Part shown: positions 1 through 64,000 of the stretch, one piece after another
Layout of the letters: every line of letters starts with the position of its first letter
Numbering within the stretch: position 1 is the first letter of the stretch
Assembly (NCBI GenBank): GCA_964614635.1
Contig: CAZTLV010000016.1
Span: 18,547 to 82,546, forward strand
Origin: an uncultured Terracidiphilus sp.
GTDB lineage: Bacteria; Acidobacteriota; Terriglobia; Terriglobales; Acidobacteriaceae
Length of the DNA stretch: 64,000 bases
Direction: 5' to 3'
Program-made: the position numbers and the translations under genes
Notes under the pieces: model-generated
What the model was told of the DNA's origin: nothing
Databases searched by the model: none
Seen by the model: only the letters and a program-made list of their open reading frames with translations

Positions 1-661
1 GAGTGAGCAACTCGTTGATGGCGCGCGGCATTTTGCGCGAGGCGTGCAGAATCACCGCCGACCCATCCATGTTGAAATGCCCATCGCGGACCGAAAGGAT
101 CTCCGCCGAAGAGCCGTCGGTAAACAGGCAGAAGTCCGCAACGCGCGCGAATCCTGTCTGCACGTCCACCAGGGCCGCACCCGCTCCGTCGCCGAACAGA
201 ATTCCAGTATTCTTGCCTTCGGGAGTAAGCGAAACGCGGCGCGACATGATTTCCGCGCCCACCACCAGGACGCGGCCTGCACCGGATGCAAGCTGCGCGG
301 CCAATATGAGCCCAATCAACGACCCTGCGGAGGAGACCGGAATGTCGAGAGCCGGCGTAGTCGCAAGTCCTAGGCCAGTGGCGATCTGGCTTGCAGGTCC
401 GGGACAAAAACGATCGCTCGATCCGCTGGCAACCAGGATCATGCCCAGGTCGGCGGCATTCGCTCCTGCGTTTTCAAGGCAATTCTTTGCAGCCTGCAAA
501 CCGATTCCGGCTACCGTATCTGTGTCGGCGGCGTAGCGGCGCTCTTCGATGCCGGAGACTTCCAGAATCCATCCTGGCGATGCATCTACTAGCGGAGCAA
601 GTTCCAGGTTATTGACGCGACGCGGCGGGAGCCATGATCCGAAGGCGCGCAAAAAGGGCAT
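1..661 (-). CDS. KAS III (FabH)-like protein, N-terminal part only (the gene runs off the left edge); probably an acyltransferase rather than a condensing enzyme
   Basis: My own translation of the minus strand from the ATG at 661..659 gives MPFLRAFGSWLPPRRVNNLELAPLVDASPGWILEVSGIEERRYAADTDTVAGIGLQAAKNCLENAGANAADLGMILVASGSSDRFCPGPASQIATGLGLATTPALDIPVSSAGSLIGLILAAQLASGAGRVLVVGAEIMSRRV..GILFGDGAGAALV. It aligns without gaps to the FabH N-terminal half. It is absent from the ORF track because there is no stop inside the window. The position equivalent to FabH Cys112 is Ser (codon 331..329). Confidence 0.8.
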   Translation of the reverse strand, partial: MPFLRAFGSWLPPRRVNNLELAPLVDASPGWILEVSGIEERRYAADTDTVAGIGLQAAKNCLENAGANAADLGMILVASGSSDRFCPGPASQIATGLGLATTPALDIPVSSAGSLIGLILAAQLASGAGRVLVVGAEIMSRRVSLTPEGKNTGILFGDGAGAALVDVQTGFARVADFCLFTDGSSAEILSVRDGHFNMDGSAVILHASRKMPRAINELLT

Positions 662-664
662 GGG

Positions 665-898
665 TCAGCTCTTGGCGGCAAGGTAGGCTTCAACCTTGCT
701 GATGGTGTCAAACTTGCGCGCTGACAAGTCAGAGTCGGGAATCGTGACTCCAAACTCCTCTTCCAACCCCGTCACAAAGTCGGCCAATGCAAATGAGTCC
801 AACAGTCCTGAAACAAACAGCGACTCGTCCGCGCCGGGGCTGATCTCTTTGCCTGACACCTTTTGCAGAACCTTAAGGATTCGCGCTTGTGGTTCCAT
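665..898 (-). CDS. Acyl/peptidyl carrier protein (ACP/DltC-like)
   Basis: 77-aa ORF with the carrier-protein signature SGLLDSFALADFV. The phosphopantetheine-attachment Ser lies in D-S-F (codon 796..794). The stop is 3 nt upstream of the KAS III-like start. Confidence 0.85.
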   Translation of the reverse strand: MEPQARILKVLQKVSGKEISPGADESLFVSGLLDSFALADFVTGLEEEFGVTIPDSDLSARKFDTISKVEAYLAAKS

Positions 899-2396
899 CT
901 GTTACTCCCTGTGCGGTAGTTTCGTTGCCATTTGCAATGCGCGCTTTATAGGCGTGGTAGCCGGAGACCAGGTCGGACACAAGAGTGTCAGCCAGCGCCC
1001 GGTATCCTTCACCGGTGAAGTGTGTGTGGTCCGGTTGCGCCCAGCCCGCGTAAACCCACTCCTGCATTGCCCCCAAACCGCCCATTCGCTTGCGCTGATC
1101 CCAATAGGCGCATCCGTGGCTGCGACAAACATTTCGCTGTGCCAGAATGATGTGATCGGTTCCGGCGTAGGGATGCCAGCTCCGATGCTGTGACAACGAA
1201 CGGTCAGGCGGGCCGACCACCAGGATCGACGACTCCGGCACATACTGGTGCAGTGTGTCGATGATGGTGGCGAAGGCCTGCTCATACGTCTCCTCATCCC
1301 AATAGGAACTGGCAGCTTCGTTGGTGCCATAAGCCAGCACGATCAAGGCAGGAGAATTGTCTTTCAGATATCGCGAGAAGAGCGGTTGATCCCATTTCAA
1401 AATCAGGGGCGCTTCAGCTCCATTGATGCCAATCGACTCCCATGTGACTCCCGGCTGGGTGGCAACCCAGCCCAGTAGAGTCACCGGTGCGCTTTGTTCC
1501 GTTGTCACTTCGAAGTGATGTGCGCCCGCAGGACAAAAATAGCTATACGTCCCTGGACCGGCGGTTGGAGCGTCGGTTTGGATTTCCGCCGTGTCAACGC
1601 CATTGTCAGTGAAGCGCAGCGTTCCGCCGCCCGGTTGCTGCAGGTATTGCAGTTCAAGCGTGGTACAGGCCGTGTCCAGCGTCACCCATTCCCCATCGCG
1701 TTCGGTCGAGATGCTGATGCCGCCGAGTCCCGTTTGCCCATCTCCAAGCTGCAGGAATTTGTTGCCCTGGGTCTTCCACCCCGCTGACTGAGAACGTTCC
1801 GAGCCAAGAATTCGGTAGCCGGCAAATGGGTGGCCCGCGTACGAGAAGCCAATGCCGCCATCGCCGAACTGATCCTGAAATACCCGTCGCGCCTCCCCGG
1901 TAAACATATCTGCCGCTGTATGCGAATCGCCGAATTGCAGCACCCGCACGGTGCCGGTTTGCGGGCCGGTGTCATGCAGGGCCGACTCGTGCGATTCGAG
2001 CTGCGCATAAAACCCATCCAGCGCGGAGCTGAATGCAATGGCCTGCGGTTCCGGGTCCTTGAGTTCTGAGCCGATCTCTTCTGCCAATGCGGCCTTGCGC
2101 GCAGGATCAACCCGCTGCCGGGGATAGTAATGCACGCGTGTGTGGAGTCGCGATCGACTTGTCTTGCCCGTAGTTGTACGAGTCGAGGGGCCGCTGACTG
2201 ACGCACCATGAGTGCTTCTGTGTGTCGCGGAGCCCGACTTGCTCGCCGCCGCGGTGTGGTGCTTCTTTTTGGTTGTTGAAGCAGAAAGCACGGCGGCGCC
2301 GGCGAACATCAGCAACAACAATGATGCAAGCACCGCCGGCATCCAGATGGAAGTGCGCCGAGTTTCATTACGCCGGGTTTGAAGATGCCAGCTCAT
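873..2396 (-). CDS. Membrane-anchored or exported SGNH/GDSL-fold protein (DltD/AlgX-like), paralogue 1
   Basis: 507-aa ORF with an N-terminal hydrophobic segment (AVLASLLLLMFAGAAVLSA) followed by an S/T/K-rich linker. SGNH blocks are FGDSHT (I), IGINGAE (II), YGTNEA (III) and DHTHF (V). A beta-rich insert sits between blocks I and II. The start overlaps the upstream stop (ATGA at 2393..2396). Confidence 0.7.
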   Translation of the reverse strand: MSWHLQTRRNETRRTSIWMPAVLASLLLLMFAGAAVLSASTTKKKHHTAAASKSGSATHRSTHGASVSGPSTRTTTGKTSRSRLHTRVHYYPRQRVDPARKAALAEEIGSELKDPEPQAIAFSSALDGFYAQLESHESALHDTGPQTGTVRVLQFGDSHTAADMFTGEARRVFQDQFGDGGIGFSYAGHPFAGYRILGSERSQSAGWKTQGNKFLQLGDGQTGLGGISISTERDGEWVTLDTACTTLELQYLQQPGGGTLRFTDNGVDTAEIQTDAPTAGPGTYSYFCPAGAHHFEVTTEQSAPVTLLGWVATQPGVTWESIGINGAEAPLILKWDQPLFSRYLKDNSPALIVLAYGTNEAASSYWDEETYEQAFATIIDTLHQYVPESSILVVGPPDRSLSQHRSWHPYAGTDHIILAQRNVCRSHGCAYWDQRKRMGGLGAMQEWVYAGWAQPDHTHFTGEGYRALADTLVSDLVSGYHAYKARIANGNETTAQGVTDGTTSANP

Positions 2397-3958
2397 TTGT
2401 CCCTGGCCTTCTTTCCGGTGTGTCTTTTGGCAGGTTTCGATTTGGGCGATGCAGTGGGTGCCTCAGTCTTCGGGGGTGCTGCGGTTGGAGCGGGCAAGGC
2501 AATGCCGTGTTGCATCTTCCATCGATTGTATCCCAGCCCCAACTGATCCACGAACAGCCCTGCCACGATAGTGGCACCCTGCGGTGTGGGATGAAGCAGG
2601 TCGGCGGTACACAACCTTGGGCTCGCCGCATACCAGCGAGCCATGGTGCCATCACCCCCCATCGCGTCGTATGTGTCGAAGAAGGCGACATGCGTCTCGG
2701 CAGCCACTTGCCGTTGAATCGCAACGATTTCGGGAATCGTACTCATGGTTTTGATTTCATCCAGCCCGGTGCGTTCACCCCGGTCCATCGGGCTCATCAC
2801 CAATATGGATGCGGATGGGACGGCCGCGCGAAGCCTCTGGATAGCTAGACGCAATTCCGCTGCGTATTGCTTGTGCACGAAGGTACCGAAACTGCTCTCG
2901 TTGGAACCATAGTTGATAATCACCAGCGTCGGCGCAGCATGGTCCAGTTCCTGCTTCCAAAGTGTGGGTTGCAGCACGCGCGCCACCACCGAGGTGGTTG
3001 CTCCATTCAATCCAAGGCTGTCGTACAGCAGCCCCGTGGTCCCACGCCTGAAATCCGCACCAAACAAGGTCACAGTTCCCGATGTGGGCCGGATTGAAAC
3101 AGTCTTTGTTCCTATGGGCAATTCCACCCGCACCCCGCCGACACTCTGCGTTTCAGCGTCGGTGGTTTCTTCCGCCATTTGCTGGTCATCCGCCTCCACC
3201 GCGAATTTGCCTCCGCCGGGTTTGGCAAGGTACTCGAAAATTACAGCGGATTGTTGCGACTCGGTAAGCCGGAATTTGCTCCATGCTCCCGGTTCTCCCT
3301 CAAACGCTGCGCCGCCAAGCCCATAGATGCCCTCGCGCATGAGCCCCACACCGGTCCGAATCTTCCATCCGTGGTCGCTGATCTCCACGCCGCGGTGTCC
3401 GTACCATGCCCATGGCTTGGCAATCAGCGCGTAACCGCGGCCGGCATCGCCAAACCGGCTCTGCAGTTGCGAGCGCACGTCCCCGGTGATCAAGTCGGCA
3501 GTCGTGGGTGAGTCGCCATAATGCAGCACTGTGACGATCCCGGCTTTCGGCTGGTCCGGGTTCGCAACTCCAAGCTGTTGTTGCTCCAGCGTCCAAAGCG
3601 CTGAGAAGAAGGGATCCAGGTTGTTGGTGTCGTCGGCAAATACAGGCGACACCTCCGGCAACTTCCCATTGCCCCTGGGTTGAATGACGGGCAGCTTAGG
3701 CACCACTGGAGCGGGCGGATGTGGCCAGGCGAGCCGGAAGGTCTCTGCGAATATCCCCGGGTCAAGCCCCTTACCGTGATCCACATACCATTGCCAACCA
3801 TACAGTGCTCCCGCCAGAACCAGGATGGCCAGCGCCGTCTTCAGCGGGAACCTATTGCCGCCGCCAGATGGGCCGGCCCCTGACTGAGTGGTGTCAGGCT
3901 GGTCGGGATCGGGTTCCGAAAGATTAAAAATTCCCATAGACAAAAGGAGCGGAACCAC
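2393..3958 (-). CDS. Membrane-anchored or exported SGNH/GDSL-fold protein (DltD/AlgX-like), paralogue 2
   Basis: 521-aa ORF with the same block order as 873..2396: YGDSPT, LGLNGAT, YGSNES, DLLHPT. It has an N-terminal TM segment (ALAILVLAGALYGW). An alternative start lies at 3937. It overlaps the MBOAT stop. Confidence 0.7.
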   Translation of the reverse strand: MVPLLLSMGIFNLSEPDPDQPDTTQSGAGPSGGGNRFPLKTALAILVLAGALYGWQWYVDHGKGLDPGIFAETFRLAWPHPPAPVVPKLPVIQPRGNGKLPEVSPVFADDTNNLDPFFSALWTLEQQQLGVANPDQPKAGIVTVLHYGDSPTTADLITGDVRSQLQSRFGDAGRGYALIAKPWAWYGHRGVEISDHGWKIRTGVGLMREGIYGLGGAAFEGEPGAWSKFRLTESQQSAVIFEYLAKPGGGKFAVEADDQQMAEETTDAETQSVGGVRVELPIGTKTVSIRPTSGTVTLFGADFRRGTTGLLYDSLGLNGATTSVVARVLQPTLWKQELDHAAPTLVIINYGSNESSFGTFVHKQYAAELRLAIQRLRAAVPSASILVMSPMDRGERTGLDEIKTMSTIPEIVAIQRQVAAETHVAFFDTYDAMGGDGTMARWYAASPRLCTADLLHPTPQGATIVAGLFVDQLGLGYNRWKMQHGIALPAPTAAPPKTEAPTASPKSKPAKRHTGKKARDK

Positions 3959-5291
3959 GGCCCGCCAGCGTTTGAATCAGCAGAATCAGGGCCGCCATGG
4001 CCAGGCCCTGCACCCAGAATGGGGTGCGAGCCGCCAGGCCGACCGAAACCTCAAACCAGCGGGCCGGGAGCGAATGGAGGATTGAAGCAATCACCAGAAA
4101 GCCAAGCACAATCGGCGTCAGATTGTCCGTCGACCAGGTAAGCGCGCCAAGACTGCGCAGGATAGCCAGGGCGTTCTGCAGAGAACTGGCGCGGAAGAAG
4201 ATCCAGGTAAAGCAGACAAAGTTGAATGTAATCAGGCCGCCCAGCAACTTGGCCCACCAATGGGGTGACGGAATTTTTCGCCACAGTTTCCAGGCGAAAA
4301 CGACGCCAAGTGCCAATCCGTGCAGCACACCCCAGATGAGGAAGTTCCAGCTGATTCCGTGCCAGAGACCGCCCAAGGTAAAAGTGATCAGGAACGCATA
4401 GCCAAATGAAAGCAGCGGATGCCTGCGCCGCTTGGGCAACACATCGAAAAGGTAATCGCGCAGCCAGTTGGAGAAGGTGATGTGCCAGCGTCGCCAGAAC
4501 TCCGCCACATTCACTGACAGGTAGGGCTGACTGAAGTTTTCAGGCAGTTGCAGGCCCAGCAGCAGTGCCGCACCGATTGCAATATCTGTGTAGCCTGAAA
4601 AATCAAAGAAGAGTTGCAGGGCATAGGCGTACACCCCCACCAGCGTTTCCACACTGGAATAGAGCGCAGGAGTGTCAAACACGCGCCCCACCAGGTTGTT
4701 AGCCAGGTAGTCGGCAATCAGCAGCTTCTTCACCAGCCCGATGCCGATCAGCAGCAGGGCGCGCCCGCCATCCTCTTTGGTGAAGGCGAATGGCTTTGAA
4801 AGCTGGGCCAAGAGCGTGCCCTGGCGCGGAATGGGCCCAGCAGTCATCGATGGGAAAAACAATGCGGATGCAAGGTAAGCCAGGTAGCTGCGGGTCGGCT
4901 TGATCTCGGCTCGGTAGAGATCGATTGTGTAAGTAAGCGATTGAAAACAATAGAACGACAAGCTCAATGTAAACAACCAGCCGAATCGACCGACGGTGAG
5001 CAGGGGAACCAGTTTGAGTCCAACCAGGAGACCAAGGTTGATCGCCAGCGACACGCCAAGCAGGACCCGGCGCGCGGCCAACTTTGGTGAGCGCCCAAAC
5101 CCAAGACCAGCCAGGTAGTCGACGCTGGCCGCCAGCGGAAGAGCGAGGTAGATCAAGCTGAAACGGGCCAGGAAGAACAGGTTTGCCGCAACCAGAATCG
5201 CCAATTGCAGCCGACGTGACCCGGCGGCGGCCCAGTAGAGGAAGCACACCGCAACCAGAAAAACAAAAAAAGGAGCCGCGCTGACCAGCAT
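3924..5291 (-). CDS. Membrane-bound O-acyltransferase (MBOAT; AlgI/DltB/PatA family)
   Basis: 455-aa polytopic membrane ORF with the MBOAT signatures FWRRWHITFSNWLRDYLF and LGGLWHGISWNFLIWGVLHG. Confidence 0.9.
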   Translation of the reverse strand: MLVSAAPFFVFLVAVCFLYWAAAGSRRLQLAILVAANLFFLARFSLIYLALPLAASVDYLAGLGFGRSPKLAARRVLLGVSLAINLGLLVGLKLVPLLTVGRFGWLFTLSLSFYCFQSLTYTIDLYRAEIKPTRSYLAYLASALFFPSMTAGPIPRQGTLLAQLSKPFAFTKEDGGRALLLIGIGLVKKLLIADYLANNLVGRVFDTPALYSSVETLVGVYAYALQLFFDFSGYTDIAIGAALLLGLQLPENFSQPYLSVNVAEFWRRWHITFSNWLRDYLFDVLPKRRRHPLLSFGYAFLITFTLGGLWHGISWNFLIWGVLHGLALGVVFAWKLWRKIPSPHWWAKLLGGLITFNFVCFTWIFFRASSLQNALAILRSLGALTWSTDNLTPIVLGFLVIASILHSLPARWFEVSVGLAARTPFWVQGLAMAALILLIQTLAGRGSAPFVYGNF

Positions 5292-5812
5292 GGAAGGAAT
5301 CCAGACTATCGTCCACGACCGCGGCGTGGAGGTTGAGCCAACCCGGGTCCGCCAAGGCCTGTTTTCATGGTGAGGGATTTCGCGCTTCGCTCACTCACAC
5401 TGCGTGCAAGAAATCTTCTTTGGGAATCCACTTGATCACCTCGCAAGTGCTTGAAGGTATGTGCAAAACCGGCGAGGTACGCCGGCAGGCGGCTCGCGGA
5501 CTTCGCCAGGAATTGGAGCGGGACAAGGGGTTACCGCATGCTAAACATTGGTTGGATCCAGCCACCTGAACGCGAAGGGACAGACCGGGCAGAGTGGTGG
5601 GCGAGACAGGCTTCGCGGGCCCAGCCAGCTAAAAATGGTTGCAAACTCGGAAAATACCTGATTTTGCACCAATTTTAGTGCATTTTACAAGTTGCAGAGG
5701 CTAAATGGCTTAGCGGGAATCTGCCGCAATTGAGGTTTTGACGGCGCCGAAATCCACGCAATTATTGTCGTTTCCAGCAAAAATGGGGTTGGCGAGTTGG
5801 TAAAATCGTCAG

Positions 5813-6361
5813 ATGGTTATTCGAAGGAAATCACGCAATATGAGCTTGAAGAGCCCGCTTGGGAATTGGATCCTGGCGGGTATTTCTTCCGTTGCGCTGG
5901 TTGCCGTGGCATTTACATTTGTCACCCCAACAGTGCAAGCAGATGCGCGGCTTCCCAGACCCGCTTCAACCGCGCCACCACCTTCCCCCATCCTGAGCGC
6001 GACACCGGCGATGCAGACTCCGCCAAAGCCCACTGTTGCTTATGAGGACAAACTCCACGGCATTGCGTCCTGGTATGGTGCTGTCCTCGATGGCCACCGC
6101 ACCGCCAGTGGAGAGCGCTTCGACATGTACGCCATGACCGCCTGCCACCCTACCCTCCCGTTCGGCAGCATCGTGCGGGTAGTCGACCGAAATACTGATA
6201 AATCGGTCGTGGTGCGCATCAACGATCGCGGCATCCTGTCCAAGGGGCGCATCATTGACCTTTCCTACGCAGCCGCCAGGGAACTTAACATCACCAGGGC
6301 CGGTCTTGCCCAGGTAGATGTCGAGGTCATTTCCCTGGGACACAAGCGCCACAAGCAGTAA
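5813..6361 (+). CDS. rlpA: Septal-ring lytic transglycosylase RlpA-family protein (DPBB domain)
   Basis: GIASWYGAVLDGHRTASGERFDMYAMTACHPTLPFGSIVRVVDRNTDKSVVVRINDRGILSKGRIIDLSYAAARELN is the classic RlpA double-psi beta-barrel core. There is an N-terminal signal/TM segment. An alternative ATG lies at 5840. Confidence 0.85.
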   Translation: MVIRRKSRNMSLKSPLGNWILAGISSVALVAVAFTFVTPTVQADARLPRPASTAPPPSPILSATPAMQTPPKPTVAYEDKLHGIASWYGAVLDGHRTASGERFDMYAMTACHPTLPFGSIVRVVDRNTDKSVVVRINDRGILSKGRIIDLSYAAARELNITRAGLAQVDVEVISLGHKRHKQ

Positions 6362-6472
6362 GCAGGCTCTCTTTTTAGCCAGCGGCCAGCCTCCGGGCTG
6401 GCTTTCCTGCTTGCCTGCGTGTTGCAGTCAGGCAAGAGCACAAGGTAGGATGGCGCACGAACGGGAGGTCTC

Positions 6473-6934
6473 ATGAACCGACGCGAATTCTCCGCTCTTC
6501 TGCCTGTGCTTTTTGCGGCTCCATCATTTGCACCCGAGGCTGCAGCCCAGGCCGTGTCGCCGCCTGCCCAATCTCAGGCTCCATTGCCCACTTTGACCTC
6601 GGGCCTCTATCCCGGAGATGCCGTCGCCGAGCCGAAGGTCCAGCACGTCACGCATCACTATGTGCTGGGCTTGCTGCCTGACAATATCCGGCTTGAGGCG
6701 CACGGCTCCATCCTTGCCCCTGGCGCGCCTCACGAGAAGGTCGGCCATCACAAGCATTCAGAGATCTGGTTTATGCGCACCGGCACCGCTACGCTCATGA
6801 CCGCCGGCACCGAACGAACCCTCAAACCCGGGGACATGGGCATTTGCATAGCCGGAGACGAGCACTGGATCGGGAATGCAAGCGCCACCGAGCCCGTCTC
6901 GTACTACGTGCTCACCGTCGGCCCGCCCGAGTAA
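6473..6934 (+). CDS. Exported cupin-domain protein (twin-arginine-type signal)
   Basis: The N-terminus MNRREFSALLPVLFAAPSFAPEAAAQA has an RR-x-F motif. The cupin core is GHHKHSEIWFMRTGTATL...PGDMGICIAGDEHWIGN. It is a paralogue of 45093..45569. Confidence 0.7.
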   Translation: MNRREFSALLPVLFAAPSFAPEAAAQAVSPPAQSQAPLPTLTSGLYPGDAVAEPKVQHVTHHYVLGLLPDNIRLEAHGSILAPGAPHEKVGHHKHSEIWFMRTGTATLMTAGTERTLKPGDMGICIAGDEHWIGNASATEPVSYYVLTVGPPE

Positions 6935-6961
6935 CGGTTTAAAAACCAGCTTGAATTCCCC

Positions 6962-6999
6962 TTGACAATCGACAAGAGCCAGATTAAATCTATTGTCGA
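6962..6999 (+). promoter_or_regulatory. Candidate sigma70-type promoter with an overlapping inverted repeat (possible PadR operator)
   Basis: TTGACA (6962..6967), a 17-nt spacer, then TAAATC (6985..6990), located 26 nt upstream of the PadR ATG at 7016. An inverted repeat TCGACAA (6969..6975) / TTGTCGA (6993..6999) brackets the -10 element. Confidence 0.35.
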
Positions 7000-7015
7000 A
7001 TGCCGAGGGGAACCG

Positions 7016-7360
7016 ATGCCACCATCCACAGACCTATTACAGGGAACGCTGGACCTGCTCATTCTGCAAACGCTTGTCCTTGGCCCGATGCACGGTTGGG
7101 GAGTCGCGCAGCGGATTCAGCAGGTTTCGAAGGATGTATTGCAGATCGGCCAGGGGTCGCTCTACCCGGCATTGCATCGCCTCGAATACAAGGGTTGGAT
7201 TCAGTCCGATTGGGGTAACTCTGACAACAATCGGCGTGCGAAGTTCTACTCCCTTACCCCCACTGGCAGAAAGCAGCTCGAGTCTGAGCGCGAGACCTGG
7301 GAGCTTCTCTCCTCGGCCATTGGCCTGGTGCTGGGCAGGGTTCCGGAGGCGTCAGCATGA
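7016..7360 (+). CDS. PadR-family transcriptional regulator
   Basis: LLQGTLDLLILQTLVLGPMHGWGVAQRIQQVSKDVLQIGQGSLYPALHRLEYKGWIQSDWGNSDNNRRAKFYSLTPTGRKQL is the PadR winged-helix signature. I chose the ATG at 7016 rather than the TTG at 6962, which lies inside the predicted promoter. Confidence 0.9.
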   Translation: MPPSTDLLQGTLDLLILQTLVLGPMHGWGVAQRIQQVSKDVLQIGQGSLYPALHRLEYKGWIQSDWGNSDNNRRAKFYSLTPTGRKQLESERETWELLSSAIGLVLGRVPEASA

Positions 7361-9984
7361 TCAAAGAATTCCTGACGCGAGCCCGATTCTTGTTGGAGCG
7401 CTCCAAGCCAGCCGAAATGGACGATGAGCTCCAGTTCCATGTCGAGCAGTCGACCGCAGCCAACATAACTGCGGGGATGACAGAGATCGAAGCGCGGAGG
7501 CGAGCACTTGTCGAATTCGGCGGCTTTGAGCGGACGCGAGAACAATGCCATGAACAACGCCCGGGCTGGTGGATGGGCACGGTGGCGCAGGATGTCCGCT
7601 ATGCGCTGAGAGGCTTCCGCCGCAATCCAGTCTTTGCTGTCACTGTGATTGCGACTCTTGCGCTCGGTATCGGCGGTACCACAGCGGTCTTCAGCGTCGT
7701 AGACCGGATTCTCTTCCGCAGCCTGCCCTATGCTCATGACGACCGCCTTGTGTCCGTGGGGTTGGTAGCCCCGATCATTCCCCAGGAGTTCATGCTCGGC
7801 GGCTCCTACTACGACTGGCGTGATAATCAGAAGCCATTCGAGGCGTTCACGTCGGAAACGGGCGTGAATGAGTGCGACCTGACGGAACATAATCCGGCGC
7901 GACTGAGATGCGCCAGCGTGGAAGCGAATTTTCTGCCCACGTTCGGCATTTCGCCAATTCTTGGACGCAATTTTCTTCCCGAAGAGGATCGGCCCAAAGG
8001 GCCGAAAGTAGCGCTCATCTCCTACGGCTTGTGGACAACCGAATATGCCCGCGACCCGGGCATCGTGAACAAACTGGTTGAGATTGATGGCAACCAAGTC
8101 AGAGTGATTGGTGTATTGCCGCAGAACTTTGAGATGCCCACACTTCAGGCGGCCGACGTGTTGGTGCCGCAGGCGTTGGATGAGGCGGCGCAACGCAAGG
8201 TCGACCCCGGCCGGGTGATGTATGCATTCGCACGACTCAAATCCGGGGTGAGCATTCAGGAGGCCGAGCGGCAGCTTCAACCCGTCTTCAACTACTCGCT
8301 CAGTCTGGCTCCGCAGCAATTCCGCAACGAAGTCCATTTGCGCGTTCGATCGGTTCGAGACCGTGAGGTGCAAGACGTCCTGCTGGTTGCTTGGGTGCTC
8401 CTGGGTGCCGTCTTCGCGGTGCTCTTGATCGCCTGCGCCAACGTCGCCAGTTTGCTGATGGCGCGGTCCGCGCCCCGGCAACGGGAGTTGGCTGTGCGCT
8501 CCGTGCTGGGAGCAAGCAGAGGCCGGCTAGTTCGCCAATCTCTCACCGAGACCTTTCTTTTGTCCATCGCGGGAGCAATCGGCGGCTCTGTTCTGGCCGA
8601 AATCCTTTTGCGAGTCTTTATTGCCATTGCACCGACAGGAATTCCGTTTCTTGCACAGGCGCAACTCGACTTGCGCATCATTCTGTTTACGGTTCTTCTT
8701 TCGCTAATTTGCGGTGCAGCCTTTGGGGTTCTGCCGGCAATCCAAAAGCCCCGACCGGCTGCGTTGGCCGCGCGTGCAAAAAGCTATCCCGCTCACGCAT
8801 GGCTGCGACGGTCTCTGGTGGTGGGACAGATCGCGATCAGCATGTCCCTCTTGATTGGCGCGGCGTCGCTGCTCCGTAGCTTCAGCAATATCGAGAACCA
8901 GCCGACTGGCATGCAGACCCAGGGCGTACTTGCAGCGCACATCTCGCTACCGGGCTATCGATTCACAACAGCGCAACAGCAAATGGAATTCTTCCTCCGC
9001 GCAGAGGCCTCGTTGCGTCAGTTGCCGGGTGTGCAGGTTGTGGGGATGACCGACTCCCTGCCTCCGGGCGAGATGCACGGCCAACAGATTTATAGCAACA
9101 TTGCGATAGCCGGGAAGCCGCGGTCGATGGCCGGTACGGGCGGCATGGTGACATGGCGCAGGGTCACGCCGGACTATTTCAAATCGCTCGAAATTTCCAT
9201 TGTTCGCGGGCAGGGATTTACTGAGCAAGAACGCACCTCAGGCGAGCGCTTTTTGGTACTAAGCAACCTACTCGCCACTCGCATGTTTGGGCTCGAAAAT
9301 CCCATCGGCCAGCACGTTCAACCTGTTCCCAATGGACCGTGGTACACAGTCCTCGGTGTGGCCGCGAATGTGAAGAATGCCGGACTGGCAGGTGAGGACG
9401 AACCCGAGTTCTACCAGTTGCGACGCAGTCACGCCGAGGATTGGACTTCAAGTTGCGTAATGGTCATCAAAACCTCCGGTTCACCCGAGGCAGTTGCTCC
9501 ATGGGTCCGGTCGCAGATCGCTCAAATCGATCCCACCATTCCGATCGACATTGACACTCTCAAACAAGATTTGAGCAAGCTGGCCGACCGGCCGCGCTTT
9601 GAGACAGCGTTGCTCGGATTTTTTGCGTTTTGCGGGCTCGTCATGGCTGTGATCGGTCTTTACGGAGTCATCTCGTTTGTGGCAGTGCAGCGCACCCAGG
9701 AGATTGGGGTGCGCATGGCACTGGGCGCATCTCGCCTGGACATCCTCCGGCTCATTGCCGGTGAAGGCGTTCGGCTGATCATCGTTGGAGGAGTTGCCGG
9801 AATGGGAGCAGCGTTGGCCAGCGGACAACTGCTTAAGAGCCTGCTTTACAACGTTGGGCCACGCGATCCGGCAATTTATGTCGGAGTTGCGCTGCTGCTG
9901 GCACTTGTCTCGCTCGCAGCCACCCTCATTCCAGCCCGAGCTGCAATGAAAGTTGAGCCGGTGGAAGCCCTGCGCTACGAATGA
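7357..9984 (+). CDS. Duplicated FtsX/MacB-type ABC permease without an adjacent ATPase (ADOP-like orphan permease)
   Basis: 875-aa ORF whose start overlaps the PadR stop (ATGA). It has the N-terminal prefix ELQFHVEQSTAANITAGMTEIEARRRALVEFGG, then two copies of TM, large periplasmic domain and FtsX 3-TM module. The pattern RTQEIGVRMALGA recurs, compare RELAVRSVLGA. Confidence 0.9.
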   Translation: MIKEFLTRARFLLERSKPAEMDDELQFHVEQSTAANITAGMTEIEARRRALVEFGGFERTREQCHEQRPGWWMGTVAQDVRYALRGFRRNPVFAVTVIATLALGIGGTTAVFSVVDRILFRSLPYAHDDRLVSVGLVAPIIPQEFMLGGSYYDWRDNQKPFEAFTSETGVNECDLTEHNPARLRCASVEANFLPTFGISPILGRNFLPEEDRPKGPKVALISYGLWTTEYARDPGIVNKLVEIDGNQVRVIGVLPQNFEMPTLQAADVLVPQALDEAAQRKVDPGRVMYAFARLKSGVSIQEAERQLQPVFNYSLSLAPQQFRNEVHLRVRSVRDREVQDVLLVAWVLLGAVFAVLLIACANVASLLMARSAPRQRELAVRSVLGASRGRLVRQSLTETFLLSIAGAIGGSVLAEILLRVFIAIAPTGIPFLAQAQLDLRIILFTVLLSLICGAAFGVLPAIQKPRPAALAARAKSYPAHAWLRRSLVVGQIAISMSLLIGAASLLRSFSNIENQPTGMQTQGVLAAHISLPGYRFTTAQQQMEFFLRAEASLRQLPGVQVVGMTDSLPPGEMHGQQIYSNIAIAGKPRSMAGTGGMVTWRRVTPDYFKSLEISIVRGQGFTEQERTSGERFLVLSNLLATRMFGLENPIGQHVQPVPNGPWYTVLGVAANVKNAGLAGEDEPEFYQLRRSHAEDWTSSCVMVIKTSGSPEAVAPWVRSQIAQIDPTIPIDIDTLKQDLSKLADRPRFETALLGFFAFCGLVMAVIGLYGVISFVAVQRTQEIGVRMALGASRLDILRLIAGEGVRLIIVGGVAGMGAALASGQLLKSLLYNVGPRDPAIYVGVALLLALVSLAATLIPARAAMKVEPVEALRYE

Positions 9985-10033
9985 GTCCGTTTCTATACAG
10001 CCTTGGTCCTTGCCATCTACAATTCGTCCCGAG

Positions 10034-10855
10034 ATGAAAACTACTTGCATGCTCTTTTCAGCGGTTCTGCTGGTCTGTGCGACGTTGCATCCTCTGTGTG
10101 CGCAAACGCCTGTCGCTCCGGCGACACCGAACCAGGCGGTGCCAGATTGGGCGCAGCCGGCGTCGGCGACCCACACCCAGGTATCCCCACCGGCCACCTT
10201 TCACAGGCCGAGCACCACCTTCAACACACCCATCGGCATCTTCGAAGGCCAGTCTGACATTGGCAGCGCCGTTGTGCCGGGCAGCGCCAGTTACGACCCC
10301 AGCACAAAGCAGTACACCATCAACTCCGCCGGTTACAACGTCTGGTATGTCCGCGATGAGTTCCGCTATCTGTGGAGAAAAATGTTAGGGGACGTCTCAC
10401 TGGCGGCTGATATCACGTACCCTGACACCAAGGGCTTTGGAGATCGCAAAGCTGTGCTCGTCATCCGCCAGGATCTCGAGGACGATTCGAAGGAAGCCAT
10501 TGTGGCCTTGCATGGCGCGGGCATGATCCATCTGGCCCAGCGGCCCGAAAAAGGAATGCGGGTCAAGGACATGGAGTACCGCGTCGGCGGCCGCGGCCTT
10601 CCCGCCGGCGCCAGCCCTGACAGCCTGGTCACGGTCATGGCCAGGCGCATCGGAATCGAAAAACATGGCGACTCCTTTGCCCTCTTCGTCAGCATGGAAG
10701 GCGAGCCGATGCATCAGTTTGGGGCGCCCATCCATCTACACCTTGACAGCCCTTTTTACGTGGGCATCGGGTTCTGCTCGCATCTGCCTGAAAAGTCCGA
10801 TACCGCGGTGCTTTCCGACATCGTTCTCGAGAACTCCGCCGGGAACGTACACTAG
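10034..10855 (+). CDS. Exported protein of unknown function (beta-sandwich / ConA-like domain suspected)
   Basis: The signal peptide MKTTCMLFSAVLLVCATLHPLCAQ begins at the ATG at 10034. The mature part is beta-rich (YNVWYVRDEFRYLWRKMLGDVSLAADITY...KAVLVIRQDLEDDSKEAIVALHGAGMIHLAQR). The fold assignment is from memory only. Confidence 0.55.
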   Translation: MKTTCMLFSAVLLVCATLHPLCAQTPVAPATPNQAVPDWAQPASATHTQVSPPATFHRPSTTFNTPIGIFEGQSDIGSAVVPGSASYDPSTKQYTINSAGYNVWYVRDEFRYLWRKMLGDVSLAADITYPDTKGFGDRKAVLVIRQDLEDDSKEAIVALHGAGMIHLAQRPEKGMRVKDMEYRVGGRGLPAGASPDSLVTVMARRIGIEKHGDSFALFVSMEGEPMHQFGAPIHLHLDSPFYVGIGFCSHLPEKSDTAVLSDIVLENSAGNVH

Positions 10856-11072
10856 GGCGGCTTCACCCCCCAGAATCGCCCTCTTTGGCGATGCCTCGCC
10901 TTGGCTTCGAAACTGGTTCCGGGGTATACTAAAGATTCGGCAAGCCGGTGGGGTGGTGTGTCTTCTGCAGCCCCTGAGGATTAAGTTCTGAGCGGACCAG
11001 GAATGACGCTCGAATGCGACTCGTTCCGGCGGCGACGAAAGAATCTGAAAAAGAAGAATTTGGAGTGAAGTC

Positions 11073-11297
11073 ATGGCACAGGTATGCGACATTTGCGGGA
11101 AAGGCCCGCAGTTCGGCAACAACATCTCTCACGCGCACAACGTCACGCGGCGCCGCTGGAACGTGAATTTGCAGGCGGTTAAGGCGTTGGTCAACGGCGC
11201 GCCCAAGCGGATCAGGGTCTGCACCAGCTGCATCAAGACCGGCAAGATCGCCAAGGCCTCACCGCAATCGTCGTCGCAAACCTTAGCCAAAAGCTAA
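11073..11297 (+). CDS. rpmB: 50S ribosomal protein L28
   Basis: [34 protein letters not shown] is the L28 signature. Confidence 0.95.
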
Positions 11298-11350
11298 AGC
11301 GCCACAAGGATGGGCCAGCAAGCCCGAAAACAAATCGAGATTCACCCGAG

Positions 11351-11381
11351 CCCCGTCCACACCCGGACGGGGTTTTGTTTT
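11351..11381 (+). terminator. Rho-independent terminator after rpmB (possibly bidirectional, facing msrB)
   Basis: The stem is CCCCGTCC (11351..11358) paired with GGACGGGG (11365..11372), with a 6-nt loop, followed by TTTTGTTTT (11373..11381). Confidence 0.7.
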
Positions 11382-11431
11382 CGCTGAAATACTGGGCCGG
11401 ACCCAATCGGGACCTGAACTGCTGAGACTGG

Positions 11432-11842
11432 TTACGGCTTTTGCCGTGCGAAGGTCAGGCTGGCGGAGTTGATGCAGTAACGCAGCCCAGTGGGCTCGGG
11501 TCCGTCGGGGAAGACGTGGCCCAGGTGGCCGCCGCAGCGGGCGCATGTCACTTCCACACGGCGCATTCCATACGAACGGTCTTCGTGTTCTTCCACGGCT
11601 TTCGAGTCGGCCGGCAGCATGAAGCTGGGCCATCCACAACCCGATTCGAACTTGGCGCCGCTCAAAAACAGCAACGACCCGCACCCCGCGCAGTGATAGT
11701 TGCCGGTTTCATGGTTCAGCGTCAGCGCGCCAGTGAAGGGTCGCTCGGTTCCCTTCTGCCGCAACACCTGGTACTGCTCCTGCGTTAGCACGGTGCGCCA
11801 TTCGGCGTCGCTGCGCACAATCTTTTCTGGGGATTCACTCAT
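11432..11842 (-). CDS. msrB: Peptide-methionine (R)-S-oxide reductase
   Basis: It has two CxxC zinc motifs (CAGCG, CARCG) and the active-site region GCGWPSF...[25 protein letters not shown]. Confidence 0.95.
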
Positions 11843-11949
11843 CGAGACTCCTGCATGACTGGCGATCGGCGTTGAGGTCTCAAGTCTCTCATGCTCTTCT
11901 CAAGAAAGCGTGAATGGGATTTGGGGCTGCTCAGGTTTGAATCGCTGCC

Positions 11950-12339
11950 TCAGACTTCGGCTACCAGTTCGATCTCCACCAGCACGTCTTTGGGCAATCG
12001 CGACACTTCAACTGTGGTTCGGGCCGGCGGCGCTACGCCGTTGATGGCAAGATACGCTCCGTAGACGGCGTTCATGGCCGCGAAGTCGTCAAAGTTCTTC
12101 AGGAAAACCGTCGCCTTCACCGCGCGGGAAAGGTCGCTTCCCCCTGCTTCAAGAATGGCTTTCAGATTCTCAAACACACGCGTGGCCTGCTCGGCGATGC
12201 CCCCGGCAACCACTTGCTGAGTCGCGGGATCAAGTGCAATTTGTCCGGCCGTGAAAATCAGGTTGCCCGCGCGCATTCCCTGGGAATAGGGCCCGATCGC
12301 GCCTGGAGCATTGGCTGTTGTTATGACTGCTTTGCTCAT
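11950..12339 (-). CDS. ridA: RidA/YjgF-family reactive-intermediate deaminase
   Basis: APGAIGPYSQGMRAGNLIFTAGQIALDP...ATVFLKNFDDFAAMNAVY...PARTTVEVSRLPKDVLVEIE is the canonical YjgF/RidA pattern. Confidence 0.9.
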   Translation of the reverse strand: MSKAVITTANAPGAIGPYSQGMRAGNLIFTAGQIALDPATQQVVAGGIAEQATRVFENLKAILEAGGSDLSRAVKATVFLKNFDDFAAMNAVYGAYLAINGVAPPARTTVEVSRLPKDVLVEIELVAEV

Positions 12340-12489
12340 GGGTCGATTGTAAAGGCCGATCGCAATTCTGGAATTGGTGTCGACCGGACGTCTTAACCAC
12401 GAGTCGCCTTAATCAGCAAGACTCCGGCCTCGTGCGCTCCCAAGATGCCGACATGGAATCCGGATCCGCTCTTTCCCCGGCGACCAAGC

Positions 12490-12897
12490 TCAGCGCAACC
12501 GCCCCAACAATGCGCCGCTCACCATGAGCGCAACCATCCAGTAGCCGCTGTTGATCACAAACAGCTTGAAAGGCCGCCTCTCGTAGACGTACTGCGCAAA
12601 GAGCGGTGCTCCTACAAACCCCAGCCACAGGCGAAGGCCGATGATCGCTCCATACTTCAAACCGGCTACACCGGTCATCGACAGAAAGTAAAGCACCATG
12701 AACGACACGAACAGGTTGCCGATACCGATCGCGAACATTCCGGCTATCTCGTTGGGCTTTTTCGTCCCCGTGCGATCGTCGACCGCGGCATGCCAGGCGC
12801 GACCAAACAGCACGGGCGAATACCAGATAACACCAATAAACCACTGAAGGATGGTCGATAGGATTACGGCCAGATGACCGGAGTGCAACATGCTCAT
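12490..12897 (-). CDS. DUF1761-type small membrane protein, copy 1
   Basis: It has four hydrophobic segments and is a paralogue of 12961..13368 (ILQWFIGVIWYSPVLFGRAWHAAV versus VIQWVLGAIWYSPVAFAKPWKAMV). I chose the ATG at 12897 (MSMLHSGHL...). The family name is recalled from memory. Confidence 0.65.
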   Translation of the reverse strand: MSMLHSGHLAVILSTILQWFIGVIWYSPVLFGRAWHAAVDDRTGTKKPNEIAGMFAIGIGNLFVSFMVLYFLSMTGVAGLKYGAIIGLRLWLGFVGAPLFAQYVYERRPFKLFVINSGYWMVALMVSGALLGRLR

Positions 12898-12960
12898 CGG
12901 GAAATGTCCCTGTTCATGGGTCGATTGTACAGCGACCATTTCCCTATGACGGGTGATGCA

Positions 12961-13368
12961 TCAACGCCAGACGGCTAACACGACACCTGAAATCGCCAAC
13001 CCCACCAGCCAGTAGCCCACGTTGATGGCGAACAGGTTGAACGGACGGCCCTCGTAGATGTGCTGTGCTGAAAGCGGCGCGACGATAAACCCGGCCCACA
13101 TGATGAAGCCCACCAGGGCTCCATGAGCGGGAGTGGTTACTGACGCCCAAAGAATCACGTGCGCCAGCACGAATGAAAGAATCAGGCTGCCGAGGAACGA
13201 GACGATCATTCCCGCAATCATGTTGTTCTTCTTGGGCTCGGAGTGGGCATACACCATGGCCTTCCAGGGCTTGGCGAATGCCACGGGCGAGTACCATATG
13301 GCGCCAAGAACCCACTGAATCACGGCACAGACCACGATGGCCCATGGGTTAAACGTCAAATGAGTCAT
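12961..13368 (-). CDS. DUF1761-type small membrane protein, copy 2
   Basis: 135-aa ORF with the same architecture as copy 1. A GGGAG Shine-Dalgarno motif lies upstream of the ATG at 13368. Confidence 0.7.
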   Translation of the reverse strand: MTHLTFNPWAIVVCAVIQWVLGAIWYSPVAFAKPWKAMVYAHSEPKKNNMIAGMIVSFLGSLILSFVLAHVILWASVTTPAHGALVGFIMWAGFIVAPLSAQHIYEGRPFNLFAINVGYWLVGLAISGVVLAVWR

Positions 13369-13496
13369 AAAGAAGTCTCCCGGTTGGACAGAATTCCGCC
13401 TCGGAGGGGCCGGAAGACATGGTGAAGCGAATCGGGGTCGCTGTCCGGCCTGCTAGGAGTCGCGCAAATGACTCTGCTGCAATGGCTATGGGTGTG

Positions 13497-14423
13497 TCAA
13501 GCAGAAATGCGCGGCGAGGGTTCATCCCGGCGCTTGAGCGCTTCCAATTCATCCAATGTGCGCGGCCAATCTGAACCCAGCAATCTTGACAGGCTTCGGT
13601 CCGCCAAGACCTTTCCGCCTGTCTGACATCGGACGCAGTAATTGGTCTCGTTGTCGGCGTAGCGAATGCGCTGCACCTTTTCGCCGCATCGGGGGCAGGG
13701 CTTGCCAAAGCGGCCATGCACTGCCATCTCCGGCCTGAAGGCCGTCACCTTCTCAGGAAAACTCTTTTTCGCCTCCGCATTCATGCGGTCAATCCACAGT
13801 GTCAGCGTGGAACGCGTCGCGGCAAACAATCTCTCCCATTCCTCCGGCTTCAGCTTGTGCGTTTGCGTAATGGGCGATAGCTGGGCGGCGTGAAGAATCT
13901 CATCTGAATACGCGTTGCCCACACCACTGATCAGCCGCGGATCGGTCAGCGCTCGCTTGAGGGTGCGATTTTCCTGCGTCAATGCGGCGCGAAAGCCGTC
14001 CAGGTCGGTGGAGAACACTTCCACTCCGCCGGGATCGATTGCCCGCAGAGCCTGATCTCCCCGCAGCACAAAGAGTGAAGCCCGGCGCTTGCTGCCAGCC
14101 TCGGTCAACACCAGTGAACCAGAAGGAAAATCGAACGCGGCAAGCGCTTGCCGCCTGGCGAGTTTGGCGTGTGGCGGACGCCAGTGCAAACGTCCGGCAA
14201 TCATCAGGTGCAGTACGAGCCACAGGTCGCCGTCGAGGCCGATGGCAATGCGCTTGCCAATCCGGCGGATTTCCTGCACTCTACGGCCCTCAACGGATTC
14301 AAGCGGCGGATCAACCGTGCGCAACAGAAAGACACTTGCCAACCGGACGCGCTCCAGGGGTTGCCCAAGAATCCGTGCCTCGAGTGCGGTGATGTAGGCC
14401 GAGATGTCAGGCAGTTCCGGCAT
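13497..14423 (-). CDS. Fpg/Nei-family DNA glycosylase / AP lyase
   Basis: The N-terminal MPELPD (catalytic Pro2/Glu3), an H2TH region, and the C-terminal zinc finger CPRCGEKVQRIRYADNETNYCVRCQ are all present. Confidence 0.85.
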   Translation of the reverse strand: MPELPDISAYITALEARILGQPLERVRLASVFLLRTVDPPLESVEGRRVQEIRRIGKRIAIGLDGDLWLVLHLMIAGRLHWRPPHAKLARRQALAAFDFPSGSLVLTEAGSKRRASLFVLRGDQALRAIDPGGVEVFSTDLDGFRAALTQENRTLKRALTDPRLISGVGNAYSDEILHAAQLSPITQTHKLKPEEWERLFAATRSTLTLWIDRMNAEAKKSFPEKVTAFRPEMAVHGRFGKPCPRCGEKVQRIRYADNETNYCVRCQTGGKVLADRSLSRLLGSDWPRTLDELEALKRRDEPSPRISA

Positions 14424-14525
14424 TCACTCAAGCTTGCAGCCGGGGCGGGTGATTGTGCAACGGGAATCGCATGGGGACACCGCTCCCAACACGAAGGTGC
14501 CCGTCAAAGGCGAAACAGCGGCACT

Positions 14526-15215
14526 CTATGCCGTGCGCGGACTCATTTGTGGCGCGCTTGTTTTGAATGCCCTCACGAGCAATACAGCAAGCTCCAGAGC
14601 GATGGGCCACACGATGACCATCGATACAAACCAGCCTGATCTGGACGAAAACCTCCCTGCGGCTCCGGCGTAGACCACGAGACAAAGTACCATGTTTGCG
14701 AGGTAGGCCGTGTCCAGCCCTGCAAGGCAGGCCGCGGTGGGAGCAATGTGCCGCTGGCGCATCAACAAAACAGCGACGCTGGCGATGACGATGCCGAAGC
14801 CCAGACCCAAAACCGCAAAACGCTGCCAATCGCTGGTTCCAGCCAAGTGCAGCAGAAATGGGACCTCCACCGCAATGGTGCCTGCAATCGAGAGGCCGAC
14901 GAAACTCCACAGCAGGCGTCTACCGAACGCCGTCGAAGGTCGGGTTGAAAACATTGAGCGCAGTCGGAGCCAGACCATGGGAAACGCAAGAAAGAAGGGC
15001 GCACCGGCAAGAAAGTGCCACCAATTACCCTGGTTGCCCGGAACCCGAAGCGTCACAGCATCCCATGCGGAGGTGTCAAATGCAAAAGGAAGAAATGCTA
15101 TCGCCGCCGCAGCCAGCCAAACGATGAGCATGATCGGCTTGATCCATGTTGGGCTCTGTTCTTCCTTCGGCCAAACCGCCGCACTTCCAGCCACGACTCC
15201 TGAACCATGCTCCAT
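14526..15215 (-). CDS. Polytopic membrane protein, function unknown
   Basis: 229-aa ORF with about 6 hydrophobic helices and no motif that I recognise. Confidence 0.55.
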   Translation of the reverse strand: MEHGSGVVAGSAAVWPKEEQSPTWIKPIMLIVWLAAAAIAFLPFAFDTSAWDAVTLRVPGNQGNWWHFLAGAPFFLAFPMVWLRLRSMFSTRPSTAFGRRLLWSFVGLSIAGTIAVEVPFLLHLAGTSDWQRFAVLGLGFGIVIASVAVLLMRQRHIAPTAACLAGLDTAYLANMVLCLVVYAGAAGRFSSRSGWFVSMVIVWPIALELAVLLVRAFKTSAPQMSPRTA

Positions 15216-15305
15216 GAAGACCCCTGTTGAACGTTACGAAGCCAGAGTCACAGAGGTTCCGCAGTTTTGCGCATGAGCCAGAAGTGGTGGGTCCTTTGAT
15301 CCGAG

Positions 15306-16151
15306 CTAAGGGAGGATTGCGTTGTCGATGAGCCGAGTTGACCCTACCCATGCGGCAATCGCAAACAGAGTGCCCGGCACAGCAACTTCAATCGGCAGAA
15401 GTGTGGCCCAATCGACAAGCGCGATGTAATCAACGCGGACTCCCGGGGCGCCAGCCAGGGCTTGGCGAGCCGCCTCCTGAAGAAAACTGGCGCGCCGCTC
15501 GCCAGCTGCAACCAGCAACTCAACCTGGCGAATGCATTGGCTCAAAACCAGCGCCTGATTTCGTTCCGCGGCACGGAGATAAATGTTCCTGGAACTCAAC
15601 GCCAAGCCGTCGGAATCGCGAACGATGGGACACACCACGATTTCGGTTCCAATGCGCAAGTCGGTAACCATGCGTCGAACTACCGAGCATTGCGCCGCAT
15701 CTTTTTGGCCAAAGAAGGCACGGTTTGCTTCGCAGGCAATCAGAAGCTTTGCCACGACGGTAGAGACGCCGCGAAAGTGCCCAGGCCGCGATTGACCGTC
15801 GAGCCGATCCCCTATCCCTTCCACGTCAACCAACGTCGCCGCGCCTTCGGGATACATCTCCTCCACTGATGGTGCGAAAACGACCTGTGCCCCTTCCTCT
15901 TCCGCCAGTGCGCAATCGGCGTCAAAACTGCGCGGGTAGAGGGCGAAGTCTTCATTGGGGCCGAACTGCGCCGGGTTTACAAAGATGCTCACGGCGACGT
16001 TACTGCTCGCATCATGCGCAGCGCGAATCAATGAACCGTGGCCTCGATGCAACGCACCCATCGTAGGCACAAGCCCCACAGTTTGTGCGTTCCAACTGCG
16101 TTGTTTGCGAGACCAATGACGCAGCTCAACAACGGTGCGAAGAATCTCCAT
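15306..16151 (-). CDS. panC: Pantoate--beta-alanine ligase
   Basis: VGLVPTMGALHRGHGSLIRAA and FGQKDAAQ are PanC signatures. The start shares 1 nt with the panB stop. Confidence 0.95.
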   Translation of the reverse strand: MEILRTVVELRHWSRKQRSWNAQTVGLVPTMGALHRGHGSLIRAAHDASSNVAVSIFVNPAQFGPNEDFALYPRSFDADCALAEEEGAQVVFAPSVEEMYPEGAATLVDVEGIGDRLDGQSRPGHFRGVSTVVAKLLIACEANRAFFGQKDAAQCSVVRRMVTDLRIGTEIVVCPIVRDSDGLALSSRNIYLRAAERNQALVLSQCIRQVELLVAAGERRASFLQEAARQALAGAPGVRVDYIALVDWATLLPIEVAVPGTLFAIAAWVGSTRLIDNAILP

Positions 16152-17068
16152 CAGGCTTTGCGCAGCTTGCCCAGCGGCTGGTCGGCGTCAAGAGCCTGGC
16201 GTGCCGCTTCAGGCAAATGATAGCTCTCCTCGTCTGAAGGGAATGCGTGATGCTCAACGTCTTCGCGGTAATGTTCGATAGCACTCCGGATGAGCGCGCC
16301 CGCGTCGCCATAACGTCTGACAAACTTGGCCGGAGGCGCAAATGTCAGGTTCAGCATGTCGTGGAAGACGAGGATTTGCCCATCGCAATTCGGCCCGGCG
16401 CCAATGCCGATGGTAGGGATTGTCAGCTCGCCGCTGATTGCGGCGGCCACCTCGCGCGGAATGCCTTCAAGCACGATTGCCCCGGCGCCTGCCTCGGCAA
16501 GGGCGAGCGCGTCGGCTTTGAGCTGGATCACAGTTTCCGCAGTGCGGGCCTGCACGCGGTAACCGCCCATGCGATGCACGCTTTGTGGCGTCAGGCCTAG
16601 ATGACCCACTACGGGGATCTCTGATTCGGTGAGTGCGCGAACCAGTTCAATCCGTGCACCCTCAATCTTGACGGCCTCGGCGCCAGCTTCTTTCACAAAA
16701 CGGACTGCATTGCCTAATCCCTCTGCAACCGTTCCGTGATAGCTGCCAAACGGCATGTCGGCAACCACCAGGGCGCGGCGAACGGCGCGATGAACCGCGC
16801 GCGTGTGGTGGAGCATTTCATCTACCGTGACTGAAAGGGTGTTTTCGTGGCCCAGTACCACCATGGCCAGCGAATCACCCACCAGCAGCAAGTCGATTCC
16901 GGCTTCATCAGCCAACCGCGAAGTCGCATAGTCGTACGCGGTCAGCGCTGAGATGGGCTTGGCCTGGCGCTTCATCTCAATCAGCGTAGGCATCGTGACT
17001 TTTGTGATGGGATTGGCAGTGCTGATGGGCGCGGAACTGTCGCCGCCGGGGAAGTGCGTAATGCTCAT
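16151..17068 (-). CDS. panB: 3-methyl-2-oxobutanoate hydroxymethyltransferase
   Basis: LTAYDYATSRLADEAGIDLLLVGDSLAMVVLGHENTL...VKIEGA...VVGHLGLTPQS matches PanB. I chose the ATG at 17068, which is preceded by GGAGACAAC. Confidence 0.95.
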   Translation of the reverse strand: MSITHFPGGDSSAPISTANPITKVTMPTLIEMKRQAKPISALTAYDYATSRLADEAGIDLLLVGDSLAMVVLGHENTLSVTVDEMLHHTRAVHRAVRRALVVADMPFGSYHGTVAEGLGNAVRFVKEAGAEAVKIEGARIELVRALTESEIPVVGHLGLTPQSVHRMGGYRVQARTAETVIQLKADALALAEAGAGAIVLEGIPREVAAAISGELTIPTIGIGAGPNCDGQILVFHDMLNLTFAPPAKFVRRYGDAGALIRSAIEHYREDVEHHAFPSDEESYHLPEAARQALDADQPLGKLRKA

Positions 17069-17257
17069 GTTGTCTCCAGTGCCGCTCCGCAAACCCAGGA
17101 TGCGACCCGAACAAGCAAAGTATACGCCGGTTTGGAATTCAGCGGAATCAGCCGGGCCATCGCCTCAATCTTTCCCGAGCCCGGCATCGACCGCGAACGC
17201 GCTTGCGGACCCTTCGCCCGACGCTGCACACTGAAAGCCGAACGATTGGACGGACAA

Positions 17258-17986
17258 ATGCTTTCACCATTTGCGATTGAGACCTCCGCTGGAATTGCCG
17301 CTCTTGGCCTGGCGGCGGGCGGATGGACGTATGCCGCACGCTGGCCGGGGTCGCAGCTATTCGGTAAAGCCATGACGGCGCCAATGCGTCCTGGTGAGGT
17401 TGCTCTCACGTTTGACGATGGTCCCAACCCGGTGTGGACTCCACGTCTTCTCGATATTCTTTCCAGCGATGACATCCGCGCTACATTCTTTCTGGTGGGC
17501 AGCCATGCCCAGGCAGAGCCGGAACTGGTCCGTCGCATTGTTGCCGCCGGGCACTTGATTGGGAACCACTCCTGGAGCCACCCCAATCTCTCGCTCACCG
17601 CGGCAACGCGCGTGCAACATGAACTGACCCGGACCAGTGAGGTGTTGCAACAAATTGCTGGGGTTCGCGTAGAGTATTTTCGGCCGCCCTACGGCGCACG
17701 CCGACCTGTTGTGTTTCGCATGGCAAGGTCACTGGGAATGATCCCCGTACTTTGGAACGCCATGACCTCAGATTGGCGCGAGCCTTCCGCAGACAGGATT
17801 GCGCTGAGACTTAAATCCTCAATTGACCGCCTGCAGCAGCAGGGCCTTGCCGCCAACATTGTGCTCCATGATGGCAGTCACCGCGAACCGCGCGCAGATC
17901 GTGGCCCCTCGGTGGCCGCAGCCGGGCAATTGATTGCGCAATATAAGAAAACCCATCGTTTTGTGAAGTTGGACTCGTGGGCCTGA
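17258..17986 (+). CDS. Polysaccharide deacetylase (NodB homology domain, CE4-type)
   Basis: VALTFDDGPNP...ATFFLVGSHA...GHLIGNHSWSHPNLS...YFRPPYG are NodB motifs 1-3. I chose the ATG at 17258 (MLSPFAIETSAGIAALGLAAGG is a TM anchor). Confidence 0.85.
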   Translation: MLSPFAIETSAGIAALGLAAGGWTYAARWPGSQLFGKAMTAPMRPGEVALTFDDGPNPVWTPRLLDILSSDDIRATFFLVGSHAQAEPELVRRIVAAGHLIGNHSWSHPNLSLTAATRVQHELTRTSEVLQQIAGVRVEYFRPPYGARRPVVFRMARSLGMIPVLWNAMTSDWREPSADRIALRLKSSIDRLQQQGLAANIVLHDGSHREPRADRGPSVAAAGQLIAQYKKTHRFVKLDSWA

Positions 17987-18005
17987 CCCCGAGGCTCGCA
18001 CCAAG

Positions 18006-18623
18006 CTAAGAGCTTGGCGCCGTCGCTGCCGGTGGAATCTTTGGTGGACCCAGCACCTGGTCCAGTTCCTTCCGGTAGCGGTCAAGCAGTTCCTTGTTCC
18101 GCGATTCCAGCTTCCTTGTCACGGCGGGCATTACTTCTTTTGCCATCAACGGCTGCGCGTCCAGAATGTGCTGGCCCGGCGTGGACCGATAAAAAGCGAT
18201 GATTCCGTCCACATCGGCCCTGCTCAGATGGCGCTGATACACCTCGACCATGTCGTTGACCATCTCGTCGGTTGGATACAGGCTTGTCGACAGTTCAATG
18301 TACTTTTGGGTCACTTTCTGCTCGGCAGCCTTTTGTTCCGGCGTCAGCTCGCCGGCGCCAACCGGATGATTCGGCTCGACGTTCTCTTCCTCATTCTGCA
18401 GTTGCTGTTGCAGAGCCGCCGGCACCATCTTCAGCATCTCATCCATCTGTGACCGGATGCGCATCACCTCGAAGAGTCGCACCAACTGCTCCTTCGATGG
18501 TCTATCTGCCGGAGCAATTGTGCGCGATGCCGTGGAATCTGCCGCTGGCGGTTTTGCCTGCTGCGCCACTGAAGTCATCAGGCAAATCAAAATTGTGGCG
18601 AGGGTGAGGGTGGATCGATGCAT
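18006..18623 (-). CDS. Exported DUF2059-like protein
   Basis: It has a signal peptide (MHRSTLTLATILICLMTSVAQQ) and a helical domain with YPTDEMVNDMVEVYQRHLSRADVDGIIAFYRSTPGQHIL. The family name is recalled from memory. Confidence 0.6.
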   Translation of the reverse strand: MHRSTLTLATILICLMTSVAQQAKPPAADSTASRTIAPADRPSKEQLVRLFEVMRIRSQMDEMLKMVPAALQQQLQNEEENVEPNHPVGAGELTPEQKAAEQKVTQKYIELSTSLYPTDEMVNDMVEVYQRHLSRADVDGIIAFYRSTPGQHILDAQPLMAKEVMPAVTRKLESRNKELLDRYRKELDQVLGPPKIPPAATAPSS

Positions 18624-18662
18624 CTGAATTGGTTCCTCGGCAAGAGTCTAGCGCATTCCAGC

Positions 18663-20054
18663 CTAGGTTGTTGTCATTTGCTGGAATGCGTTGCGAGCGG
18701 CTGCAATGGTGGCAGAGACCTCTTCCTCGCCGTGCGCGGTGCTCAGGAACGCCGCTTCAAATTGAGATGGAGGCAGCCAGATGCCTTGGTCCAGCATGGC
18801 GCGATGAAACCGTCCGAACGCGGCTGTATCGGACTTCGCTGCCTGCTCGTAGTTGGTCACCGGTCCCGGTTTGAAGAACCAGGTCCACATGGAACCCACC
18901 CGGTTCAGGCCCACCGGGATGTTCGCGTTGAATGCTTCTTGTGCCACGCCGTCAGCCACCGCGGCCGCAGAAGCATTCAGCTGTGCATAGATTTGTTGTG
19001 AGTGGGCTTGAAGATGGCTGATGGTGGCAAGGCCGGCAGCCATGGCCAGGGGATTGCCGCTCAACGTTCCAGCCTGGTAGACCGGTCCCAGCGGGGCCAG
19101 CATATCCATGAAGGCTCGCTTGCCGCCGAAGACGCCTACTGGCAGCCCTCCGCCGACAATTTTGCCCAATGTCACCAGATCGGGCTCGAGTGAGTACATC
19201 TCGCAGGCTCCCCCAAGTCCCAAACGAAAGCCAGTCATCACCTCATCCACAATCAGCAGTGCGCCATGGCGGGAAGTGATCCTGCGCAAGCCTGCCAAAT
19301 AGTCTTCGGCTGGCGGTGTCGCGGTCCCAAATCGAGCATTCGCATCGTAGACTTTTTGCAGTAAAGGGTTATAAGCCGCGGCAGGCGGGATGCAGCCTGC
19401 GTTGCCCACCACCGGCTCAACGATGATTGCGGCAATCTCGCCGGGATGAGCGTCGAAAGCCGCTTCCAAGGCTGCGATGTCGTTATAGGGCAGCGCCAGC
19501 GTCAGCGCCGCGATCTCTTCCGGCACACCCGCCGATCCGGGAATTCCAAAAGTCGCCACGCCGGATCCGGCTTTCACAAGCAGCCCATCCGAGTGCCCGT
19601 GGTAACAGCCTTCAAACTTCACAATGATTTTGCGGCCGGTGGCGGCGCGGGCCAGTCTGATGGCTGACATGGTGGCTTCAGTGCCGGAGCTGACAAAACG
19701 GAGCTTCTCGATGCACGGGTAGCAGGCGGTAATGCGTTCCGCCAGGTCGGCCTCGGCAGCCGTGGACGCACCAAAGCTGGACGAGTTGCGCGCAGCCCGT
19801 TCGATCGCCTCCACCACTTGCGGAAAGGCGTGCCCCAGAATCATCGGTCCCCAGGAGCCGAAGTAATCGATGTAGCGATTCCCATCCGCGTCCGTGATCC
19901 AAGCACCCTGCGCACTCTCAATAAAAGGCGGCCCGCCACCCACTGCGCCAAACGCCCGCACCGGCGAGTTCACGCCTCCGGGAAAGAACCGTTCTGCGCG
20001 CTGTTGCAGTGCCTGGGACCGGGTGCGGACGGGGGTCGGCAAACTGTGACTCAT
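18663..20054 (-). CDS. hemL: Glutamate-1-semialdehyde 2,1-aminomutase
   Basis: [12 protein letters not shown]...[13 protein letters not shown]...[14 protein letters not shown]...DEVMTGFR...[16 protein letters not shown]...QAGTLSGNP matches HemL. It contains an extra segment of about 24 aa (see findings). Confidence 0.95.
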
Positions 20055-20133
20055 CGTGGTTTCAGTATAGAAGGCTCAAGGTTCACGCCAGCCGAATTGA
20101 ATCGCGCCTCCTTGCAATGGCATCCTGATAACA

Positions 20134-20580
20134 GTGAGTGAGTTTGACGAACTCGGCGACCGTCTGTTGGTCATCTTCGACGGCCATTGCGGCTTTTGCA
20201 ACGGTTCGGTGCGTTGGTCCTTGCGACGCGACCGCTTCGACCGTCTGCGGTTTATTGCCTCCGAGTCGCCAAGAGTGTCGGGCCTGCTGGTGCGCCTGGG
20301 AATTAGTGCGTTGGACTCGCCTTCTGGCCCGGGCTCCATCGTAGTGATTCGCGAACCTGATCGCCCATCGGAGCAGGTCCTCGTTCGTTCCTCTGCCGTG
20401 ATCGCAATATTGGCCGCTTTGCCCGGCCCCTGGCCGGCGCTGGCATTCGTGTTGAGCTGCATCCCGCGCCCACTGCGTGACTTTGGCTATCAAATCGTTG
20501 CGCGTTTGCGATACCGGATCTGGGGACGCCTGGAGAGTTGCCCGCTCCCCACTCCCGCTGAACGGGCTCGATTCCTCTAG
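20134..20580 (+). CDS. DCC-family thiol-disulfide oxidoreductase (DUF393)
   Basis: VIFDGHCGFCNGSVRW is the DCC motif, and the size is typical for the family. Confidence 0.8.
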   Translation: MSEFDELGDRLLVIFDGHCGFCNGSVRWSLRRDRFDRLRFIASESPRVSGLLVRLGISALDSPSGPGSIVVIREPDRPSEQVLVRSSAVIAILAALPGPWPALAFVLSCIPRPLRDFGYQIVARLRYRIWGRLESCPLPTPAERARFL

Positions 20581-20898
20581 ATTTTTGATCCGACGAGAGG
20601 CTTGTCAATAGATTCCACCCACCGGCATCATCGTGACCACGATCCTGCGGTCAAGGCTGGGTTGTTACGCGTGGAATACCACCATTGGTGGTCAAGCGAC
20701 CATGTACTCCCCTGGTAGTGCCCAAAAACAGCTGCCTTGCTCCGCCTCTTCACTCGCAATGTTCTTCGATGCGAACCGGCCACAACCTGCCCAGTGTCCC
20801 TGCCCTGCGGTGCAAATCCATCCGCCCTGGTGCTGCTAGAATCGACCTTTCCGGCCGTCAACGCCGCGCAAGAATCCCATCCGCAGAAAGTCCGCAAA

Positions 20899-21966
20899 GT
20901 GCCTGAAGAACCGAAGAGCAAAAGCGAGCCCAAATCCAAATCCGTAACCTATGCCGACGCCGGTGTTGACATCAGCAGCGGCGATCTCGCCAAGCAGCGG
21001 ATCAAGTTTCTGGCACAAAAGACCTTTAATCGCAATGTCTTGGGCGGAATTGGCGGTTTTGGCGCGCTCTTCCGTTTGGATCTGCAGCGCTGGAAGAATC
21101 CCATCCTGGTCAGCTCGGCTGATGGCGTTGGAACCAAGCTGAAGGTGGCCTTCGAACTTGGCATGCACCACACCGTGGGCACTGACCTGGTGAACCACTG
21201 TGTCAATGACATCGCGGTACAAGGGGCCACGCCCCTATTCTTTCTGGACTACCTGGCCAGCGGAAAACTGGACCCTGAAGTGACAGAGGAAGTGATTACA
21301 GGACTGGCCGAGGGGTGCAAAGCCAACGGTTGCGCTCTGATCGGCGGAGAGACTGCCCAGATGCCGGGGTTCTACGCCGATGGAGAGTACGATCTGGCAG
21401 GCTTTATCGTCGGAGCGGTAGATCGCGACAAGATGGTCACCGGCGAGGCCATCAGGGTGGGCGACGTGCTGATTGGTTTGCCCTCCACCGGGCTGCATAC
21501 CAACGGCTACTCGCTGGCTCGTAAATTGCTCTTTGAGGTTGCCGGATACAAATCCACACAATATGTGCCCGCCCTTAAGGAGAAGGCCGGCGCGGTGCTC
21601 ATGAAGACCCATCGCAGTTACCTTCACGTGATTCAAAAGCTGGTTGCAGCCGGAATGACCTCGGGAATGGCGCATATCACCGGCGGCGGCATCACTGAGA
21701 ATCTTCCCCGCATCCTGCCCAAGCACACTGCTGCACAGGTGGAATTGGGATCGTGGCCTGCGCTGCCGATCTTTGAGCATCTGCAGGCGCTTGGCCAGGT
21801 TTCGCACGAAGAGATGATGCGTACCTTCAACATGGGCATCGGCCTCATCGCTGCAATTCCCGCGGAGAAGTTTACGCGAGCCAAGAATCTGCTCAACCGG
21901 GCTGAAGAAAAGTTCTATCTGATCGGGCGGGTAGTCAAAGGCGACCGCCGGGTGCAATACACGTGA
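20899..21966 (+). CDS. purM: Phosphoribosylformylglycinamidine cyclo-ligase (AIR synthetase)
   Basis: YADAGVDISSGD...GGFGALF...LVSSADGVGTKL...DLVNHCVNDIAVQGA...GGETAQMPG matches PurM. The start is uncertain. GTG 20899 is the closest in-frame start to the conserved core, whereas the track start (TTG 20737) adds about 54 implausible residues. Confidence 0.85.
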   Translation: MPEEPKSKSEPKSKSVTYADAGVDISSGDLAKQRIKFLAQKTFNRNVLGGIGGFGALFRLDLQRWKNPILVSSADGVGTKLKVAFELGMHHTVGTDLVNHCVNDIAVQGATPLFFLDYLASGKLDPEVTEEVITGLAEGCKANGCALIGGETAQMPGFYADGEYDLAGFIVGAVDRDKMVTGEAIRVGDVLIGLPSTGLHTNGYSLARKLLFEVAGYKSTQYVPALKEKAGAVLMKTHRSYLHVIQKLVAAGMTSGMAHITGGGITENLPRILPKHTAAQVELGSWPALPIFEHLQALGQVSHEEMMRTFNMGIGLIAAIPAEKFTRAKNLLNRAEEKFYLIGRVVKGDRRVQYT

Positions 21967-22610
21967 GCGTGGATTTGGCGTGGGCAGGAAAAAATCCAAT
22001 TCGGCTGGGGATTCTGCTCTCAGGCCGCGGGTCGAACTTCCTCGCCATCGCTGAATCGATCCGGGCTGGACGCCTCCCCGGAGTGCAGATCGCAGTCGTG
22101 ATCTCCAACGTCGCCGAGGCGCCCGGCCTGGCAAAGGCCCGTGAATTGGGACTTCCGAATGCAGTTTTTGTCTCCAGGGGTAGAGGCCGCGCAGAGCACG
22201 ATGCTGACTTGATTGCCTGCCTGCAAGAGCACCAAGTGGATCTGATTTGTCTGGCCGGATACATGCGGCTTTTGTCATCCGAGTTCATTGCCGCGTTTCC
22301 CAATCGCATTCTCAACATTCATCCGTCGCTGCTGCCGGCCTTCTCGGGGCTTGGGGCGCAACAGCAGGCATTCGAGTATGGCGTCAAGGTCGCCGGCTGC
22401 ACGGTTCATTTTGTCGATGACCACCTTGACCATGGAGTCATTGTGTTGCAGCGGATCATTCCGGTGCTTGAGAGCGACGATACGCACTCCTTGAGTGACA
22501 GGATTCTGGCTGAAGAACACATCGCTTACACCCAAGCGATTGCCTGCGTTGCAAGCGGAGATTATGAGATTCGCGGACGCCGCTATATTAGGCGGAATTC
22601 TATGGGGTAA
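21963..22610 (+). CDS. purN: Phosphoribosylglycinamide formyltransferase
   Basis: LGILLSGRGSNFLAI...ICLAGYMRLL...NIHPSLLPAFSGL...GCTVHFVDDHLDHGVIV matches PurN. The GTG start overlaps the purM stop. Confidence 0.9.
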   Translation: MSVDLAWAGKNPIRLGILLSGRGSNFLAIAESIRAGRLPGVQIAVVISNVAEAPGLAKARELGLPNAVFVSRGRGRAEHDADLIACLQEHQVDLICLAGYMRLLSSEFIAAFPNRILNIHPSLLPAFSGLGAQQQAFEYGVKVAGCTVHFVDDHLDHGVIVLQRIIPVLESDDTHSLSDRILAEEHIAYTQAIACVASGDYEIRGRRYIRRNSMG

Positions 22611-22885
22611 CTGCCCTGTCAAGCGAACACCCGCAACAGAAATCCATAAACATCTGAATTCATATACTTTCTATACTTACCTGCTTTTGCCGAACATATA
22701 TCTCCACTCTCCTACCCTTGTAGATAGCCAGGCCATCGAGCAGTCTCTCTGCCAGCGATTCAATCCACCCCCCAACTCCGCTTCTTGCCCCGAGGCTCAG
22801 GGATGCGGGACGGTGGCTGTCTGCGCTATCGCAGCTTTCGCGTCAAACGCGGCTACAACCACGGCTGCGTTTGAGACGGCGTCGC

Positions 22886-22909
22886 TGCCCTTCGACGAGT
22901 CGAAGGGCA
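22886..22909. terminator. Strong hairpin between the convergent purN and protease genes (terminator without a U-tract)
   Basis: Perfect 11-nt arms TGCCCTTCGAC (22886..22896) and GTCGAAGGGCA (22899..22909), located 15 nt downstream of the minus-strand stop at 22924. No T-run follows on either strand. Confidence 0.4.
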
Positions 22910-22923
22910 CGGCCATACCGCGC

Positions 22924-24096
22924 TTAAGTGTTCGCGTCCCGCGCTTCTCCCAGAATCAGCTTGAGCGTGATTTCCTTGAGTCCGCGATAAAGTGTCAGGC
23001 TCACCGTGTCCCCGGCCTGGTGCTTGTCCATCATGGCGCTGATATCCTGGGGATCGCTGACCTCCTGGCCGTCGACGGCCACAATCAGATCACCGCCTAG
23101 CATGATCGGGGTGTTGCCCACGTATGCCTGCTGGTTTCCACCATGAATGCCCGCCCGTTCCGCCGCGCCCCCGGGAAGGACCTTTTGTACCAGGACGCCC
23201 GACTCCACCGCCAGTCCCATCTGCGAAGCCAGGTCAGGACCAATGGGATAGGAAACGATGCCCAGCGACGGCCTCTTGACGCGGCCGAAACGTGTCAGGT
23301 CAGTCAGCACGGCCTTCGCGGTGTTGATGGGAATGGCGAACCCAATTCCCGAACTCTGGTTCGCACCGTTCGAAGCTATCATCGTGTTAATTCCGATGAC
23401 CTCACCACGAGAGTTCAGCAATGGGCCGCCGGAGTTCCCAGGATTGATCGCCGCATCGGTCTGAATCGCGTCTTCGATCGGCGCGCCTTCAGCCCCGCGA
23501 ATCGAGCGGATTGAGCTGATGATCCCCCGGGTCATGGTTCCGCTCAGCCCGAAAGGATTGCCGATCGCGTACACCTTCTGGCCCACCGAAAGTCCGCCGG
23601 AATCGGCCAGCGTCACCGGCGCCAGGTTGGGTGCATCCACCTGCAGCAGGGCAAGATCGTGCACCTTGTCTGTCCCAATCACTTTGGCTGCGTACCGGTG
23701 CTTGTTGCTCAACATCACTTCAACGCCGCGATCGGCCCCCTCAACTACGTGATAGTTGGTCAGCACATGGCCGGCTTTGTCGAGAATGAACCCCGAGCCC
23801 TGCCCACGCTGGGGCACGACTCCCTCAAAGAAGTCGAACACCAGGCTTGTGGAGGTGATGTTCACGACCGAGGGAAGCACCCTCTTGTACACCGCGATGT
23901 TGTTTTGCTCTTCAGAATCATAAGTGGGCGCGGCTTCAGCCTCAGTCAGCTCCAGCGGCGAACCGGCGCTCTTGGCCCCCAGGACTGAGAAATGCGGAAA
24001 AGCCGAACTGCCTGGAGTTGAAGAGAAATGTGAAGTGACGAACCAGAATCCGCCAACGATCAGGACAACAAAAAGTGCGAGACGCAATGGCTTCAT
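22924..24096 (-). CDS. HtrA/DegP-family periplasmic serine protease (trypsin-like domain plus one PDZ domain)
   Basis: HVLTNYHVV (His), DLALLQV (Asp) and GNSGGPLLN (Ser) form the triad, with a C-terminal PDZ domain. I chose the ATG at 24096 (MKPLRLALFVVLIVGGFWFV is an anchor). Confidence 0.9.
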   Translation of the reverse strand: MKPLRLALFVVLIVGGFWFVTSHFSSTPGSSAFPHFSVLGAKSAGSPLELTEAEAAPTYDSEEQNNIAVYKRVLPSVVNITSTSLVFDFFEGVVPQRGQGSGFILDKAGHVLTNYHVVEGADRGVEVMLSNKHRYAAKVIGTDKVHDLALLQVDAPNLAPVTLADSGGLSVGQKVYAIGNPFGLSGTMTRGIISSIRSIRGAEGAPIEDAIQTDAAINPGNSGGPLLNSRGEVIGINTMIASNGANQSSGIGFAIPINTAKAVLTDLTRFGRVKRPSLGIVSYPIGPDLASQMGLAVESGVLVQKVLPGGAAERAGIHGGNQQAYVGNTPIMLGGDLIVAVDGQEVSDPQDISAMMDKHQAGDTVSLTLYRGLKEITLKLILGEARDANT

Positions 24097-24180
24097 GGCT
24101 TTTTGAACCTTCTTGACCTTCCATACACAGATACGCTCGCGGCTCGCCGAGGTTCCATACCGTCGGACGACCGTCAATGC

Positions 24181-24894
24181 TTATTCTAAAGACAGTTTTG
24201 CTGTGAAATTGTTGCTTTCGGCCTTCAATTGCTGCCAGAGCGCGACAGTCTGGTCCAGGAGCGCGGACTTATCTCCCGTGTTGTCCAGTACATAGTCGGC
24301 ATGCTTCACTTTTTCAGCATCGGGGATCTGGTGCGCGAGCCGACGCCGAGCGTCGGCTTCAGCAGCTTCCCGGCTTGCATAACTTACGCGACCTTCTCCC
24401 GCCTGAAAGATCCTGTCCACATAGCGGGCGATCTTCACGTCGTCAGACGCTGTCACAACCACTAACCGTGTGATGCGCCGCCGCCAATCCGCCAGAATGC
24501 TGTCCTTGTCGCCGCGTGCGCGCGCATCCCGCTCGACTTCAAAGATCAACGCTGACTCAACAACCGCTACCGCCGCCGGATCGCGCTCGAAAACCTCGTT
24601 CATCCACAGTTGCTGCGCGGCAATCACCGCCGGATGCACAATGGCGTTGAGCTCGTGAATCCTGTTTGCCTGAAATGCCAGCTCAGCCAGGCGCGAGCGG
24701 TTCAGCCGCCCATCTGCGCCCACTACATCCGGTCCGAAGACGCGCACGATCTCCGCAGAAACCCGCTGGCCAGGCTCCATCAACTTGCGGCCCAACTCGT
24801 CAGCCTCAATCACCTCGGCGCCAAGCTTGCCCAAATATCCGGCGACGGTACTCTTCCCGCTCCCAAGCCCGCCGGTCAGGCCGACACGCAACAT
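24181..24894 (-). CDS. coaE: Dephospho-CoA kinase
   Basis: VGLTGGLGSGKSTVAGYL is the P-loop at the extreme N-terminus and matches the CoaE layout. At 237 aa it has a longer C-terminus than the roughly 200 aa I expect. Confidence 0.85.
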   Translation of the reverse strand: MLRVGLTGGLGSGKSTVAGYLGKLGAEVIEADELGRKLMEPGQRVSAEIVRVFGPDVVGADGRLNRSRLAELAFQANRIHELNAIVHPAVIAAQQLWMNEVFERDPAAVAVVESALIFEVERDARARGDKDSILADWRRRITRLVVVTASDDVKIARYVDRIFQAGEGRVSYASREAAEADARRRLAHQIPDAEKVKHADYVLDNTGDKSALLDQTVALWQQLKAESNNFTAKLSLE

Positions 24895-24897
24895 TGG

Positions 24898-25812
24898 CTA
24901 GATTCCCCGCCGCATCTTCGCGGCAAGTACGGTGTTCGCCATCAGCATGGCAATCGTCAAAGGGCCAACGCCGCCGGGAACAGGTGTATAAGCCCCTGCC
25001 AACTCGAATGCCCTGGGATGCACGTCACCCACAATCGTCGTTCCCCGCTTGGCGAAAGCCGCTTCGCGTTTGGCATTCCCTGCAAAAAACCGTTCGAATT
25101 CCTCACGGCTGCTGATGCGATTAATGCCCACGTCAACAACCGTCGCGCCTGGCTTCACCATCTCTGGAGTGATAAACCCGGCACGACCGATCGCTGCCAC
25201 CAATATGTCAGCCTGTCGCGTAATCTGCGGCAAGTCGCGGGTCTTCGAGTGGCAGATCGTCACCGTGGCATTCTGATGGAGCAGAAGCATAGCCGCTGGT
25301 TTGCCCACAATGTCGCTGCGACCTACGACCACGGCGTGCTGGCCGGCCATCGGAATCCCGCTGCGCTTCAAAATCTCAATCACCCCGGCTGGTGTACAAG
25401 GCGCCAAAGCCGGGCGTCCAGCCTGCAGGCGGCCTGCGTTTACCGGGTGAAGGCCGTCCACATCCTTCGACGGCGATACAGCATCCAGCAGGGCCTTCGC
25501 ATCTACCTGTGCAGGCAAAGGCAACTGGATCAGGATGCCGTCTATGTCATCGCGGTCGTTCAGGCTCCGCACAACATCGAGCATGTCTTCAGTAGTGACC
25601 GTCTCCGCGGGCGTAATCAGCTCGCTGAAGAGCCCCAGGTCGGCACAGGTTTGCACCTTGCTGCGAACATAAATCTCTGAGGCTGCCACGTGACCCACCA
25701 GCACAGCTGCCAGCCCCGGCCTGATACCTTGCGCGGCCAGAACCTTCACTTCCTCGGCAACTTCCTGCTTGATGGCCGCGGCAATGGCCCCACCGTCCAG
25801 AATTCTTGGCAT
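24898..25812 (-). CDS. folD: Bifunctional methylenetetrahydrofolate dehydrogenase / methenyl-THF cyclohydrolase
   Basis: ILDGGAIA...PGLAAVLVG...ASEIYVRSK...LIQLPLP...DVDGLHP.N.G...CTPAG...VVVGRSDIVGKP...TICHSKT...PVPGGVGP matches FolD. Confidence 0.95.
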   Translation of the reverse strand: MPRILDGGAIAAAIKQEVAEEVKVLAAQGIRPGLAAVLVGHVAASEIYVRSKVQTCADLGLFSELITPAETVTTEDMLDVVRSLNDRDDIDGILIQLPLPAQVDAKALLDAVSPSKDVDGLHPVNAGRLQAGRPALAPCTPAGVIEILKRSGIPMAGQHAVVVGRSDIVGKPAAMLLLHQNATVTICHSKTRDLPQITRQADILVAAIGRAGFITPEMVKPGATVVDVGINRISSREEFERFFAGNAKREAAFAKRGTTIVGDVHPRAFELAGAYTPVPGGVGPLTIAMLMANTVLAAKMRRGI

Positions 25813-25929
25813 CTTGCGCTCCAGGATTTATCGTATCGCCTCCCGCCCCTGAGCAGCATTGCCCGGGCACGACAGCCACCTCTAGAAACTTCTTTACTTC
25901 CAATATCCTCTGCGCGTTATGCTTGCGTC

Positions 25930-28008
25930 ATGCTTCCCCGCTGCGTGCGATTCCTCCGTCTGCCAGCCCTTATTCTCCTTGTGATTGCCGCCGCCCTCGC
26001 CCCTGCGGAGCAGGCGCCTGGCGCAGCTCCCAAATCTGCTCCCACGCTGGTCCTGGACGGCCTGGGCAAAGGCACGTCCCTGCTCGACGGGCCCTGGCAG
26101 TTTCATCTCGGTGACGACACGGCCTGGGCCGCTCCAGGCCTGGACGACTCCCGTTGGGAGCAATTGGCCGCCGACAAGACCTGGGGCATGCAGGGCCATG
26201 CGAACTACAACGGATTCGCCTGGTACCGCCGCCACATAAGCGTTACGCCCGCACCCGGCGCCGATCCGAACTTCGCCATGTATCTTTCGCCAAGCCAGGA
26301 CGCCTATGAAGTCTATTGGAATGGCGTACTCGTCGCGCGTCACGGAGAATTCCCGCCCAATCCAGTCTGGTATTACTCGGTGCCTCCGCAAACTTTTGGC
26401 CTCGGGCCTGCCCGCAGTGGGGTGCTTGCTTTCCGCTTTTGGAAGGCTCCGCCGGTTTCCTTCGATCCAGGAACTGGCGGGGGCTTCACGGATGCGCCGG
26501 TCCTTGGCAGCCCCGCTGCCATTGCCTCCCATAAGGACACCAATGATTTCCGCTGGCTGCAGCGCAGGCAGTTTATCTGGGGTATCGACTCACTCATGGC
26601 TCTTGTCGCGCTCCTGGCGCTGCTAGCCTGGTTGCGCGACCGCTCACAATGGGTCTTGTTCTGGATTGCCGGCTACTCTCTGGCACCACTCGCGATTACT
26701 GTTCTGCTTGGGTTGCGGATTCCATGGTCCTTCAACTTTTCAATCGGCATGGCGCAGCCTTTCTTTGGGATGATCGACATTTCCCTGTGGTTCGTACTGA
26801 TCTGGCTTCTTGACCTGCACGAGAACCGACGGCTGGTCCGGGTGGCGCGCTTCCTCGGTATTCTCAACATCACTGTTACGTCGCTTGATGGGCTGGTTTC
26901 CCTTCCATTCTGGCCCTCCGGCTGGGAGATTCAGGCAGAGTTTGCGGACGGCGTTTTTACCGGCATCTTCACGGTTTGCGAATCCTTCGCGCTAGTGCTG
27001 GTGGCATACGCTGTCCTCAAGCGCAGGCACCTTGATGTTGCGCGTTGGCTTGTGGCCATCTTTGCGTTTCTCACCAACATGATCTCCGTCGTGCGTATCG
27101 CCTCCGAGCAAGGGCAACGGTTTACGCACTGGACGATCGCGGACAAGATATCCGCCCCTTTGTTTACAGTGAACGGCAATCCCATTACCGCGACCAATAT
27201 TTGCCAGGTATTGCTGCTCGTCTCCATCGTTTATGCGGTCTATCGCTATCTTGTTGAAGATCGCCGCCGTCAGGCTGCTCTCGAACAGGAGTTCAGGAAT
27301 GCGCGCGAGTTGCAACAAGTGCTCGTTCCTGAGGCACTGCCGTCGCTGCCCGGATTTGCCGTCACCAGCGCCTATCGCCCTGCCCAGGAAGTTGGAGGAG
27401 ACTTCTTTCAGATCATTCCGCTTGAAAGCGGATCTACGCTGGTGATCCTGGGCGACGTGAGCGGCAAAGGGCTCAAGGCCGCCATGGCGGTCTCACTGAT
27501 TGTGGGCGCAGCCCGCATGATCGCGGAATACTCCAGCAGCCCCGCGGAGATTCTGGGCGGCCTTAACCGGCGTCTTTATGGCCGGCTGCAAGGCGGTTTC
27601 GCCACGTGTATTGCCTTGCGGCTCGATCCCGATGGCAACTGTGCGATCGCCACCGCCGGTCATCCAGCTCCCTTTCTCAACATGAAGGAAATGAGCCTTC
27701 CAGGTGCGCTTCCACTCGGAATTCAGACCACTGCCAGCTACGACGAGACAACCATTCGCCTCGGCGTCGGCGACCACTTCGCGCTTTACACGGATGGACT
27801 GCTTGAAGCCCGAAGCCAGACAGGCGAGCTGTACAGTTTCGCACGCCTGCAGACCCTCTTCGCCACTCATCCAAATGCGGCCGAAGCAACTCAAGCCGCA
27901 GTCAACTTTGGCCAGGACGACGACATTACCGTCTTGACCCTCACGCGTCTTGCCACCGGTGAAGAATCCACCGCGATGCATATTGCCCCGACGCCCGCCA
28001 CGGCCTGA
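25930..28008 (+). CDS. Membrane sensor PP2C/SpoIIE-family phosphatase (exported sugar-binding-like domain, multi-TM module, PP2C domain)
   Basis: The signal peptide begins at the ATG at 25930. The periplasmic part contains YNGFAWYRRHISV (7TMR-DISM/GH2-N-like). About 7 TM helices follow. The C-terminal part EVGGDFFQIIP...LGDVSGKGLKAAM...TAGHPAPF...LYTDGLLEA...DDDITVLTL is SpoIIE-type PP2C. Confidence 0.85.
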   Translation: MLPRCVRFLRLPALILLVIAAALAPAEQAPGAAPKSAPTLVLDGLGKGTSLLDGPWQFHLGDDTAWAAPGLDDSRWEQLAADKTWGMQGHANYNGFAWYRRHISVTPAPGADPNFAMYLSPSQDAYEVYWNGVLVARHGEFPPNPVWYYSVPPQTFGLGPARSGVLAFRFWKAPPVSFDPGTGGGFTDAPVLGSPAAIASHKDTNDFRWLQRRQFIWGIDSLMALVALLALLAWLRDRSQWVLFWIAGYSLAPLAITVLLGLRIPWSFNFSIGMAQPFFGMIDISLWFVLIWLLDLHENRRLVRVARFLGILNITVTSLDGLVSLPFWPSGWEIQAEFADGVFTGIFTVCESFALVLVAYAVLKRRHLDVARWLVAIFAFLTNMISVVRIASEQGQRFTHWTIADKISAPLFTVNGNPITATNICQVLLLVSIVYAVYRYLVEDRRRQAALEQEFRNARELQQVLVPEALPSLPGFAVTSAYRPAQEVGGDFFQIIPLESGSTLVILGDVSGKGLKAAMAVSLIVGAARMIAEYSSSPAEILGGLNRRLYGRLQGGFATCIALRLDPDGNCAIATAGHPAPFLNMKEMSLPGALPLGIQTTASYDETTIRLGVGDHFALYTDGLLEARSQTGELYSFARLQTLFATHPNAAEATQAAVNFGQDDDITVLTLTRLATGEESTAMHIAPTPATA

Positions 28009-28226
28009 CGTCCTCCAGACCCGAGTGATTCGAACGTTGCACTTGGCAGCGTTCATTCGACGCGCTTTAAGCCCGGCACGTGCGCAGCGTCACATTCGCA
28101 CGTGATTCAACTCACATACAGAGCAGCAACACCTTCCTGTACGGTGAGGCATACCAGAAGTGCTCCAGATCACTTTGAGAACCTTCATGAAGGCTTCTGG
28201 CTGCGATGTTGAGGGGTTAAGGCCGC

Positions 28227-28700
28227 ATGATCGTCTTCAAGGAAGCACGGCATCTTTTCCATTTTGCGGGGCTTTTTGTCCTCGCCTTCCTGGTGTTCCT
28301 GGTGGCGCGCCACTATGTCGTTCCAAAGAGCTTCGGCGAGTACGGGCACTATCGCGGTGCGGCCATCGGCGAAATGGCCGCGCATCCCATCAAGTTTGCC
28401 GGACACCAGGCCTGCGAATCCTGTCATTCCGATGTTTTGGACGTGAAATCAAAGGGCAAACATGCCCATGTCAACTGCGAAGCCTGCCATGGAGCTCTAG
28501 CCAAACATGCTGACGATCCGTCAGCGATGACGCCGGTTCTCCCTGACTCTGCTGTGCTTTGCGCACGTTGTCATACTGCCAGCGCAGCCAAACCAAAGGG
28601 CTTTCCTCAAGTAGTGCCGGCGGATCACTCCAACGGCTTGCCGTGCGACACATGTCACAAGCCGCACAGCCCGGCGATGGATGCAGGAGGTGCAAATTGA
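28227..28700 (+). CDS. Membrane-anchored tetrahaem c-type cytochrome
   Basis: 157 aa with one N-terminal TM helix (FAGLFVLAFLVFLVA). There are four CxxCH motifs: CESCH, CEACH, CARCH, CDTCH. Confidence 0.85.
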   Translation: MIVFKEARHLFHFAGLFVLAFLVFLVARHYVVPKSFGEYGHYRGAAIGEMAAHPIKFAGHQACESCHSDVLDVKSKGKHAHVNCEACHGALAKHADDPSAMTPVLPDSAVLCARCHTASAAKPKGFPQVVPADHSNGLPCDTCHKPHSPAMDAGGAN

Positions 28701-29428
28701 ATATTTCAAGGCGTCAGATTCTGATTCTGTTGCCCGCGGCCGCCGTCGCATGGAAGTCCGTTCTTGCCGGGACCCCAGAAGCCTCACCGAATTACAAGAT
28801 GACCGATCACTGGTGGAGCATGTTGATTGACATTCCCAAGTGCATCGGTTGCGGCAACTGTGTCAGGGCCTGCCAAATTGAGAACGATGTGCCGGATGGC
28901 AATTTCCGCACCTGGGTTGAGCGTTATCACGTAACCGATGAGAACATGGTCAGCCCCGAGGTCATCTCGCCTGATGGCGGCAAAGAAGGCTTCCCGGTCG
29001 CTGCTGAAGACGCAGGTAAATACTTTTTTGTTCCCAAGATGTGCAACCAATGTGCCGATTCGCCTTGCACGCAGGTGTGCCCAGTCGGCGCAACGTTTAT
29101 CAGCCCTGATGGGGTTGTCCTCGTCGATCAGAAGTACTGCCTGGGCTGCGCTTACTGTGTGCAGGCTTGCCCGTATGGATGCAGGTACATTCATCCGGAA
29201 AAGAAAGTCGCGGATAAGTGCACGCTTTGCTATCACCGGATCACCAAGGGGCTTACGACCGCTTGTTGCGAAGCGTGCCCCACAGGCGCGCGCCAGCTTG
29301 CAGATCTGAAGAACCCGAACGATCCGATTCATGAGTTTCTGAAGACGCACAGCGTGCAGGTGCTCAAGCCGCAGATGGCGACCGGCGCAAAGGTCTATTA
29401 CAACGACCTGGACGGATCAGTGCGATAG
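28697..29428 (+). CDS. Tat-exported 4Fe-4S ferredoxin-type subunit (NrfC/PsrB/HmcB-like)
   Basis: TTG 28697 overlaps the upstream TGA and is preceded by AGGAGG. The N-terminus is MNISRRQILILLPAAAVA (twin-arginine). There are four Cys clusters: CIGCGNCVRAC, CNQCADSPCTQVCP, CLGCAYCVQACP, CTLC...CCEACP. Confidence 0.9.
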   Translation: MNISRRQILILLPAAAVAWKSVLAGTPEASPNYKMTDHWWSMLIDIPKCIGCGNCVRACQIENDVPDGNFRTWVERYHVTDENMVSPEVISPDGGKEGFPVAAEDAGKYFFVPKMCNQCADSPCTQVCPVGATFISPDGVVLVDQKYCLGCAYCVQACPYGCRYIHPEKKVADKCTLCYHRITKGLTTACCEACPTGARQLADLKNPNDPIHEFLKTHSVQVLKPQMATGAKVYYNDLDGSVR

Positions 29429-29451
29429 GCAAGCTGTATAAGTGAGGGGTT

Positions 29452-30630
29452 ATGAACGGTGTCGAAGGCTTCATGTATCCGAACGAGGTTGGTCTCCAGT
29501 GGAGCGTGCTGATCGTTCTGTACCCGTACATCACGGGTCTGGTCGCGGGCGCATTCATTCTGGCATCGCTTGAACGTGTCTTCCGGGTTGAAGCGGTCAA
29601 ACCCACCTATCGCCTGGCGTTGCTGACGGCCCTCGCGTTTCTGTGCGTCGCTCCGCTGCCCCTGCAATTGCATCTAGGGCATCCGGAGCGTTCTCCTGAG
29701 ATGTACTTCACTCCGCATAGCACCTCGGCAATGGCCATGTTCGGCTATGTGTATCTGTGGTACTTGATGGCAGTGCTGGTGCTTGAGATCTGGCTGGACT
29801 ACCGGCGTGAAATCGTGCTCCTTTCGCAGTCAAGCAAGGGATTGCTGCGCCTCATCTATAAGGTCATGACGCTGGGCTCCTCCAACATCAGTCCGCGGTC
29901 ATTGGCCATCGATGAGCGCGTAGGCTACATCGTGACTCTGATTGGCATTCCATCCGCTTTCCTGTTGCATGGATATGTTGGTTTCATCTTCGGCTCGATC
30001 AAGGCCAATCCCTGGTGGTCTTCGCCCCTGATGCCGGTCGTCTTCATCTTCTCCGCCATGGTCTCGGGCATTGCCGCGGTCATGATGTTGTACATGGGCA
30101 TTTCGAGGCTGCGCAAGCAAACGATCGACATGCGCTGCGTGGATTCGATCGCGATGTACCTCTTCTATATCTTCATCATCGACTTCAGTCTTGAGATGCT
30201 CGATCTGATCCACCGCATCTACGAAGCCGACGAATCGTTCCGAAGCCTCGATTTTCTCGTCCATACTCAACTGTTCATTCCGCACATTGTTATTCAGATC
30301 ATGCTTGGCACGCTGGTCCCCATCATCCTGCTGGGCATTCTCCAAGTGACAAAACTGCCTGAAATCGCTCGCAAGCGGATGTACGTTGTAGCCGGTACTT
30401 TGACGTTGATCGGAATCTTCGCGATGCGTTGGAACGTTGTGATCGGCGGCCAATTGTTCTCAAAGAGCTTCCTTGGGTACACCACTTACAAGATGGCCCT
30501 GGTCACGCGCGAAGGCTTGTTGCCGGCGATCGCTCTCACCCTTTTGCCATTTGCCTTCCTCTGGATTCTAGTTAAGTTGCTCCCTCCCTGGCCCGAGAAG
30601 AAAGAGCATGAGCCCGCGGCCGCGGATTGA
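29452..30630 (+). CDS. NrfD/PsrC-family integral membrane quinone-interacting subunit
   Basis: 392 aa with about 10 TM helices. The N-terminus EVGLQWSVLIVLYPYITGLVAGAFILASL is typical of the NrfD family. Confidence 0.85.
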   Translation: MNGVEGFMYPNEVGLQWSVLIVLYPYITGLVAGAFILASLERVFRVEAVKPTYRLALLTALAFLCVAPLPLQLHLGHPERSPEMYFTPHSTSAMAMFGYVYLWYLMAVLVLEIWLDYRREIVLLSQSSKGLLRLIYKVMTLGSSNISPRSLAIDERVGYIVTLIGIPSAFLLHGYVGFIFGSIKANPWWSSPLMPVVFIFSAMVSGIAAVMMLYMGISRLRKQTIDMRCVDSIAMYLFYIFIIDFSLEMLDLIHRIYEADESFRSLDFLVHTQLFIPHIVIQIMLGTLVPIILLGILQVTKLPEIARKRMYVVAGTLTLIGIFAMRWNVVIGGQLFSKSFLGYTTYKMALVTREGLLPAIALTLLPFAFLWILVKLLPPWPEKKEHEPAAAD

Positions 30631-30674
30631 GTGCGAATGCGTTCTGAGCACGACGTTTCTGTCGGGTGGAATGA

Positions 30675-32363
30675 ATGGAAGATCTCCCCGAATCCGTAAA
30701 TCGACTTGCTTCACGTCTCGAGTCGCTGGAGCTTCGCGTCTTCGCGCTGGAACATCCTTCTGAGGCGCTCAACCCACTCCCCGTTCAGGAGTTGGCTTCG
30801 TCCGAGACAGTTGAGGACCGTCCCTTCGCTGTGGCGGGTGGCGCCTTTTCAGTTCTCGGCAAGGCCTTGCTTGGCATTGCCGGCGCCTACCTGCTGCGCG
30901 CTGTTGCTGAGTCCACATCACTTCCAAAGCCTGGCGTCGCGGCCATTGCCATTGCTTACGCAATGTTCTGGTTGGTGTGGGCGTCGCGCGCTCCGGCAGG
31001 CGCCTGGTTCGCCAGCGTCACCTATGCCTGCACCTCTGCGCTAATCCTGGCGCCCATGCTTTGGGAACTCACCCTCAGCTTCAAAGTGCTGTCGCCGGAG
31101 TTCACCGCCGGAGTTCTGGGAGCTTTTGTCTGCGTGGCTTCCGCATTGGCGTGGAAGCGCGACCACGCCAATGTCCTCTGGGTCGCCTTTTCAAGCGCCG
31201 CCGTGCTGGCTATCGCCCTTTCCATCGCAACACACCAATTAGAGCCGTTTGCGGTAACCCTGTTGCTGATGGTTCTTCTTTGCGAACTAGCCTCAATGCA
31301 CTATCCCGGGCCGACTGTTCGCCCGCTGGTGGCTGCCGCTGCCGACATTCAAATATGGGCGCTGATTTTCATTTATGCCGGCCCGCATGCTGCACGCACG
31401 GAGTATTCGCCGATTGGCGTGCCCGCATTGCTTGCGCCTGCATGCGCATTGCTTCTTATCTGCGGGGTTTCTGTAATCATCAAGATCATCTTCTTAAAGC
31501 AACAGATCACAATGTTTGAGACCCTCCAAACCATGACTGCCTTTTTGCTTGCGGCCGCAAGCGTGCATTACTTCTGGCCTCGTGGCGGCCCATTCATCCT
31601 TGGTGTTTTGTGTCTGATCTTGTGCGTTGCTGGCTATGCGCTCGTTTTGGCCGTTTTCAACCCCATCCGCGATCGGCGGAACTATCAGGTGATTTCCACA
31701 TGGAGCGCAATTCTGCTGCTGGCAGGATGCGCCCTATGCATTCCCCCAACCTGGAGTTCGGCTTGCTTGAGTTCGGCAGCCGCTGCTGCAACATTTCAGG
31801 GTGTGAGACTCGGGCGAATGAGATTTCAATTTCACGGCCTCTTGTTTTTGCTTGCTGCCTCGGCTTCGAGCGGACTTCTGGATTATGCGCTTCAGGCGCT
31901 GACCGGAACGGTTCCCGCAGCGCCGTCGATCAGCATGTACCTTGCGGCAATTGCTGCGCTTTTCTGCTATGCGGCGGGAAAATTCAGTCAGGCAGAAGCG
32001 TGGAGCCAACAGGCTTTGCACACGGTCCTCGCTCTGGTGGCAATTGCTTCTGCTTCGGCGATGCTGGTGCAAGGCCTCATGACTCTCGTCGCGTTGAGCA
32101 CAAATCCAGGCGCGCATCATCTTGCCTTTGTTCGCACACTCATCGTTTGCGCAGCAGCTCTTGTGCTTGCCTACAGCGGTGCGCATTGGCGCCGAATGGA
32201 ACTCACTCGAATTGGATATGCCACGCTGGCGCTGGTGGCCGCAAAGCTTGTTCTTGAAGACCTGCGCCACGGCCATCTGGGGTTCATCGCAGCTTCAATC
32301 TTTCTGTTTGCGGTTACTTTGATTGCTGTTCCGCGCATTGCTCGAATGGGAAAACCTGTTTGA
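30675..32363 (+). CDS. Large polytopic membrane protein (DUF2339-like)
   Basis: 562 aa. It has an N-terminal amphipathic segment (VNRLASRLESLELRVFALE) followed by about 14 or more hydrophobic helices. The family assignment is from memory and weak. It starts 44 nt after the NrfD-like gene. Confidence 0.6.
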   Translation: MEDLPESVNRLASRLESLELRVFALEHPSEALNPLPVQELASSETVEDRPFAVAGGAFSVLGKALLGIAGAYLLRAVAESTSLPKPGVAAIAIAYAMFWLVWASRAPAGAWFASVTYACTSALILAPMLWELTLSFKVLSPEFTAGVLGAFVCVASALAWKRDHANVLWVAFSSAAVLAIALSIATHQLEPFAVTLLLMVLLCELASMHYPGPTVRPLVAAAADIQIWALIFIYAGPHAARTEYSPIGVPALLAPACALLLICGVSVIIKIIFLKQQITMFETLQTMTAFLLAAASVHYFWPRGGPFILGVLCLILCVAGYALVLAVFNPIRDRRNYQVISTWSAILLLAGCALCIPPTWSSACLSSAAAAATFQGVRLGRMRFQFHGLLFLLAASASSGLLDYALQALTGTVPAAPSISMYLAAIAALFCYAAGKFSQAEAWSQQALHTVLALVAIASASAMLVQGLMTLVALSTNPGAHHLAFVRTLIVCAAALVLAYSGAHWRRMELTRIGYATLALVAAKLVLEDLRHGHLGFIAASIFLFAVTLIAVPRIARMGKPV

Positions 32364-32455
32364 GCAAACCAGTCAATCAGAGCTGCATGTGGCAAACCCC
32401 GGGTCTCGCAGGCCAGGACCGCGAGACCTGCGCACCCGGGGTCAGCCTGCGGTGA

Positions 32456-33643
32456 TCAACGAATTATCTGCGGCTCTTCACGACGCTGTTCACCGTTCAG
32501 CTTCAGTTTGCTGATGTGAACGTCGTATCCGGTGGCAGGCAGCAGGGATTCAAGCACAAACGTCTCCGTGCCGCCCGACTTGAGTTCGCGATAGCGATAC
32601 ACGCCAACCTCACCTTCGCTGCTCTCCGTGCCGCCGGTGGGTGCATTCAAAAAGCGCTGTGCATCATCTACGGTTGCTGTAGAGGACTTGTCGCCTTCGC
32701 TCAGGCTCTCCGCCGCATAGGACCGCGCCAGTTTGGTCCAGTAGCGGGAAAGCAGTTCGGTATCTGCAAAAAGGTCAGCCCATACGATCTCGCCGCGCAC
32801 CGCCACGACAACTCCGATGGCATGTTCCTCACGCAGCCTGGCAAGCACCTGGTCACGGGACTTCATCACTGGAGCAATCTCTTCATCTATCTTTGCGCTT
32901 ACGCCGCTGTCCTGCATGGCTTTTGCATAGCTCGTAGTGTTGAAGCTCCTGTAAGCCCCGGCCGACCCTGACGAGGATGGTGAAGCAGAAGGCGCCGCGG
33001 CCGCCATGTTCAAGATGGCGCCGCTCACTGAATCCCACACATGCTGCTGGCTCTTTGAGACCATCGCTTCCTGGCGAACTGTGGGCTGAACCATGAAGCT
33101 GCCCACTTTGCCCATGCCTGCGGCTCCGAATTTCGCCGATGTCTCTGTCCACCGACCGTGCTCGATGCAAAATACCGAAAGGTCGATGGGATCACTGCCC
33201 GCGGGAACAATTCGATCCTTGGCAATGATTCTGTCCTGTTTGCCACCGGTCACAATCTCGCCCGCAAGCAGCAGCAAAGGTTGACTGGAGTTGTTCACCA
33301 GTACCAGCGTGTTCACCATGTCGCCGCGATAGCGATCTTCCCAAACCGGCCCATTGCCTCTGGGGCGAACGAGCCCGCGGACCTTTCCCGCTTCAGTCAC
33401 TTCCACCTGTCCACCCTTGATCCCTTCGTCAAGGGTGAGAAATGGAGTAGCGCCGGGAGACTTGCTATTTGCTCTCACAACCGGGAAAAGCAACAGGTTG
33501 CCGCTCTCGATGGGCGCCAGCACCTTGAAGTCGTTTGCCGGCTCAACCGGCCCTCCGCCTGCCATCACGCCGCTATGCTGCTCAAATGCTGCGAGCGCAA
33601 ATAGCGCGGCGCCCGCAAGACCAATTCTGCCGAGATTCATCAT
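32456..33643 (-). CDS. Exported protein of unknown function (N-terminal region resembles the ARPP-1/DUF6569-type domain)
   Basis: The ATG at 33643 is preceded by AAGGAGAG. The signal peptide is MMNLGRIGLAGAALFALAAF. The segment LLLFPVV...FLTLDEGIKGGQVEVTEAGKV...LVNNSSQPLLLLAGEIVTGGKQDRI...PAGSDPIDLSVFCIEHGRW matches my memory of that family. This is unverified. Confidence 0.55.
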   Translation of the reverse strand: MMNLGRIGLAGAALFALAAFEQHSGVMAGGGPVEPANDFKVLAPIESGNLLLFPVVRANSKSPGATPFLTLDEGIKGGQVEVTEAGKVRGLVRPRGNGPVWEDRYRGDMVNTLVLVNNSSQPLLLLAGEIVTGGKQDRIIAKDRIVPAGSDPIDLSVFCIEHGRWTETSAKFGAAGMGKVGSFMVQPTVRQEAMVSKSQQHVWDSVSGAILNMAAAAPSASPSSSGSAGAYRSFNTTSYAKAMQDSGVSAKIDEEIAPVMKSRDQVLARLREEHAIGVVVAVRGEIVWADLFADTELLSRYWTKLARSYAAESLSEGDKSSTATVDDAQRFLNAPTGGTESSEGEVGVYRYRELKSGGTETFVLESLLPATGYDVHISKLKLNGEQRREEPQIIR

Positions 33644-33708
33644 GACTCTCCTTCGCCGGCTGCCTGCGCTGCCGGGCTCTACGTCAGGAACGCCCGCTGA
33701 CTGCTTTC

Positions 33709-34710
33709 TTGCAGTCTTTTTTTGTGTCACCGGTTTGGCGTATCTTGAGGGCAGTGGGGATTACACCGTCTCAACCCGTTGAGAGCACGCCCGCAGGCAA
33801 AGTTTTCGTCCTGCCCGGCAGCATCGATCTCGTGTTGTTCGAAGAACTTTGGCGAGAATGCGGAAAGGGCGCTTTCGGCCTGACGCGGGAAGAATTCAGC
33901 GCGATTCTGATTCGCGCAGGCACCACTCAGGACTATGGGATGAGCCCCGATCTGCTTGCCGGATCGCCCCCTTCAACCCAGCAGCAGGCGACCTTCTACC
34001 ATGGTTTGAAGCTGGCAGACCTGGTGCTGGCCCAGGCCTGCGCGCAGGGCAACGAGCGAGCATGGGAGCACTTTCTTGCGCTGTACCGCCAACCCCTTGA
34101 GCGGGCAGCCATTGCAATTACCGGAGGCGTATCGCTAGGACGTGATCTTGCCGACCAACTCTATGCAGAGCTCTACGGGATGACAACAAAAGACGGACAG
34201 AGGCGCTGCCCCCTCGATTCCTATCGCGGCCGCGGGTCGCTGATTGGCTGGCTCAGAACCACTCTCGCCCAGCGCCACGTGGACCACCACCGGCGCACCC
34301 ATCGTGAGCAGCCGATTAAAGAAATGCATGAATTTGAAGCGCCGCCTCTCGATTCAGAGTTGGAAAACTCTGACAGCGAACTAAGTTTGCTGGGCAAGGC
34401 CATTGCAGCGGCTCTCGCAGAGAGACAGCCTGAAGAACGATTCTTGCTGGCAACCTACTATCTTGATGGACGAACGCTTTTTCAAATCGGCCAGGTCCTC
34501 CACGTGCACGAAGCCACCATCAGCCGGAAGCTGCGTCGTGTTGTGGAGGACCTTAGGAAACAGGTGCTGAAGCGTCTGCAAACGCTGGGAATGAGCAAGC
34601 GCGCCGCCGAAGAGGCGCTTGGAACTGACCCGCGAGACCTTGATATCAATCTGAAGAAACTATTGCAAACTTCGCAATCGGATGCGTTCCAAGAGAAGGC
34701 TGCACAATGA
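33709..34710 (+). CDS. ECF-type sigma-70 family RNA polymerase sigma factor (long N-terminus; start uncertain)
   Basis: The region-2-like segment is FLALYRQPLERAAIAITG...LYAELY. The region-4 HTH is LLATYYLDGRTLFQIGQVLHVHEATISRKLRRVVEDLRK. The stop overlaps the anti-sigma start (ATGA). Confidence 0.8.
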   Translation: MQSFFVSPVWRILRAVGITPSQPVESTPAGKVFVLPGSIDLVLFEELWRECGKGAFGLTREEFSAILIRAGTTQDYGMSPDLLAGSPPSTQQQATFYHGLKLADLVLAQACAQGNERAWEHFLALYRQPLERAAIAITGGVSLGRDLADQLYAELYGMTTKDGQRRCPLDSYRGRGSLIGWLRTTLAQRHVDHHRRTHREQPIKEMHEFEAPPLDSELENSDSELSLLGKAIAAALAERQPEERFLLATYYLDGRTLFQIGQVLHVHEATISRKLRRVVEDLRKQVLKRLQTLGMSKRAAEEALGTDPRDLDINLKKLLQTSQSDAFQEKAAQ

Positions 34711-36074
34711 GCTCAAACCCTCAACTCGATTTCCATCCCGATGCCGAGAGCTTGAGCGCTTTCGCTGAGCAGGCTCTGCCCAAGCAAGAGCAGGAGCAGG
34801 TTCTTGCTCATCTGGCCCTGTGCAGCCGGTGCCGACAGGTGGTCTATCTGGCTCAGGAGGCAGCGTCAGAGTTGGAGATGACCGAGGCAGCCGCCTATCG
34901 GCCAGAACTGGATCCGGCAGCGGCGTTCCGCTTCGCAGCCGCAATGCCCGCTGCTCCAGCCATGGCCGCTTCCGCCAGCACAGCTGGTGATCGAGGCCCC
35001 ACGCAGCCACCCTGGTGGTCAGGAAGCTGGCGCATCGCGTGGATTCCGGCGGGAGCGCTGGCGGCAATCATCGGCATCGTGATCCTGGTTCACCTTCGCC
35101 AACCCCGGCAGGGTCCGGATGCTGGGACGGAAATGGCCAAGACAGTTCCGCTATCCGCACCCGAGCAGTCCGCGCCCCGCATTGGCCAAAAACCAGGCGA
35201 ACCTTTTCTCAAAGGGAAGGGACTTGCGGATACCGGGCGGCCGGCGCCGGCACAGACCAACGCAATTGTTCGGGCCAAAAAAACTTCGCCCGGCCCATTC
35301 GTCGCTCAAAGGGAAGAGCAGCCTAAAGCAGTTGCACCTCCTCCGCCGGCCGCTGCTGCTTTTGGAGCCATGCAGATGTCGCGTTCCGATTTGGATAGGG
35401 AAAGGGTGCTGCAAAGTGAACAGCGGCAGGCGGTTGCCGCGCAGGCGGATTCGGGCATGTTCAGTCGGCACGCCGCGGCGGGTTCAACGCCAAGGCCCGC
35501 AAACGCCGGCAGCGGGAGTTCCGACAATACGGTAGAAGCAAATGCCGCGCCGGTAATTGTGGACGGCGCGCCGTCAGGAATAGCTGGAGGTGCAGCAGCA
35601 CCGCCCATGCCATCTGCGCCCCCGGCAGCCGTCAAACCCGAGTCGATTGGCAGTTTTGTAGTCTCGTCGCAGCGACTGACGCAGCGTTCAGCCGGATTGA
35701 TGGCTGTCCACAAATCGAATACTGTGATGCTGCCGAGCGGGCTCATTGCTGTATCAACCGTTTTTGCCAGACAACTTTCGTTGGCCGTCGACCGGCTCGG
35801 CAATGTTTATCTCAGTCAGGATTCTGGTGCCCACTGGGATTCCGTGGACCGCCAATGGAGCGGACGCGCGATCGTCGTTCGCCTTCAACGCAAGCTTCAG
35901 TCGGCCACGGTACGAACCGAGGAATCCAAATCGGGAAGCTCCCAAAATGAGCCGCAAAGCTCGACTGCCGACTCCTTGGCAGAGCCACCCGCGCCCGCAT
36001 CGGTCTTTGAAATCATCAACGACGGCGGCAAGGTCTGGGTCAGCACAGACGGGAAGACCTGGAGCGCGAAATAA
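34707..36074 (+). CDS. Anti-sigma factor (zf-HC2-like N-terminus, one TM helix, extracytoplasmic domain with two Asp-box/BNR-like motifs)
   Basis: It has HLALCSRCRQVV near the N-terminus, the TM helix WIPAGALAAIIGIVILV, a Pro/Ala-rich linker, and a C-terminal part containing SQDSGAHW and STDGKTW. Confidence 0.75.
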   Translation: MSSNPQLDFHPDAESLSAFAEQALPKQEQEQVLAHLALCSRCRQVVYLAQEAASELEMTEAAAYRPELDPAAAFRFAAAMPAAPAMAASASTAGDRGPTQPPWWSGSWRIAWIPAGALAAIIGIVILVHLRQPRQGPDAGTEMAKTVPLSAPEQSAPRIGQKPGEPFLKGKGLADTGRPAPAQTNAIVRAKKTSPGPFVAQREEQPKAVAPPPPAAAAFGAMQMSRSDLDRERVLQSEQRQAVAAQADSGMFSRHAAAGSTPRPANAGSGSSDNTVEANAAPVIVDGAPSGIAGGAAAPPMPSAPPAAVKPESIGSFVVSSQRLTQRSAGLMAVHKSNTVMLPSGLIAVSTVFARQLSLAVDRLGNVYLSQDSGAHWDSVDRQWSGRAIVVRLQRKLQSATVRTEESKSGSSQNEPQSSTADSLAEPPAPASVFEIINDGGKVWVSTDGKTWSAK

Positions 36075-36493
36075 TCGGACGGCTCTGAAAATCTGGTTCT
36101 GCCAACATCTCGAAATTCCAACTATTGAAGATCCCTTTGTTCGCCGAAGAATCTCATTTCGGCTTGCAACAGAGTCAGACTCGCGCAGGCGGCTTGCATG
36201 TTTCCTGCCGATCTCGAATCTTTGGCGTCTGCGGTCGCCGACAAAATCCTGGCCGTGGAATCTGTTTGATCAAACTCATGCCATATCCGCAGCCTGCTGG
36301 TCATTTCTCACAACCGCACAAAGCCGCGAGAGTACTTCGGTATCTGGCCCGCGGTTGCAAATCCCTGATGCATGGCTGAGAATTTCGCCTGGGATGTTCA
36401 AACGTGTTCGAGGCTTCGGAAGGATGTTGAAGACACCGAACCTTGAGACCGCAAGCGCTCTACGATGAAATCACAGGTTGAGGTGCCAGGGCC

Positions 36494-39400
36494 ATGAGCT
36501 GTTGCTGTTCTGCTTTCTTTGCATTGTTGCTCGCGGCCGGATGGTTCGGAGCCCCCATTTCCGCCCAGGAACCGCCGCTGCCCATGAACGCCCAACCATC
36601 GGCGCCACCCGCTGAGCCGGGGCTCCTGTTTTACCTCTCCAGCGATCATGGATTCAACGCCGACTATGCCGCCGGCGGCATCGCCACGCCAAATTATCTC
36701 GCCGACATCAAGATTCTTCCTGGCGGAGCGAAGGGCTCCTATCTGCAATGCGGCAGTCATCAACTGCTTTCCTACTGGGCGCCGGGCAATATCTATGCTC
36801 AGCGCGGCACGCTCTCGTTTTTCTGGCGGTCTCGCGACCCTGTGGACGAGACAGCCTTCCCAATCTTTCGCGTTGGTTACGCCGATCACTCCAGTTGGGA
36901 CCAGGTGTGGCTCCGGATCGATTACAACGGCCATGGTTTCGACGCCTTCGTCACTGATGTAAACCTGGGCCGCACACGCGTCTCCTATGACATGCCCAAT
37001 TTTCCCAAGCCGGACCAATGGGTAAATCTCACGCTCACCTGGGACGAGATATCCGGCATTCGTTTCTACGTCGACGGCAAGATGGTTGCTGAGAAGGCCG
37101 CCACCGGCATGTTCGATGCAGCCCTGGACCAGTTCGGGCCTCATTCCCGCATCATTGGTCCAACCGGCGTTGAGAGCACTTACAGCTACGACCGCGGCGG
37201 AGACCTAGACGAAGTGCGCATCTACGATCGCGCTCTCTCTGAAAACAATGTTGCTTCGCTCGCAAGAGGCGAAACACCGCAGAATATCCCGATTGCGACC
37301 CGCAGTTTCGCAAACGCGGACACACAGAAAGAGTGGTGGTTTCATTATGGCTGGAACCGTCCCGGTGATGTTCCTGCCGCGCTACCGGCTGCCAACACCA
37401 TCATTCGTAAAGTCCAGATCAACGACGCATATGACATCGGCCGCTGGTGGTGGCGAGCCAACGACGGCATCCGCGAAACCACCTGGCCGGGCGTCTACAA
37501 TCGCTCGCGGCTCGTTGGCCGCTTCGACTACTTCCAGCTACCGGATTGGGATTGTTATGCGATCTCCGGCAAGACCGTCACATTCATCCTGCCGCAGGAG
37601 CCGTGGAATCATCTGGAATTCAACGGCAGCGCATTCGGCAACATGACGTTGCTCACGCCGGATGTCTCTGAATATGCAGTTCGCCGCAGCGGCCTTGATG
37701 GAACAGTGCTGCCCGGTAAGACTCTTTTTGAGCGGCCCAGCGGCCAGGAGACCACTTTTCACGATCTTGGTGAACCTGTCACCGGCGGCAAGCTCCGTTT
37801 TACGAACGTCGAGCAGGAGACACCCATCGGTGAGTTCGCCGCCTACTACGTTCACCCCGGTGACCCGCCGCAGGGAATCCTGCAATTGAAGTACAGACTG
37901 TCTGCCAACACTGCACCTGATAACAATCCGAGCCTCACGTCCTTAGTCAGCTTCATTCATGACCGATATCCTGCCGACGAGCGTTCTTTGATTGTCGCCA
38001 TGCCCGGCGGAGCAGGTGGCAGGCGCGCAGCTTTCCGGCCAAGAAACCCCAATGCAGACAGCGCACCCAGCCTGCCGATTGTGCACGTCCTCATTCCAGC
38101 TGACTTCCGCGGACTGCCGGCCGAGACGACGCATGTTCCTTCCTACACCTGGGACAACCTCAACGCAGGTCTCGACGGCATTGCCATCGATCTGCCTGCA
38201 CTCAATGTGAAACCAACGCATGGCGACCTGGTGCCAATGAATATCGAAGTTCGCGATCCCTTGTGGCCGATGCGCGACATGCTCAACTTCACCTTCTCCG
38301 TTAAGCCGGGCGAGGCGCATACCCTGTGGCTGGATACGCGCGACCGCATCATGCCCAACGACAAGAGCCTGCTCATCACGGTTGCATCGGCAAGTCCCGA
38401 ATTTACGGCTGCCGCTCTCGATGGCGCAGAGGTGCGCCTCATCTTCAAGCCGTATAACGAAGCGGCCAAGGAGCACATTGCCGACCGCCTGACACAGGTG
38501 CGCGACAACTTTTCAAACATGACAGAAGAGCATGTGAACAGCCGTCACCTGAACACCTACAACCGCTTCTATGCCGACATCACCGATCTTCTGCGGGTGG
38601 ATCCGGGCAACGATCTGGGCCGCAAATACTGGCACGAATGGAACCCTGAAACTCTGCCTCCTGCATACGTTCAGCCCGTCGTGCCCGCAGACATACCCAG
38701 GTGGGCCTACCTCCAGGCAAAGGATGTGGACTACTTCCAGCGCATTGCCGACTTCTACGTTGACATGCGCCAGGCCTGGGACGGCGAATTCGGTGGCGGG
38801 CTGGGCGACGACAGCGACTTCACGAACCTTTTTCCTTCGCTCGCGCTCATGGGTACCGAGCCGGAAAAACTGAAAAAGTCGCTCTCAAGAGAGCTTGAGG
38901 CCATGTACGAAAACAAGATGTGGACCAATGGGCTGGCGACGGCGCAGTTTGACGAGCTCCACAGTTACGAGGACGGACTCAACGTTCTCGGTCAGTCGAT
39001 GATGATGGATTTTGGAAATCCGAAGGACCTGGAGCGCGCCATGGTCACAGCCAGGCGGCTGGAATGGCTCACGGGCATCAACGCCGCAGGCCACAGGCAC
39101 ATCCGTTCAGCATATTTCAGCGGCTCAAAGATGGCGGAAGGCGGCGTTTGGGGATGGACCAAGGCACGAGGCTACATGGTTTTTCATCCCGCGCTCGACC
39201 TGGTTCTGTTCAACGGGGCGCCGGAAACACGCAAGATGGTTCTCGAAACCGTCGATGGCATGTTGGCCCACCGCAAGCAGGACGCAGATGGCCGATGGGT
39301 CACACGTACTGAGATCAACTTCAAGACCGATGAAGATCTGCCCGGCAGCGATGCCACACCCGATTTCATGTTCTGGGCCGCATATCGCTGGACCGGCGAC

Positions 39401-40438
39401 AAAAAGTACCTGCTTCCTTTCATGGATCAAGGTCCGTCGTCGCTTTCGCACATCAGCTCCGATGCCCTCGACATCCTCAACCTACGTGACACATGGGGAA
39501 AGCAAGTGGTAGCGGCGGCCAGAACCGTTGACCCTACAACCGGTGTGGCGCCAACTGGCGCGCTGTCGATGACGGGCTCCGCCGAGACGTTCGCATGGCA
39601 GGCAACCGGCGATACGAAGTATCTTGATCGCCTCTACTCCGCACAGTTGGAGGCGGAATCTGATCGCGAGTGGATCAATACCGAAGGCAGCCTCTGGATT
39701 GATCGCGTCACTGACTCCGCTGGCCCGATGTTCGTCAACACAGAACTGCAGCGTGCCCGTTTTGGCGGCGTCGCGCTGATCCGCAATCACATCTATCCGG
39801 GCAATGCGGTCAGTTGGCGATTCGAAGCGCCAGCCACGCCCAGCAGCCTGGGCATCCTCGTGCCCCAGGCGACGCCGGATCATTTGAAGATCGTCGTGTA
39901 CAACCTCGACTCTGTTCCTGTGAAGACCCAGATGACGGGGTGGGAAATTGATCCGGGCAAGTGGGAGATTATTCAGAGAATGCGCGGCGATGCGGAATCT
40001 GATTCGCTTGAGAATGCCAGTTCAAGAACTGCGAACTTTGAGCGCAGCACCAGCCTGGAATTCACATTTGATCCTCACACCACAACGGTGCTGGAACTGA
40101 AGTTGGTCGACAAAGGCGTGCCCTACTGGTTGCGGCCCGATCTTGGCATCAGCGCTGACGATGTGAAAGTCGACGGCAGCCATATGAAAGTGACCATTCA
40201 CAGCCTCGGCGCGGTTGACGCTCCGGTTTCAAAGGTAGTGCTTCGCGACAGCTCTGGAAAGGTACTTGCCAAGGCCAATGCCGCTGCATTGAAGGCTCCA
40301 CTGGATCTGCTGCCAAAAACTGAAGTCGTTTCGCTTACCGTACCGCACGGTGCGGAATGGAAGGGTGGAAGCGTAACTGTTGAGATCGGCGGAAAATTGC
40401 CGGAGATCACGCTGATGAATAACCGGGTGCAGTTCTAA
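36494..40438 (+). CDS. Very large exported protein with an N-terminal LamG/ConA-like domain; probably a polysaccharide-active enzyme
   Basis: 1314 aa with the signal peptide MSCCCSAFFALLLAAGWFGAPISAQ. The LamG-type end motif is GGDLDEVRIYDRALSENNVASLARGE. I do not recognise a specific family in the remainder. Confidence 0.75.
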   Translation: MSCCCSAFFALLLAAGWFGAPISAQEPPLPMNAQPSAPPAEPGLLFYLSSDHGFNADYAAGGIATPNYLADIKILPGGAKGSYLQCGSHQLLSYWAPGNIYAQRGTLSFFWRSRDPVDETAFPIFRVGYADHSSWDQVWLRIDYNGHGFDAFVTDVNLGRTRVSYDMPNFPKPDQWVNLTLTWDEISGIRFYVDGKMVAEKAATGMFDAALDQFGPHSRIIGPTGVESTYSYDRGGDLDEVRIYDRALSENNVASLARGETPQNIPIATRSFANADTQKEWWFHYGWNRPGDVPAALPAANTIIRKVQINDAYDIGRWWWRANDGIRETTWPGVYNRSRLVGRFDYFQLPDWDCYAISGKTVTFILPQEPWNHLEFNGSAFGNMTLLTPDVSEYAVRRSGLDGTVLPGKTLFERPSGQETTFHDLGEPVTGGKLRFTNVEQETPIGEFAAYYVHPGDPPQGILQLKYRLSANTAPDNNPSLTSLVSFIHDRYPADERSLIVAMPGGAGGRRAAFRPRNPNADSAPSLPIVHVLIPADFRGLPAETTHVPSYTWDNLNAGLDGIAIDLPALNVKPTHGDLVPMNIEVRDPLWPMRDMLNFTFSVKPGEAHTLWLDTRDRIMPNDKSLLITVASASPEFTAAALDGAEVRLIFKPYNEAAKEHIADRLTQVRDNFSNMTEEHVNSRHLNTYNRFYADITDLLRVDPGNDLGRKYWHEWNPETLPPAYVQPVVPADIPRWAYLQAKDVDYFQRIADFYVDMRQAWDGEFGGGLGDDSDFTNLFPSLALMGTEPEKLKKSLSRELEAMYENKMWTNGLATAQFDELHSYEDGLNVLGQSMMMDFGNPKDLERAMVTARRLEWLTGINAAGHRHIRSAYFSGSKMAEGGVWGWTKARGYMVFHPALDLVLFNGAPETRKMVLETVDGMLAHRKQDADGRWVTRTEINFKTDEDLPGSDATPDFMFWAAYRWTGDKKYLLPFMDQGPSSLSHISSDALDILNLRDTWGKQVVAAARTVDPTTGVAPTGALSMTGSAETFAWQATGDTKYLDRLYSAQLEAESDREWINTEGSLWIDRVTDSAGPMFVNTELQRARFGGVALIRNHIYPGNAVSWRFEAPATPSSLGILVPQATPDHLKIVVYNLDSVPVKTQMTGWEIDPGKWEIIQRMRGDAESDSLENASSRTANFERSTSLEFTFDPHTTTVLELKLVDKGVPYWLRPDLGISADDVKVDGSHMKVTIHSLGAVDAPVSKVVLRDSSGKVLAKANAAALKAPLDLLPKTEVVSLTVPHGAEWKGGSVTVEIGGKLPEITLMNNRVQF

Positions 40439-40522
40439 AGGCCGGCCGTAGCTCGAAGTGAGATCATCGAGCTTGAGCCGTTGCAATGCGGGCTTAGACT
40501 GCTCCCGATATCAGGAGGATGG

Positions 40523-40864
40523 ATGACGGGAAATGTAATTCCAGTATTCGCTTCAATTAACGAAGGCATGTCGACGCCGGAACCGGGTCTTCGTCGCCAG
40601 GTGATGGCCTATAGCCCGGCGATGATGCTCATCCGGCATACCATGATCAAGGGCTGGGGTGGCGCAAAGCACAGCCATCCACACGAACAGATGGTCTACG
40701 TCGTCCACGGCCGCATACGCTTTGAACACTCTGGCGGAGTATTCGAGGTGGGTCCAGGAGAGAGCTTCTTGGTCCCGGGCAATGTCGAGCACCAGGCATG
40801 GGCGCTTGAGGACTCCGAGGTGCTCGATATCTTTACACCCATGCGCGAAGACTACGCAACGTAA
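40523..40864 (+). CDS. Cytoplasmic cupin-domain protein
   Basis: The ATG at 40523 follows AGGAGG. The cupin core is GGAKHSHPHEQMVYVVHGRIRFE...GESFLVPGNVEHQAWALE. Confidence 0.7.
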   Translation: MTGNVIPVFASINEGMSTPEPGLRRQVMAYSPAMMLIRHTMIKGWGGAKHSHPHEQMVYVVHGRIRFEHSGGVFEVGPGESFLVPGNVEHQAWALEDSEVLDIFTPMREDYAT

Positions 40865-40923
40865 CAACGAAAGCGGTCTCAACCTTGCTAAGAAATTCAA
40901 AGCCATGCCAAAAGGAAACAGGC

Positions 40924-42948
40924 ATGCATCATGGAAGGCCAGTCAAGCACGCTGTAGCCGTAATGATGCTGTCGTTCGCAGTGGTCCATCTCCCAGTGAT
41001 TGCAGAAACCAACATGCAACAAAATGAAGCCGGCCCAGCCGCCGCCATACAAACCGCCGCCACCTTCCAACTTGAGAACCACGTCATCGGCGCAACGTGG
41101 TCCGTGACGGATGGCAGCGTCAGGAATCTTGTCGTGACGAACCACCTCGACGGAACAGTCCTCCACATCTCTACGCCGTTCGCCATCCTTTTGAAGGATG
41201 GGACAATCTACGATGCCTCCAATCTCGAGTTGACCGGCCAGCCCACCCAACGCGAGCTGACTCCGCAGCCTGGCGCAGCCCGCATGGCCGAAAGGCTGTA
41301 CGGAAAAGTGTTCGACTTCCCCCTGGAAAGCAGCGAACATTCCTTGCGCGTGGTGTGGTCGGTTGTCCTGCTTGATGATTCGTCCTATCTCAGACAACTT
41401 CTCACCATCAGCGCGCTGGGAGGGGACGTTCCCATCAGCCGGGTGCAACTCATCGATCTGCCATTGTCAGGCGCGCATGTGAGCGGATCGGTGCAAGGCT
41501 CGCCCATTGTGGCTGGAAACTTGTTTCTCGGATTCGAGCATCCACTCTCGCAGAGCAAGGTGACAGCCGGCCGCGCCACCGCATGGATCGATCGCGACTT
41601 GCCGCTTCGGGCAAATCAGTCCATCACGTACTCCGCGGTCATCGGCGTCGCCCGCAGCGGCCAGATGCGCCGCGACTTCCTTACATATTTGGAACAGGAA
41701 CGGGCGCACCCTTACCGGACGTTTCTGCACTATAACTCCTGGTACGATCTGGGCTACTTTACGCCTTATGACCAGGCCGCTGCTTTGGATCGCGTCAACG
41801 CATTCGGGCTCGAGCTCACGCAAAAACGCGGTGTCAAGCTCGACTCTTTTCTCTTCGATGACGGCTGGGATAACCATAACTCGCTCTGGAAATTCAACGA
41901 CGGATTGCCAGACGGCTTCGCTCCGGTGAAAGAAGCCGCGGAAAAGTATGGCGCCGCCCCGGGCGTGTGGATGTCACCGTGGGGCGGATACGCCAAGCCC
42001 AAGACAGAACGAATTGACTTTGGAACTGCCGCGGGATACGAGATCGTGGCCAACGGATATGCGCTTTCCGGTCCGAGGTATTACGCGGCATTCCGCGATG
42101 TCTGCATGGATATGATTCACAAGTACGGCATCAACCAGTTCAAGTTCGACGGTACTGGAAACGTTGATTCCGTCTTCCCCGGCAGCCAGTTCGACAGCGA
42201 CTTCTCTGCAGCAATCCACCTGATTGGCGAGCTTCGTTCCGCCAAGCCCGATATTTTCATCAATCTCACGACGGGCACCTGGCCCTCTCCTTTCTGGTTG
42301 ATGTATGCGGATTCCATCTGGCGCGGCGGTGAGGACGATAGTACTGCAGGAGTGGGAACCCACCGCGAGCGCTGGATTACCTATCGCGACGCGGAAACTT
42401 ACAAGCGAGTGGTGCAGAACGGGCCGCTCTTCCCCCTGAACTCCCTCATGCTCCACGGCATGATCTACGCAAGGTTTCACAAAGAGCTCAGCAAAGATCC
42501 GGGGAGCGACTTCCGCAACGAGATCAGGTCGTACTTCGGCACCGGCACGCAGCTTCAGGAGATGTACATCACGCCGTCCCTGCTCACACAGACCAATTGG
42601 GACGATCTGGCCGAAGCAGCGAAATGGTCACGCGCAAACGCCGAGGTGCTGCGGGATACGCACTGGGTCGGCGGAGATCCGGCATGGCTTGAGGTGTACG
42701 GCTGGGCGTCGTGGATGCCGGGCAGTGGCATTCTCGTGCTGCGCAACCCAAGCGACAAGGCGCAAACCATCCGCATCAAATTGCAGGGCGCCTTCGAATT
42801 GCCGCCAGGCGCCGCGCAGACGTATTCCGCGAAGAGCCCATGGAAGGACGACCTTGGCAGCGAGCCCATTTTGCTCAACGCGCAACGGGCGCATGAGTTT
42901 CATCTCGCGCCCTTTCAAGTTCTCACGCTAAAATTAGCTGCCCAGTAA
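40924..42948 (+). CDS. Exported glycoside-hydrolase-like protein (clan GH-D / alpha-galactosidase-like TIM barrel suspected)
   Basis: The signal peptide begins at the ATG at 40924. Motifs LHYNSWYDLGYF, FLFDDGWDN and INQFKFDGTGN resemble the GH27/GH36-type D-D-x-W and K-x-D nucleophile motifs. This is recognition only. Confidence 0.55.
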   Translation: MHHGRPVKHAVAVMMLSFAVVHLPVIAETNMQQNEAGPAAAIQTAATFQLENHVIGATWSVTDGSVRNLVVTNHLDGTVLHISTPFAILLKDGTIYDASNLELTGQPTQRELTPQPGAARMAERLYGKVFDFPLESSEHSLRVVWSVVLLDDSSYLRQLLTISALGGDVPISRVQLIDLPLSGAHVSGSVQGSPIVAGNLFLGFEHPLSQSKVTAGRATAWIDRDLPLRANQSITYSAVIGVARSGQMRRDFLTYLEQERAHPYRTFLHYNSWYDLGYFTPYDQAAALDRVNAFGLELTQKRGVKLDSFLFDDGWDNHNSLWKFNDGLPDGFAPVKEAAEKYGAAPGVWMSPWGGYAKPKTERIDFGTAAGYEIVANGYALSGPRYYAAFRDVCMDMIHKYGINQFKFDGTGNVDSVFPGSQFDSDFSAAIHLIGELRSAKPDIFINLTTGTWPSPFWLMYADSIWRGGEDDSTAGVGTHRERWITYRDAETYKRVVQNGPLFPLNSLMLHGMIYARFHKELSKDPGSDFRNEIRSYFGTGTQLQEMYITPSLLTQTNWDDLAEAAKWSRANAEVLRDTHWVGGDPAWLEVYGWASWMPGSGILVLRNPSDKAQTIRIKLQGAFELPPGAAQTYSAKSPWKDDLGSEPILLNAQRAHEFHLAPFQVLTLKLAAQ

Positions 42949-43043
42949 CTTCGAGCGCCGGCGAAGCCAACCAGAAGGCTCTTTAGCCTGATCTTTCAAC
43001 AATCAGGAATGCGCGGACTGCATCGAATCCGCCATATGATCTA

Positions 43044-43952
43044 ATGAGTGCGATGAAATGTCTCAGTCTGCTCGTTCTCGCCGCCGGCCTCGGTAGCCGT
43101 TATGGCGGCTTGAAGCAAATCGATCCGGTCGGCCCAAACGGCGAAGCCATTTTGGATTATTCGATCTACGACGCTCACCGCGCGGGATTCAGCAAGGTCG
43201 TCTTCATCATTCGCAGGGATATTGAGCAGGCATTCAAGCAAAGTGTCGCCGCTCGGTTTGAAAATCGCATCGCCGTCGATTACGTTTTTCAGGAACTCGA
43301 CATTCTGCCGCCAGGGTTTGGCGTACCGCCTGGCCGGACCAAGCCGTGGGGCACAACCCACGCGGTCCTCATGGCCGCCAACCGGATTCACGTGCCGTTT
43401 GCTGTCATCAACGCTGACGATTTCTACGGCGCGGTTGGTTATGAGGCGCTGGCACAGCATCTGAAGTCAGGTACGCCAGACTATGCAATGGTCGGATTTG
43501 TTCTGCGCAATACGCTTTCTGAATTTGGCGCGGTGTCACGTGGGGTATGCCAGATTGGCAGCGACGGCATGCTGCAGAATGTCACGGAAATGAGAAGCAT
43601 CACGCGAGATGGGGGTGGCGCAATCAATACAGATGTTGCGGGTAAGCTGACCAGGTTGACCGGGAACGAGCTGGTTTCGATGAACATTTGGGGCTTCACT
43701 CCGCAGGTCTTCGAACCTTTGCAAGAATACTTTCAAGCCTTTCTCGCAGAGAAGGGCGAAGATGCAACGTCGGAGTGCTACCTTCCTTCCGCGGTGAATC
43801 AGTTGGTCAGCGAAGGGCGGGCACGCGTGAGAGTTTTGCGCACTACGGATGCCTGGTTTGGCATAACAAACCGCGAAGACCGCTTGCGAGTCGTCGAAAG
43901 CATTGGCCTCCTCGTTCAGAATGGAATTTATCCCGCCCGGCTCTGGTCATGA
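43044..43952 (+). CDS. Sugar-1-phosphate nucleotidyltransferase-family protein
   Basis: LLVLAAGLGSRYGGLKQIDPVGPNGE is the N-terminal G-rich NTP-binding loop, and INADDFYG also fits the family. Confidence 0.8.
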   Translation: MSAMKCLSLLVLAAGLGSRYGGLKQIDPVGPNGEAILDYSIYDAHRAGFSKVVFIIRRDIEQAFKQSVAARFENRIAVDYVFQELDILPPGFGVPPGRTKPWGTTHAVLMAANRIHVPFAVINADDFYGAVGYEALAQHLKSGTPDYAMVGFVLRNTLSEFGAVSRGVCQIGSDGMLQNVTEMRSITRDGGGAINTDVAGKLTRLTGNELVSMNIWGFTPQVFEPLQEYFQAFLAEKGEDATSECYLPSAVNQLVSEGRARVRVLRTTDAWFGITNREDRLRVVESIGLLVQNGIYPARLWS

Positions 43953-45040
43953 ACAGCGCGAACCACATCGCCGCCGTTGCAAGCGAGTTTCAAATCACCG
44001 GCGACTTTCTCGTGGCTACTCATTACGGCAGTGGCCATATCAACGACACCTGGTGTGTGGTCTCCAAAGTCGGCGGAGTTTCCAATCGAACCATCCTGCA
44101 GCGCATCAATAAGAACATCTTCACAAATCCTGCCGCCTTGATGGAAAACATTCAGCGTGTCACTTCGCACCTTGCAGGAAAAGTTTCTCAAGAATCAGAC
44201 TCCGACCGCCGAGTACTCACGCTCATTCCCGCACGCAACGGGCGGGCCTGGCACTGTGATGAGGAAGGGGAGTATTGGCGAGCTTATCGCTTCATCGACA
44301 GGGCGCACAGTTATGACGCAGTGCAGACCTTAGCCCAGGCGTTCCAGGCGGCTCAAGCCTTCGGACGTTTTCAGGAACTTCTGTCAGACTTGCCTGCCCC
44401 TCCGCTGTACCAAATCATCCGCGACTTTCACAACACTCCGCTACGCTTTTCATCGTTTCGGCACGCGGTTGCTTCCGATGCAGCCGGTCGCGCAAACTCG
44501 GCAAAATCTGAAATCGACTTTGCTTTCGCCAATCAATCCTTGGCGAACATCCTGGTCGATGCCAATCTTCCACAGCGCGTGACGCACAACGACACCAAGT
44601 TCAATAACGTCCTTATCGATGATGAGACGGGCGAGGGCATCTGCGTCATTGATCTCGACACAGTCATGCCCGGATCAGTGCTGTTTGATTTCGGCGACAT
44701 GGTGCGCACAGCAACGAGTCCGGCTGCTGAAGACGAGCTTGATCTCTCAAAGGTTCACATGCAATTCCTCATGTTCGAGGCACTCGTGCGCGGCTATCTC
44801 AGCTCGGCCGGCCCCTTTCTGACCAGTGCAGAGAAGAGTCATCTTGCCTCCGCCGGCAAAGTCATCACCTACGAACAGGGCATTCGTTTCCTAGCGGATT
44901 ATTTGTCTGGCGATACGTATTACAAGGTGCACCACGGCAGCCATAATCTTGATCGCTGCCGAACCCAGTTCAAACTGCTCAAGTCGATCATTCAGCAAGA
45001 AGGGCGCATGGAACAGTTGGTGAATTCAATTCCGCTGTAA
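43949..45040 (+). CDS. APH/choline-kinase-fold sugar kinase (NahK/AmgK-like anomeric kinase suspected)
   Basis: The ATG at 43949 overlaps the upstream TGA (ATGA). Motifs are GSGHINDTW, the catalytic loop VTHNDTKFNNVLID, and the metal-binding VIDLDTV. Confidence 0.75.
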   Translation: MNSANHIAAVASEFQITGDFLVATHYGSGHINDTWCVVSKVGGVSNRTILQRINKNIFTNPAALMENIQRVTSHLAGKVSQESDSDRRVLTLIPARNGRAWHCDEEGEYWRAYRFIDRAHSYDAVQTLAQAFQAAQAFGRFQELLSDLPAPPLYQIIRDFHNTPLRFSSFRHAVASDAAGRANSAKSEIDFAFANQSLANILVDANLPQRVTHNDTKFNNVLIDDETGEGICVIDLDTVMPGSVLFDFGDMVRTATSPAAEDELDLSKVHMQFLMFEALVRGYLSSAGPFLTSAEKSHLASAGKVITYEQGIRFLADYLSGDTYYKVHHGSHNLDRCRTQFKLLKSIIQQEGRMEQLVNSIPL

Positions 45041-45092
45041 CGATTCTGGCCAAGAGATGCCAGGATTCGATCATCGGAGTAGTATTTCCTGC

Positions 45093-45569
45093 ATGAAAAA
45101 CATGAACCGTCGCGATCTGTGTGTCGCTCTCTCCTCCATTGCCGCCGTAGTTGCTGCCCGGCCGGCTGCAGGCCAGGCAACCTCCGCCACAACCACAGGT
45201 CAGAGCGCCTCCAGCGAGAATGTGCTGTCGGTACAGCGCGCCTATTCGTTCGATCAGCTTCCAGTCTCAAAGACCGCAAATGGAGAGTCGCGGTCTGTTT
45301 TGCATGGCGTGCTACCCACCGGCGAGGCTGTCGAGATGCATGAGACAACGCTGCTGCCCGGCCATATGCCGCACCCTCCGCATAAGCACCGGCACTCGGA
45401 GTTCATGTTGATTCGCGAGGGAACGGTCGAGTTCGATAACGATGGAACCTTTCAGCGGCTAGGGCCCGGCGGCGTAATCTTTGCCGCGTCAAACGTGATG
45501 CATGGCCTTAAAAATGTGGGCGAATCCAACGCCAACTATTTCGTCATTGCTGTTGGACGCGAATCGTAG
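45093..45569 (+). CDS. Exported cupin-domain protein (twin-arginine-type signal)
   Basis: The N-terminus is MKNMNRRDLCVALSSIAAVVAARPAAGQA. The cupin core is HPPHKHRHSEFMLIREGTVEF...PGGVIFAASNVMHGLKN. Confidence 0.7.
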   Translation: MKNMNRRDLCVALSSIAAVVAARPAAGQATSATTTGQSASSENVLSVQRAYSFDQLPVSKTANGESRSVLHGVLPTGEAVEMHETTLLPGHMPHPPHKHRHSEFMLIREGTVEFDNDGTFQRLGPGGVIFAASNVMHGLKNVGESNANYFVIAVGRES

Positions 45570-45853
45570 GCCGAACCAGATAGGGGTTGGCATCGCAGTG
45601 CGCTCGGCGTTCCAATTCCGCCCCCGTCCTTGCGGTTGTATCAGCAACCTCGAGCGGCAATTTGTGCGATAACCCTTTCGCCAGCAACAGGACCAATCCC
45701 ATGCGTCTCAGGCGCCCCTGCCAAGCCGCAGAATCGTCGAAACTTATGCTTCAAGTCTACGTCTATAGTGACTGGGTTCGACTCGCGGTACATTGTTGTT
45801 GCATCGGGACCTGCACACCCTATACCCTGACAAAACCCCTTGTCGGAGGGTCT

Positions 45854-48316
45854 ATGCTGCGGTACTTCGGCGCTGTTGCCTTGTTGCTTTGTGTTCTCTT
45901 CGGGTTGCAACTTCCCGGACAGACCAGGCGTGCGCTGCTCATCGGAATTAACACCTATCAACCTGCTGGCACCCAGGCTGAACATCCGGCCGGCTGCATC
46001 TACGGCCGCTGCGAACTGGGCGCTTTTGAGAATCTCGCCGGGTCGGTCAACGATGCTCAGTCGATGGCAGACCTGTTGACCAGCCCAAAATTCGGCTTCC
46101 CGGCCGACAAGGTAGTTCTGCTGACCAACCCCGCGGCGCCTCGTCCAAGGTCCGGAGTCGTCGTTTTGCCCGCCTCCCAAACCACCCGCGACGGAATCCT
46201 TGCCGCGATGCAAAAGTATCTTGTTGACCTGCCCCAGCGGGGCGATACGGTCGTCTTTTATGACGCCAGCCACGGTTCCCTCCGCATCAACAGCAAGGGC
46301 TCAAAGCTCCAGGTCCTGGTAAACGGGAAGCTTCTTCACGCTGACAGCACCCTGGTTCCATCCGATGCGTACAAAGGCGGCTTCGACGTTCGCGACCGCG
46401 AAATGACCCGCATCTTCAACGCCGCACTCGACAAAGGCGTTCACCTGACGGCAATCTTTGACAGTTGCCACAGCGGCGGCGCAACCCGCGGAATCGGCCC
46501 CAAGTATCGCGAGCGCAGCCTGGCGTTCGATCCGCGGGATATTGCTGAATCTGGCGAGGTGCTTCCCAACGGACAGCCAAGTCCCGCGCCAACCGAGCGC
46601 ACCGACAATCCTTTGCTGGTCTTCTCCGCGGCGCAACAGGACCAGACGGCAAAGGAATCTCCGCCATCCGAAACCATGACCGAACCGCACGGCGCCTTTA
46701 CCGCGGCTCTTGTTGAAGCGTTGCAGGTGCTGCCGGCCAATGCGCCGGCTTCCGTGGTGTATCAGCGTGTGAAAGCAGTGCTTGAAGGCAATGGCGTTTC
46801 GGATCAAGAGCCTGATTTGGACGCCTCCCAGGCGCGGCGTCAGCAGCCTCTCTTCGGTGGACAGGCGACAGACAGCGGCAAAGTGCTCGCCGCTGCGCTG
46901 AAGACCGATGAGGATGGCCTTGTATGGCTGGACATTGGCCGCGTTTCCGGCATTGGCCCCGGCAGTGAGTTTACCTCCACGGCTGAAACCGGCGCAGCCA
47001 AGGGCCTGGTCCTGCGGGTCAGCGAACTGCAAGGAATCGCACGCTCAACCGCCAGTGTCGTTAGCCCAACCAAGGCCAAAGTAGCTTCTGGTGATGTTTT
47101 CGAACTCACCAAGCTGGTCCCTGCGGAGTCTGCTCCGCTTCTTTTCTGGCTTTGGCCGTCGAACCTGTCGACAGACGACATCTTGGCGGCCGTCGCTCAG
47201 GTCAAAGAGGCCGGCGTTGAATCGGTTTCGGACCCAGCCGAGGAGCCCTGGACTCACATCCTTAGCTGGGATGGAGCCGCATGGACTCTCCAGAAAGCGG
47301 GGAATCCTTCAAATTCCAGACAGGCCGCGACCCCCTCCGCTATCAACCTCGACAATAAGCCAGACCCACCAGTCCGCATCGGCGCAAAGCTTACGGCAGA
47401 CGCGCTCAAGCAGCATCTGCAACCTGGAGCGAAGCTCTGGGTGAATTTGCCTGCCCCCAGAGAGCTGGCGGCCAAGCTTGCATTACATGACAATGGCAGT
47501 GCGGTGAAGGCTGCCGCCAACCTTGCCGCCGCCAACTATGTGCTGACAGGTGTGCTCACCCCGGATGGACCGGCGTACGGTTGGTTTCATAAGAGCGAGA
47601 TGGATGCCGGCCCGCAAGTTGCACATGTCAACGACCACAGCCCCGGTTGCTCGGCAACCTCGCCTTACCCCGTCCGCACAGATTGGGCGGTCCTCGGCGA
47701 TGCAACTCGCACCTATTTTGTGGGTGACAAGCTCAACGATTACGCGCTCCGCCTGGGGAAGGTCCATGGGTGGATTAACCTGTCAGATAGCGCAACCGGC
47801 GAATCAGCGGCCTCTTTTTACAAGCTGACGATGGTCAGCGCTTCTGACAACGCGACCTTGCCCGATAGCCAGCCAGCAAAGCAAGGTGACAGGATGAAGA
47901 TGGCGTTGCAGGCTGACGGCCCGGTCACTGATCCGCGCTGGGTCTATGTCCTGGACATCGACTGTCACGGAAAAGGCACTCTTCTTTATCCCATCGACTA
48001 TTCTGAAAATCGGTTTCCGAATGCCGGTGAAAATGAAAGCAAGTTCGTGTTGCCGCACTCGCTGACGTTGCGTATTGGCCCGCCATATGGCGTGGACACA
48101 CTTATACTTTTGAGCACTGCACAGCCGCTGCCAGATCCTTCCGCGCTGAACTTTGAGGGGGTTGCCTCGCGGGGGGCGCGTGGTGCAGATTCTCCGCTGC
48201 AAAAGCTGCTGACCAGTGCCAGCAGCGGTTCGCGCGGCTTTGCAGAACCCGTACCAACCGACTGGGGAATTGACCTGACAAGAATTCGCAGCATTCCGAC
48301 TCCGGCGGCACAATAA
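45854..48316 (+). CDS. Exported caspase-family (peptidase C14) protein with a C-terminal DUF4384-like domain
   Basis: The ATG at 45854 follows GGAGGG. The signal peptide is MLRYFGAVALLLCVLFGLQLPGQ. The caspase core is RRALLIGINTY...GSVNDAQSMADLL...VVFYDASHGS (His codon 46271..46273)...LTAIFDSCHSGG (Cys codon 46466..46468). The C-terminal GDRMKMALQADGPVTDPRWVYVLDIDCHGKGTLLYP matches my memory of DUF4384. Confidence 0.85.
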   Translation: MLRYFGAVALLLCVLFGLQLPGQTRRALLIGINTYQPAGTQAEHPAGCIYGRCELGAFENLAGSVNDAQSMADLLTSPKFGFPADKVVLLTNPAAPRPRSGVVVLPASQTTRDGILAAMQKYLVDLPQRGDTVVFYDASHGSLRINSKGSKLQVLVNGKLLHADSTLVPSDAYKGGFDVRDREMTRIFNAALDKGVHLTAIFDSCHSGGATRGIGPKYRERSLAFDPRDIAESGEVLPNGQPSPAPTERTDNPLLVFSAAQQDQTAKESPPSETMTEPHGAFTAALVEALQVLPANAPASVVYQRVKAVLEGNGVSDQEPDLDASQARRQQPLFGGQATDSGKVLAAALKTDEDGLVWLDIGRVSGIGPGSEFTSTAETGAAKGLVLRVSELQGIARSTASVVSPTKAKVASGDVFELTKLVPAESAPLLFWLWPSNLSTDDILAAVAQVKEAGVESVSDPAEEPWTHILSWDGAAWTLQKAGNPSNSRQAATPSAINLDNKPDPPVRIGAKLTADALKQHLQPGAKLWVNLPAPRELAAKLALHDNGSAVKAAANLAAANYVLTGVLTPDGPAYGWFHKSEMDAGPQVAHVNDHSPGCSATSPYPVRTDWAVLGDATRTYFVGDKLNDYALRLGKVHGWINLSDSATGESAASFYKLTMVSASDNATLPDSQPAKQGDRMKMALQADGPVTDPRWVYVLDIDCHGKGTLLYPIDYSENRFPNAGENESKFVLPHSLTLRIGPPYGVDTLILLSTAQPLPDPSALNFEGVASRGARGADSPLQKLLTSASSGSRGFAEPVPTDWGIDLTRIRSIPTPAAQ

Positions 48317-48338
48317 TCTGAGGATCCAAGAGGAGAAG

Positions 48339-49628
48339 ATGAATCAGGAGCGGAGAATGCGAGTCACGGCATTCCTGAGCATAGGAATGCTCGCGGCATT
48401 GACTGCCAGTGCTCAGGATTTTGGCGCGGCGAAGGAGAGGATTCTTCTTCTGCGCAAACTGCCGGCGCTTGTGCACCTGAGTGGCACCACCTTCAAAGTC
48501 AGGGCAACGGCGCACAGCGATCAGACCCAGTTGGCACGGGATCTGCAAACCCAGCTTGAGACGGAATTGATGAAAGAAGATCCGCATCTGCGCGCAGATG
48601 AGCGCGCTCCGTCGGCAGTGATTGTATGCCAGATTACCGCCTATTCCCACCCCCCGCCGACGGTAAGTACCAAGCCGGGATTGGACCTGAAAGTCGGCGT
48701 GGCCATGAACCAGTCCTATAAGAGGGTGACCGGATCGCTCAACGTATCCTTCCAGGCAAAGAGTGCGGGCGGCCAGGTGCTTGGATCTGATAACGTCACC
48801 GCGAAATACGACGAAGAATTTGACGGCTTTGGCAACTCCGCGTCAGGAGGCGTGAAAGGGGCGGTCACCACAACATGGAAGCGCATCAAGGGCGGATCGA
48901 GCAGCGAGTCTCTCAATCCCCCCACCGATGCTGAGCTCCAAGCGCTACTGATGGCCGATGCCGTGCGCCAGATTGCTCAGCACCTGGTGAACACCGAAGA
49001 ATCAGTCGAGGTTTTCCTTGCGCGGCAAAAGGGCGCGCTGGATGCAGGCGACAAGCTGGCGGAGGCCGGATTGTGGCAGCGCGCACAGGAGACTTTTGAA
49101 ACCGCGCCCCCGCTTCAAAAGCTGCAGGATGACGCGTACCGGCTCTACAACATAGGCGTGGCCGACGAGGCGCTGGCCTATCAGGCTGAGGATGAAGCTT
49201 CGGCAATGAAATTTCTCGATGAAGCAGCCATCAACTACGGCAAAGCCATTGATGCAAAACCGGCGGAGAAGTATTTCCTGCAACCGCAGAAGCGCATTGA
49301 GACGGCCATTGAGCACTACAGAAAACTTGAAGACCAGCAAATCCAGAAGGGCGCGCCGGCAACCAGCAAGACTGACAAACTGAATGCGAAATCTGCATCA
49401 GACGCCAGGCCTGCCGCTTCAGCAAAAGCACTCACCAATGCCCAGGTGATCGCAATGGTCAAGTCCGGTGTGGACGACGAAACGGTTGCGCAGACAATCC
49501 GTTCTTCGAAAGCTGTCAATTTTGACCTGAGCACCGCAGGCCAGCAAGGTTTGACCGGTGGTGGTGTCAGCGCACAGGTGCTCACTGCAATGAAGGCGCG
49601 GGCGCGCCAATCTGTGGCGGCAAAATGA
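48339..49628 (+). CDS. Exported protein of unknown function embedded in the caspase operon
   Basis: 429 aa with the signal peptide RMRVTAFLSIGMLAALTASAQ. It has an N-terminal alpha/beta part, a central helical TPR-like part, and a C-terminal motif LTNAQVIAMVKSGVDDETVAQTIRSSKAVNFDLSTAGQQGLTGGGVSAQVLTAMK. An alternative ATG lies at 48357. Confidence 0.7.
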   Translation: MNQERRMRVTAFLSIGMLAALTASAQDFGAAKERILLLRKLPALVHLSGTTFKVRATAHSDQTQLARDLQTQLETELMKEDPHLRADERAPSAVIVCQITAYSHPPPTVSTKPGLDLKVGVAMNQSYKRVTGSLNVSFQAKSAGGQVLGSDNVTAKYDEEFDGFGNSASGGVKGAVTTTWKRIKGGSSSESLNPPTDAELQALLMADAVRQIAQHLVNTEESVEVFLARQKGALDAGDKLAEAGLWQRAQETFETAPPLQKLQDDAYRLYNIGVADEALAYQAEDEASAMKFLDEAAINYGKAIDAKPAEKYFLQPQKRIETAIEHYRKLEDQQIQKGAPATSKTDKLNAKSASDARPAASAKALTNAQVIAMVKSGVDDETVAQTIRSSKAVNFDLSTAGQQGLTGGGVSAQVLTAMKARARQSVAAK

Positions 49629-50893
49629 GAAATTGCCGGCGAAACTTTATCGTCTCCATGGTCCTCGCGGCTGCTGCAGGCGGCGCTTCTGTCCCCGCGT
49701 TGTGCCAGGGTACCCGATGCGGAGCAGGCAAGGATCTTGTTGTCCAGGCGCTGGAGCGGATCAGCCCGCGAGCCGATCGCAGCGCATATGAAGACGCATT
49801 GCAACTGCTCAAGCACGCGGTTTCAGAGTGCGGTGAACTGGGGGATGCCTGGTATTACCGCAGCCTCGTGGAGCAGCACCTTGGCCACGATGCGCTTGCC
49901 AAATACGCGCTGGATAAAGCGCGCTTCAACGGCTCTGAAGCGCTGCAGGAAGGTCTCAATCCACTCGTGCTCGCCACCCCGGGTGGGCGCGGGCTCACGA
50001 CTGAGGGAGAACCGGAAGCTACGCCCGTCAAGCCTCCGCCGCCGCCCGGCCCGGTGCAGCAGAAGTGGGCCTTGGTTATCGGGATCGGCCACTTTAGCGA
50101 CCATGAGATTCCACGCCTCAACTACACCTCAGCGGACGCAAATGCGATCGCGGCCCAATTGATGGATCCGGCCATCGGAAATTTCCCTGCGGCCAACGTT
50201 CAAGTGCTGATTGATGAACAGGCGACCACCAGGAAAATCAAAGAACAGTTGAACATGATCGCCCGTCGCGCACAGCCCAATGACCTGGTGCTGATTTATG
50301 TTGCAACCCACGGCACGCCCAGGACCATGGATACGGCGGGGGGTGCCAACTATCTGGTCACTTACGACACCGAAGTTTACAAGGCCGGCAAATTCGACGA
50401 AGACGCCATGTTTGCCACCGCCTATCCCATGGTCGAGCTGGCGAATGCGGTAGCAACACGTATGAAGGCGTTGCGCACCGCGGTGATTCTGGACACCTGT
50501 TACAGCGGCGGCTCCATGAAAAATGAATCCGCCCAGATGAATTCCGGCACGGCAGACGCGGGTCCGGCAAATATGGCTCCGTCGCAGCAAATGCTGGCCA
50601 GGATGAGCGAAGGCACTGGGCGAATTGTGATGTCGGCCAGTCAGGTGAATGAGGAGTCGCTTGAAAGCGACGAACTGCGCCACGGATACTTCACATACTT
50701 CCTGCTTCAGGCGTTGAAGAGTGACAAGGGCATGGCGCCGCTGAGCCAGGTCTACGCTGAAGTGGCGCAGCAAGTGGCTCATCGTGTTTCCGCCGCGGGC
50801 TTGCACCAGCATCCCGTCATCAGCAAGAGTTCTGACGATGCAGATTTTGCCTTGAGAGCAGCCGACGCGGTGGCCAGGAAAGCTCTGCCATAA
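49625..50893 (+). CDS. Exported caspase-family (peptidase C14) protein with an N-terminal helical/TPR-like region
   Basis: The start overlaps the upstream stop (ATGA at 49625..49628). The signal peptide is NFIVSMVLAAAAGGASVPALCQG. The caspase core is KWALVIGIGHF...LVLIYVATHGT (His codon 50309..50311)...AVILDTCYSGG (Cys codon 50498..50500). Confidence 0.85.
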   Translation: MRNCRRNFIVSMVLAAAAGGASVPALCQGTRCGAGKDLVVQALERISPRADRSAYEDALQLLKHAVSECGELGDAWYYRSLVEQHLGHDALAKYALDKARFNGSEALQEGLNPLVLATPGGRGLTTEGEPEATPVKPPPPPGPVQQKWALVIGIGHFSDHEIPRLNYTSADANAIAAQLMDPAIGNFPAANVQVLIDEQATTRKIKEQLNMIARRAQPNDLVLIYVATHGTPRTMDTAGGANYLVTYDTEVYKAGKFDEDAMFATAYPMVELANAVATRMKALRTAVILDTCYSGGSMKNESAQMNSGTADAGPANMAPSQQMLARMSEGTGRIVMSASQVNEESLESDELRHGYFTYFLLQALKSDKGMAPLSQVYAEVAQQVAHRVSAAGLHQHPVISKSSDDADFALRAADAVARKALP

Positions 50894-50927
50894 TTCGATC
50901 ACGGGTTCGGGCATCGAAAGACGAAAA

Positions 50928-53900
50928 ATGACTCTCGCAAATGTAGTTCGCACCGTTACGTCCTTGAGCATTGGATTGTTGATGGCCGCATCTCTGGCCT
51001 CGGGCCAAAGCGGGTCGCTGAGTGATCAGATCAAAGACCACGAGCAGAAGCTTGCCGAGGCGCGATCCGCAAAGAACTATCGGAATGTAGCGATCGAGCT
51101 GAACACTCTTGGCCCTTTGTACAGGCAGATTGGCCAGCCGCAGAAGGCCCTGGATGTCTATAACCAGGCCCTGCAAATCGAACGCGCCGGAAGCAACCGC
51201 AGTGCTGTGGCGTTGACTCAGAGCGGCATCGCGAAAGTTTATACCGACCTGGGGCAGGAACAAGAAGCGCTGGATATACTGAACCAGGCGCTTGTCACGT
51301 GGCGTGATTTAGGCAACCGCCGCGGCGAGGCGCTGGTACTAAGCGAAATTGGCGAAGCCTACTCCTACCTGGCGCAGGAGGATAAGGCGCTGGATGTTCT
51401 CAATCAGGCATTGGTCATTTTTCGTGCGACGGGCGGCCGGAATGGCGAGGCGAGCACGTTGGACAGTATTGGAAAAGTTTATTCCGATATAAGTCAGGGA
51501 GCGAAGTCGCTTGAGTATCTGAATCAGGCTTTGCCTATCTGGCGAGAAGTAGGAGAGCATCGCGGCGAGGCGCTGACTCTCTGGAATATCGGACGCACGT
51601 ATGCCGATATGGGGCAGAAGCAAAAATCATTCGAGGCCTACAATCAGGCGCTTGTCATCTGGCGCGAAGTGGGCAACCGCCAGGGCGAAGCAAGCACACT
51701 GAACTATCTGGGCCGGGTCTATTCCGACCTGGGTCAGAAACAAACGGCGTTGGATTATTTCAACCAGGCTTTGCCCATCTGGCGTGAAGTTAGAAATCGC
51801 AATGGAGAGGCTCTCGATCTGAACGACATCGGCAGAGCCTATGCTGAGGTGGGTCAAACCCAGAGGGGACTGGACTTCTATAACCAGGCCCTGCCCATCT
51901 GGCGTGAAGTAGGCAACCGCCGCGGCGAAGCGATGACCTTGAGCAATCTTGCCAAGGCAAACCTCGATACGGGCCAATTTGACAAGACGCTCCAAATCAG
52001 CTTGCAATCACTTGCTGTTTGGCGCGAAGTGAAAGAGACCCGGGGGGAAGCCCTCGCATTGAGCCTTGTTGGCGCTGCTTATTCGCAAATGGGGCAGCCG
52101 CAGACAGCCTTTCCGTACTCACTCGCCGCGTTGGAGCTAGTCAAGTCCGCCGGTGATCCTGACATGCAGGGCTCGATCGATACCGCGATGATGATCGGCT
52201 TCCAAAAGCAGCATCGCCCGGAGATAGCAATCTTCTTCGGATTGGATGCGGTCAACAGCTACCAGCAGATCCGCAAAAACATTGTCGGCCTCGACAAGGA
52301 TTTGCAGGCGGGATTCACGCAATCGAGGTCATCGACATATCGGATTCTGGCCGAGCTGCTTGTCCAGACAGGCAGGCTTGGCGAAGCAGAACAGGTTCTT
52401 GACCTCCTCAAGGAACAGGAGCTGAAAGATGTGGTGCGCGGCGCTGCACCTGATGCCGCTGCGAAAGTTGAGCCTCTCAAGCTGAATGCCGCGCAACAAA
52501 AAGCGCAAAGCGAGTTGGACGCACAGCAGCAAAAGGTGATCGCGCTTGAGGAACTAAGCCTTCAATTCGCGGCTCTACAAGCCAAGTCGACGCGCACGGC
52601 GGCAGAAGATGCTCAACTGAAGATGCTGAACGCTAGTCTGACCCAGGGGATTACTGATGTTTTCGCCTATTTCACAGGCACGATATTTCCTCAGCTTGAG
52701 ACCAGACCCGCCGCCTCCAATGACAATGAACTTCAAGGCGCCGATGATTCCCACCAGAGCTACCTGCAGAGCACATTGGCCAAGCTTGGACCGCGCGTCA
52801 TTGGCGTGCGAATTCTAATGGGCCAGGATCATGTCTATGCGATCGTGGTTACTGCCACTACGCGCAAGAAGTTTGAGCTGCAGGCAACCCCGGCAGAGTT
52901 GCGCAGCAAGGTGTTTGAAGTTGTAGAGAACCTCGCAGTGCGCACCTCTGACCCCAAACCGCTTCTGGCCCAGTTATATGCAATGATCGTCGCTCCAGTT
53001 GAAGGCGAGTTGAAGCCTATTGAATCGCCCACAAGCGGGCAAGCCGGCGTTCCAACATTGCTCTGGTCACTGGACGACGCCTTGCGGTACTTGCCCATGG
53101 CCGCGATGTATGACGGCCATCGCTACATGATTGAGCGGTTCAAAAATGTCCTCTTTACTCCTGAGAGCTACGGTCATATGGCGGATTCACCATTGACCAG
53201 CGGGACGAAGCCCAGCGTGCTCGCCATGGGCCTGTCAAAGAGTTACGGCGGCCTGCCGGCATTGCCCGGTGTGATGCCGGAGCTGGATGCGGTGGTTCAT
53301 GATCCCCTGGTTCCCGACTCGCATGGCCCCATGGAGGGAACGCTCCTGCCCAATGACCAGTTCACGTTAGCCGCACTAAGGACGGAGCTCGGCGGCGACA
53401 AGAGCTTTCCAGTCGTCCACATTGCCAGCCATTTCGTTGTGGAAACGGGCAGCGGAGAAGAGCCATTCCTGATGCTTGGCGGAGAGGATAGAGGACAAGA
53501 CAAGGGCTATGAGTGGAACCTCTCTGAGATGGAGCATTCCTCCGTTGCCTTTCACGGAACTCGGCTCCTGACTCTCTCGGCATGCAGCACTGCGAAGGAT
53601 TACAAAACCAGGGACGGCACCGAGATGGACAGCTTGGGAATGATCGCTCAGCAAAAGGATGCTGAAGCAGTGCTGGCCACGCTGTGGGATGTCAACGATG
53701 CCAGTACCAGCCGATTGATGAGCGACTTCTATGTCCGCTGGGTCAAGAATCCTTCAGCTGGCAAAGCCGAAGCACTGCGGCAGGCGCAGTTGGCCCTGCT
53801 TCACGATGCCGGCGCCGCGACGCCAAACAACACAAGGCAGCGTGGACCTCAGCTCGAGCAGGATGAAACCGCAGCCGGTAAAGAATCGAAATACTCTCAC

Positions 53901-53945
53901 CCGTTTTACTGGGCGCCGTTCGTGCTGATCGGCAACTACCAATAA
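50928..53945 (+). CDS. Exported TPR-repeat protein with a C-terminal CHAT (caspase-fold) domain
   Basis: The signal peptide is VTSLSIGLLMAASLASGQ. About nine 40-aa TPR-type repeats follow. The CHAT core is VVHIASHF (His codon 53430..53432)...LLTLSACSTAKD (Cys codon 53583..53585)...ATLWDVNDASTSRLMSDFY...HPFYWAPFVLIGNYQ. Confidence 0.9.
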   Translation: MTLANVVRTVTSLSIGLLMAASLASGQSGSLSDQIKDHEQKLAEARSAKNYRNVAIELNTLGPLYRQIGQPQKALDVYNQALQIERAGSNRSAVALTQSGIAKVYTDLGQEQEALDILNQALVTWRDLGNRRGEALVLSEIGEAYSYLAQEDKALDVLNQALVIFRATGGRNGEASTLDSIGKVYSDISQGAKSLEYLNQALPIWREVGEHRGEALTLWNIGRTYADMGQKQKSFEAYNQALVIWREVGNRQGEASTLNYLGRVYSDLGQKQTALDYFNQALPIWREVRNRNGEALDLNDIGRAYAEVGQTQRGLDFYNQALPIWREVGNRRGEAMTLSNLAKANLDTGQFDKTLQISLQSLAVWREVKETRGEALALSLVGAAYSQMGQPQTAFPYSLAALELVKSAGDPDMQGSIDTAMMIGFQKQHRPEIAIFFGLDAVNSYQQIRKNIVGLDKDLQAGFTQSRSSTYRILAELLVQTGRLGEAEQVLDLLKEQELKDVVRGAAPDAAAKVEPLKLNAAQQKAQSELDAQQQKVIALEELSLQFAALQAKSTRTAAEDAQLKMLNASLTQGITDVFAYFTGTIFPQLETRPAASNDNELQGADDSHQSYLQSTLAKLGPRVIGVRILMGQDHVYAIVVTATTRKKFELQATPAELRSKVFEVVENLAVRTSDPKPLLAQLYAMIVAPVEGELKPIESPTSGQAGVPTLLWSLDDALRYLPMAAMYDGHRYMIERFKNVLFTPESYGHMADSPLTSGTKPSVLAMGLSKSYGGLPALPGVMPELDAVVHDPLVPDSHGPMEGTLLPNDQFTLAALRTELGGDKSFPVVHIASHFVVETGSGEEPFLMLGGEDRGQDKGYEWNLSEMEHSSVAFHGTRLLTLSACSTAKDYKTRDGTEMDSLGMIAQQKDAEAVLATLWDVNDASTSRLMSDFYVRWVKNPSAGKAEALRQAQLALLHDAGAATPNNTRQRGPQLEQDETAAGKESKYSHPFYWAPFVLIGNYQ
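51074..52110 (+). repeat. Intragenic tandem array with an exact 120-bp period (coding TPR units)
   Basis: The motif AAYCAGGC...TGGCG(T/C)GAAGT recurs at 51162, 51282, 51402, 51522, 51642, 51762 and 51882, with a more degenerate unit at 52002. Each unit encodes ..ALDxxNQALxIWREVGNRxGEAxTLxxIGxxYxDLGQxQ.. Confidence 0.85.
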
Positions 53946-54033
53946 GGACGATTCGTGACGAGATCGGTCGCGGGCGAACCTGAATGCCTGGTGTATTCTT
54001 CTCCTGCGCGGGTTCGCTCTCCGCTACGAGGCT

Positions 54034-55038
54034 GTGATCATGAGGCACCTGGCAATTGTTGTTCTGTTCGGCATTTCTGTTGCTCCGCTTGCCCTCATTG
54101 CCCAATCGCCTTCTCCTCATGGAAGCACAATGATTCGTGTACTTCTCCTCGATGGACAAAGCGGCGGACCGTACCACAATTGGAGGCTCACCACTCCTGT
54201 GCTGCGTGCGGAGCTCGAGGAGACCGGGCTGTTTCAGGTCACAGTGATGACCGCGCCTCCATCGGATCAGGACCTGAGCGACTTCAAACCGGACCTAGGC
54301 CATTACCAGGTAATCGTGTCGAACTACGATGCTCCCGACTGGCCAGAGGCCCTGCGCTCACAGTTCGAGCAATACGTGAATGATGGCGGCGGCCTTGTGG
54401 TGGTGCACGCAGCTGATAATGCCTTCCCCGACTGGCCGGCATACAACCTGATGATCGGAATTGGCGGCTGGAGAGGCCGAACAGAGAAGGCAGGCCCGAT
54501 GTGGTTTATCAAGGACGGCAAGCTGGTCTCTGATTCTAGTCCTGGATCGGCCGGATCGCATGGAGCGCGGCTGCCTTTTCAGATTGCCGCGCGCCAACCA
54601 GAGCATCCCATCATGAAAGGCTTACCGCCGGTGTGGATGCATGCTGCGGACGAGCTCTACGCCACGCTTCGAGGCCCAGGCAAAAACATGACGGTGCTCG
54701 CCACCGCTCACTCCGATCCAAAAAACCATGGCACTGATCGTGACGAGCCAATGGTTATGGTCGTGAGTTACGGAAAGGGAAGAGTCTTTCACACCACGAT
54801 GGGCCACGATGTATCCGCACTAAGCTGCGTGGGCTTGATGACCTTGTTTCAGCGCGGCACTGAGTGGGCGGCAACCGGAAAAGTTACGCAGAAGATCCCG
54901 TCGGGCTTCCCCACTGCAAACACGGTGAGCTTTCGCGCGGATATCGCCTCCATGGACCCGGCATTTCTGAATGGCGCTTCCCCGCTCGTCCGCGAGGTGC
55001 AGAAGCCCGTCTCTGCTCAACCGAGTCACGCGCATTGA
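54034..55038 (+). CDS. Exported ThuA-domain protein
   Basis: It has a signal peptide. The segments IRVLLLDGQSGGPYHNW...GGGLVVVHAADNAF...HPIMKGLPPVWMHAADELY...VSYGKGRVFHTTMGH fit the ThuA pattern. An alternative ATG lies at 54040. Confidence 0.75.
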   Translation: MIMRHLAIVVLFGISVAPLALIAQSPSPHGSTMIRVLLLDGQSGGPYHNWRLTTPVLRAELEETGLFQVTVMTAPPSDQDLSDFKPDLGHYQVIVSNYDAPDWPEALRSQFEQYVNDGGGLVVVHAADNAFPDWPAYNLMIGIGGWRGRTEKAGPMWFIKDGKLVSDSSPGSAGSHGARLPFQIAARQPEHPIMKGLPPVWMHAADELYATLRGPGKNMTVLATAHSDPKNHGTDRDEPMVMVVSYGKGRVFHTTMGHDVSALSCVGLMTLFQRGTEWAATGKVTQKIPSGFPTANTVSFRADIASMDPAFLNGASPLVREVQKPVSAQPSHAH

Positions 55039-55116
55039 AGCTCGCGAACCTTTCAACGCCAACATGCTGCGGCCATAGCGCATTATCCTCCATGGCTGCT
55101 TCATCCGTCGAACGCG

Positions 55117-55434
55117 CTATTTGATTCCAATCACCATTGAGTCGGGCCCAACCAGGTGTTCCACGCGCGTCTCGCAGAAGCCAGCTTCCTTCATCCAGCC
55201 CATGCAATCGGCGCCGCCGTAGTCGAATCCCCCCGTTGTCTCGATGAGCATGTTAGGGCTCATCATCAGTCCAAATGCATTCTCCTTGCGGTCATCGCCG
55301 ATGATGCTTTCGCACACAATGAACGCGCCGCCGGGCTTGATGGCCGCATAGGCCTTGTCAATCAGCATCCTTTTCTGCTCCAGGTCCCAGTCCTGAAGGA
55401 TGTCTACTTCAGGTTTAGATAATTGATTGGCAAG
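55117..55434 (-). pseudogene. Remnant of a class I SAM-dependent O-methyltransferase (C-terminal third only)
   Basis: The open frame reads ..[78 protein letters not shown].., which is typical of the C-terminal end of O-methyltransferases. An in-frame stop at 55437..55435 closes it upstream. The SAM-binding half is absent and its place is taken by the 3' end of the neighbouring gene. Confidence 0.55.
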
Positions 55435-55960
55435 TCATTTCCTGCATATTGGCACTTTCCCGCGTGCATCCGATTCCTTCCATCAGCCCGCAAAGTTTCT
55501 TCAACGAGCAGGGCCACATGCTGGAATGCCATTCTTCTTCATGCTTGCTGAAGAATCCACTATGCCTTAATTTCAGGGTGCAATATTCCGGCCCGCCGCT
55601 TAGACGGATCTCTACCGTCGATTTAGGACGATCTCCTGCCAGGTCGCGCTCCCAAAGATAGGTGATGCGATTCGGCTTGGAAAGCAGGCATGATCCATAA
55701 ATGCTGCGCACACGGACATTCGCGCTGAACAGGTCGATTCGAAACCTGTCAAACGACCTCCGTTCCGGATGGCATTCGATTCGGTCGGCTTCTGGGAACT
55801 GAAGCCAGGCTTCAATATATTCCGGAATCGCGAGAGCATACAGAACTCGGCACGGCTCAGCTCCAATTTGCACTGAAGCGGAAACGGCAAGTGGCGACGG
55901 ACCGCTGGCCGTTGAGAATGCTTCCTTGTTGTATTGATCATCCAATACCGCTGGAAACAT
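55415..55960 (-). CDS. SRPBCC (AHSA1/START-like) domain protein
   Basis: 181 aa. The pattern [25 protein letters not shown]...RITYLWE...[23 protein letters not shown]...W...L resembles the AHSA1/polyketide-cyclase-like fold. Confidence 0.55.
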
Positions 55961-56295
55961 GTCGCCTCTCCTGATTTATTCAAGAAGCAGTCAAGAGTCC
56001 GAACAAACAACGAGGGAACCGGATTGTGACCAGAAGCGCAAATCAGAGATGAGATGCTCTCCTGCGCCTTCGATCTCCCATTTGTGTGAACTTGCGTGAC
56101 GAGCGAGCTCGATCATCGAGCATAAAGAGTATGCATTTGTGGAGAAACCTCAACTTCCGGTCTGCCGCCCTGGATTCTTGCGCCGAAGTAACAAAATCCG
56201 TGACGAACCGCCATCCGCATTCGACGAGCTGGAGTTTTCAGCGAAAGAATGCTCCGATCGGCAAGTATGCAAAGTTCAAGAAAGCATATTCCAGT

Positions 56296-57051
56296 TCAGC
56301 CGCGAATCAGCAACTCGCTCACACGAGAGCGATAGCTGCGACTCATGGGCACCTTTTGACCATTGACCAGCAAAACGCTGAAGTCCCCTGTGGGTTCGGT
56401 CCTCACTTCCTTCACATATTGCAAATTCACAATCGAGGACCGGTGAACGCGCAGAAACACCTGCGGATCAAGCCGCACTTCGAGGTGCGCCATGGTCTCG
56501 CGCAACAGGTGCGTTTCCTTTTCAGTACAGATCCGCACATAGTTTTCCTCGGCTCCAATCCAGCGGATGTCCGCAACAGGCAGAAACAGAATGCGCCCGC
56601 GAGATTTGAAGACAATACGCGTGGTATATGGGCTTTCATGTTTTGACTTTCCGTTGCTTTGCCCCGTTGTCTGCTCGGGAGCGCTGAACTGATCTCGCAC
56701 CCGTTGAACAGCGGTGCGCAGTCGTTCTGTGGTGAACGGTTTGAGCAAATAATCGACTGCATGGATTTCGAATGCCCGCACTGCATACTGATCGTAGGCC
56801 GTGGTGAAAACGATACGGGGCAACGGCTTGTCGGTGATCGAAGAAAGTGCGCCAACCACATCGAAACCGTCCATGCCGGGCATGCGGATGTCGAGAAACA
56901 ACAAGTCGGGTCCTGCCGCGCGCACCAGTTCAATGGTCTCCGATGCGCTCGCACCTTCTCCCACAATGTCAACATCCGGTTCATCTCGAAGCAGTTGACG
57001 CAGCTTCTGCCGCGCCAGCACTTCATCGTCAGCCAGGACTGTGTGGATCAT
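56296..57051 (-). CDS. LytR/AlgR-family response regulator (REC plus LytTR DNA-binding domain)
   Basis: The REC domain is VLADDEVLARQKL...DLLFLDIRMPGMDGFDVV. The LytTR domain is ILFLPVADIRWIGAEENYVRICT...LDPQVFLRVHRSSIVNLQYV. The start overlaps the kinase stop. Confidence 0.9.
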   Translation of the reverse strand: MIHTVLADDEVLARQKLRQLLRDEPDVDIVGEGASASETIELVRAAGPDLLFLDIRMPGMDGFDVVGALSSITDKPLPRIVFTTAYDQYAVRAFEIHAVDYLLKPFTTERLRTAVQRVRDQFSAPEQTTGQSNGKSKHESPYTTRIVFKSRGRILFLPVADIRWIGAEENYVRICTEKETHLLRETMAHLEVRLDPQVFLRVHRSSIVNLQYVKEVRTEPTGDFSVLLVNGQKVPMSRSYRSRVSELLIRG

Positions 57052-58148
57052 TGCGCAACGAACCTCGCGGTTTCTTCTTCTTCGCTTTGAGACATTTGAA
57101 GCGGGATCGACAAGGTCACCTGTACCGTGTTTCGCCCAATTTCGCTGATTTGAAAGCTGTGATCGTCGCCGTAATGCAATTGCAGCCGCCCCTTGATGTT
57201 GGCCAAGCCGACTCCCTGGCCTCCAGTGCGCTTGCTCGAGTCCGGTACCAGTCCAATGCCGGTGTTCAGCACAGAGAATATGAGATGGCCGCGGTCCTCG
57301 TGCGCCTCAATCGCGAGCAGCCCACCCTTGTCGATCTTTGACAGCCCATGCGCATATGCGTTTTCAACAATAGGCTGCAGAATCATCGTTGGCACGAGAA
57401 CGTCGTACAACGAGGCATCCACCTTGATCGATTGCTGCACCCGGCCCACAAATCGCTTGTCCTGCATGGCCAGATACATTTCAATGAATTCCATCTCATC
57501 GCGCAATCGAATGAGCGGGGCATCGCCGCGTTCCAGCGTAATACGCAACAGGCTCCCAAGTTGTTCCAGCATCATGTCTGCCCCTTCAACGTCCGTACGC
57601 ATCAAGCTCGAGATGCTGTTCATCGTATTGAAAAGGAAATGCGGATTCAGTTGCATGCGCAGCGCCGATATTTGTGCATGAGCCAGCTGAGCTTCTAATT
57701 GATTTGCTGCGTCTTCCTTCTCCCTGAAGCTCTGGTAATAGCCCATCCCTCTGAACAAGCCGAAGGCGCACCAGAAGATCACTACGTTGTCGAACAGTTC
57801 TTCACTCAACTCAAACCACAGCCTGTGCCAGTAGGCCATGTGGGGGCGATTCAACGGTAAATTCGGAAAGCAGAGAACCCAGATCATCTCCACAAGAATG
57901 CTGGTGAGAATACTGAGAGGAAGAACCCGGGTGAGAATGCAGGCGATCCCGGCCCGCTGAATCTGTGCGCCCCACAGCTGCCACAATAGCCAACTGACAA
58001 CGCCCCACAGGAAATACTGCACTCCCCAGGCTTCAAGCAGAAGAGGAATCGGGATGCGATAGCTCCATAGGCGCATCCCCATCCACTCCTGAAAAGCGAA
58101 CAATCCGCCCACCAGGACCGATGAACTGATAAAAATCGCCGGATGCAT
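57048..58148 (-). CDS. LytS/YehU-type sensor histidine kinase
   Basis: I chose the ATG at 58148 (MHPAIFISSSVLVGG...). It has about 5 TM helices, the His_kinase motif LRMQLNPHFLFNTMNSISSLM, and the HATPase region ILQPIVENAYAHGL. The track start at 58418 would overlap the upstream gene. Confidence 0.85.
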   Translation of the reverse strand: MHPAIFISSSVLVGGLFAFQEWMGMRLWSYRIPIPLLLEAWGVQYFLWGVVSWLLWQLWGAQIQRAGIACILTRVLPLSILTSILVEMIWVLCFPNLPLNRPHMAYWHRLWFELSEELFDNVVIFWCAFGLFRGMGYYQSFREKEDAANQLEAQLAHAQISALRMQLNPHFLFNTMNSISSLMRTDVEGADMMLEQLGSLLRITLERGDAPLIRLRDEMEFIEMYLAMQDKRFVGRVQQSIKVDASLYDVLVPTMILQPIVENAYAHGLSKIDKGGLLAIEAHEDRGHLIFSVLNTGIGLVPDSSKRTGGQGVGLANIKGRLQLHYGDDHSFQISEIGRNTVQVTLSIPLQMSQSEEEETARFVAQ

Positions 58149-58263
58149 GAATACCGGCTGGTTTTTTGAACTCGTTTTTAGCAATGGCTTCAGTGGATGA
58201 CCCTCAACTTTCTCTTGTCCAGGCGGCGGGATCGCGTACCCCGCCGCCTGCGGCCCCGTGCTG

Positions 58264-59388
58264 TCAGGCCGGTGGAAGTGACAAAGCCCTTCCGGCCCGC
58301 AGGTTATGATCCTCCGCTGTAAGAGGCGACGCCAGGAATTGCTTCCAGCCTTCACCATCCTTATAGACGAAGGCCAACGCGGAAGGGTGCTCTGCAAACC
58401 ATCCACTTGCCGCCGCAATCTGCATAGCCACTTGCTGAGCGGTCAAGCTTGCAGACAGTTTACGCAAATCGTTTGCGACCAGTGCTTTTGCCTCGTCTCC
58501 CCCTTGAAGAGCCGCCACATGGAAATGGTAATAAGCTTCCACCGGGTTTGCGCTGTCGCGGGCCAGCATGCCCAGCGCGACTGACGCCTTCCATGAGCCT
58601 GCGCGCGCCGCTGCTGTCAGCAGTGTGCCGGCCTCTTGCGAAGATTGGGCAAGCTCAGGGTGTCTCTCAGCCAGCACTCCCAGGGAATACATAGCCGGTA
58701 CAAATCCTGCCGAAGCGGACCGGCGAAGAAGCCTTGCAGCCTTGGGGAGATCGCGTGCATGGTCGTCCTTGCCGGAATTGAGCAAGCCCAGGTTAAAGGC
58801 GGCTATCGGGTCGTGCATTTTTACGCCGGTCACAAACCACTTTTCGGCGGTGGCTTTATCCTGGACTACCCCGTGGCCGAAGTAATACATATTCCCCAGA
58901 TACGTCGCCGCGGTTCCGTCGCCCTTGCTCACGGCGTCCTGAAACAACTGCGCGGCGAGTGGAATATCCTGTCGAACCCCGTCTCCCCAAAAGTAAAGCA
59001 ATGCAAGGTTCACCTTGGCCTGCACCAGGCCTGAAGCCGCAGACAGTTGATACCAGTGGAAAGCCTGGGTGGAATCGGCCGGAACCCCAGACCCCGTCAT
59101 GTAGAGGAAGCCGATCTCGTTTTGTGCCGCAGGGTCTCCACCCTCAGCCGCTTTTTGGAACCAATAGGCCGCCCTCGTCATATCCTGGGCAACACCATTG
59201 CCTTTTACATACGCTGACGCCAATTGAACCTCTTGGGATAGATTGCCACGTTCTGCGGCGGCCTCAAGGTGGGGAATATCGGCATCGGCGGCGAAACTGG
59301 TTCGACCGGCGAGCAGCAGGCCGGCGGTGGCGAGTAGTGTGAGGCAAATGGCAAAGCGGAGCTGCTGATTTCGAGACGCATGAATCAT
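58264..59388 (-). CDS. Exported Sel1-like repeat (SLR) protein
   Basis: The ATG at 59388 follows GGAGG. The signal peptide is LRFAICLTLLATAGLLLAGRTSFA. There are at least 6 SLR units of the form A(Q/A)xxLGxxYxxGxGVxQDxxxAxxWFxKAAxxG. Confidence 0.85.
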   Translation of the reverse strand: MIHASRNQQLRFAICLTLLATAGLLLAGRTSFAADADIPHLEAAAERGNLSQEVQLASAYVKGNGVAQDMTRAAYWFQKAAEGGDPAAQNEIGFLYMTGSGVPADSTQAFHWYQLSAASGLVQAKVNLALLYFWGDGVRQDIPLAAQLFQDAVSKGDGTAATYLGNMYYFGHGVVQDKATAEKWFVTGVKMHDPIAAFNLGLLNSGKDDHARDLPKAARLLRRSASAGFVPAMYSLGVLAERHPELAQSSQEAGTLLTAAARAGSWKASVALGMLARDSANPVEAYYHFHVAALQGGDEAKALVANDLRKLSASLTAQQVAMQIAAASGWFAEHPSALAFVYKDGEGWKQFLASPLTAEDHNLRAGRALSLPPA

Positions 59389-59793
59389 GGGAACCTCCGG
59401 GGATTGATTGAGACATTTCATCGCAACACTGCTTGTTTTGGAAATGAGCAGCAGATGTTGCGTAGACTTGTTGGGATACGCCAGGTAATCAACCCCGTTC
59501 CCCATTCCGGACGCCCTTTATCTCACCTGCATACATCGAAATCCGCTCTCGCCGTCGTTCACCGGCAAAAATGCACACTTCGTCACAAAAGTTGCGAGAT
59601 CATTCTTTTAGAATGCAGTGAGACGAAAGCACGAAACCGACAATGACCCACCAATGACCCACGCAGCAATCAGGCAGGCCCGTCGCAGAGCTTCTGATTA
59701 CGTTCTGCGGTGCACCGCTTGCTGCAAGCGAATCGACGCGTTGCGATTTCGACGGATGCGTGGTCATTCCGGTTTCTGCAGCGCAAGGATTCC

Positions 59794-62700
59794 TCAAAAG
59801 CGGATCTTTCCGCCCAGCTCTAACCGTCGGCGGTCAATTCCAGAGAAAACTGAGTTGGTTTGGGCATCGCCGTCTGGATTGAAGTAGGTGTTGCCGAATG
59901 TTCCGCCCGCTTCGCTGAAGTTCCCAAAGTCTATGTTGGTCCCTGGCGTGCCCCGGTACTGGCGATTCATAACGTTGTAAGCGGTTCCCCGCGTCTCAAT
60001 TGAAATGCGGTCGTTCAGCTTGAAAGTCTTCAGCACCGCAAGGTTTGCATTGTTGATCGTATCTCCGCGCTGCTGATTTCGACCTCCTCCCGTAAAGGGA
60101 GTGCCAAAGAACTGAGCAGAAGTATCGTTGTTTGCGATCCAATGCACGCTCTGCATCGAGACCGACGCGCCGGTGTAAAAGTCCACAATCCCACAGTCGC
60201 CGGCGGAAGCGTCTGTGCATTCGCCCACCGAGGTAAACGAAGCCTTGCGGTTGTTGAGGATCGGCCTGCAGGTGGTACCGCCTGAAACCGCCGTCGGGTC
60301 GCAAAGCATCGTGTTTGAGGCAGGGTTCTCCACCACCGTATACGGTTGTCCGCTCGCAAATCGCCAAACCGGATTCACTTGCCATCCGCCGATAAGTCTG
60401 TCTGTCAGCGAGTTTTCCTTTCCTACCCTGGGCACTTCGAAGATCATGTAGACCGATGTCAGTTGCGGATAATCAAGACCGCTGACAGCCCGTTCCGCCT
60501 TGCCCAAATCGAACGGGCTTTGCGCAAAGGCAGTTGTATTCCCGCCAACACCGGTCGAATAAATCTCGCTCACATTGTCAATATCCTTGCTCCACGTGTA
60601 GCTGACCCCTGCAGTCACCCCATGCCAGTGTTCAATGCTCAATCGCGACTGCAGCCCGTGGTAAATCGAGAAGCCGGTGTTTCCCAAAGTAATTACATTG
60701 GTTCGATTGCAATCGACATAGCCGGCCGTGGCTCCCGGTGAATTCGCCGTGGTGCAGGGAGTCAATCCGGATGGAATCACCTTTTGAAATCCAGCCTGAA
60801 TCAAGGGTCCCAGCGCTGGATTTCCGTCGCGAATCTGGTAAAGGCCGACCCCGTGGTTTCCTAAATAGCGCACTTCGCCGACGATATGGCTGCTGAATGC
60901 CTCCTGGACGCCGAGCGTCCACTGCTCCGTGTATGGGTTATGCAGGTTGGGGTCGGTATTGGATTCCGACGCAAATCCTGGGTTGCCTCCCAGCGGAACC
61001 TGCGGATTGATGATTGTTCGCAGCGATGACGCCAAGCCGCTTGAAGGGATGCAACTGTTGCATGTCTGAAGGTCGACGTAGTTCACCATGGGAGTGCTCT
61101 GCGCAATGTTTGCAAATGGGTTGTTAAACGATGAGTCAAAGCCAAGGTGGAACCCGCCGCGAATGACGATGGAATTCTGACTGCGCGCCAATGGCTGCCA
61201 TGAAAATCCAGCAAGTGGGCCGAAGTTATGACTGTTAATGGGCAGCGACTGCACCGTTCTCAGGCTCAGGGGCAGTGACGTGTCCCAGAAGGCCGTGCTC
61301 ACCCTGGACTCCCTCATGGTTGTGTAGTTATGCAGTCCGTTGATTGGCTGACTTTGAATCTCATAGCGAAGACCCGCCGAGAGCGACAGATGGGGGTTCA
61401 GGCGCACATCGTCCTGGATGTACAGAGCTCCCGCGTTATACGTCAGGGGATACGCCGAGGCGCCTTCGGCGTATTGGGTCAACTGCGGATCGCTTTGAAT
61501 GAAATCGGCGAAGCTTCCGAATGTGAAATAGCCGTTAATAAACGGGATTCCGAAGTCGGTTTCAGGGAAGTGATTGAATTCACCTCCGAATTTGACATTG
61601 TGCTTGCCTTTTTGCCAGGTCGCATTGTCTTGGATCTGTGAGCTCTGAATCACCCGCCCCTGCGGCCAGAATGAGTTGAACTCGCCTATGTTCAGGTCTG
61701 TCGAATCTGCAAAGTTCACTCGGATTGGGCAGCCAGTCAGGATGGTTGCATCGGTACAACTCGGAAATCCTCCACCCCCAAATCCGATTGCGGAATGCGA
61801 ATAGCTATAACGAGTCTGGTTCAGGAAGCGGTCGTTGAAGGTATGCGTCCAATCCGCGCCCACCAATTGACTTGCTCCGCCGTCGTTCACAAACGTGCCG
61901 GTCACTCCTTCGGTCGGTCCGAAAAAGTTGTAGTCGTAATAGAACGACTTCTGGTAGATATAGCGTCCAAAGATTCGGTCGCGAGAGGTCGGTTGGTAGT
62001 CAGCCCGTCCCATCGCTTCACCGTCATCAAACGGTGTTGCAAACGCGCGACGCGCAGTGGCGAACTCAATGGGCTGGCCCAACACCATTTCGGTGGTAGG
62101 CGTTCCAAAGGTAAGCTTCCCGGCCTTTACGCTCGCCGGGCCAATCGCAGCCAGTGCACCAACCGCCGCATTGTTTGGGAAAGCGCTTTGCAACTCGGTA
62201 ATCCCATTGGGAGTAGGCGTCATGAATGGCGCCGAAGACGATGGCGCTTCTCCGGTTCTGGTATGTTCAAAGTTTCCCGAACCGAAGTACCAGAGTTTGT
62301 CTCGTTTGATCGGGCCTCCAGCCGTTCCACCCCAGCGGTTGTCAACGTAACGCGGAATGGTTGGCTCGATGCACCCTGTGGAGGCGCTCACACCCGGCGG
62401 GCAGTAGCCTAGCAGCGGGCTTTTGTCCTGGTTTGCCAGCGAATCAGCCCAACTCCCGTTGTAGAATTCGTACGCAGTTCCGTGCAACTGGTTCGTTCCA
62501 GACTTGGTAATGTAATTCACTACCGCGCCGCTGTTTCGGCCGTATTCGGCACTGTCCTGGGTAATGATCTGCACTTCGGCAATGGCGTCCTGGTTCCCAA
62601 AAAAGACGTTTGGACCTCCAATATTGGTATCGTTATTGGCTTGGCCGTCGAGTTGGAAATTATTGTTTCGGTCGCGGACGCCATTCGTTGAAAACTCGGC

Positions 62701-63249
62701 GCCGTTGCTGTTTGTAAACACGTTTCCGCCTGACGGCGCAATTCCCGGCGCCAGCAGCGCTACGACGTCAAAACCGTTGCCAATGGGCAGGTCTGAGGCT
62801 TTCTGGGTGTCGAATTCCTGGCTGATCTGGACGGCATCAGGCTGTAGAATTGCCGCGGCGCCCTGAACCGTCACTGCTTCTGAAGAGCCAATCTTCAAGG
62901 TCAGCGTGCCCAGCGGGGTCTGTGTCCCAGTCTGAACTAACACATTCTCAACCTTCAACGCGACAAATCCTGGGGCTTCCACGCTCACGGTATAGGTGCC
63001 AATTGGAAGGCCGGGCAATTGGAATGAGCCCTCCCCATTGGCTACGGTGCGGGACGATGAATTCGTTGCATTCTGCATCGCAATTACAGTGGCGCCGGCC
63101 ACCACTGCCCCGCTGGGATCCTGAACCACTCCACCTATGGAACCAGTGACAATTCCCTGGCCGACGCTGAACCTGCCTGCAGACGTCAAAGCAAATAAAA
63201 CCGTGAACAAAATGGCCCGCAAAATTTGTGCGCGCATCGTTAACTCCAT
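59794..63249 (-). CDS. TonB-dependent outer-membrane receptor with an N-terminal carboxypeptidase-regulatory-like domain
   Basis: 1151 aa with a signal peptide. The N-terminal segment is GSIGGVVQDPSGAVVAGATVIAMQNATNSSSRTVANGEGSFQLPGLPIGTYTVSVEAPGF. A long beta-barrel follows and ends in the C-terminal ...LELGGKIRF (terminal Phe). Confidence 0.9.
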   Translation of the reverse strand: MELTMRAQILRAILFTVLFALTSAGRFSVGQGIVTGSIGGVVQDPSGAVVAGATVIAMQNATNSSSRTVANGEGSFQLPGLPIGTYTVSVEAPGFVALKVENVLVQTGTQTPLGTLTLKIGSSEAVTVQGAAAILQPDAVQISQEFDTQKASDLPIGNGFDVVALLAPGIAPSGGNVFTNSNGAEFSTNGVRDRNNNFQLDGQANNDTNIGGPNVFFGNQDAIAEVQIITQDSAEYGRNSGAVVNYITKSGTNQLHGTAYEFYNGSWADSLANQDKSPLLGYCPPGVSASTGCIEPTIPRYVDNRWGGTAGGPIKRDKLWYFGSGNFEHTRTGEAPSSSAPFMTPTPNGITELQSAFPNNAAVGALAAIGPASVKAGKLTFGTPTTEMVLGQPIEFATARRAFATPFDDGEAMGRADYQPTSRDRIFGRYIYQKSFYYDYNFFGPTEGVTGTFVNDGGASQLVGADWTHTFNDRFLNQTRYSYSHSAIGFGGGGFPSCTDATILTGCPIRVNFADSTDLNIGEFNSFWPQGRVIQSSQIQDNATWQKGKHNVKFGGEFNHFPETDFGIPFINGYFTFGSFADFIQSDPQLTQYAEGASAYPLTYNAGALYIQDDVRLNPHLSLSAGLRYEIQSQPINGLHNYTTMRESRVSTAFWDTSLPLSLRTVQSLPINSHNFGPLAGFSWQPLARSQNSIVIRGGFHLGFDSSFNNPFANIAQSTPMVNYVDLQTCNSCIPSSGLASSLRTIINPQVPLGGNPGFASESNTDPNLHNPYTEQWTLGVQEAFSSHIVGEVRYLGNHGVGLYQIRDGNPALGPLIQAGFQKVIPSGLTPCTTANSPGATAGYVDCNRTNVITLGNTGFSIYHGLQSRLSIEHWHGVTAGVSYTWSKDIDNVSEIYSTGVGGNTTAFAQSPFDLGKAERAVSGLDYPQLTSVYMIFEVPRVGKENSLTDRLIGGWQVNPVWRFASGQPYTVVENPASNTMLCDPTAVSGGTTCRPILNNRKASFTSVGECTDASAGDCGIVDFYTGASVSMQSVHWIANNDTSAQFFGTPFTGGGRNQQRGDTINNANLAVLKTFKLNDRISIETRGTAYNVMNRQYRGTPGTNIDFGNFSEAGGTFGNTYFNPDGDAQTNSVFSGIDRRRLELGGKIRF

Positions 63250-63437
63250 TCCATCGGATTGACATCCACCGGAGTCGGAGGGTGCACTCGTTCAGCCATT
63301 CGGCCGCCGCACTTCGCTTATGTGACAGAATGACAACCTAAGGGGACAAATCTCGGTATCAGGGGAGGCAATGCAGAACCAGTCAGATAGGCCGAAGTTA
63401 ATTCTTTAGCGTGAATCCGCGAACCTGAAGAGTGCGG

Positions 63438-63457
63438 AAAACCCCGTATGGGGATTT
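63438..63457 (-). terminator. Weak terminator-like hairpin upstream of the receptor gene
   Basis: On the minus strand the sequence is AAATCCCC-ATAC-GGGGTTTT followed by CC. The stem is 8 bp with one mismatch. It would terminate transcripts entering from the right edge. Confidence 0.3.
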
Positions 63458-64000
63458 ATATTGAGTGACAAAACGTCAATCGAGCCCCACGAGATGTAAT
63501 TTCTTATGATCGGTTGCGTGATTGAAGCAGTGACCAAGTAGAAACGGATATGACTTTACGGATTCAAGCAGTCAATGGGCTTAACCTGTTTATTGGACTT
63601 CTTCAGCCATTTGCCCGGCCCCGAACCGGTCCATTTTTGAAGCCGATCGGACGAAGGGAAGTGTACAAGGCAACTGACCTTCACGGCCAGCTTTCTGCCT
63701 GTTGAACTGCGACAACACCATCCGATCCCCCCGGCCACAGGATACGAATCCATTGCGGACGGGGCGGCTTCAAGGTTATGCGGCGTATCAACGCGCGCGC
63801 ACACGCTTTATTCTCCCCACCTGGCTGATTCCGTTTCTATCCAAGCTGACCGGTGAAGCCATCAAGGGCGGCATCGAGTCGGCTAGCACTGTCACGGAAA
63901 TCCCCAAGAATACTGTTGAAACCGAAAAAGCCCGGCTGAAATCATTGAATTGAAACGCTCTCAAGAGGAACACAAGGCCCGGATCGCTCCCGCGTCGTTT

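Follow-up and report, generated by a model that had tools for sequence, protein, structure and literature searches.

MBOAT proteins of the PatA type carry the acyl-Tyr shuttle motif FxYxxF, and in the published OAP system, which is stated to work without a carrier, acetyl-CoA is used directly, CjPatA being able to auto-acetylate from it with no carrier required (PMC12148441). Non-Dlt MBOAT/SGNH pathways in general have been stated to lack carrier proteins (2025 paper). Among KAS III-like enzymes, ChlB3 loads a discrete ACP, and active sites are Cys-His-Asp in ChlB3 and CerJ but Ser with two His in DpsC; acyl transfer was lost when Ser replaced the nucleophilic Cys of the KAS III-like acyltransferase CerJ (PMC9573744). 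A five-gene operon that is common in soil Acidobacteria, found at the left end of the window (the whole 64,000-nt stretch of DNA analysed, from an uncultured Terracidiphilus sp.), suggests an undescribed route by which the cell wall is supplied with acyl groups. On our preferred reading, to which a probability of roughly 0.5 is given, it encodes a pathway for the O-acylation (probably O-acetylation) of peptidoglycan, built on a PatA-type MBOAT and dependent on a carrier, together with a cognate esterase. Given that non-Dlt pathways are stated to be carrier-free, such a carrier-fed version of a known type of pathway would be new.

The coordinates and junctions of the five tightly packed minus-strand genes (Table 1) were confirmed by direct reading. 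The MBOAT stop (3924-3926) lies 14 nt inside the SGNH-1 gene if this starts at ATG, or 35 nt if at GTG, and the ATG (3935-3937) falls within the codons of the MBOAT C-terminal hexapeptide. The two SGNH genes share an ATGA overlap (2393-2396), the SGNH-2 stop at 873 is 26 nt within the carrier gene, and the carrier stop is followed after a 3-nt gap by the KAS III-like start (TGA-CCC-ATG). The same five-gene order is kept in dozens of genomes and is thus not a chance arrangement, so that overlaps, gap and conserved order bear out the single compact unit proposed in an earlier note on this DNA. The five family assignments made there also hold, all products having Pfam matches far over the curated cut-offs (MBOAT 84 bits; Lipase_GDSL_2 68 and 47; PP-binding 37; ACP_syn_III 50). 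However, the operon does not continue past the left edge with further genes, as the note had claimed. In two sequence-identical contigs, L001 (identical across the 1000 nt compared) and L082 (243 kb, same genome), from which the left continuation was read, only the remaining 269 nt of the KAS III-like gene lie off-window, and this last gene of the operon is followed by about 365 nt, a tRNA-Phe gene on the opposite strand and then unrelated genes. The continuation is therefore not the ordinary fatty-acid or polyketide cluster that the note took as contradicting its model; no ligase, PPTase, FAS or PKS genes flank the operon in the source genome, none are conserved beside it in related loci, and the operon contains no adenylating enzyme, as had been noted.

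Table 1. Features of the operon and its divergent neighbour (window coordinates)
Feature	Position	Strand	Details
KAS III-like gene	1-661	minus	first 220 of 309 codons in window
KAS III-like Ser111 codon	329-331		aligned with Cys112 of E. coli FabH
Carrier gene	665-898	minus	77 aa
Carrier Ser35 codon	794-796		phosphopantetheine-attachment site
SGNH-2 gene	873-2396	minus	507 aa
SGNH-1 gene	2393-3958	minus	521 aa (GTG start) or 514 aa (ATG start at 3937)
MBOAT gene	3924-5291	minus	455 aa
MBOAT C-terminal hexapeptide	3927-3944	minus	F450-V-Y452-G-N-F455 (FVYGNF), read directly
MBOAT Tyr452 codon	3936-3938
Divergent intergenic region	5292-5812		521 nt, upstream of MBOAT gene; presumed operon promoter region
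RlpA-like DPBB lytic transglycosylase gene	5813-6361	plus	182 aa; Pfam DPBB_1 7.8e-25

The MBOAT protein (Pfam MBOAT, 1.2e-23) carries the conserved His270 (RRWH) and His311 (LWHG), and its catalytic His residues align with those of DltB. Its best PDB sequence matches are also DltB structures (8JEM/6BUG, 7e-29), although these cover residues 92-367 only, and the DltB-homologous core is followed by two additional hydrophobic stretches, at residues 390-412 and 424-444. The protein ends in a hexapeptide of the form F[VIL]YxxF, as do 34/34 orthologous MBOATs whose C-terminus lies inside a stop-terminated ORF. By its sequence this is an MBOAT of the PatA/AlgI type, with the shuttle motif, absent from DltB, fused at the C-terminus.

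In the carrier (Pfam PP-binding, 4e-9), Ser35 lies in the motif ESLFxSGxLDSF; of 61 sequences, at least 90% keep both this motif and the Ser. DltC proteins take the first four places among the PDB matches (7R49 at 1e-7, 8JF2, 6BUG_A and 1DV5), and identity to E. coli AcpP is only 30%; in sequence the carrier resembles DltC and not AcpP or PKS ACPs. To our knowledge, no carrier other than DltC is known to supply an MBOAT.

The candidate loader of this carrier is the KAS III-like protein, whose full 309-aa sequence was taken from L001, L082 and P0001. In the alignment to E. coli FabH (1HN9), Ser111 stands at the position of Cys112, while His235 and Asn265, both encoded off-window, are kept. Among 120 close homologues the Ser is retained in all 113 that could be read bar one with Tyr, and it is present in 61/61 members of the clade; in a tree of 50%-identity representatives the Ser enzymes form a distinct, monophyletic Acidobacteriota group. 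This clade has lost the AcpP-docking Arg249 (Asn in 59/61) and Lys214, but retains His, Asn and a small acyl pocket, a combination in keeping with a short acyl chain and with a carrier partner other than the usual one. The FabH-like loader of the earlier note, which also scores below the NCBIfam FabH cut-offs, is therefore not a FabH, although it is still proposed to charge the carrier, and the CoA-derived acyl group suggested there becomes one option of two, the other being decarboxylation of a malonyl-carrier. Two points weigh against the preferred reading here: the CoA-contacting Arg36 is lost in the clade, and the loss of acyl transfer in the CerJ Cys-to-Ser variant suggests that a Ser nucleophile may be poor at transacylation.

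A genuine Dlt-type D-alanylation system, or else a housekeeping FabH/AcpP pair for fatty-acid initiation, might be expected from the JGI names ('DltB (MBOAT superfamily)' for the MBOAT, '3-oxoacyl-ACP synthase-3' for the last gene) and from the best NCBIfam matches, which are DltB, DltC and FabH. However, all three scores are under the curated cut-offs (185 vs 375 bits, 41.9 vs 68 and 239 vs 249, respectively), DltA-like ligase, DltD and DltX are all absent, the MBOAT has a fused motif that DltB does not, the FabH-like protein is without Cys112 and Arg249, and the carrier is distant from AcpP. Such a reading is contradicted by these features and is highly improbable.

Sequence and fold alike place both SGNH proteins in the family of Ape1, a peptidoglycan O-acetylesterase. 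SGNH-1 consists of an N-terminal membrane helix, a linker and an SGNH domain of the Ape1 type into which a beta-sandwich is inserted (key residues Ser150, Gly319, Asn353, Asp453 and His456), and matches NmApe1 (4K3U) at 2e-10 by sequence. The top Foldseek matches of its AF2 model (pLDDT 76.8) are NmApe1 (TM 0.85, E 5e-23) and CjApe1, with identity to Ape1 of 19% in the structural alignment; matches after the peptidoglycan O-acetylesterases reach TM 0.36 at most, and PatB is absent from the top 50. SGNH-2, a paralogue with 30% identity to SGNH-1, has a membrane anchor (residues 15-42), a Ser/Thr/Lys-rich linker and an Ape1-like SGNH and beta-sandwich domain (Ser158, Gly326, Asn359, Asp456, His459); it matches NmApe1 at 4.7e-31 over residues 148-476 and CjApe1 (8GKD/8GLD) at 3e-12. 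Neither protein resembles DltD or PatB. The blocks are conserved across 32 sequences of SGNH-1 (I, II, III and V) and 38 of SGNH-2, so that the loss of the Ser/Asp/His triad named in the earlier note as contradicting its model is not seen in either of these roughly 510-aa proteins, SGNH-1 also modelling as Ape1-like. Its label of a Dlt-like locus is half right, in that the MBOAT carries a fused FxYxxF and the SGNH proteins are Ape1-family, not DltD-like. SGNH-2 is proposed to be an O-acyl esterase, the Ape1 orthologue, and SGNH-1, whose gene comes after the MBOAT gene in every locus showing both regions, to be the glycan O-acyltransferase partner of the MBOAT and a functional analogue of PatB. 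The esterase-type block II Gly is retained in both proteins and a PatB-type transferase is absent, so transferase activity of SGNH-1 is assumed.

With the KAS III-like gene as anchor, the carrier gene lies directly upstream in nearly all clade loci, and the MBOAT/SGNH genes directly upstream in 43/60 informative loci; in an independent scan anchored on SGNH-1, the carrier comes right behind SGNH-2 in 38/47. A variant locus (L138) is without SGNH-2. The 17/60 and 9/47 unlinked cases count against the preferred reading, as does the direct use of acetyl-CoA by CjPatA, by which an MBOAT of this type needs no carrier for acetylation. Two unrelated modules could instead share one operon, with MBOAT–SGNH-1–SGNH-2 as an ordinary O-acetylation/esterase set of the PatA/Ape1 kind, using acetyl-CoA, beside a carrier/KAS III(Ser) pair that serves another pathway, such as priming of a lipid or small polyketide. 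No other unit is as tight as this pair, which in 17 loci occurs by itself among varying neighbours and is missing from some MBOAT–SGNH clusters. However, the stand-alone pair has no conserved partner genes to define another pathway, and linkage to the MBOAT is kept in 72-81% of loci between families at only 40-50% protein identity. The genes overlap or nearly abut, and linkage outlives rearrangement in the deep-branching locus L080, where the MBOAT/SGNH genes are 2-7 kb off on the opposite strand. The carrier is also nearer DltC than AcpP or PKS ACPs, and the Ser enzyme is without the usual KS nucleophile, which leaves this two-part explanation possible but doubtful. The unlinked cases group as clades at comparable positions in both trees, the pattern expected if the operon had split in particular lineages that kept both halves.

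The putative promoter region upstream of the MBOAT gene matched no Rfam family, and no sigma-70-like site was found on its minus strand, matches being no commoner than in shuffles. The divergent RlpA-like gene beyond it has the same place upstream of the MBOAT gene in seven other Acidobacteriaceae loci (eight with the window) and, since an RlpA-like protein acts on peptidoglycan, is possibly functionally associated with the operon. Together with the Ape1-family SGNH proteins and the patA-patB-ape1-like gene order, this neighbour points to peptidoglycan as the acceptor, so that of donor and acceptor, both left unknown in the earlier note, the latter is not wholly open. The acceptor is probably peptidoglycan, judging by family membership. 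The same mechanism might serve an exopolysaccharide, cellulose or an LPS-linked sugar, with an Ape1-like relay pair comparable to AlgJ/AlgX: the two membrane-anchored SGNH paralogues recall that pair, no PatB-type transferase was found, SGNH-1 has low identity to Ape1, and the stand-alone carrier/KAS III(Ser) pair occurs near sugar-nucleotide and glycosyltransferase genes in some loci. Such an acceptor is nevertheless unlikely, as no polysaccharide synthase or export genes lie within 10 kb in the source genome and none are conserved in related loci, AlgF and AlgX-type domains were not detected with Pfam, the divergent neighbour encodes an RlpA-like lytic transglycosylase, and the only close relatives in structure and sequence are peptidoglycan O-acetylesterases that share the inserted module.

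The preferred reading is trans-envelope O-acylation and de-acylation of a glycan by a set that resembles the Gram-negative peptidoglycan O-acetylation cluster patA-patB-ape1 but receives its acyl group from a dedicated carrier as in Dlt. It agrees with the earlier note, which put forward that an envelope polymer is O-acylated with a short acyl group in a carrier-dependent way. We infer the donor, the acceptor and the link between carrier and MBOAT, this link from gene linkage and the resemblance to DltC. A housekeeping PPTase would make the holo carrier at Ser35, which the KAS III-like enzyme (Ser111-His235-Asn265) may load with a short (most likely acetyl) group, either by acyl-CoA:carrier transacylation via an acyl-O-Ser intermediate or by malonyl-carrier decarboxylation through the retained His/Asn pair. 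The acyl-carrier would dock at the cytoplasmic face of the MBOAT, and His311 would catalyse transfer to Tyr452 of FVYGNF on the periplasmic side; motif and His are seen in the sequence, and the chemistry is proposed by analogy with CjPatA and DltB/DltX. Membrane-anchored SGNH-1 (Ser150/Asp453/His456) would then move the acyl group from Tyr to the glycan, most likely to MurNAc O-6 in peptidoglycan, and SGNH-2, the closer Ape1 relative, would strip it again, which would let lytic transglycosylases, for example the RlpA-like neighbour, carry out turnover.

Among known systems, the alginate (AlgI-AlgJ-AlgF-AlgX) and cellulose (WssFGHI) pathways likewise combine an FxYxxF MBOAT with two extracytoplasmic SGNH-like proteins, one with a carbohydrate-binding module, but here AlgF and WssF are absent, an AlgX/AlgJ-type domain was not detected, polysaccharide synthase genes are missing nearby, and the operon also has genes for a carrier and a KAS III-like protein. 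With FabH the last gene product shares a full-length thiolase fold (34-35% identity to the E. coli enzyme) and His244, Asn274, Asn247, Phe157 and the small acyl pocket, whereas Arg249, Lys214 and Arg36 are replaced. Its Ser-His-Asn matches neither FabH (Cys-His-Asn) nor ChlB3/CerJ; ChlB3 is a precedent for discrete ACP loading and DpsC for a Ser nucleophile, but the partner here belongs to neither FAS nor PKS, being a DltC-like carrier encoded in an operon for the cell envelope. Teichoic acid D-alanylation by Dlt also places a DltC-related carrier beside an MBOAT with DltB as closest solved relative and an extracytoplasmic SGNH partner, and its logic would match, from carrier thioester to MBOAT, Tyr, SGNH Ser and polymer. 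However, in place of an adenylating DltA the candidate loader here is KAS III-like with a thiolase fold, the DltX microprotein is absent since its motif forms part of the MBOAT, DltD is absent since the SGNH proteins are Ape1-family, and the host is a Gram-negative-type Acidobacterium in which teichoic acids are not expected. The OAP cluster patA-patB-ape1 of Neisseria and Campylobacter shares an MBOAT with catalytic His and fused C-terminal FxYxxF, after which come two periplasmic SGNH proteins; the second is clearly homologous to Ape1, down to the inserted beta-sandwich (CBM35-like) module, and the N-terminal membrane anchor and long linker of both are PatB-like. Where PatB would be expected, there is instead an Ape1 paralogue that has diverged but still has the block II Gly, and to this set the operon adds genes for a DltC-like carrier and a KAS III enzyme with Ser in its active site.

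The operon consists of five minus-strand genes in the order MBOAT, SGNH-1, SGNH-2, carrier and KAS III(Ser), the last encoding a FabH-like protein with serine in place of the catalytic cysteine (see the table). The junctions between these genes described in an earlier note are borne out by the sequence: the MBOAT stop codon (3924-3926) falls within SGNH-1, SGNH-1 and SGNH-2 overlap in an ATGA at 2393-2396, the SGNH-2 stop lies 26 nt into the carrier gene, and the carrier/KAS III(Ser) junction reads TGA-CCC-ATG. The five family assignments also hold, with all Pfam matches passing curated cut-offs (MBOAT 1e-23; Lipase_GDSL_2 2e-18 and 7e-12; PP-binding 4e-9; ACP_syn_III 2e-13). In public records the proteins bear generic names ('DltB (MBOAT superfamily)', 'lysophospholipase L1-like esterase', 'acyl carrier protein' and '3-oxoacyl-ACP synthase-3'). 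For SGNH-1 the public gene callers choose the shorter, 514-aa form, while for SGNH-2 their starts vary, giving 507, 486 or 420 aa. The 507-aa form of SGNH-2 is probably correct, because residues 15-42 in it form a hydrophobic anchor and close relatives give tblastn matches back to residues 6-23.

Features of the window: the operon, its divergent neighbour and other gene groups observed
Feature	Position	Strand	Remarks
KAS III(Ser) gene	starts 661, leaves window at left edge	minus	full protein 309 aa
Carrier	665-898	minus	77 aa, ORF
SGNH-2	873-2396	minus	507 aa, ORF
SGNH-1	2393-3958	minus	521 aa from GTG; 514 aa from ATG at 3937
MBOAT	3924-5291	minus	455 aa, ORF
RlpA-like DPBB lytic transglycosylase	5813-6361	plus	divergent from MBOAT operon
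PadR regulator and MacB/FtsX-type permease, 875 aa	6962-9984	plus	adjoining operon
panC, panB, coaE	15306-17092 and 24181-24894	minus	10-20 kb from carrier operon
ARPP-1 domain protein (424 aa, minus), 333-aa ORF, zf-HC2 protein (455 aa)	32456-36074		ARPP-1 protein adjoins the other two; 333-aa ORF without Pfam match; zf-HC2 protein anti-sigma-like
Two caspase-domain (Peptidase_C14) proteins (909 aa with DUF4384; 422 aa), 429-aa protein, TPR+CHAT protein (1005 aa)	45587-53945	plus	429-aa protein lies between the caspase-domain pair, no Pfam match

The operon had also been taken to continue past the left edge, which is wrong save for the last 269 nt of the KAS III(Ser) gene. Two contigs carry the source genome's own operon: L001 (ENA), identical to the window across the 1000 nt compared, and the 243-kb L082 (JGI), in which genes and flanks are the same. 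Both hold the entire KAS III(Ser) gene, which is the terminal gene of the unit and is followed by ~365 nt and then by a tRNA-Phe on the opposite strand. Beyond the tRNA-Phe, L082 has an adenosine-deaminase-family gene, a CarboxypepD_reg protein and a MacB-type permease, and fabZ, lpxA and lpxI lie 9 kb from the operon. The L082 flank past the left edge holds no ligase, PPTase or glycosyltransferase, and no FAS or PKS cluster of the kind that would contradict the earlier model. In L082 neither the operon nor the 10 kb to each side of it contains an AMP-binding (DltA-type) gene, and none is conserved in related loci from other genomes, around which no PPTase, ligase or glycosyltransferase is conserved either. 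The sole recurring extra neighbour is the divergent gene for an RlpA-like lytic transglycosylase, confined to one family, the Acidobacteriaceae, where it stands beside seven other loci (L005, L006, L008, L012, L018, L057 and L060). In a promoter and terminator scan of positions 1-6500 the match frequency was not above that of shuffles, with no minus-strand promoter 5' of the MBOAT gene, and an Rfam scan of the whole window gave no family reaching its gathering score and no riboswitch or leader.

Other gene groups in the region were noted in passing. The PadR regulator and permease adjoining the operon form a typical acidobacterial pair that is not kept beside the operon elsewhere; on the operon's other side is another MacB-type permease (L082, 14597-17050). 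The panC, panB and coaE genes are probably ordinary housekeeping genes, and the caspase-domain group looks like a metacaspase/CHAT module.

The MBOAT is of the PatA/AlgI type and not of the DltB type. The only structures that it matches in sequence are those of DltB (8JEM and 6BUG, 7e-29), which align over residues 92-367, a stretch spanning the RWH and WHG histidines (His270 and His311, both conserved); the NCBIfam DltB model scores it at 185 bits against a cut-off of 375. Two more hydrophobic segments (390-412 and 424-444) follow this DltB-like core, and the protein ends in F-V-Y-G-N-F-stop, with F[VIL]YxxF likewise terminating all 34 orthologous MBOATs from related loci that have a readable C-terminus. 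In PatA-type MBOATs, a C-terminal FxYxxF motif sits on two extra transmembrane helices absent from DltB, and its tyrosine is auto-acetylated from acetyl-CoA and passes the acetyl group to the SGNH partner, whereas the Dlt system has this motif on the microprotein DltX (Anderson et al., JBC 2025, PMC12148441).

Sequence searches assign both SGNH-1 and SGNH-2, paralogues with 30% identity, to the Ape1 family, and for SGNH-1 the predicted fold agrees. SGNH-2 matches the peptidoglycan O-acetylesterase of Neisseria meningitidis (NmApe1, 4K3U) at 4.7e-31 over residues 148-476, the entire SGNH domain with its inserted beta-sandwich, and that of Campylobacter jejuni (CjApe1, 8GKD/8GLD) at 3e-12; SGNH-1 matches the same Ape1 entries less strongly (2e-10). 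An AlphaFold2 model of SGNH-1 built from 74 sequences (pLDDT 76.8, pTM 0.74) shows a helix at the N-terminus, followed by a disordered linker and an SGNH domain into which a beta-sandwich is inserted. For it Foldseek returned NmApe1 (TM 0.85, E 5e-23) and CjApe1 (TM ~0.79), the next matches being at TM ≤0.36. The PatB structures 7TJB and 8TLB are not among the top 50 Foldseek matches of this model, nor is DltD among its matches, and neither PatB nor DltD is matched by SGNH-1 or SGNH-2 in sequence searches at E≤1. In each protein, blocks I, II, III and V are kept among the orthologues. The SGNH-1 blocks read GDS, G-x-N-G, G-x-N-E and D-x-x-H (Ser150, Gly319, Asn353, Asp453 and His456), and the corresponding SGNH-2 residues are Ser158, Gly326, Asn359, Asp456 and His459. 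The Ser/Asp/His blocks, whose absence would have counted against the earlier model, thus appear to be kept in both. Both also keep the block II glycine, which is replaced in PatB and OatA (PMC12148441), and no sequence feature marks either protein as a transferase. We nevertheless infer that SGNH-1 would be the transferase partner and SGNH-2 the esterase, because the order of MBOAT, diverged SGNH and close Ape1 homologue parallels the patA-patB-ape1 genes of peptidoglycan O-acetylation (the OAP cluster), the SGNH-1 gene follows the MBOAT gene in every locus with both regions in view, and SGNH-2 is sometimes missing (L138, L108 and L149).

The carrier reads as DltC-like. D-alanyl carrier proteins fill the first four places among its PDB matches (7R49 at 1e-7, 8JF2, 6BUG chain A and 1DV5), with AcpM and AcpP-type ACPs ranking below them, and its best NCBIfam model is DltC, at 41.9 and 24 bits against cut-offs of 68 and 52.35. 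The motif E-S-L-F-x-S-G-x-L-D-S-F, containing the attachment Ser35, is kept in at least 90% of 61 carrier sequences and includes the LFxxGxLDS that the carrier has in common with DltC. The earlier description of the operon as Dlt-like is no more than half right, since the MBOAT has the fused FVYGNF and the SGNH proteins are of Ape1 type. Dlt-type D-alanylation itself was rejected, given the absence of DltA, DltD and DltX from the operon, the low DltB score and the fusion of the motif to the MBOAT.

KAS III(Ser) aligns over its full length to E. coli FabH (1HN9, 5e-44), with Ser111 at the position of Cys112 and with His244 and Asn274 (E. coli numbering) kept as His235 and Asn265, and it scores under both NCBIfam FabH cut-offs (239 bits against 249 for NF006829; 218 against 292 for TIGR00747). 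Serine is found in 112 of the 113 close homologues with a readable motif. Among 1.84 billion cluster representatives searched, the best matches down to ~40% identity share [LIV]P[VIM][AS]SAGS with this serine, below which the list turns abruptly to canonical Cys enzymes, and a neighbour-joining tree makes the Ser proteins monophyletic against Cys-type FabH. The Ser-His-Asn proteins thus form a distinct clade and are not a one-off. When the functional residues of E. coli FabH were mapped on 61 members of this Ser clade and 17 Cys-type FabH, Trp32, Phe157, Met207, Gly209, Asn247, His244 and Asn274 were found to be kept in the clade, with a small acyl pocket (Phe87 mostly kept, Leu142 replaced by Met, Leu189, Leu205). 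Arg249, the key AcpP-docking residue of FabH, is Asn in 59 of the 61 Ser-clade members and is kept in all 17 Cys-type proteins of the same alignment. Further losses in the clade affect Lys214 (Leu/Met), Arg36 (Val/Ala) and Phe213 (Ile), and position 151 is Arg or Lys in 48 of the 61. These changes would make sense if the enzyme handled a short acyl group and had switched to another carrier partner. The replaced Cys112, the lost Arg249, the scores under the FabH cut-offs and a carrier 30% identical to E. coli AcpP led to the rejection of a housekeeping FabH/AcpP pair. The first three also qualify the earlier term 'FabH-like loader', of which the KAS III family and the position next to the carrier gene stand; this adjacency is the link of KAS III(Ser) to a discrete carrier, the acyl transfer being predicted.

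Malonyl-ACP is still decarboxylated by E. coli FabH C112S and by the KS-Q or CLF domains of polyketide synthases, and for this reason formation of acetyl-carrier from malonyl-carrier is a serious alternative to transacylation. The residue map is ambiguous between an acyl-CoA and a malonyl-carrier substrate, Trp32 being kept and Arg36 lost. The larger claim, that a Ser-His-Asn KAS III makes the acyl group on the carrier and so gives rise to novel wall chemistry, seems improbable at present. One route would be to decarboxylate malonyl-carrier to acetyl-carrier, so that acylation of the wall would depend on the malonyl pool; another would be a DpsC-like condensation, yielding a beta-ketoacyl (acetoacetyl) carrier. 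In either case acidobacterial peptidoglycan would carry, or be acylated through, chemistry known for no cell wall, and the MBOAT would be the first of PatA type to read a carrier-protein thioester.

Linkage of the five genes was followed in two scans with different anchors. An alignment of Ser-clade proteins run against one genome per GTDB species gave 80 loci. Those of the Ser clade are nearly all in Acidobacteriota (Acidobacteriaceae, Bryobacteraceae, Solibacteraceae and one Holophagaceae MAG) and include, among the Acidobacteriaceae, Granulicella rosea DSM 18704 (L012) and Granulicella sp. S190 (L018). Two of the MAGs (L013 and L020) are labelled 'Verrucomicrobia bacterium' and 'Bordetella parapertussis', and their proteins nest among those of Acidobacteriota, a likely case of mis-binning or mislabelling. 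In nearly every Ser-clade locus the KAS III(Ser) gene has the carrier gene immediately 5' of it. When the five window proteins were compared with these loci by tblastn, 60 were informative: MBOAT/SGNH genes lie upstream in 43, in the order of the window where the contig permits, and the carrier/KAS III pair stands alone in 17. The neighbours of the stand-alone pair vary (flagellin/FliD/FliW; GDP-mannose dehydratase and GDP-fucose synthase; a glycosyltransferase; RND pump components), with no partner pathway common across clades in these 17 loci, and the deep-branching L080 has an SGNH-MBOAT-SGNH cluster 2-7 kb downstream of the pair on the opposite strand. The second scan, an independent one of metagenomes, was anchored on SGNH-1 and hence blind to the carrier. 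Here the carrier comes right after SGNH-2 in 38 of 47 informative loci (counting L138, which reads MBOAT–SGNH-1–carrier–KAS III), while seven have MBOAT–SGNH-1–SGNH-2 only and two MBOAT–SGNH-1 only. Wherever the contig is long enough the KAS III(Ser) gene follows next after the carrier, save in L093, which has no such gene in the following 3.7 kb. Irregular arrangements include L015 (7771-10915), in which an insert of ~2 kb separates carrier from KAS III(Ser), and L046, with SGNH-2, carrier and KAS III and no MBOAT/SGNH-1 in 8.6 kb upstream; fragmented tblastn matches in L063 and in L006/L016/L043/L057 point to frameshifts or to faulty assembly.

Roughly one locus in four is unlinked. The strongest argument against a carrier-fed MBOAT is that CjPatA needs only acetyl-CoA, so that the carrier module may be unrelated or accessory to MBOAT–SGNH. 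Whether loci are placed by KAS III or by SGNH-1, the unlinked ones group into clades: those with L020/L025/L036 in the KAS III tree, and those with L125/L131/L154 and L108/L149 in the SGNH-1 tree. In each tree one unlinked clade is sister to the L022/L023/L035/L055 group, a pattern that lineage-specific splitting of the operon, with both halves retained, would give. Independence of the two modules is judged to be rather unlikely.

From the gene content, motifs, family and fold relationships and conserved linkage we infer instead, with a probability of roughly 0.5, a carrier-fed PatA-type MBOAT pathway for O-acylation of a glycan, probably peptidoglycan, together with an esterase. KAS III(Ser) would charge the carrier with a short acyl group, and the charged carrier would donate it to the MBOAT, which would pass it via Tyr452 to SGNH-1 for placement on the glycan; SGNH-2 would remove it. 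That the same mechanism serves an acceptor other than peptidoglycan seems unlikely, the solved relatives of both SGNH proteins being Ape1 enzymes.

MBOAT/SGNH pathways have been split into two kinds, Dlt with a carrier donor and separate DltX, and the others with an acyl-CoA donor and fused shuttle, the latter stated to have no carrier protein (PMC12148441, 2025). Within a full-text literature search, no description was found of a carrier protein or KAS III tied to PatA/Ape1-type systems; a search of limited scope gave nothing relevant on KAS III with an active-site serine or on Ape1 in Acidobacteria, and no publication on peptidoglycan modification in Acidobacteria was found. What appears to be new is the joining of a PatA-type MBOAT/Ape1-family cluster to a Dlt-style carrier, with a candidate loader of the thiolase fold rather than an adenylating enzyme. 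The system is not categorically new, because all component families and the overall logic are already known. The operon unites a fused-shuttle MBOAT with a DltC-like carrier and occurs widely in a phylum that ranks among the most abundant in soil, including cultured Granulicella. If the carrier feeds the MBOAT, the operon would be a natural intermediate between the Dlt and acyl-CoA kinds and a system in which to ask why an MBOAT accepts CoA or a carrier protein. A clade with a serine nucleophile, now mis-annotated as 'FabH', would gain a function, an Ape1-fold protein would be shown able to replace PatB, and there would be a first starting point for work on how Acidobacteria modify their peptidoglycan.

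Compared with known enzymes, KAS III(Ser) differs from FabH in its Ser-His-Asn in place of a Cys-His-Asn triad and in the AcpP docking site, formed in FabH by Arg249 with Lys214 and Lys256/257, of which Arg249 and Lys214 are replaced in the Ser clade. The natural-product literature offers precedents in ChlB3, which is KAS III-like and loads a discrete ACP, and in DpsC, whose serine nucleophile is described with two histidines; ChlB3 and CerJ have a Cys-His-Asp triad, and CerJ C116S is reported to be inactive (PMC9573744). None of these has the His-Asn of KAS III(Ser), and no DpsC or CerJ chain is among its PDB sequence matches at E≤1e-5. At the level of pathways, AlgIJFX/WssFGHI systems have AlgF/WssF and AlgX/AlgJ-type proteins beside polysaccharide synthase genes, whereas here there are no such Pfam domains and no synthase genes nearby. 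The Dlt pathway uses a DltB without shuttle motif, the microprotein DltX and the SGNH protein DltD, whereas here the motif is fused to the MBOAT and the SGNH proteins match Ape1. With the OAP cluster the operon has in common an MBOAT with a catalytic histidine and a C-terminal FxYxxF that follows two extra hydrophobic segments, as well as a predicted Ape1-type esterase fold (SGNH with an inserted CBM35-like module and a Ser/Asp/His triad), while the PatB-type transferase (block II Gly changed to Ser or Asn, no carbohydrate-binding module) is missing. The OAP cluster is a three-gene unit that O-acetylates MurNAc at O-6 in peptidoglycan and uses acetyl-CoA directly without a carrier, whereas here carrier and KAS III(Ser) genes join the operon in 72-81% of related loci.

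Follow-up and report, generated by a model that had tools for sequence, protein, structure and literature searches.

The conserved unit of the caspase-type protease operon described here is a translationally coupled pair of genes, G2 and G3, and not the four-gene set in which the pair lies. G3 encodes an orthocaspase and G2 a non-catalytic partner from a large family without name or annotation, while G1 (C14-DUF4384) and G4 (TPR-CHAT) are accessory components. The module occupies positions 45854-53945 of the window, a 64,000-nt stretch of DNA from an uncultured Terracidiphilus sp. (GCA_964614635.1 CAZTLV010000016.1:18547-82546). Studies of caspase homologues in prokaryotes have dealt mainly with death and defence systems of the cytoplasm that are switched by NTPases, CRISPR or gasdermins. 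Here every part of a large conserved module, a TPR-CHAT protein included, is predicted to be exported, and the orthocaspase at its centre is coupled to a member of an unnamed family whose modelled fold is that of an outer-membrane accessory. Instead of the usual cytoplasmic role, this suggests a protease system of the envelope that has so far gone unstudied. Our preferred reading, held at about even confidence, is a chromosomally inherited periplasmic protease complex that is docked at the envelope and carries out limited proteolysis.

All four genes lie on the plus strand. G1 (45854-48316; 820 aa) is separated by 22 nt from G2 (48339-49628; 429 aa, no Pfam family), which overlaps G3 (49625-50893; 422 aa, the second C14 protein) by the 4 nt ATGA at 49625-49628, and a 34-nt spacer leads to G4 (50928-53945; 1005 aa). 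The ORF coordinates bear out the co-directional arrangement and the three junctions given in a first-pass annotation, as well as the 284-nt leader ahead of G1, the upstream cupin gene ending at 45569. The G1 start codon is preceded by GGAGGG (45845-45850) and the same start is found in 46 orthologues; a longer TTG ORF from 45587 lacks such support. When the 300 nt preceding G1 in the window were aligned with those of 8 loci, this RBS and a promoter-like block were the sole conserved features. The block (45799-45826, plus strand) lies ~28 nt upstream of the start codon, comprises a -35 TTGCAT (45799-45804), a 16-nt spacer and a -10 TATACC (45821-45826), and probably acts as the operon promoter. 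It was missed by a generic promoter scan, generic promoter and terminator scans being at background level, and no riboswitch or other RNA element in the leader was returned by Rfam, which had no match in 45000-54500 at E <= 0.1.

The module occurs in at least 166 species-level genomes and many soil metagenome contigs. The census covers mainly one family, the Acidobacteriaceae, plus unclassified soil metagenome contigs, its counts are not phylogeny-corrected, and the genome scan used an 8-sequence alignment. Every one of the 80 Acidobacteriaceae genome loci scorable for both G1 and G4 carries the G2+G3 pair, and the exact 4-nt overlap is kept in 68 of 79. G1 is present in 49 of the 80 and G4 in 39; 37 have both, 12 have G1 without G4, and 17 contain G2-G3 alone. 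G1 and G4 tend to occur together (odds ratio 32, p = 8e-8, not phylogeny-corrected). In many relatives a fifth gene, X, which is absent from the window, stands between G1 and G2; its product is predicted to be Tat-exported and had no match among PDB sequences. The earlier picture of a self-contained, conserved exported unit therefore holds for recurrence and for the predicted export of the products, but not for the four genes as a unit, since G1 and G4 are optional and the core is G2+G3.

The first-pass annotation had named a chance juxtaposition of paralogues as one of the cases that would undo its proposal. The survey of neighbourhoods speaks otherwise, as the cluster turns up far more often than chance would allow, in many genomes and between different flanks, and the caspase domains of G1 and G3 are only 25% identical. 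That the genes are paralogous proteases brought together by accident, or that their signal peptides are mis-called starts of cytoplasmic proteins, is scarcely credible and is already contradicted by the conservation data: besides its presence in all 80 loci, the pair persists at 25-31% G2 identity, where G2 homologues also adjoin a C14 gene, and 33-70 orthologues agree in their start codons and in the character of their signal peptides. Reshuffled loci tell the same story. In a distant clade the set consists of a TM-TPR protein, a C14 protein, G2 and a stand-alone DUF4384 protein, all of them apparently exported or membrane-anchored; it is complete in 13 metagenomic loci, and ~14 truncated loci are consistent with it. 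Locus L093 has the same order and locus L090 has the four genes reordered, the stand-alone DUF4384 genes of both having been called from precomputed hits. Four domain families (C14, G2, DUF4384 and TPR) stay together in distant clades despite order shuffling and domain fusion, which provides genomic context for DUF4384 and for an unannotated family of several hundred sequence clusters.

G3 consists of a signal peptide (~aa 1-27), a helical N-domain (aa 29-112), a Pro-rich linker and a C14 orthocaspase domain (Peptidase_C14, PF00656, aa 147-403; E 1.1e-19, 71.4 bits against a Pfam cut-off of 21.4). The dyad residues H229 and C292 are invariant in 70/70 orthologues, and D290, at position -2 from the catalytic Cys, is also invariant. 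The catalytic His aligns with that of Yca1, and the HG and DTC motifs are in register with the G1 motifs. With 77% identity, the N-domain is the most conserved part of G3; it contains two invariant Cys, C32 and C69, and is probably disulfide-stapled. All of these features are retained in partners of 30-46% identity. The AF2 model (pLDDT 50.3) is too weak for Foldseek, and its order of strands and helices fits the caspase-haemoglobinase fold; because the model is poor, fold and dyad geometry are taken solely from profile alignments. As a single sequence, G3 had no match among PDB sequences. Tat export of G3 was considered and rejected, as RRNF occurs in the window sequence only and the orthologues lack RR.

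The first-pass annotation listed G2 as an unknown exported protein. Export is indeed predicted, but a mere unknown it is not: G2 is the key invariant partner, with more than 1136 homologues falling into 557 clusters at 50% identity. Pfam, NCBIfam and PADLOC all lack a family that matches the whole protein, its comparison with PDB sequences gave three non-significant matches only (E >= 0.05), and a literature search found no paper on the family. Following a signal peptide (aa 1-25, with predicted cleavage between ASA and QDFG), the AF2 model (pLDDT 71.7) places an LptE/PelC/CsgG-like alpha/beta domain (aa 31-228), a Tom20-like TPR core (aa 236-338), a variable linker and a small helical C-terminal domain (aa 365-428). 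The fold assigned to the modelled N-domain comes from Foldseek matches to Cj1090c, HpaA, LptE, PelC and CsgG (E 8e-5 to 1e-2, probability 1.0), and a TPR-like core agrees with a TOM20_plant score of 26.5 bits in the G2 homologue P0128. This core is the most conserved part of G2 (77% identity, against 23% for the linker). G2 does not belong to the LptE family, its N-domain alone scoring 21.9 bits against a Pfam cut-off of 23 and the lipobox Cys being absent family-wide. It differs further from the outer-membrane lipoproteins LptE, PelC, CsgG and HpaA, whose alpha/beta fold its N-domain appears to share, in being fused to the TPR-like core and the small C-terminal domain and in being coupled to a protease and not to an outer-membrane barrel gene. 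A search for domain fusions found neither a caspase nor any other Pfam domain in longer G2 homologues. In one G2 subclade the adjoining genes are of the radical-SAM and glycosyltransferase types and a caspase is absent, which means that association with a caspase is not a strict rule for G2.

The two accessory components are proteases in their own right by profile. G1 comprises a signal peptide (aa 1-22), a C14 domain (PF00656, aa 25-326; E 9.5e-18, 65.2 bits against a cut-off of 21.4) with the dyad H140/C205, a ~320-aa region without a family, and a DUF4384 domain (PF14326, aa 676-758; marginal at 27.8 bits against a cut-off of 27) followed by a C-terminal tail. Its dyad is invariant in 47/47 orthologues, D203 at position -2 from the catalytic Cys is invariant, and invariant Cys are paired as C48/C53 and C599/C704. 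Alignment to the yeast metacaspase Yca1 (4f6o; E 1.8e-8), with HG and DSCHSG in register with the catalytic His and Cys motifs, marks the caspase domain as metacaspase-like; a profile search of PDB sequences with the region after it gave no match. G4 has a signal peptide (aa 1-26), a TPR_12 array (seven Pfam matches, ~aa 35-410), a helical middle region and a CHAT domain (PF12770, aa 678-1003; E 3e-46, 158.6 bits against a cut-off of 24). Its dyad, H835/C886, is invariant in 33/33 orthologues and the catalytic Cys is its only Cys; the CHAT domain had no match among PDB sequences. Profile searches return the domains that had been read from the sequence (C14 in G1 and G3, TPR and CHAT in G4), together with DUF4384 in G1 and nothing in G2, and the proposed dyad motifs, YDASHGS/FDSCHSGG in G1, YVATHGT/LDTCYSGG in G3 and HIASHF/LSACST in G4, are present with their His and Cys invariant in 33-70 orthologues.

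Comparison across orthologues also upholds the proposal that all four products start with a Sec-type signal peptide. The N-termini of G1-G4 appear to behave as cleavable Sec signal peptides: they keep K/R first, then a hydrophobic stretch, then AxA and Q, and in sequence they are only 24-32% identical to the window, as against 57-81% for the mature domains. No further hydrophobic segments were found in the four proteins, and a crude hydrophobicity score did not separate them from a cytoplasmic control. Non-catalytic Cys are invariant and paired in G1 and G3, with none in G4. The partners in the distant clade also have predicted signal peptides, and their TPR proteins a TM anchor. The first-pass annotation had taken cytoplasmic action as the norm for bacterial caspases, a generalisation weakened by a 2012 survey (PMC3501461) that noted N-terminal helices, possible signal peptides, in bacterial metacaspases and operons with several metacaspases; it reported no multi-metacaspase operon in Acidobacteria. 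No exported C14/CHAT operon came up in our literature search. G1 and G3 resemble bacterial orthocaspases such as Microcystis MaOC1 in their C14 match, invariant dyad and invariant Asp at -2, and DUF4384, present in G1, is a known accessory domain of that group. Characterised orthocaspases, however, are cytoplasmic or of unreported location, whereas the members of two separate C14 subfamilies here show conserved predicted export, and G3 goes strictly with a dedicated non-catalytic partner not described before.

Export would also suit nutritional or scavenging proteases, gingipain-like and Arg/Lys-specific, that are secreted to break down protein in the surroundings; G2 would then be a chaperone or inhibitor shielding the producing cell. 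The host loci belong to peat and soil Acidobacteriaceae, and protease-plus-inhibitor operons are common. We nevertheless find this doubtful, because no signal for crossing the outer membrane was found, the inner-membrane anchor predicted for the distant-clade TPR partner suggests a periplasmic site of action, and a strict 1:1 coupling to a TPR-type partner and a DUF4384 module is not what digestive enzymes usually show; as a rule, C14 and CHAT enzymes act as site-specific processors. The secreted clan-CD proteases (gingipains of C25, clostripain of C11, PorU) are likewise extracytoplasmic Cys proteases with a caspase-haemoglobinase fold, some of them Arg/Lys-specific, but G1-G4 have no C25 or C11 match in Pfam and no T9SS C-terminal domain match, and their partners are different.

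The neighbours of the module in the window encode cupin, APH, NTP_transferase, ThuA, AHSA1 and LytS/LytTR proteins; the genes that recur nearby in other loci are of the housekeeping kind, with no defence-island context, and PADLOC gave generic domain hits only. As had been reported, no STAND NTPase, CRISPR or gasdermin gene was found among the neighbours within ~10 kb. Identities of the module genes match those of the chromosomal flanks and ThuA stays downstream, a pattern that suggests vertical inheritance and purifying selection. The earlier suggestion of a defence or suicide role finds no specific support, since the genes evolve like their flanks, and a standing cellular function is likelier than a mobile defence system. 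G4 does share with TPR-CHAT proteins (Csx29 of type III-E Craspase; the gasdermin-activating CHAT) an N-terminal TPR array, a C-terminal CHAT domain and an intact dyad. It differs in its conserved predicted signal peptide, in having only the catalytic Cys, and in its surroundings: neither a gasdermin gene nor Cas7-11/gRAMP, a CRISPR array or Csx30/31 is among the window neighbours, which sets the locus apart from type III-E Craspase.

A case for a death function comes from protease-effector defence modules, in which EACC1, Pepco, an MBL or a hydrolase lies beside a caspase-like protease and activation of the adjacent small protein through cleavage by the caspase is an experimentally established cytoplasmic paradigm (bioRxiv 10.1101/2025.11.14.688446). 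By analogy, G3 would cleave a latent G2, placed just upstream of the caspase like EACC1 as effector or bait, and G2 would then oligomerise and damage or seal the envelope, with G4 (TPR sensor plus CHAT) and G1 upstream in a cascade set off by contact with phage, predator or toxin. G3 is closest to the EACC1-associated caspase, its best NCBIfam match (caspase_w_EACC1, NF047832); the predicted G2 fold matches oligomeric outer-membrane proteins, its N-domain resembling PelC and CsgG, which form rings or pores; the long, disordered, variable loop and linker regions of the G2 model (aa 166-190 and 338-362) could hold cleavage sites; three proteases share one operon; and one MAG has two cluster copies (L017 and L033). 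We still judge an extracytoplasmic death module unlikely. The NCBIfam score, 101.4 bits, does not reach the cut-off of 140, and G2 is no relative of EACC1 and matches no other effector family, so the locus does not fall among the EACC1-caspase modules, from which it also differs in having no fused sensor and in the predicted export of all its parts. In addition, no sensor NTPase is present, the genes change as fast as their flanks, in the manner of housekeeping genes, and remain syntenic, the G2 loop sequences show no conservation at depth in the alignment, and the periplasm lacks ATP for STAND-type switching. A fuller version, in which the TPR-CHAT protein, the DUF4384-caspase or both would sense an envelope insult and activate G3, which would then cleave G2, as the first periplasmic caspase-type protease-effector system, strikes us as quite improbable, and we say the same of its last step, in which the freed PelC/CsgG-like domain would oligomerise at the outer membrane and kill or seal the cell. 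If true, it would be a caspase cascade outside the cytoplasm with no NTPase switch.

In the reading we prefer, limited proteolysis by an envelope-docked complex, the operon would be transcribed from the conserved promoter just upstream of G1, and translational coupling would yield matched amounts of G2 and G3, which would form a periplasmic complex. The Tom20/TPR-like groove of G2 may bind the helical N-domain of G3, its Pro-rich linker or a substrate peptide, while the LptE/PelC/CsgG-like domain could dock this complex either to the outer membrane, on its inner face, or beneath a channel in that membrane. Docking by G2 is an analogy only, because G2 lacks the lipobox found in LptE, PelC, CsgG and HpaA. 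G3 and G1 would cleave after Arg/Lys in the manner of metacaspases, as both have an invariant Asp two residues before the catalytic Cys, which in metacaspases is a mark of that specificity. The recognition parts, DUF4384 and TPR, would each carry their own protease here (G1 and G4), from which we expect the module to process exported or envelope proteins, or to turn them over, in a limited and site-specific way.

The resemblance of the G2 N-domain to LPS-binding LptE allows another role for an exported clan-CD enzyme, namely a sortase-like transpeptidase of the PorU/legumain type, in which G3 (and G1 or G4) would cut off a sorting signal and link the cargo to a glycolipid at the surface, and the LptE-like domain would supply or bind the lipopolysaccharide acceptor. 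Clan-CD enzymes can be transpeptidases, and all parts of the module are predicted to be exported. This account has analogy as its sole footing, and with no C25 or C13 match at threshold in Pfam and no cargo with a common sorting signal found, we consider it very improbable. Under the envelope-protease reading, G2+G3 offers a defined entry point to caspase-type protease action in the bacterial envelope, in hosts (peat and permafrost Acidobacteriaceae) that are ecologically important and genetically little studied.

Some minor observations concern the loci themselves. A link to FtsZl1/Tubulin_2 was dropped, as it occurs at one locus (L090) only and its source paper makes no caspase connection. 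Six antisense ORFs (166-280 aa) on the opposite strand of the module, none with a Pfam match, were read as shadows of the sense genes, and the GC content of the module is ordinary.

The four co-directional genes occupy the + strand of the window at 45854-48316 (G1, an exported C14-DUF4384 protein of 820 aa), 48339-49628 (G2, a non-catalytic partner of 429 aa), 49625-50893 (G3, a second C14 protease, or orthocaspase, of 422 aa) and 50928-53945 (G4, a TPR-CHAT protease of 1005 aa). Spacers of 22 nt (G1/G2) and 34 nt (G3/G4) and a 4-nt ATGA overlap (G2/G3) separate them, and the ORF coordinates agree with the arrangement read in the first-pass annotation. The cupin gene 5′ of G1 terminates at 45569. 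A longer ORF beginning with TTG at 45587 was rejected as spurious because the start at 45854 is preceded by GGAGGG and matches the start position in 46 orthologues. Within the 284-nt leader, conservation among the nine loci compared is confined to the last ~60 nt (window 45793-45850), where GGTACATTGTTGTTGCAT, ~16 nt and CTATACC precede the ribosome binding site; the remainder of the spacer is unconserved. The conserved block looks like a promoter close to G1, and transcription would be driven from its 45799-45826 part. Antisense ORFs across the operon gave no family matches, and an Rfam search of the region matched no element.

Profile searches recovered Peptidase_C14 in G1 and G3, DUF4384 (a marginal match) in G1, and CHAT with seven copies of TPR_12 in G4. 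The Pfam search returned no family for G2. The three dyad motifs quoted earlier are also present, with His and Cys invariant in orthologues of G1 (H140/C205, 47/47), G3 (H229/C292, 70/70) and G4 (H835/C886, 33/33). The catalytic motifs of yeast metacaspase 4f6o align with those of G1, the G3 His aligns to 4f6o via a profile, and both G3 motifs align with their G1 counterparts. An Asp at -2 from the catalytic Cys, a position in the S1 pocket of metacaspases as in the T. brucei MCA2 structure, is invariant in both C14 proteins, and because of it G3 and G1 are predicted to cleave after basic residues. DUF4384 and the TPR array would select ligands or substrates.

Each of the four families begins with a stretch of 22-28 residues made up of Met, Lys/Arg, 12-18 uncharged hydrophobic residues, and AxA followed by Q. 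The sequences themselves drift freely while the pattern stays: the signal-peptide segments are 24-32% identical to the window and the mature domains 57-81%, which supports the proposal of Sec-type N-termini on all four products. G1-G4 show no further hydrophobic segment, and their N-termini lack a lipobox. Invariant non-catalytic Cys residues form two pairs in G1 (C48/C53 and C599/C704) and one in G3 (C32/C69), and the catalytic Cys of G4 is the sole Cys among its 1005 residues, a distribution that fits an oxidising compartment. Tat export of G3 was considered and rejected, as the RR of the window sequence is unconserved in orthologues; export of G3, as of the other three products, would thus proceed by Sec. 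A home-made hydrophobicity score for signal peptides was non-discriminating and was not relied on.

A genome scan identified 166 loci encoding G2 relatives, and the best 80 of these were entered into a census based on ORF calls, BLAST and tblastn, with counts that are lineage-biased and many MAG loci containing frameshift fragments. These best 80 all derive from Acidobacteriaceae or Terracidiphilus MAGs of peat, palsa, bog, fen and Danish soils. G2 and G3 are adjacent in 80/80 loci, and their overlap is exactly 4 nt in 68/79. G1 and G4 are found together in 37 loci, G1 without G4 in 12 and G4 without G1 in 2, giving an odds ratio for co-occurrence of 32 (p = 8e-8; the statistic ignores phylogeny). 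Seventeen loci carry G2-G3 only, and 4 more carry the pair behind X, a fifth gene family, with neither G1 nor G4. Conservation therefore holds for the G2-G3 pair and not for the complete set of four. In L001, G4 is cleanly absent between G3 and ThuA.

The genes flanking the cluster vary between lineages, and the recurring downstream neighbours are housekeeping genes. In syntenic loci, divergence of G1-G4 keeps pace with that of the neighbouring genes: between the window and L006, a 3.96-Mb ENA metagenome contig, the four are 88-97% identical, versus 86-99% for the flanks. Identities to L015, an Acidobacteriaceae palsa MAG, are 86-93%. Chance juxtaposition, one of the outcomes that the first-pass annotation had named as undoing its proposal, is contradicted by the conservation data, as is a cytoplasmic location of the products; we regard both as scarcely credible. 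The cluster occurs twice in one MAG, MFD04752.bin.1.45, on separate contigs (L017 and L033). In the latter, G2 and G3 appear as a single 864-aa ORF (L033:7842-10436), which is probably no true fusion but the result of a 1-nt indel that the long-read assembly carries in the A-run where ATGA joins the two genes.

Members of X are ~370-420 aa long (typically ~388 aa), carry a TIGR01409 Tat signal above cut-off and are unmatched in Pfam. The gene lies at L003:8741-9907 and at the equivalent position in ~33 other loci. It sits between G1 and G2 in ~26 Acidobacteriaceae loci, a diverged form (31-33% identity) stands directly 5′ of G2 in 7 loci without G1, and the window has no copy.

The pairing extends to distant clades. 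In five loci (L089, L090, L091, L092 and L093), G2 homologues of 28-31% identity again adjoin a C14 gene, whose product retains the signal peptide, the two N-domain Cys residues, GDxWYYR, the Pro-rich linker and the dyad. A metagenome scan queried with an alignment of distant-clade G2 proteins gave 60 loci in three groups. The first has the order TM-anchored TPR protein, C14, G2, stand-alone DUF4384 protein (13 complete loci, with ~14 truncated loci consistent), and the second has the order G2-C14 (~14 loci). Signal peptides are found on the C14, G2 and DUF4384 proteins of the distant clade, and a membrane anchor on the TPR protein. In the window's lineage, the TPR part is fused to the CHAT protease, and DUF4384 to G1, a second, anciently diverged C14 protein 25% identical to G3. 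From the families shared across distant loci it follows that C14, G2, DUF4384 and TPR are held together despite shuffling of gene order and domain fusion, and this co-retention is strong evidence for joint function. It would be improbable, given the membrane anchor on the TPR partner and the tight coupling of partners, that these are secreted proteases serving nutrition.

The third group (~8 loci) places G2 next to radical-SAM/SPASM and glycosyltransferase genes, without a caspase. In L119-L121, L123, L126-L128 and L134 a G2 subclade of ~30% identity lies 3′ of a glycosyltransferase gene and a pair of radical-SAM genes, one with a SPASM domain; no caspase gene is nearby, so partnership with a caspase is not universal in the G2 family. 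L116:6395-8593 and L117:4528-6726 encode an exported 732-aa WD40-repeat and Peptidase_C14 protein with a signal-peptide-like N-terminus after a TPR, C14, G2 cluster, a further repeat-domain clan-CD protease joined to the module. At L090:2733-7957 the distant module is preceded by part of a Ser/Thr kinase, a 1021-aa Tubulin_2 protein (FtsZl1-type) and a TPR protein that has a TM segment and whose cytoplasmic N-terminus is zinc-ribbon-like; caspases go unmentioned in the FtsZl1 paper (PMC2875224). TCAD7-CHAT, DUF7379 and Peptidase_S74 genes at L093:14761-19285 (- strand), ~6 kb off the module and on the opposite strand, may be a separate conflict system.

G2 homologues number >1136 in 90% clusters (557 representative clusters at 50% identity), are full-length down to ~28% identity, and bear names no more specific than 'hypothetical' or 'TPR repeat protein'. 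In the AF2 model (pLDDT 71.7) an alpha/beta domain (aa 31-228) leads into a helical core (aa 236-338), and a disordered linker connects this core to a C-terminal domain of four helices (aa 365-428). Foldseek matched the N-domain to Cj1090c, HpaA, LptE, PelC and CsgG (E 8e-5 to 1e-2, probability 1.0) and the core to plant Tom20-type TPR receptors (1zu2); the homologue P0128 scored 26.5 bits against PF06552. The resemblance to LptE is one of fold, as the isolated N-domain reached 21.9 bits against Pfam LptE, under the cut-off of 23, and G2, unlike a lipoprotein, has no lipobox. On these likenesses, G2 is modelled as an exported, non-lipidated protein with an outer-membrane-accessory fold and a peptide-binding-type TPR core. 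By analogy, the module could act as a transpeptidase of the PorU kind whose partner binds LPS, which we consider highly improbable.

Conservation peaks at 77% both in the G2 TPR-like core and in the helical N-domain of G3, compatible with a shared interface. Translational coupling would yield matched amounts of G2 and G3 and hence a G2-G3 complex, which the LptE/PelC/CsgG-like domain may place against the outer membrane on its inner side or beneath one of its channels. Since the genes are vertical, slowly evolving and sensor-less, we prefer, at about even confidence, an envelope-resident system by which exported or envelope proteins undergo limited proteolysis. A protease-effector or cascade system outside the cytoplasm would have a precedent in the EACC1 paradigm, and G3 has a sub-threshold match to the EACC1-type caspase and G2 a likeness to ring formers; however, G2 matches no effector family and the module has neither a sensor nor a defence context, which makes that alternative unlikely. 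A 2012 survey of prokaryotic metacaspases had already described 46 proteins whose lone N-terminal helix might be a signal peptide, and 20 multi-metacaspase operons, none in Acidobacteria (PMC3501461). In our literature search DUF4384 came up solely as a domain accessory to orthocaspases and kinases, and we found nothing on the G2 family, G2-C14 pairing or exported TPR-CHAT proteins. Although the proteases belong to families already known, neither the module nor its location nor the obligate partner G2 has been described.

A zf-HC2 anti-sigma factor (34707-36074) lies ~10 kb 5′ of the cluster, and a LytS-type histidine kinase with a LytTR response regulator (56296-58418, - strand) ~2.4 kb 3′; these genes do not accompany the cluster in other genomic contexts. 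The operon region looks rich in envelope or secreted proteins. Apparently exported products are a 1314-aa Laminin_G_3 protein (36494-40438), a 687-aa protein without family match (40885-42948), the cupin (45057-45569), with an RR-containing hydrophobic N-terminus, and ThuA (54034-55038), with a signal-peptide-like start. The span 43044-45040 covers an NTP_transferase gene and, after it, a kinase gene of the APH family, a pair that presumably resembles the MurU/AmgK pair of cell-wall sugar recycling. The kinase ORF (43688-45040, TTG start) overlaps the NTP_transferase gene, and the 4-nt overlap of the called genes in L006 suggests a kinase start at ~43949 in the window.
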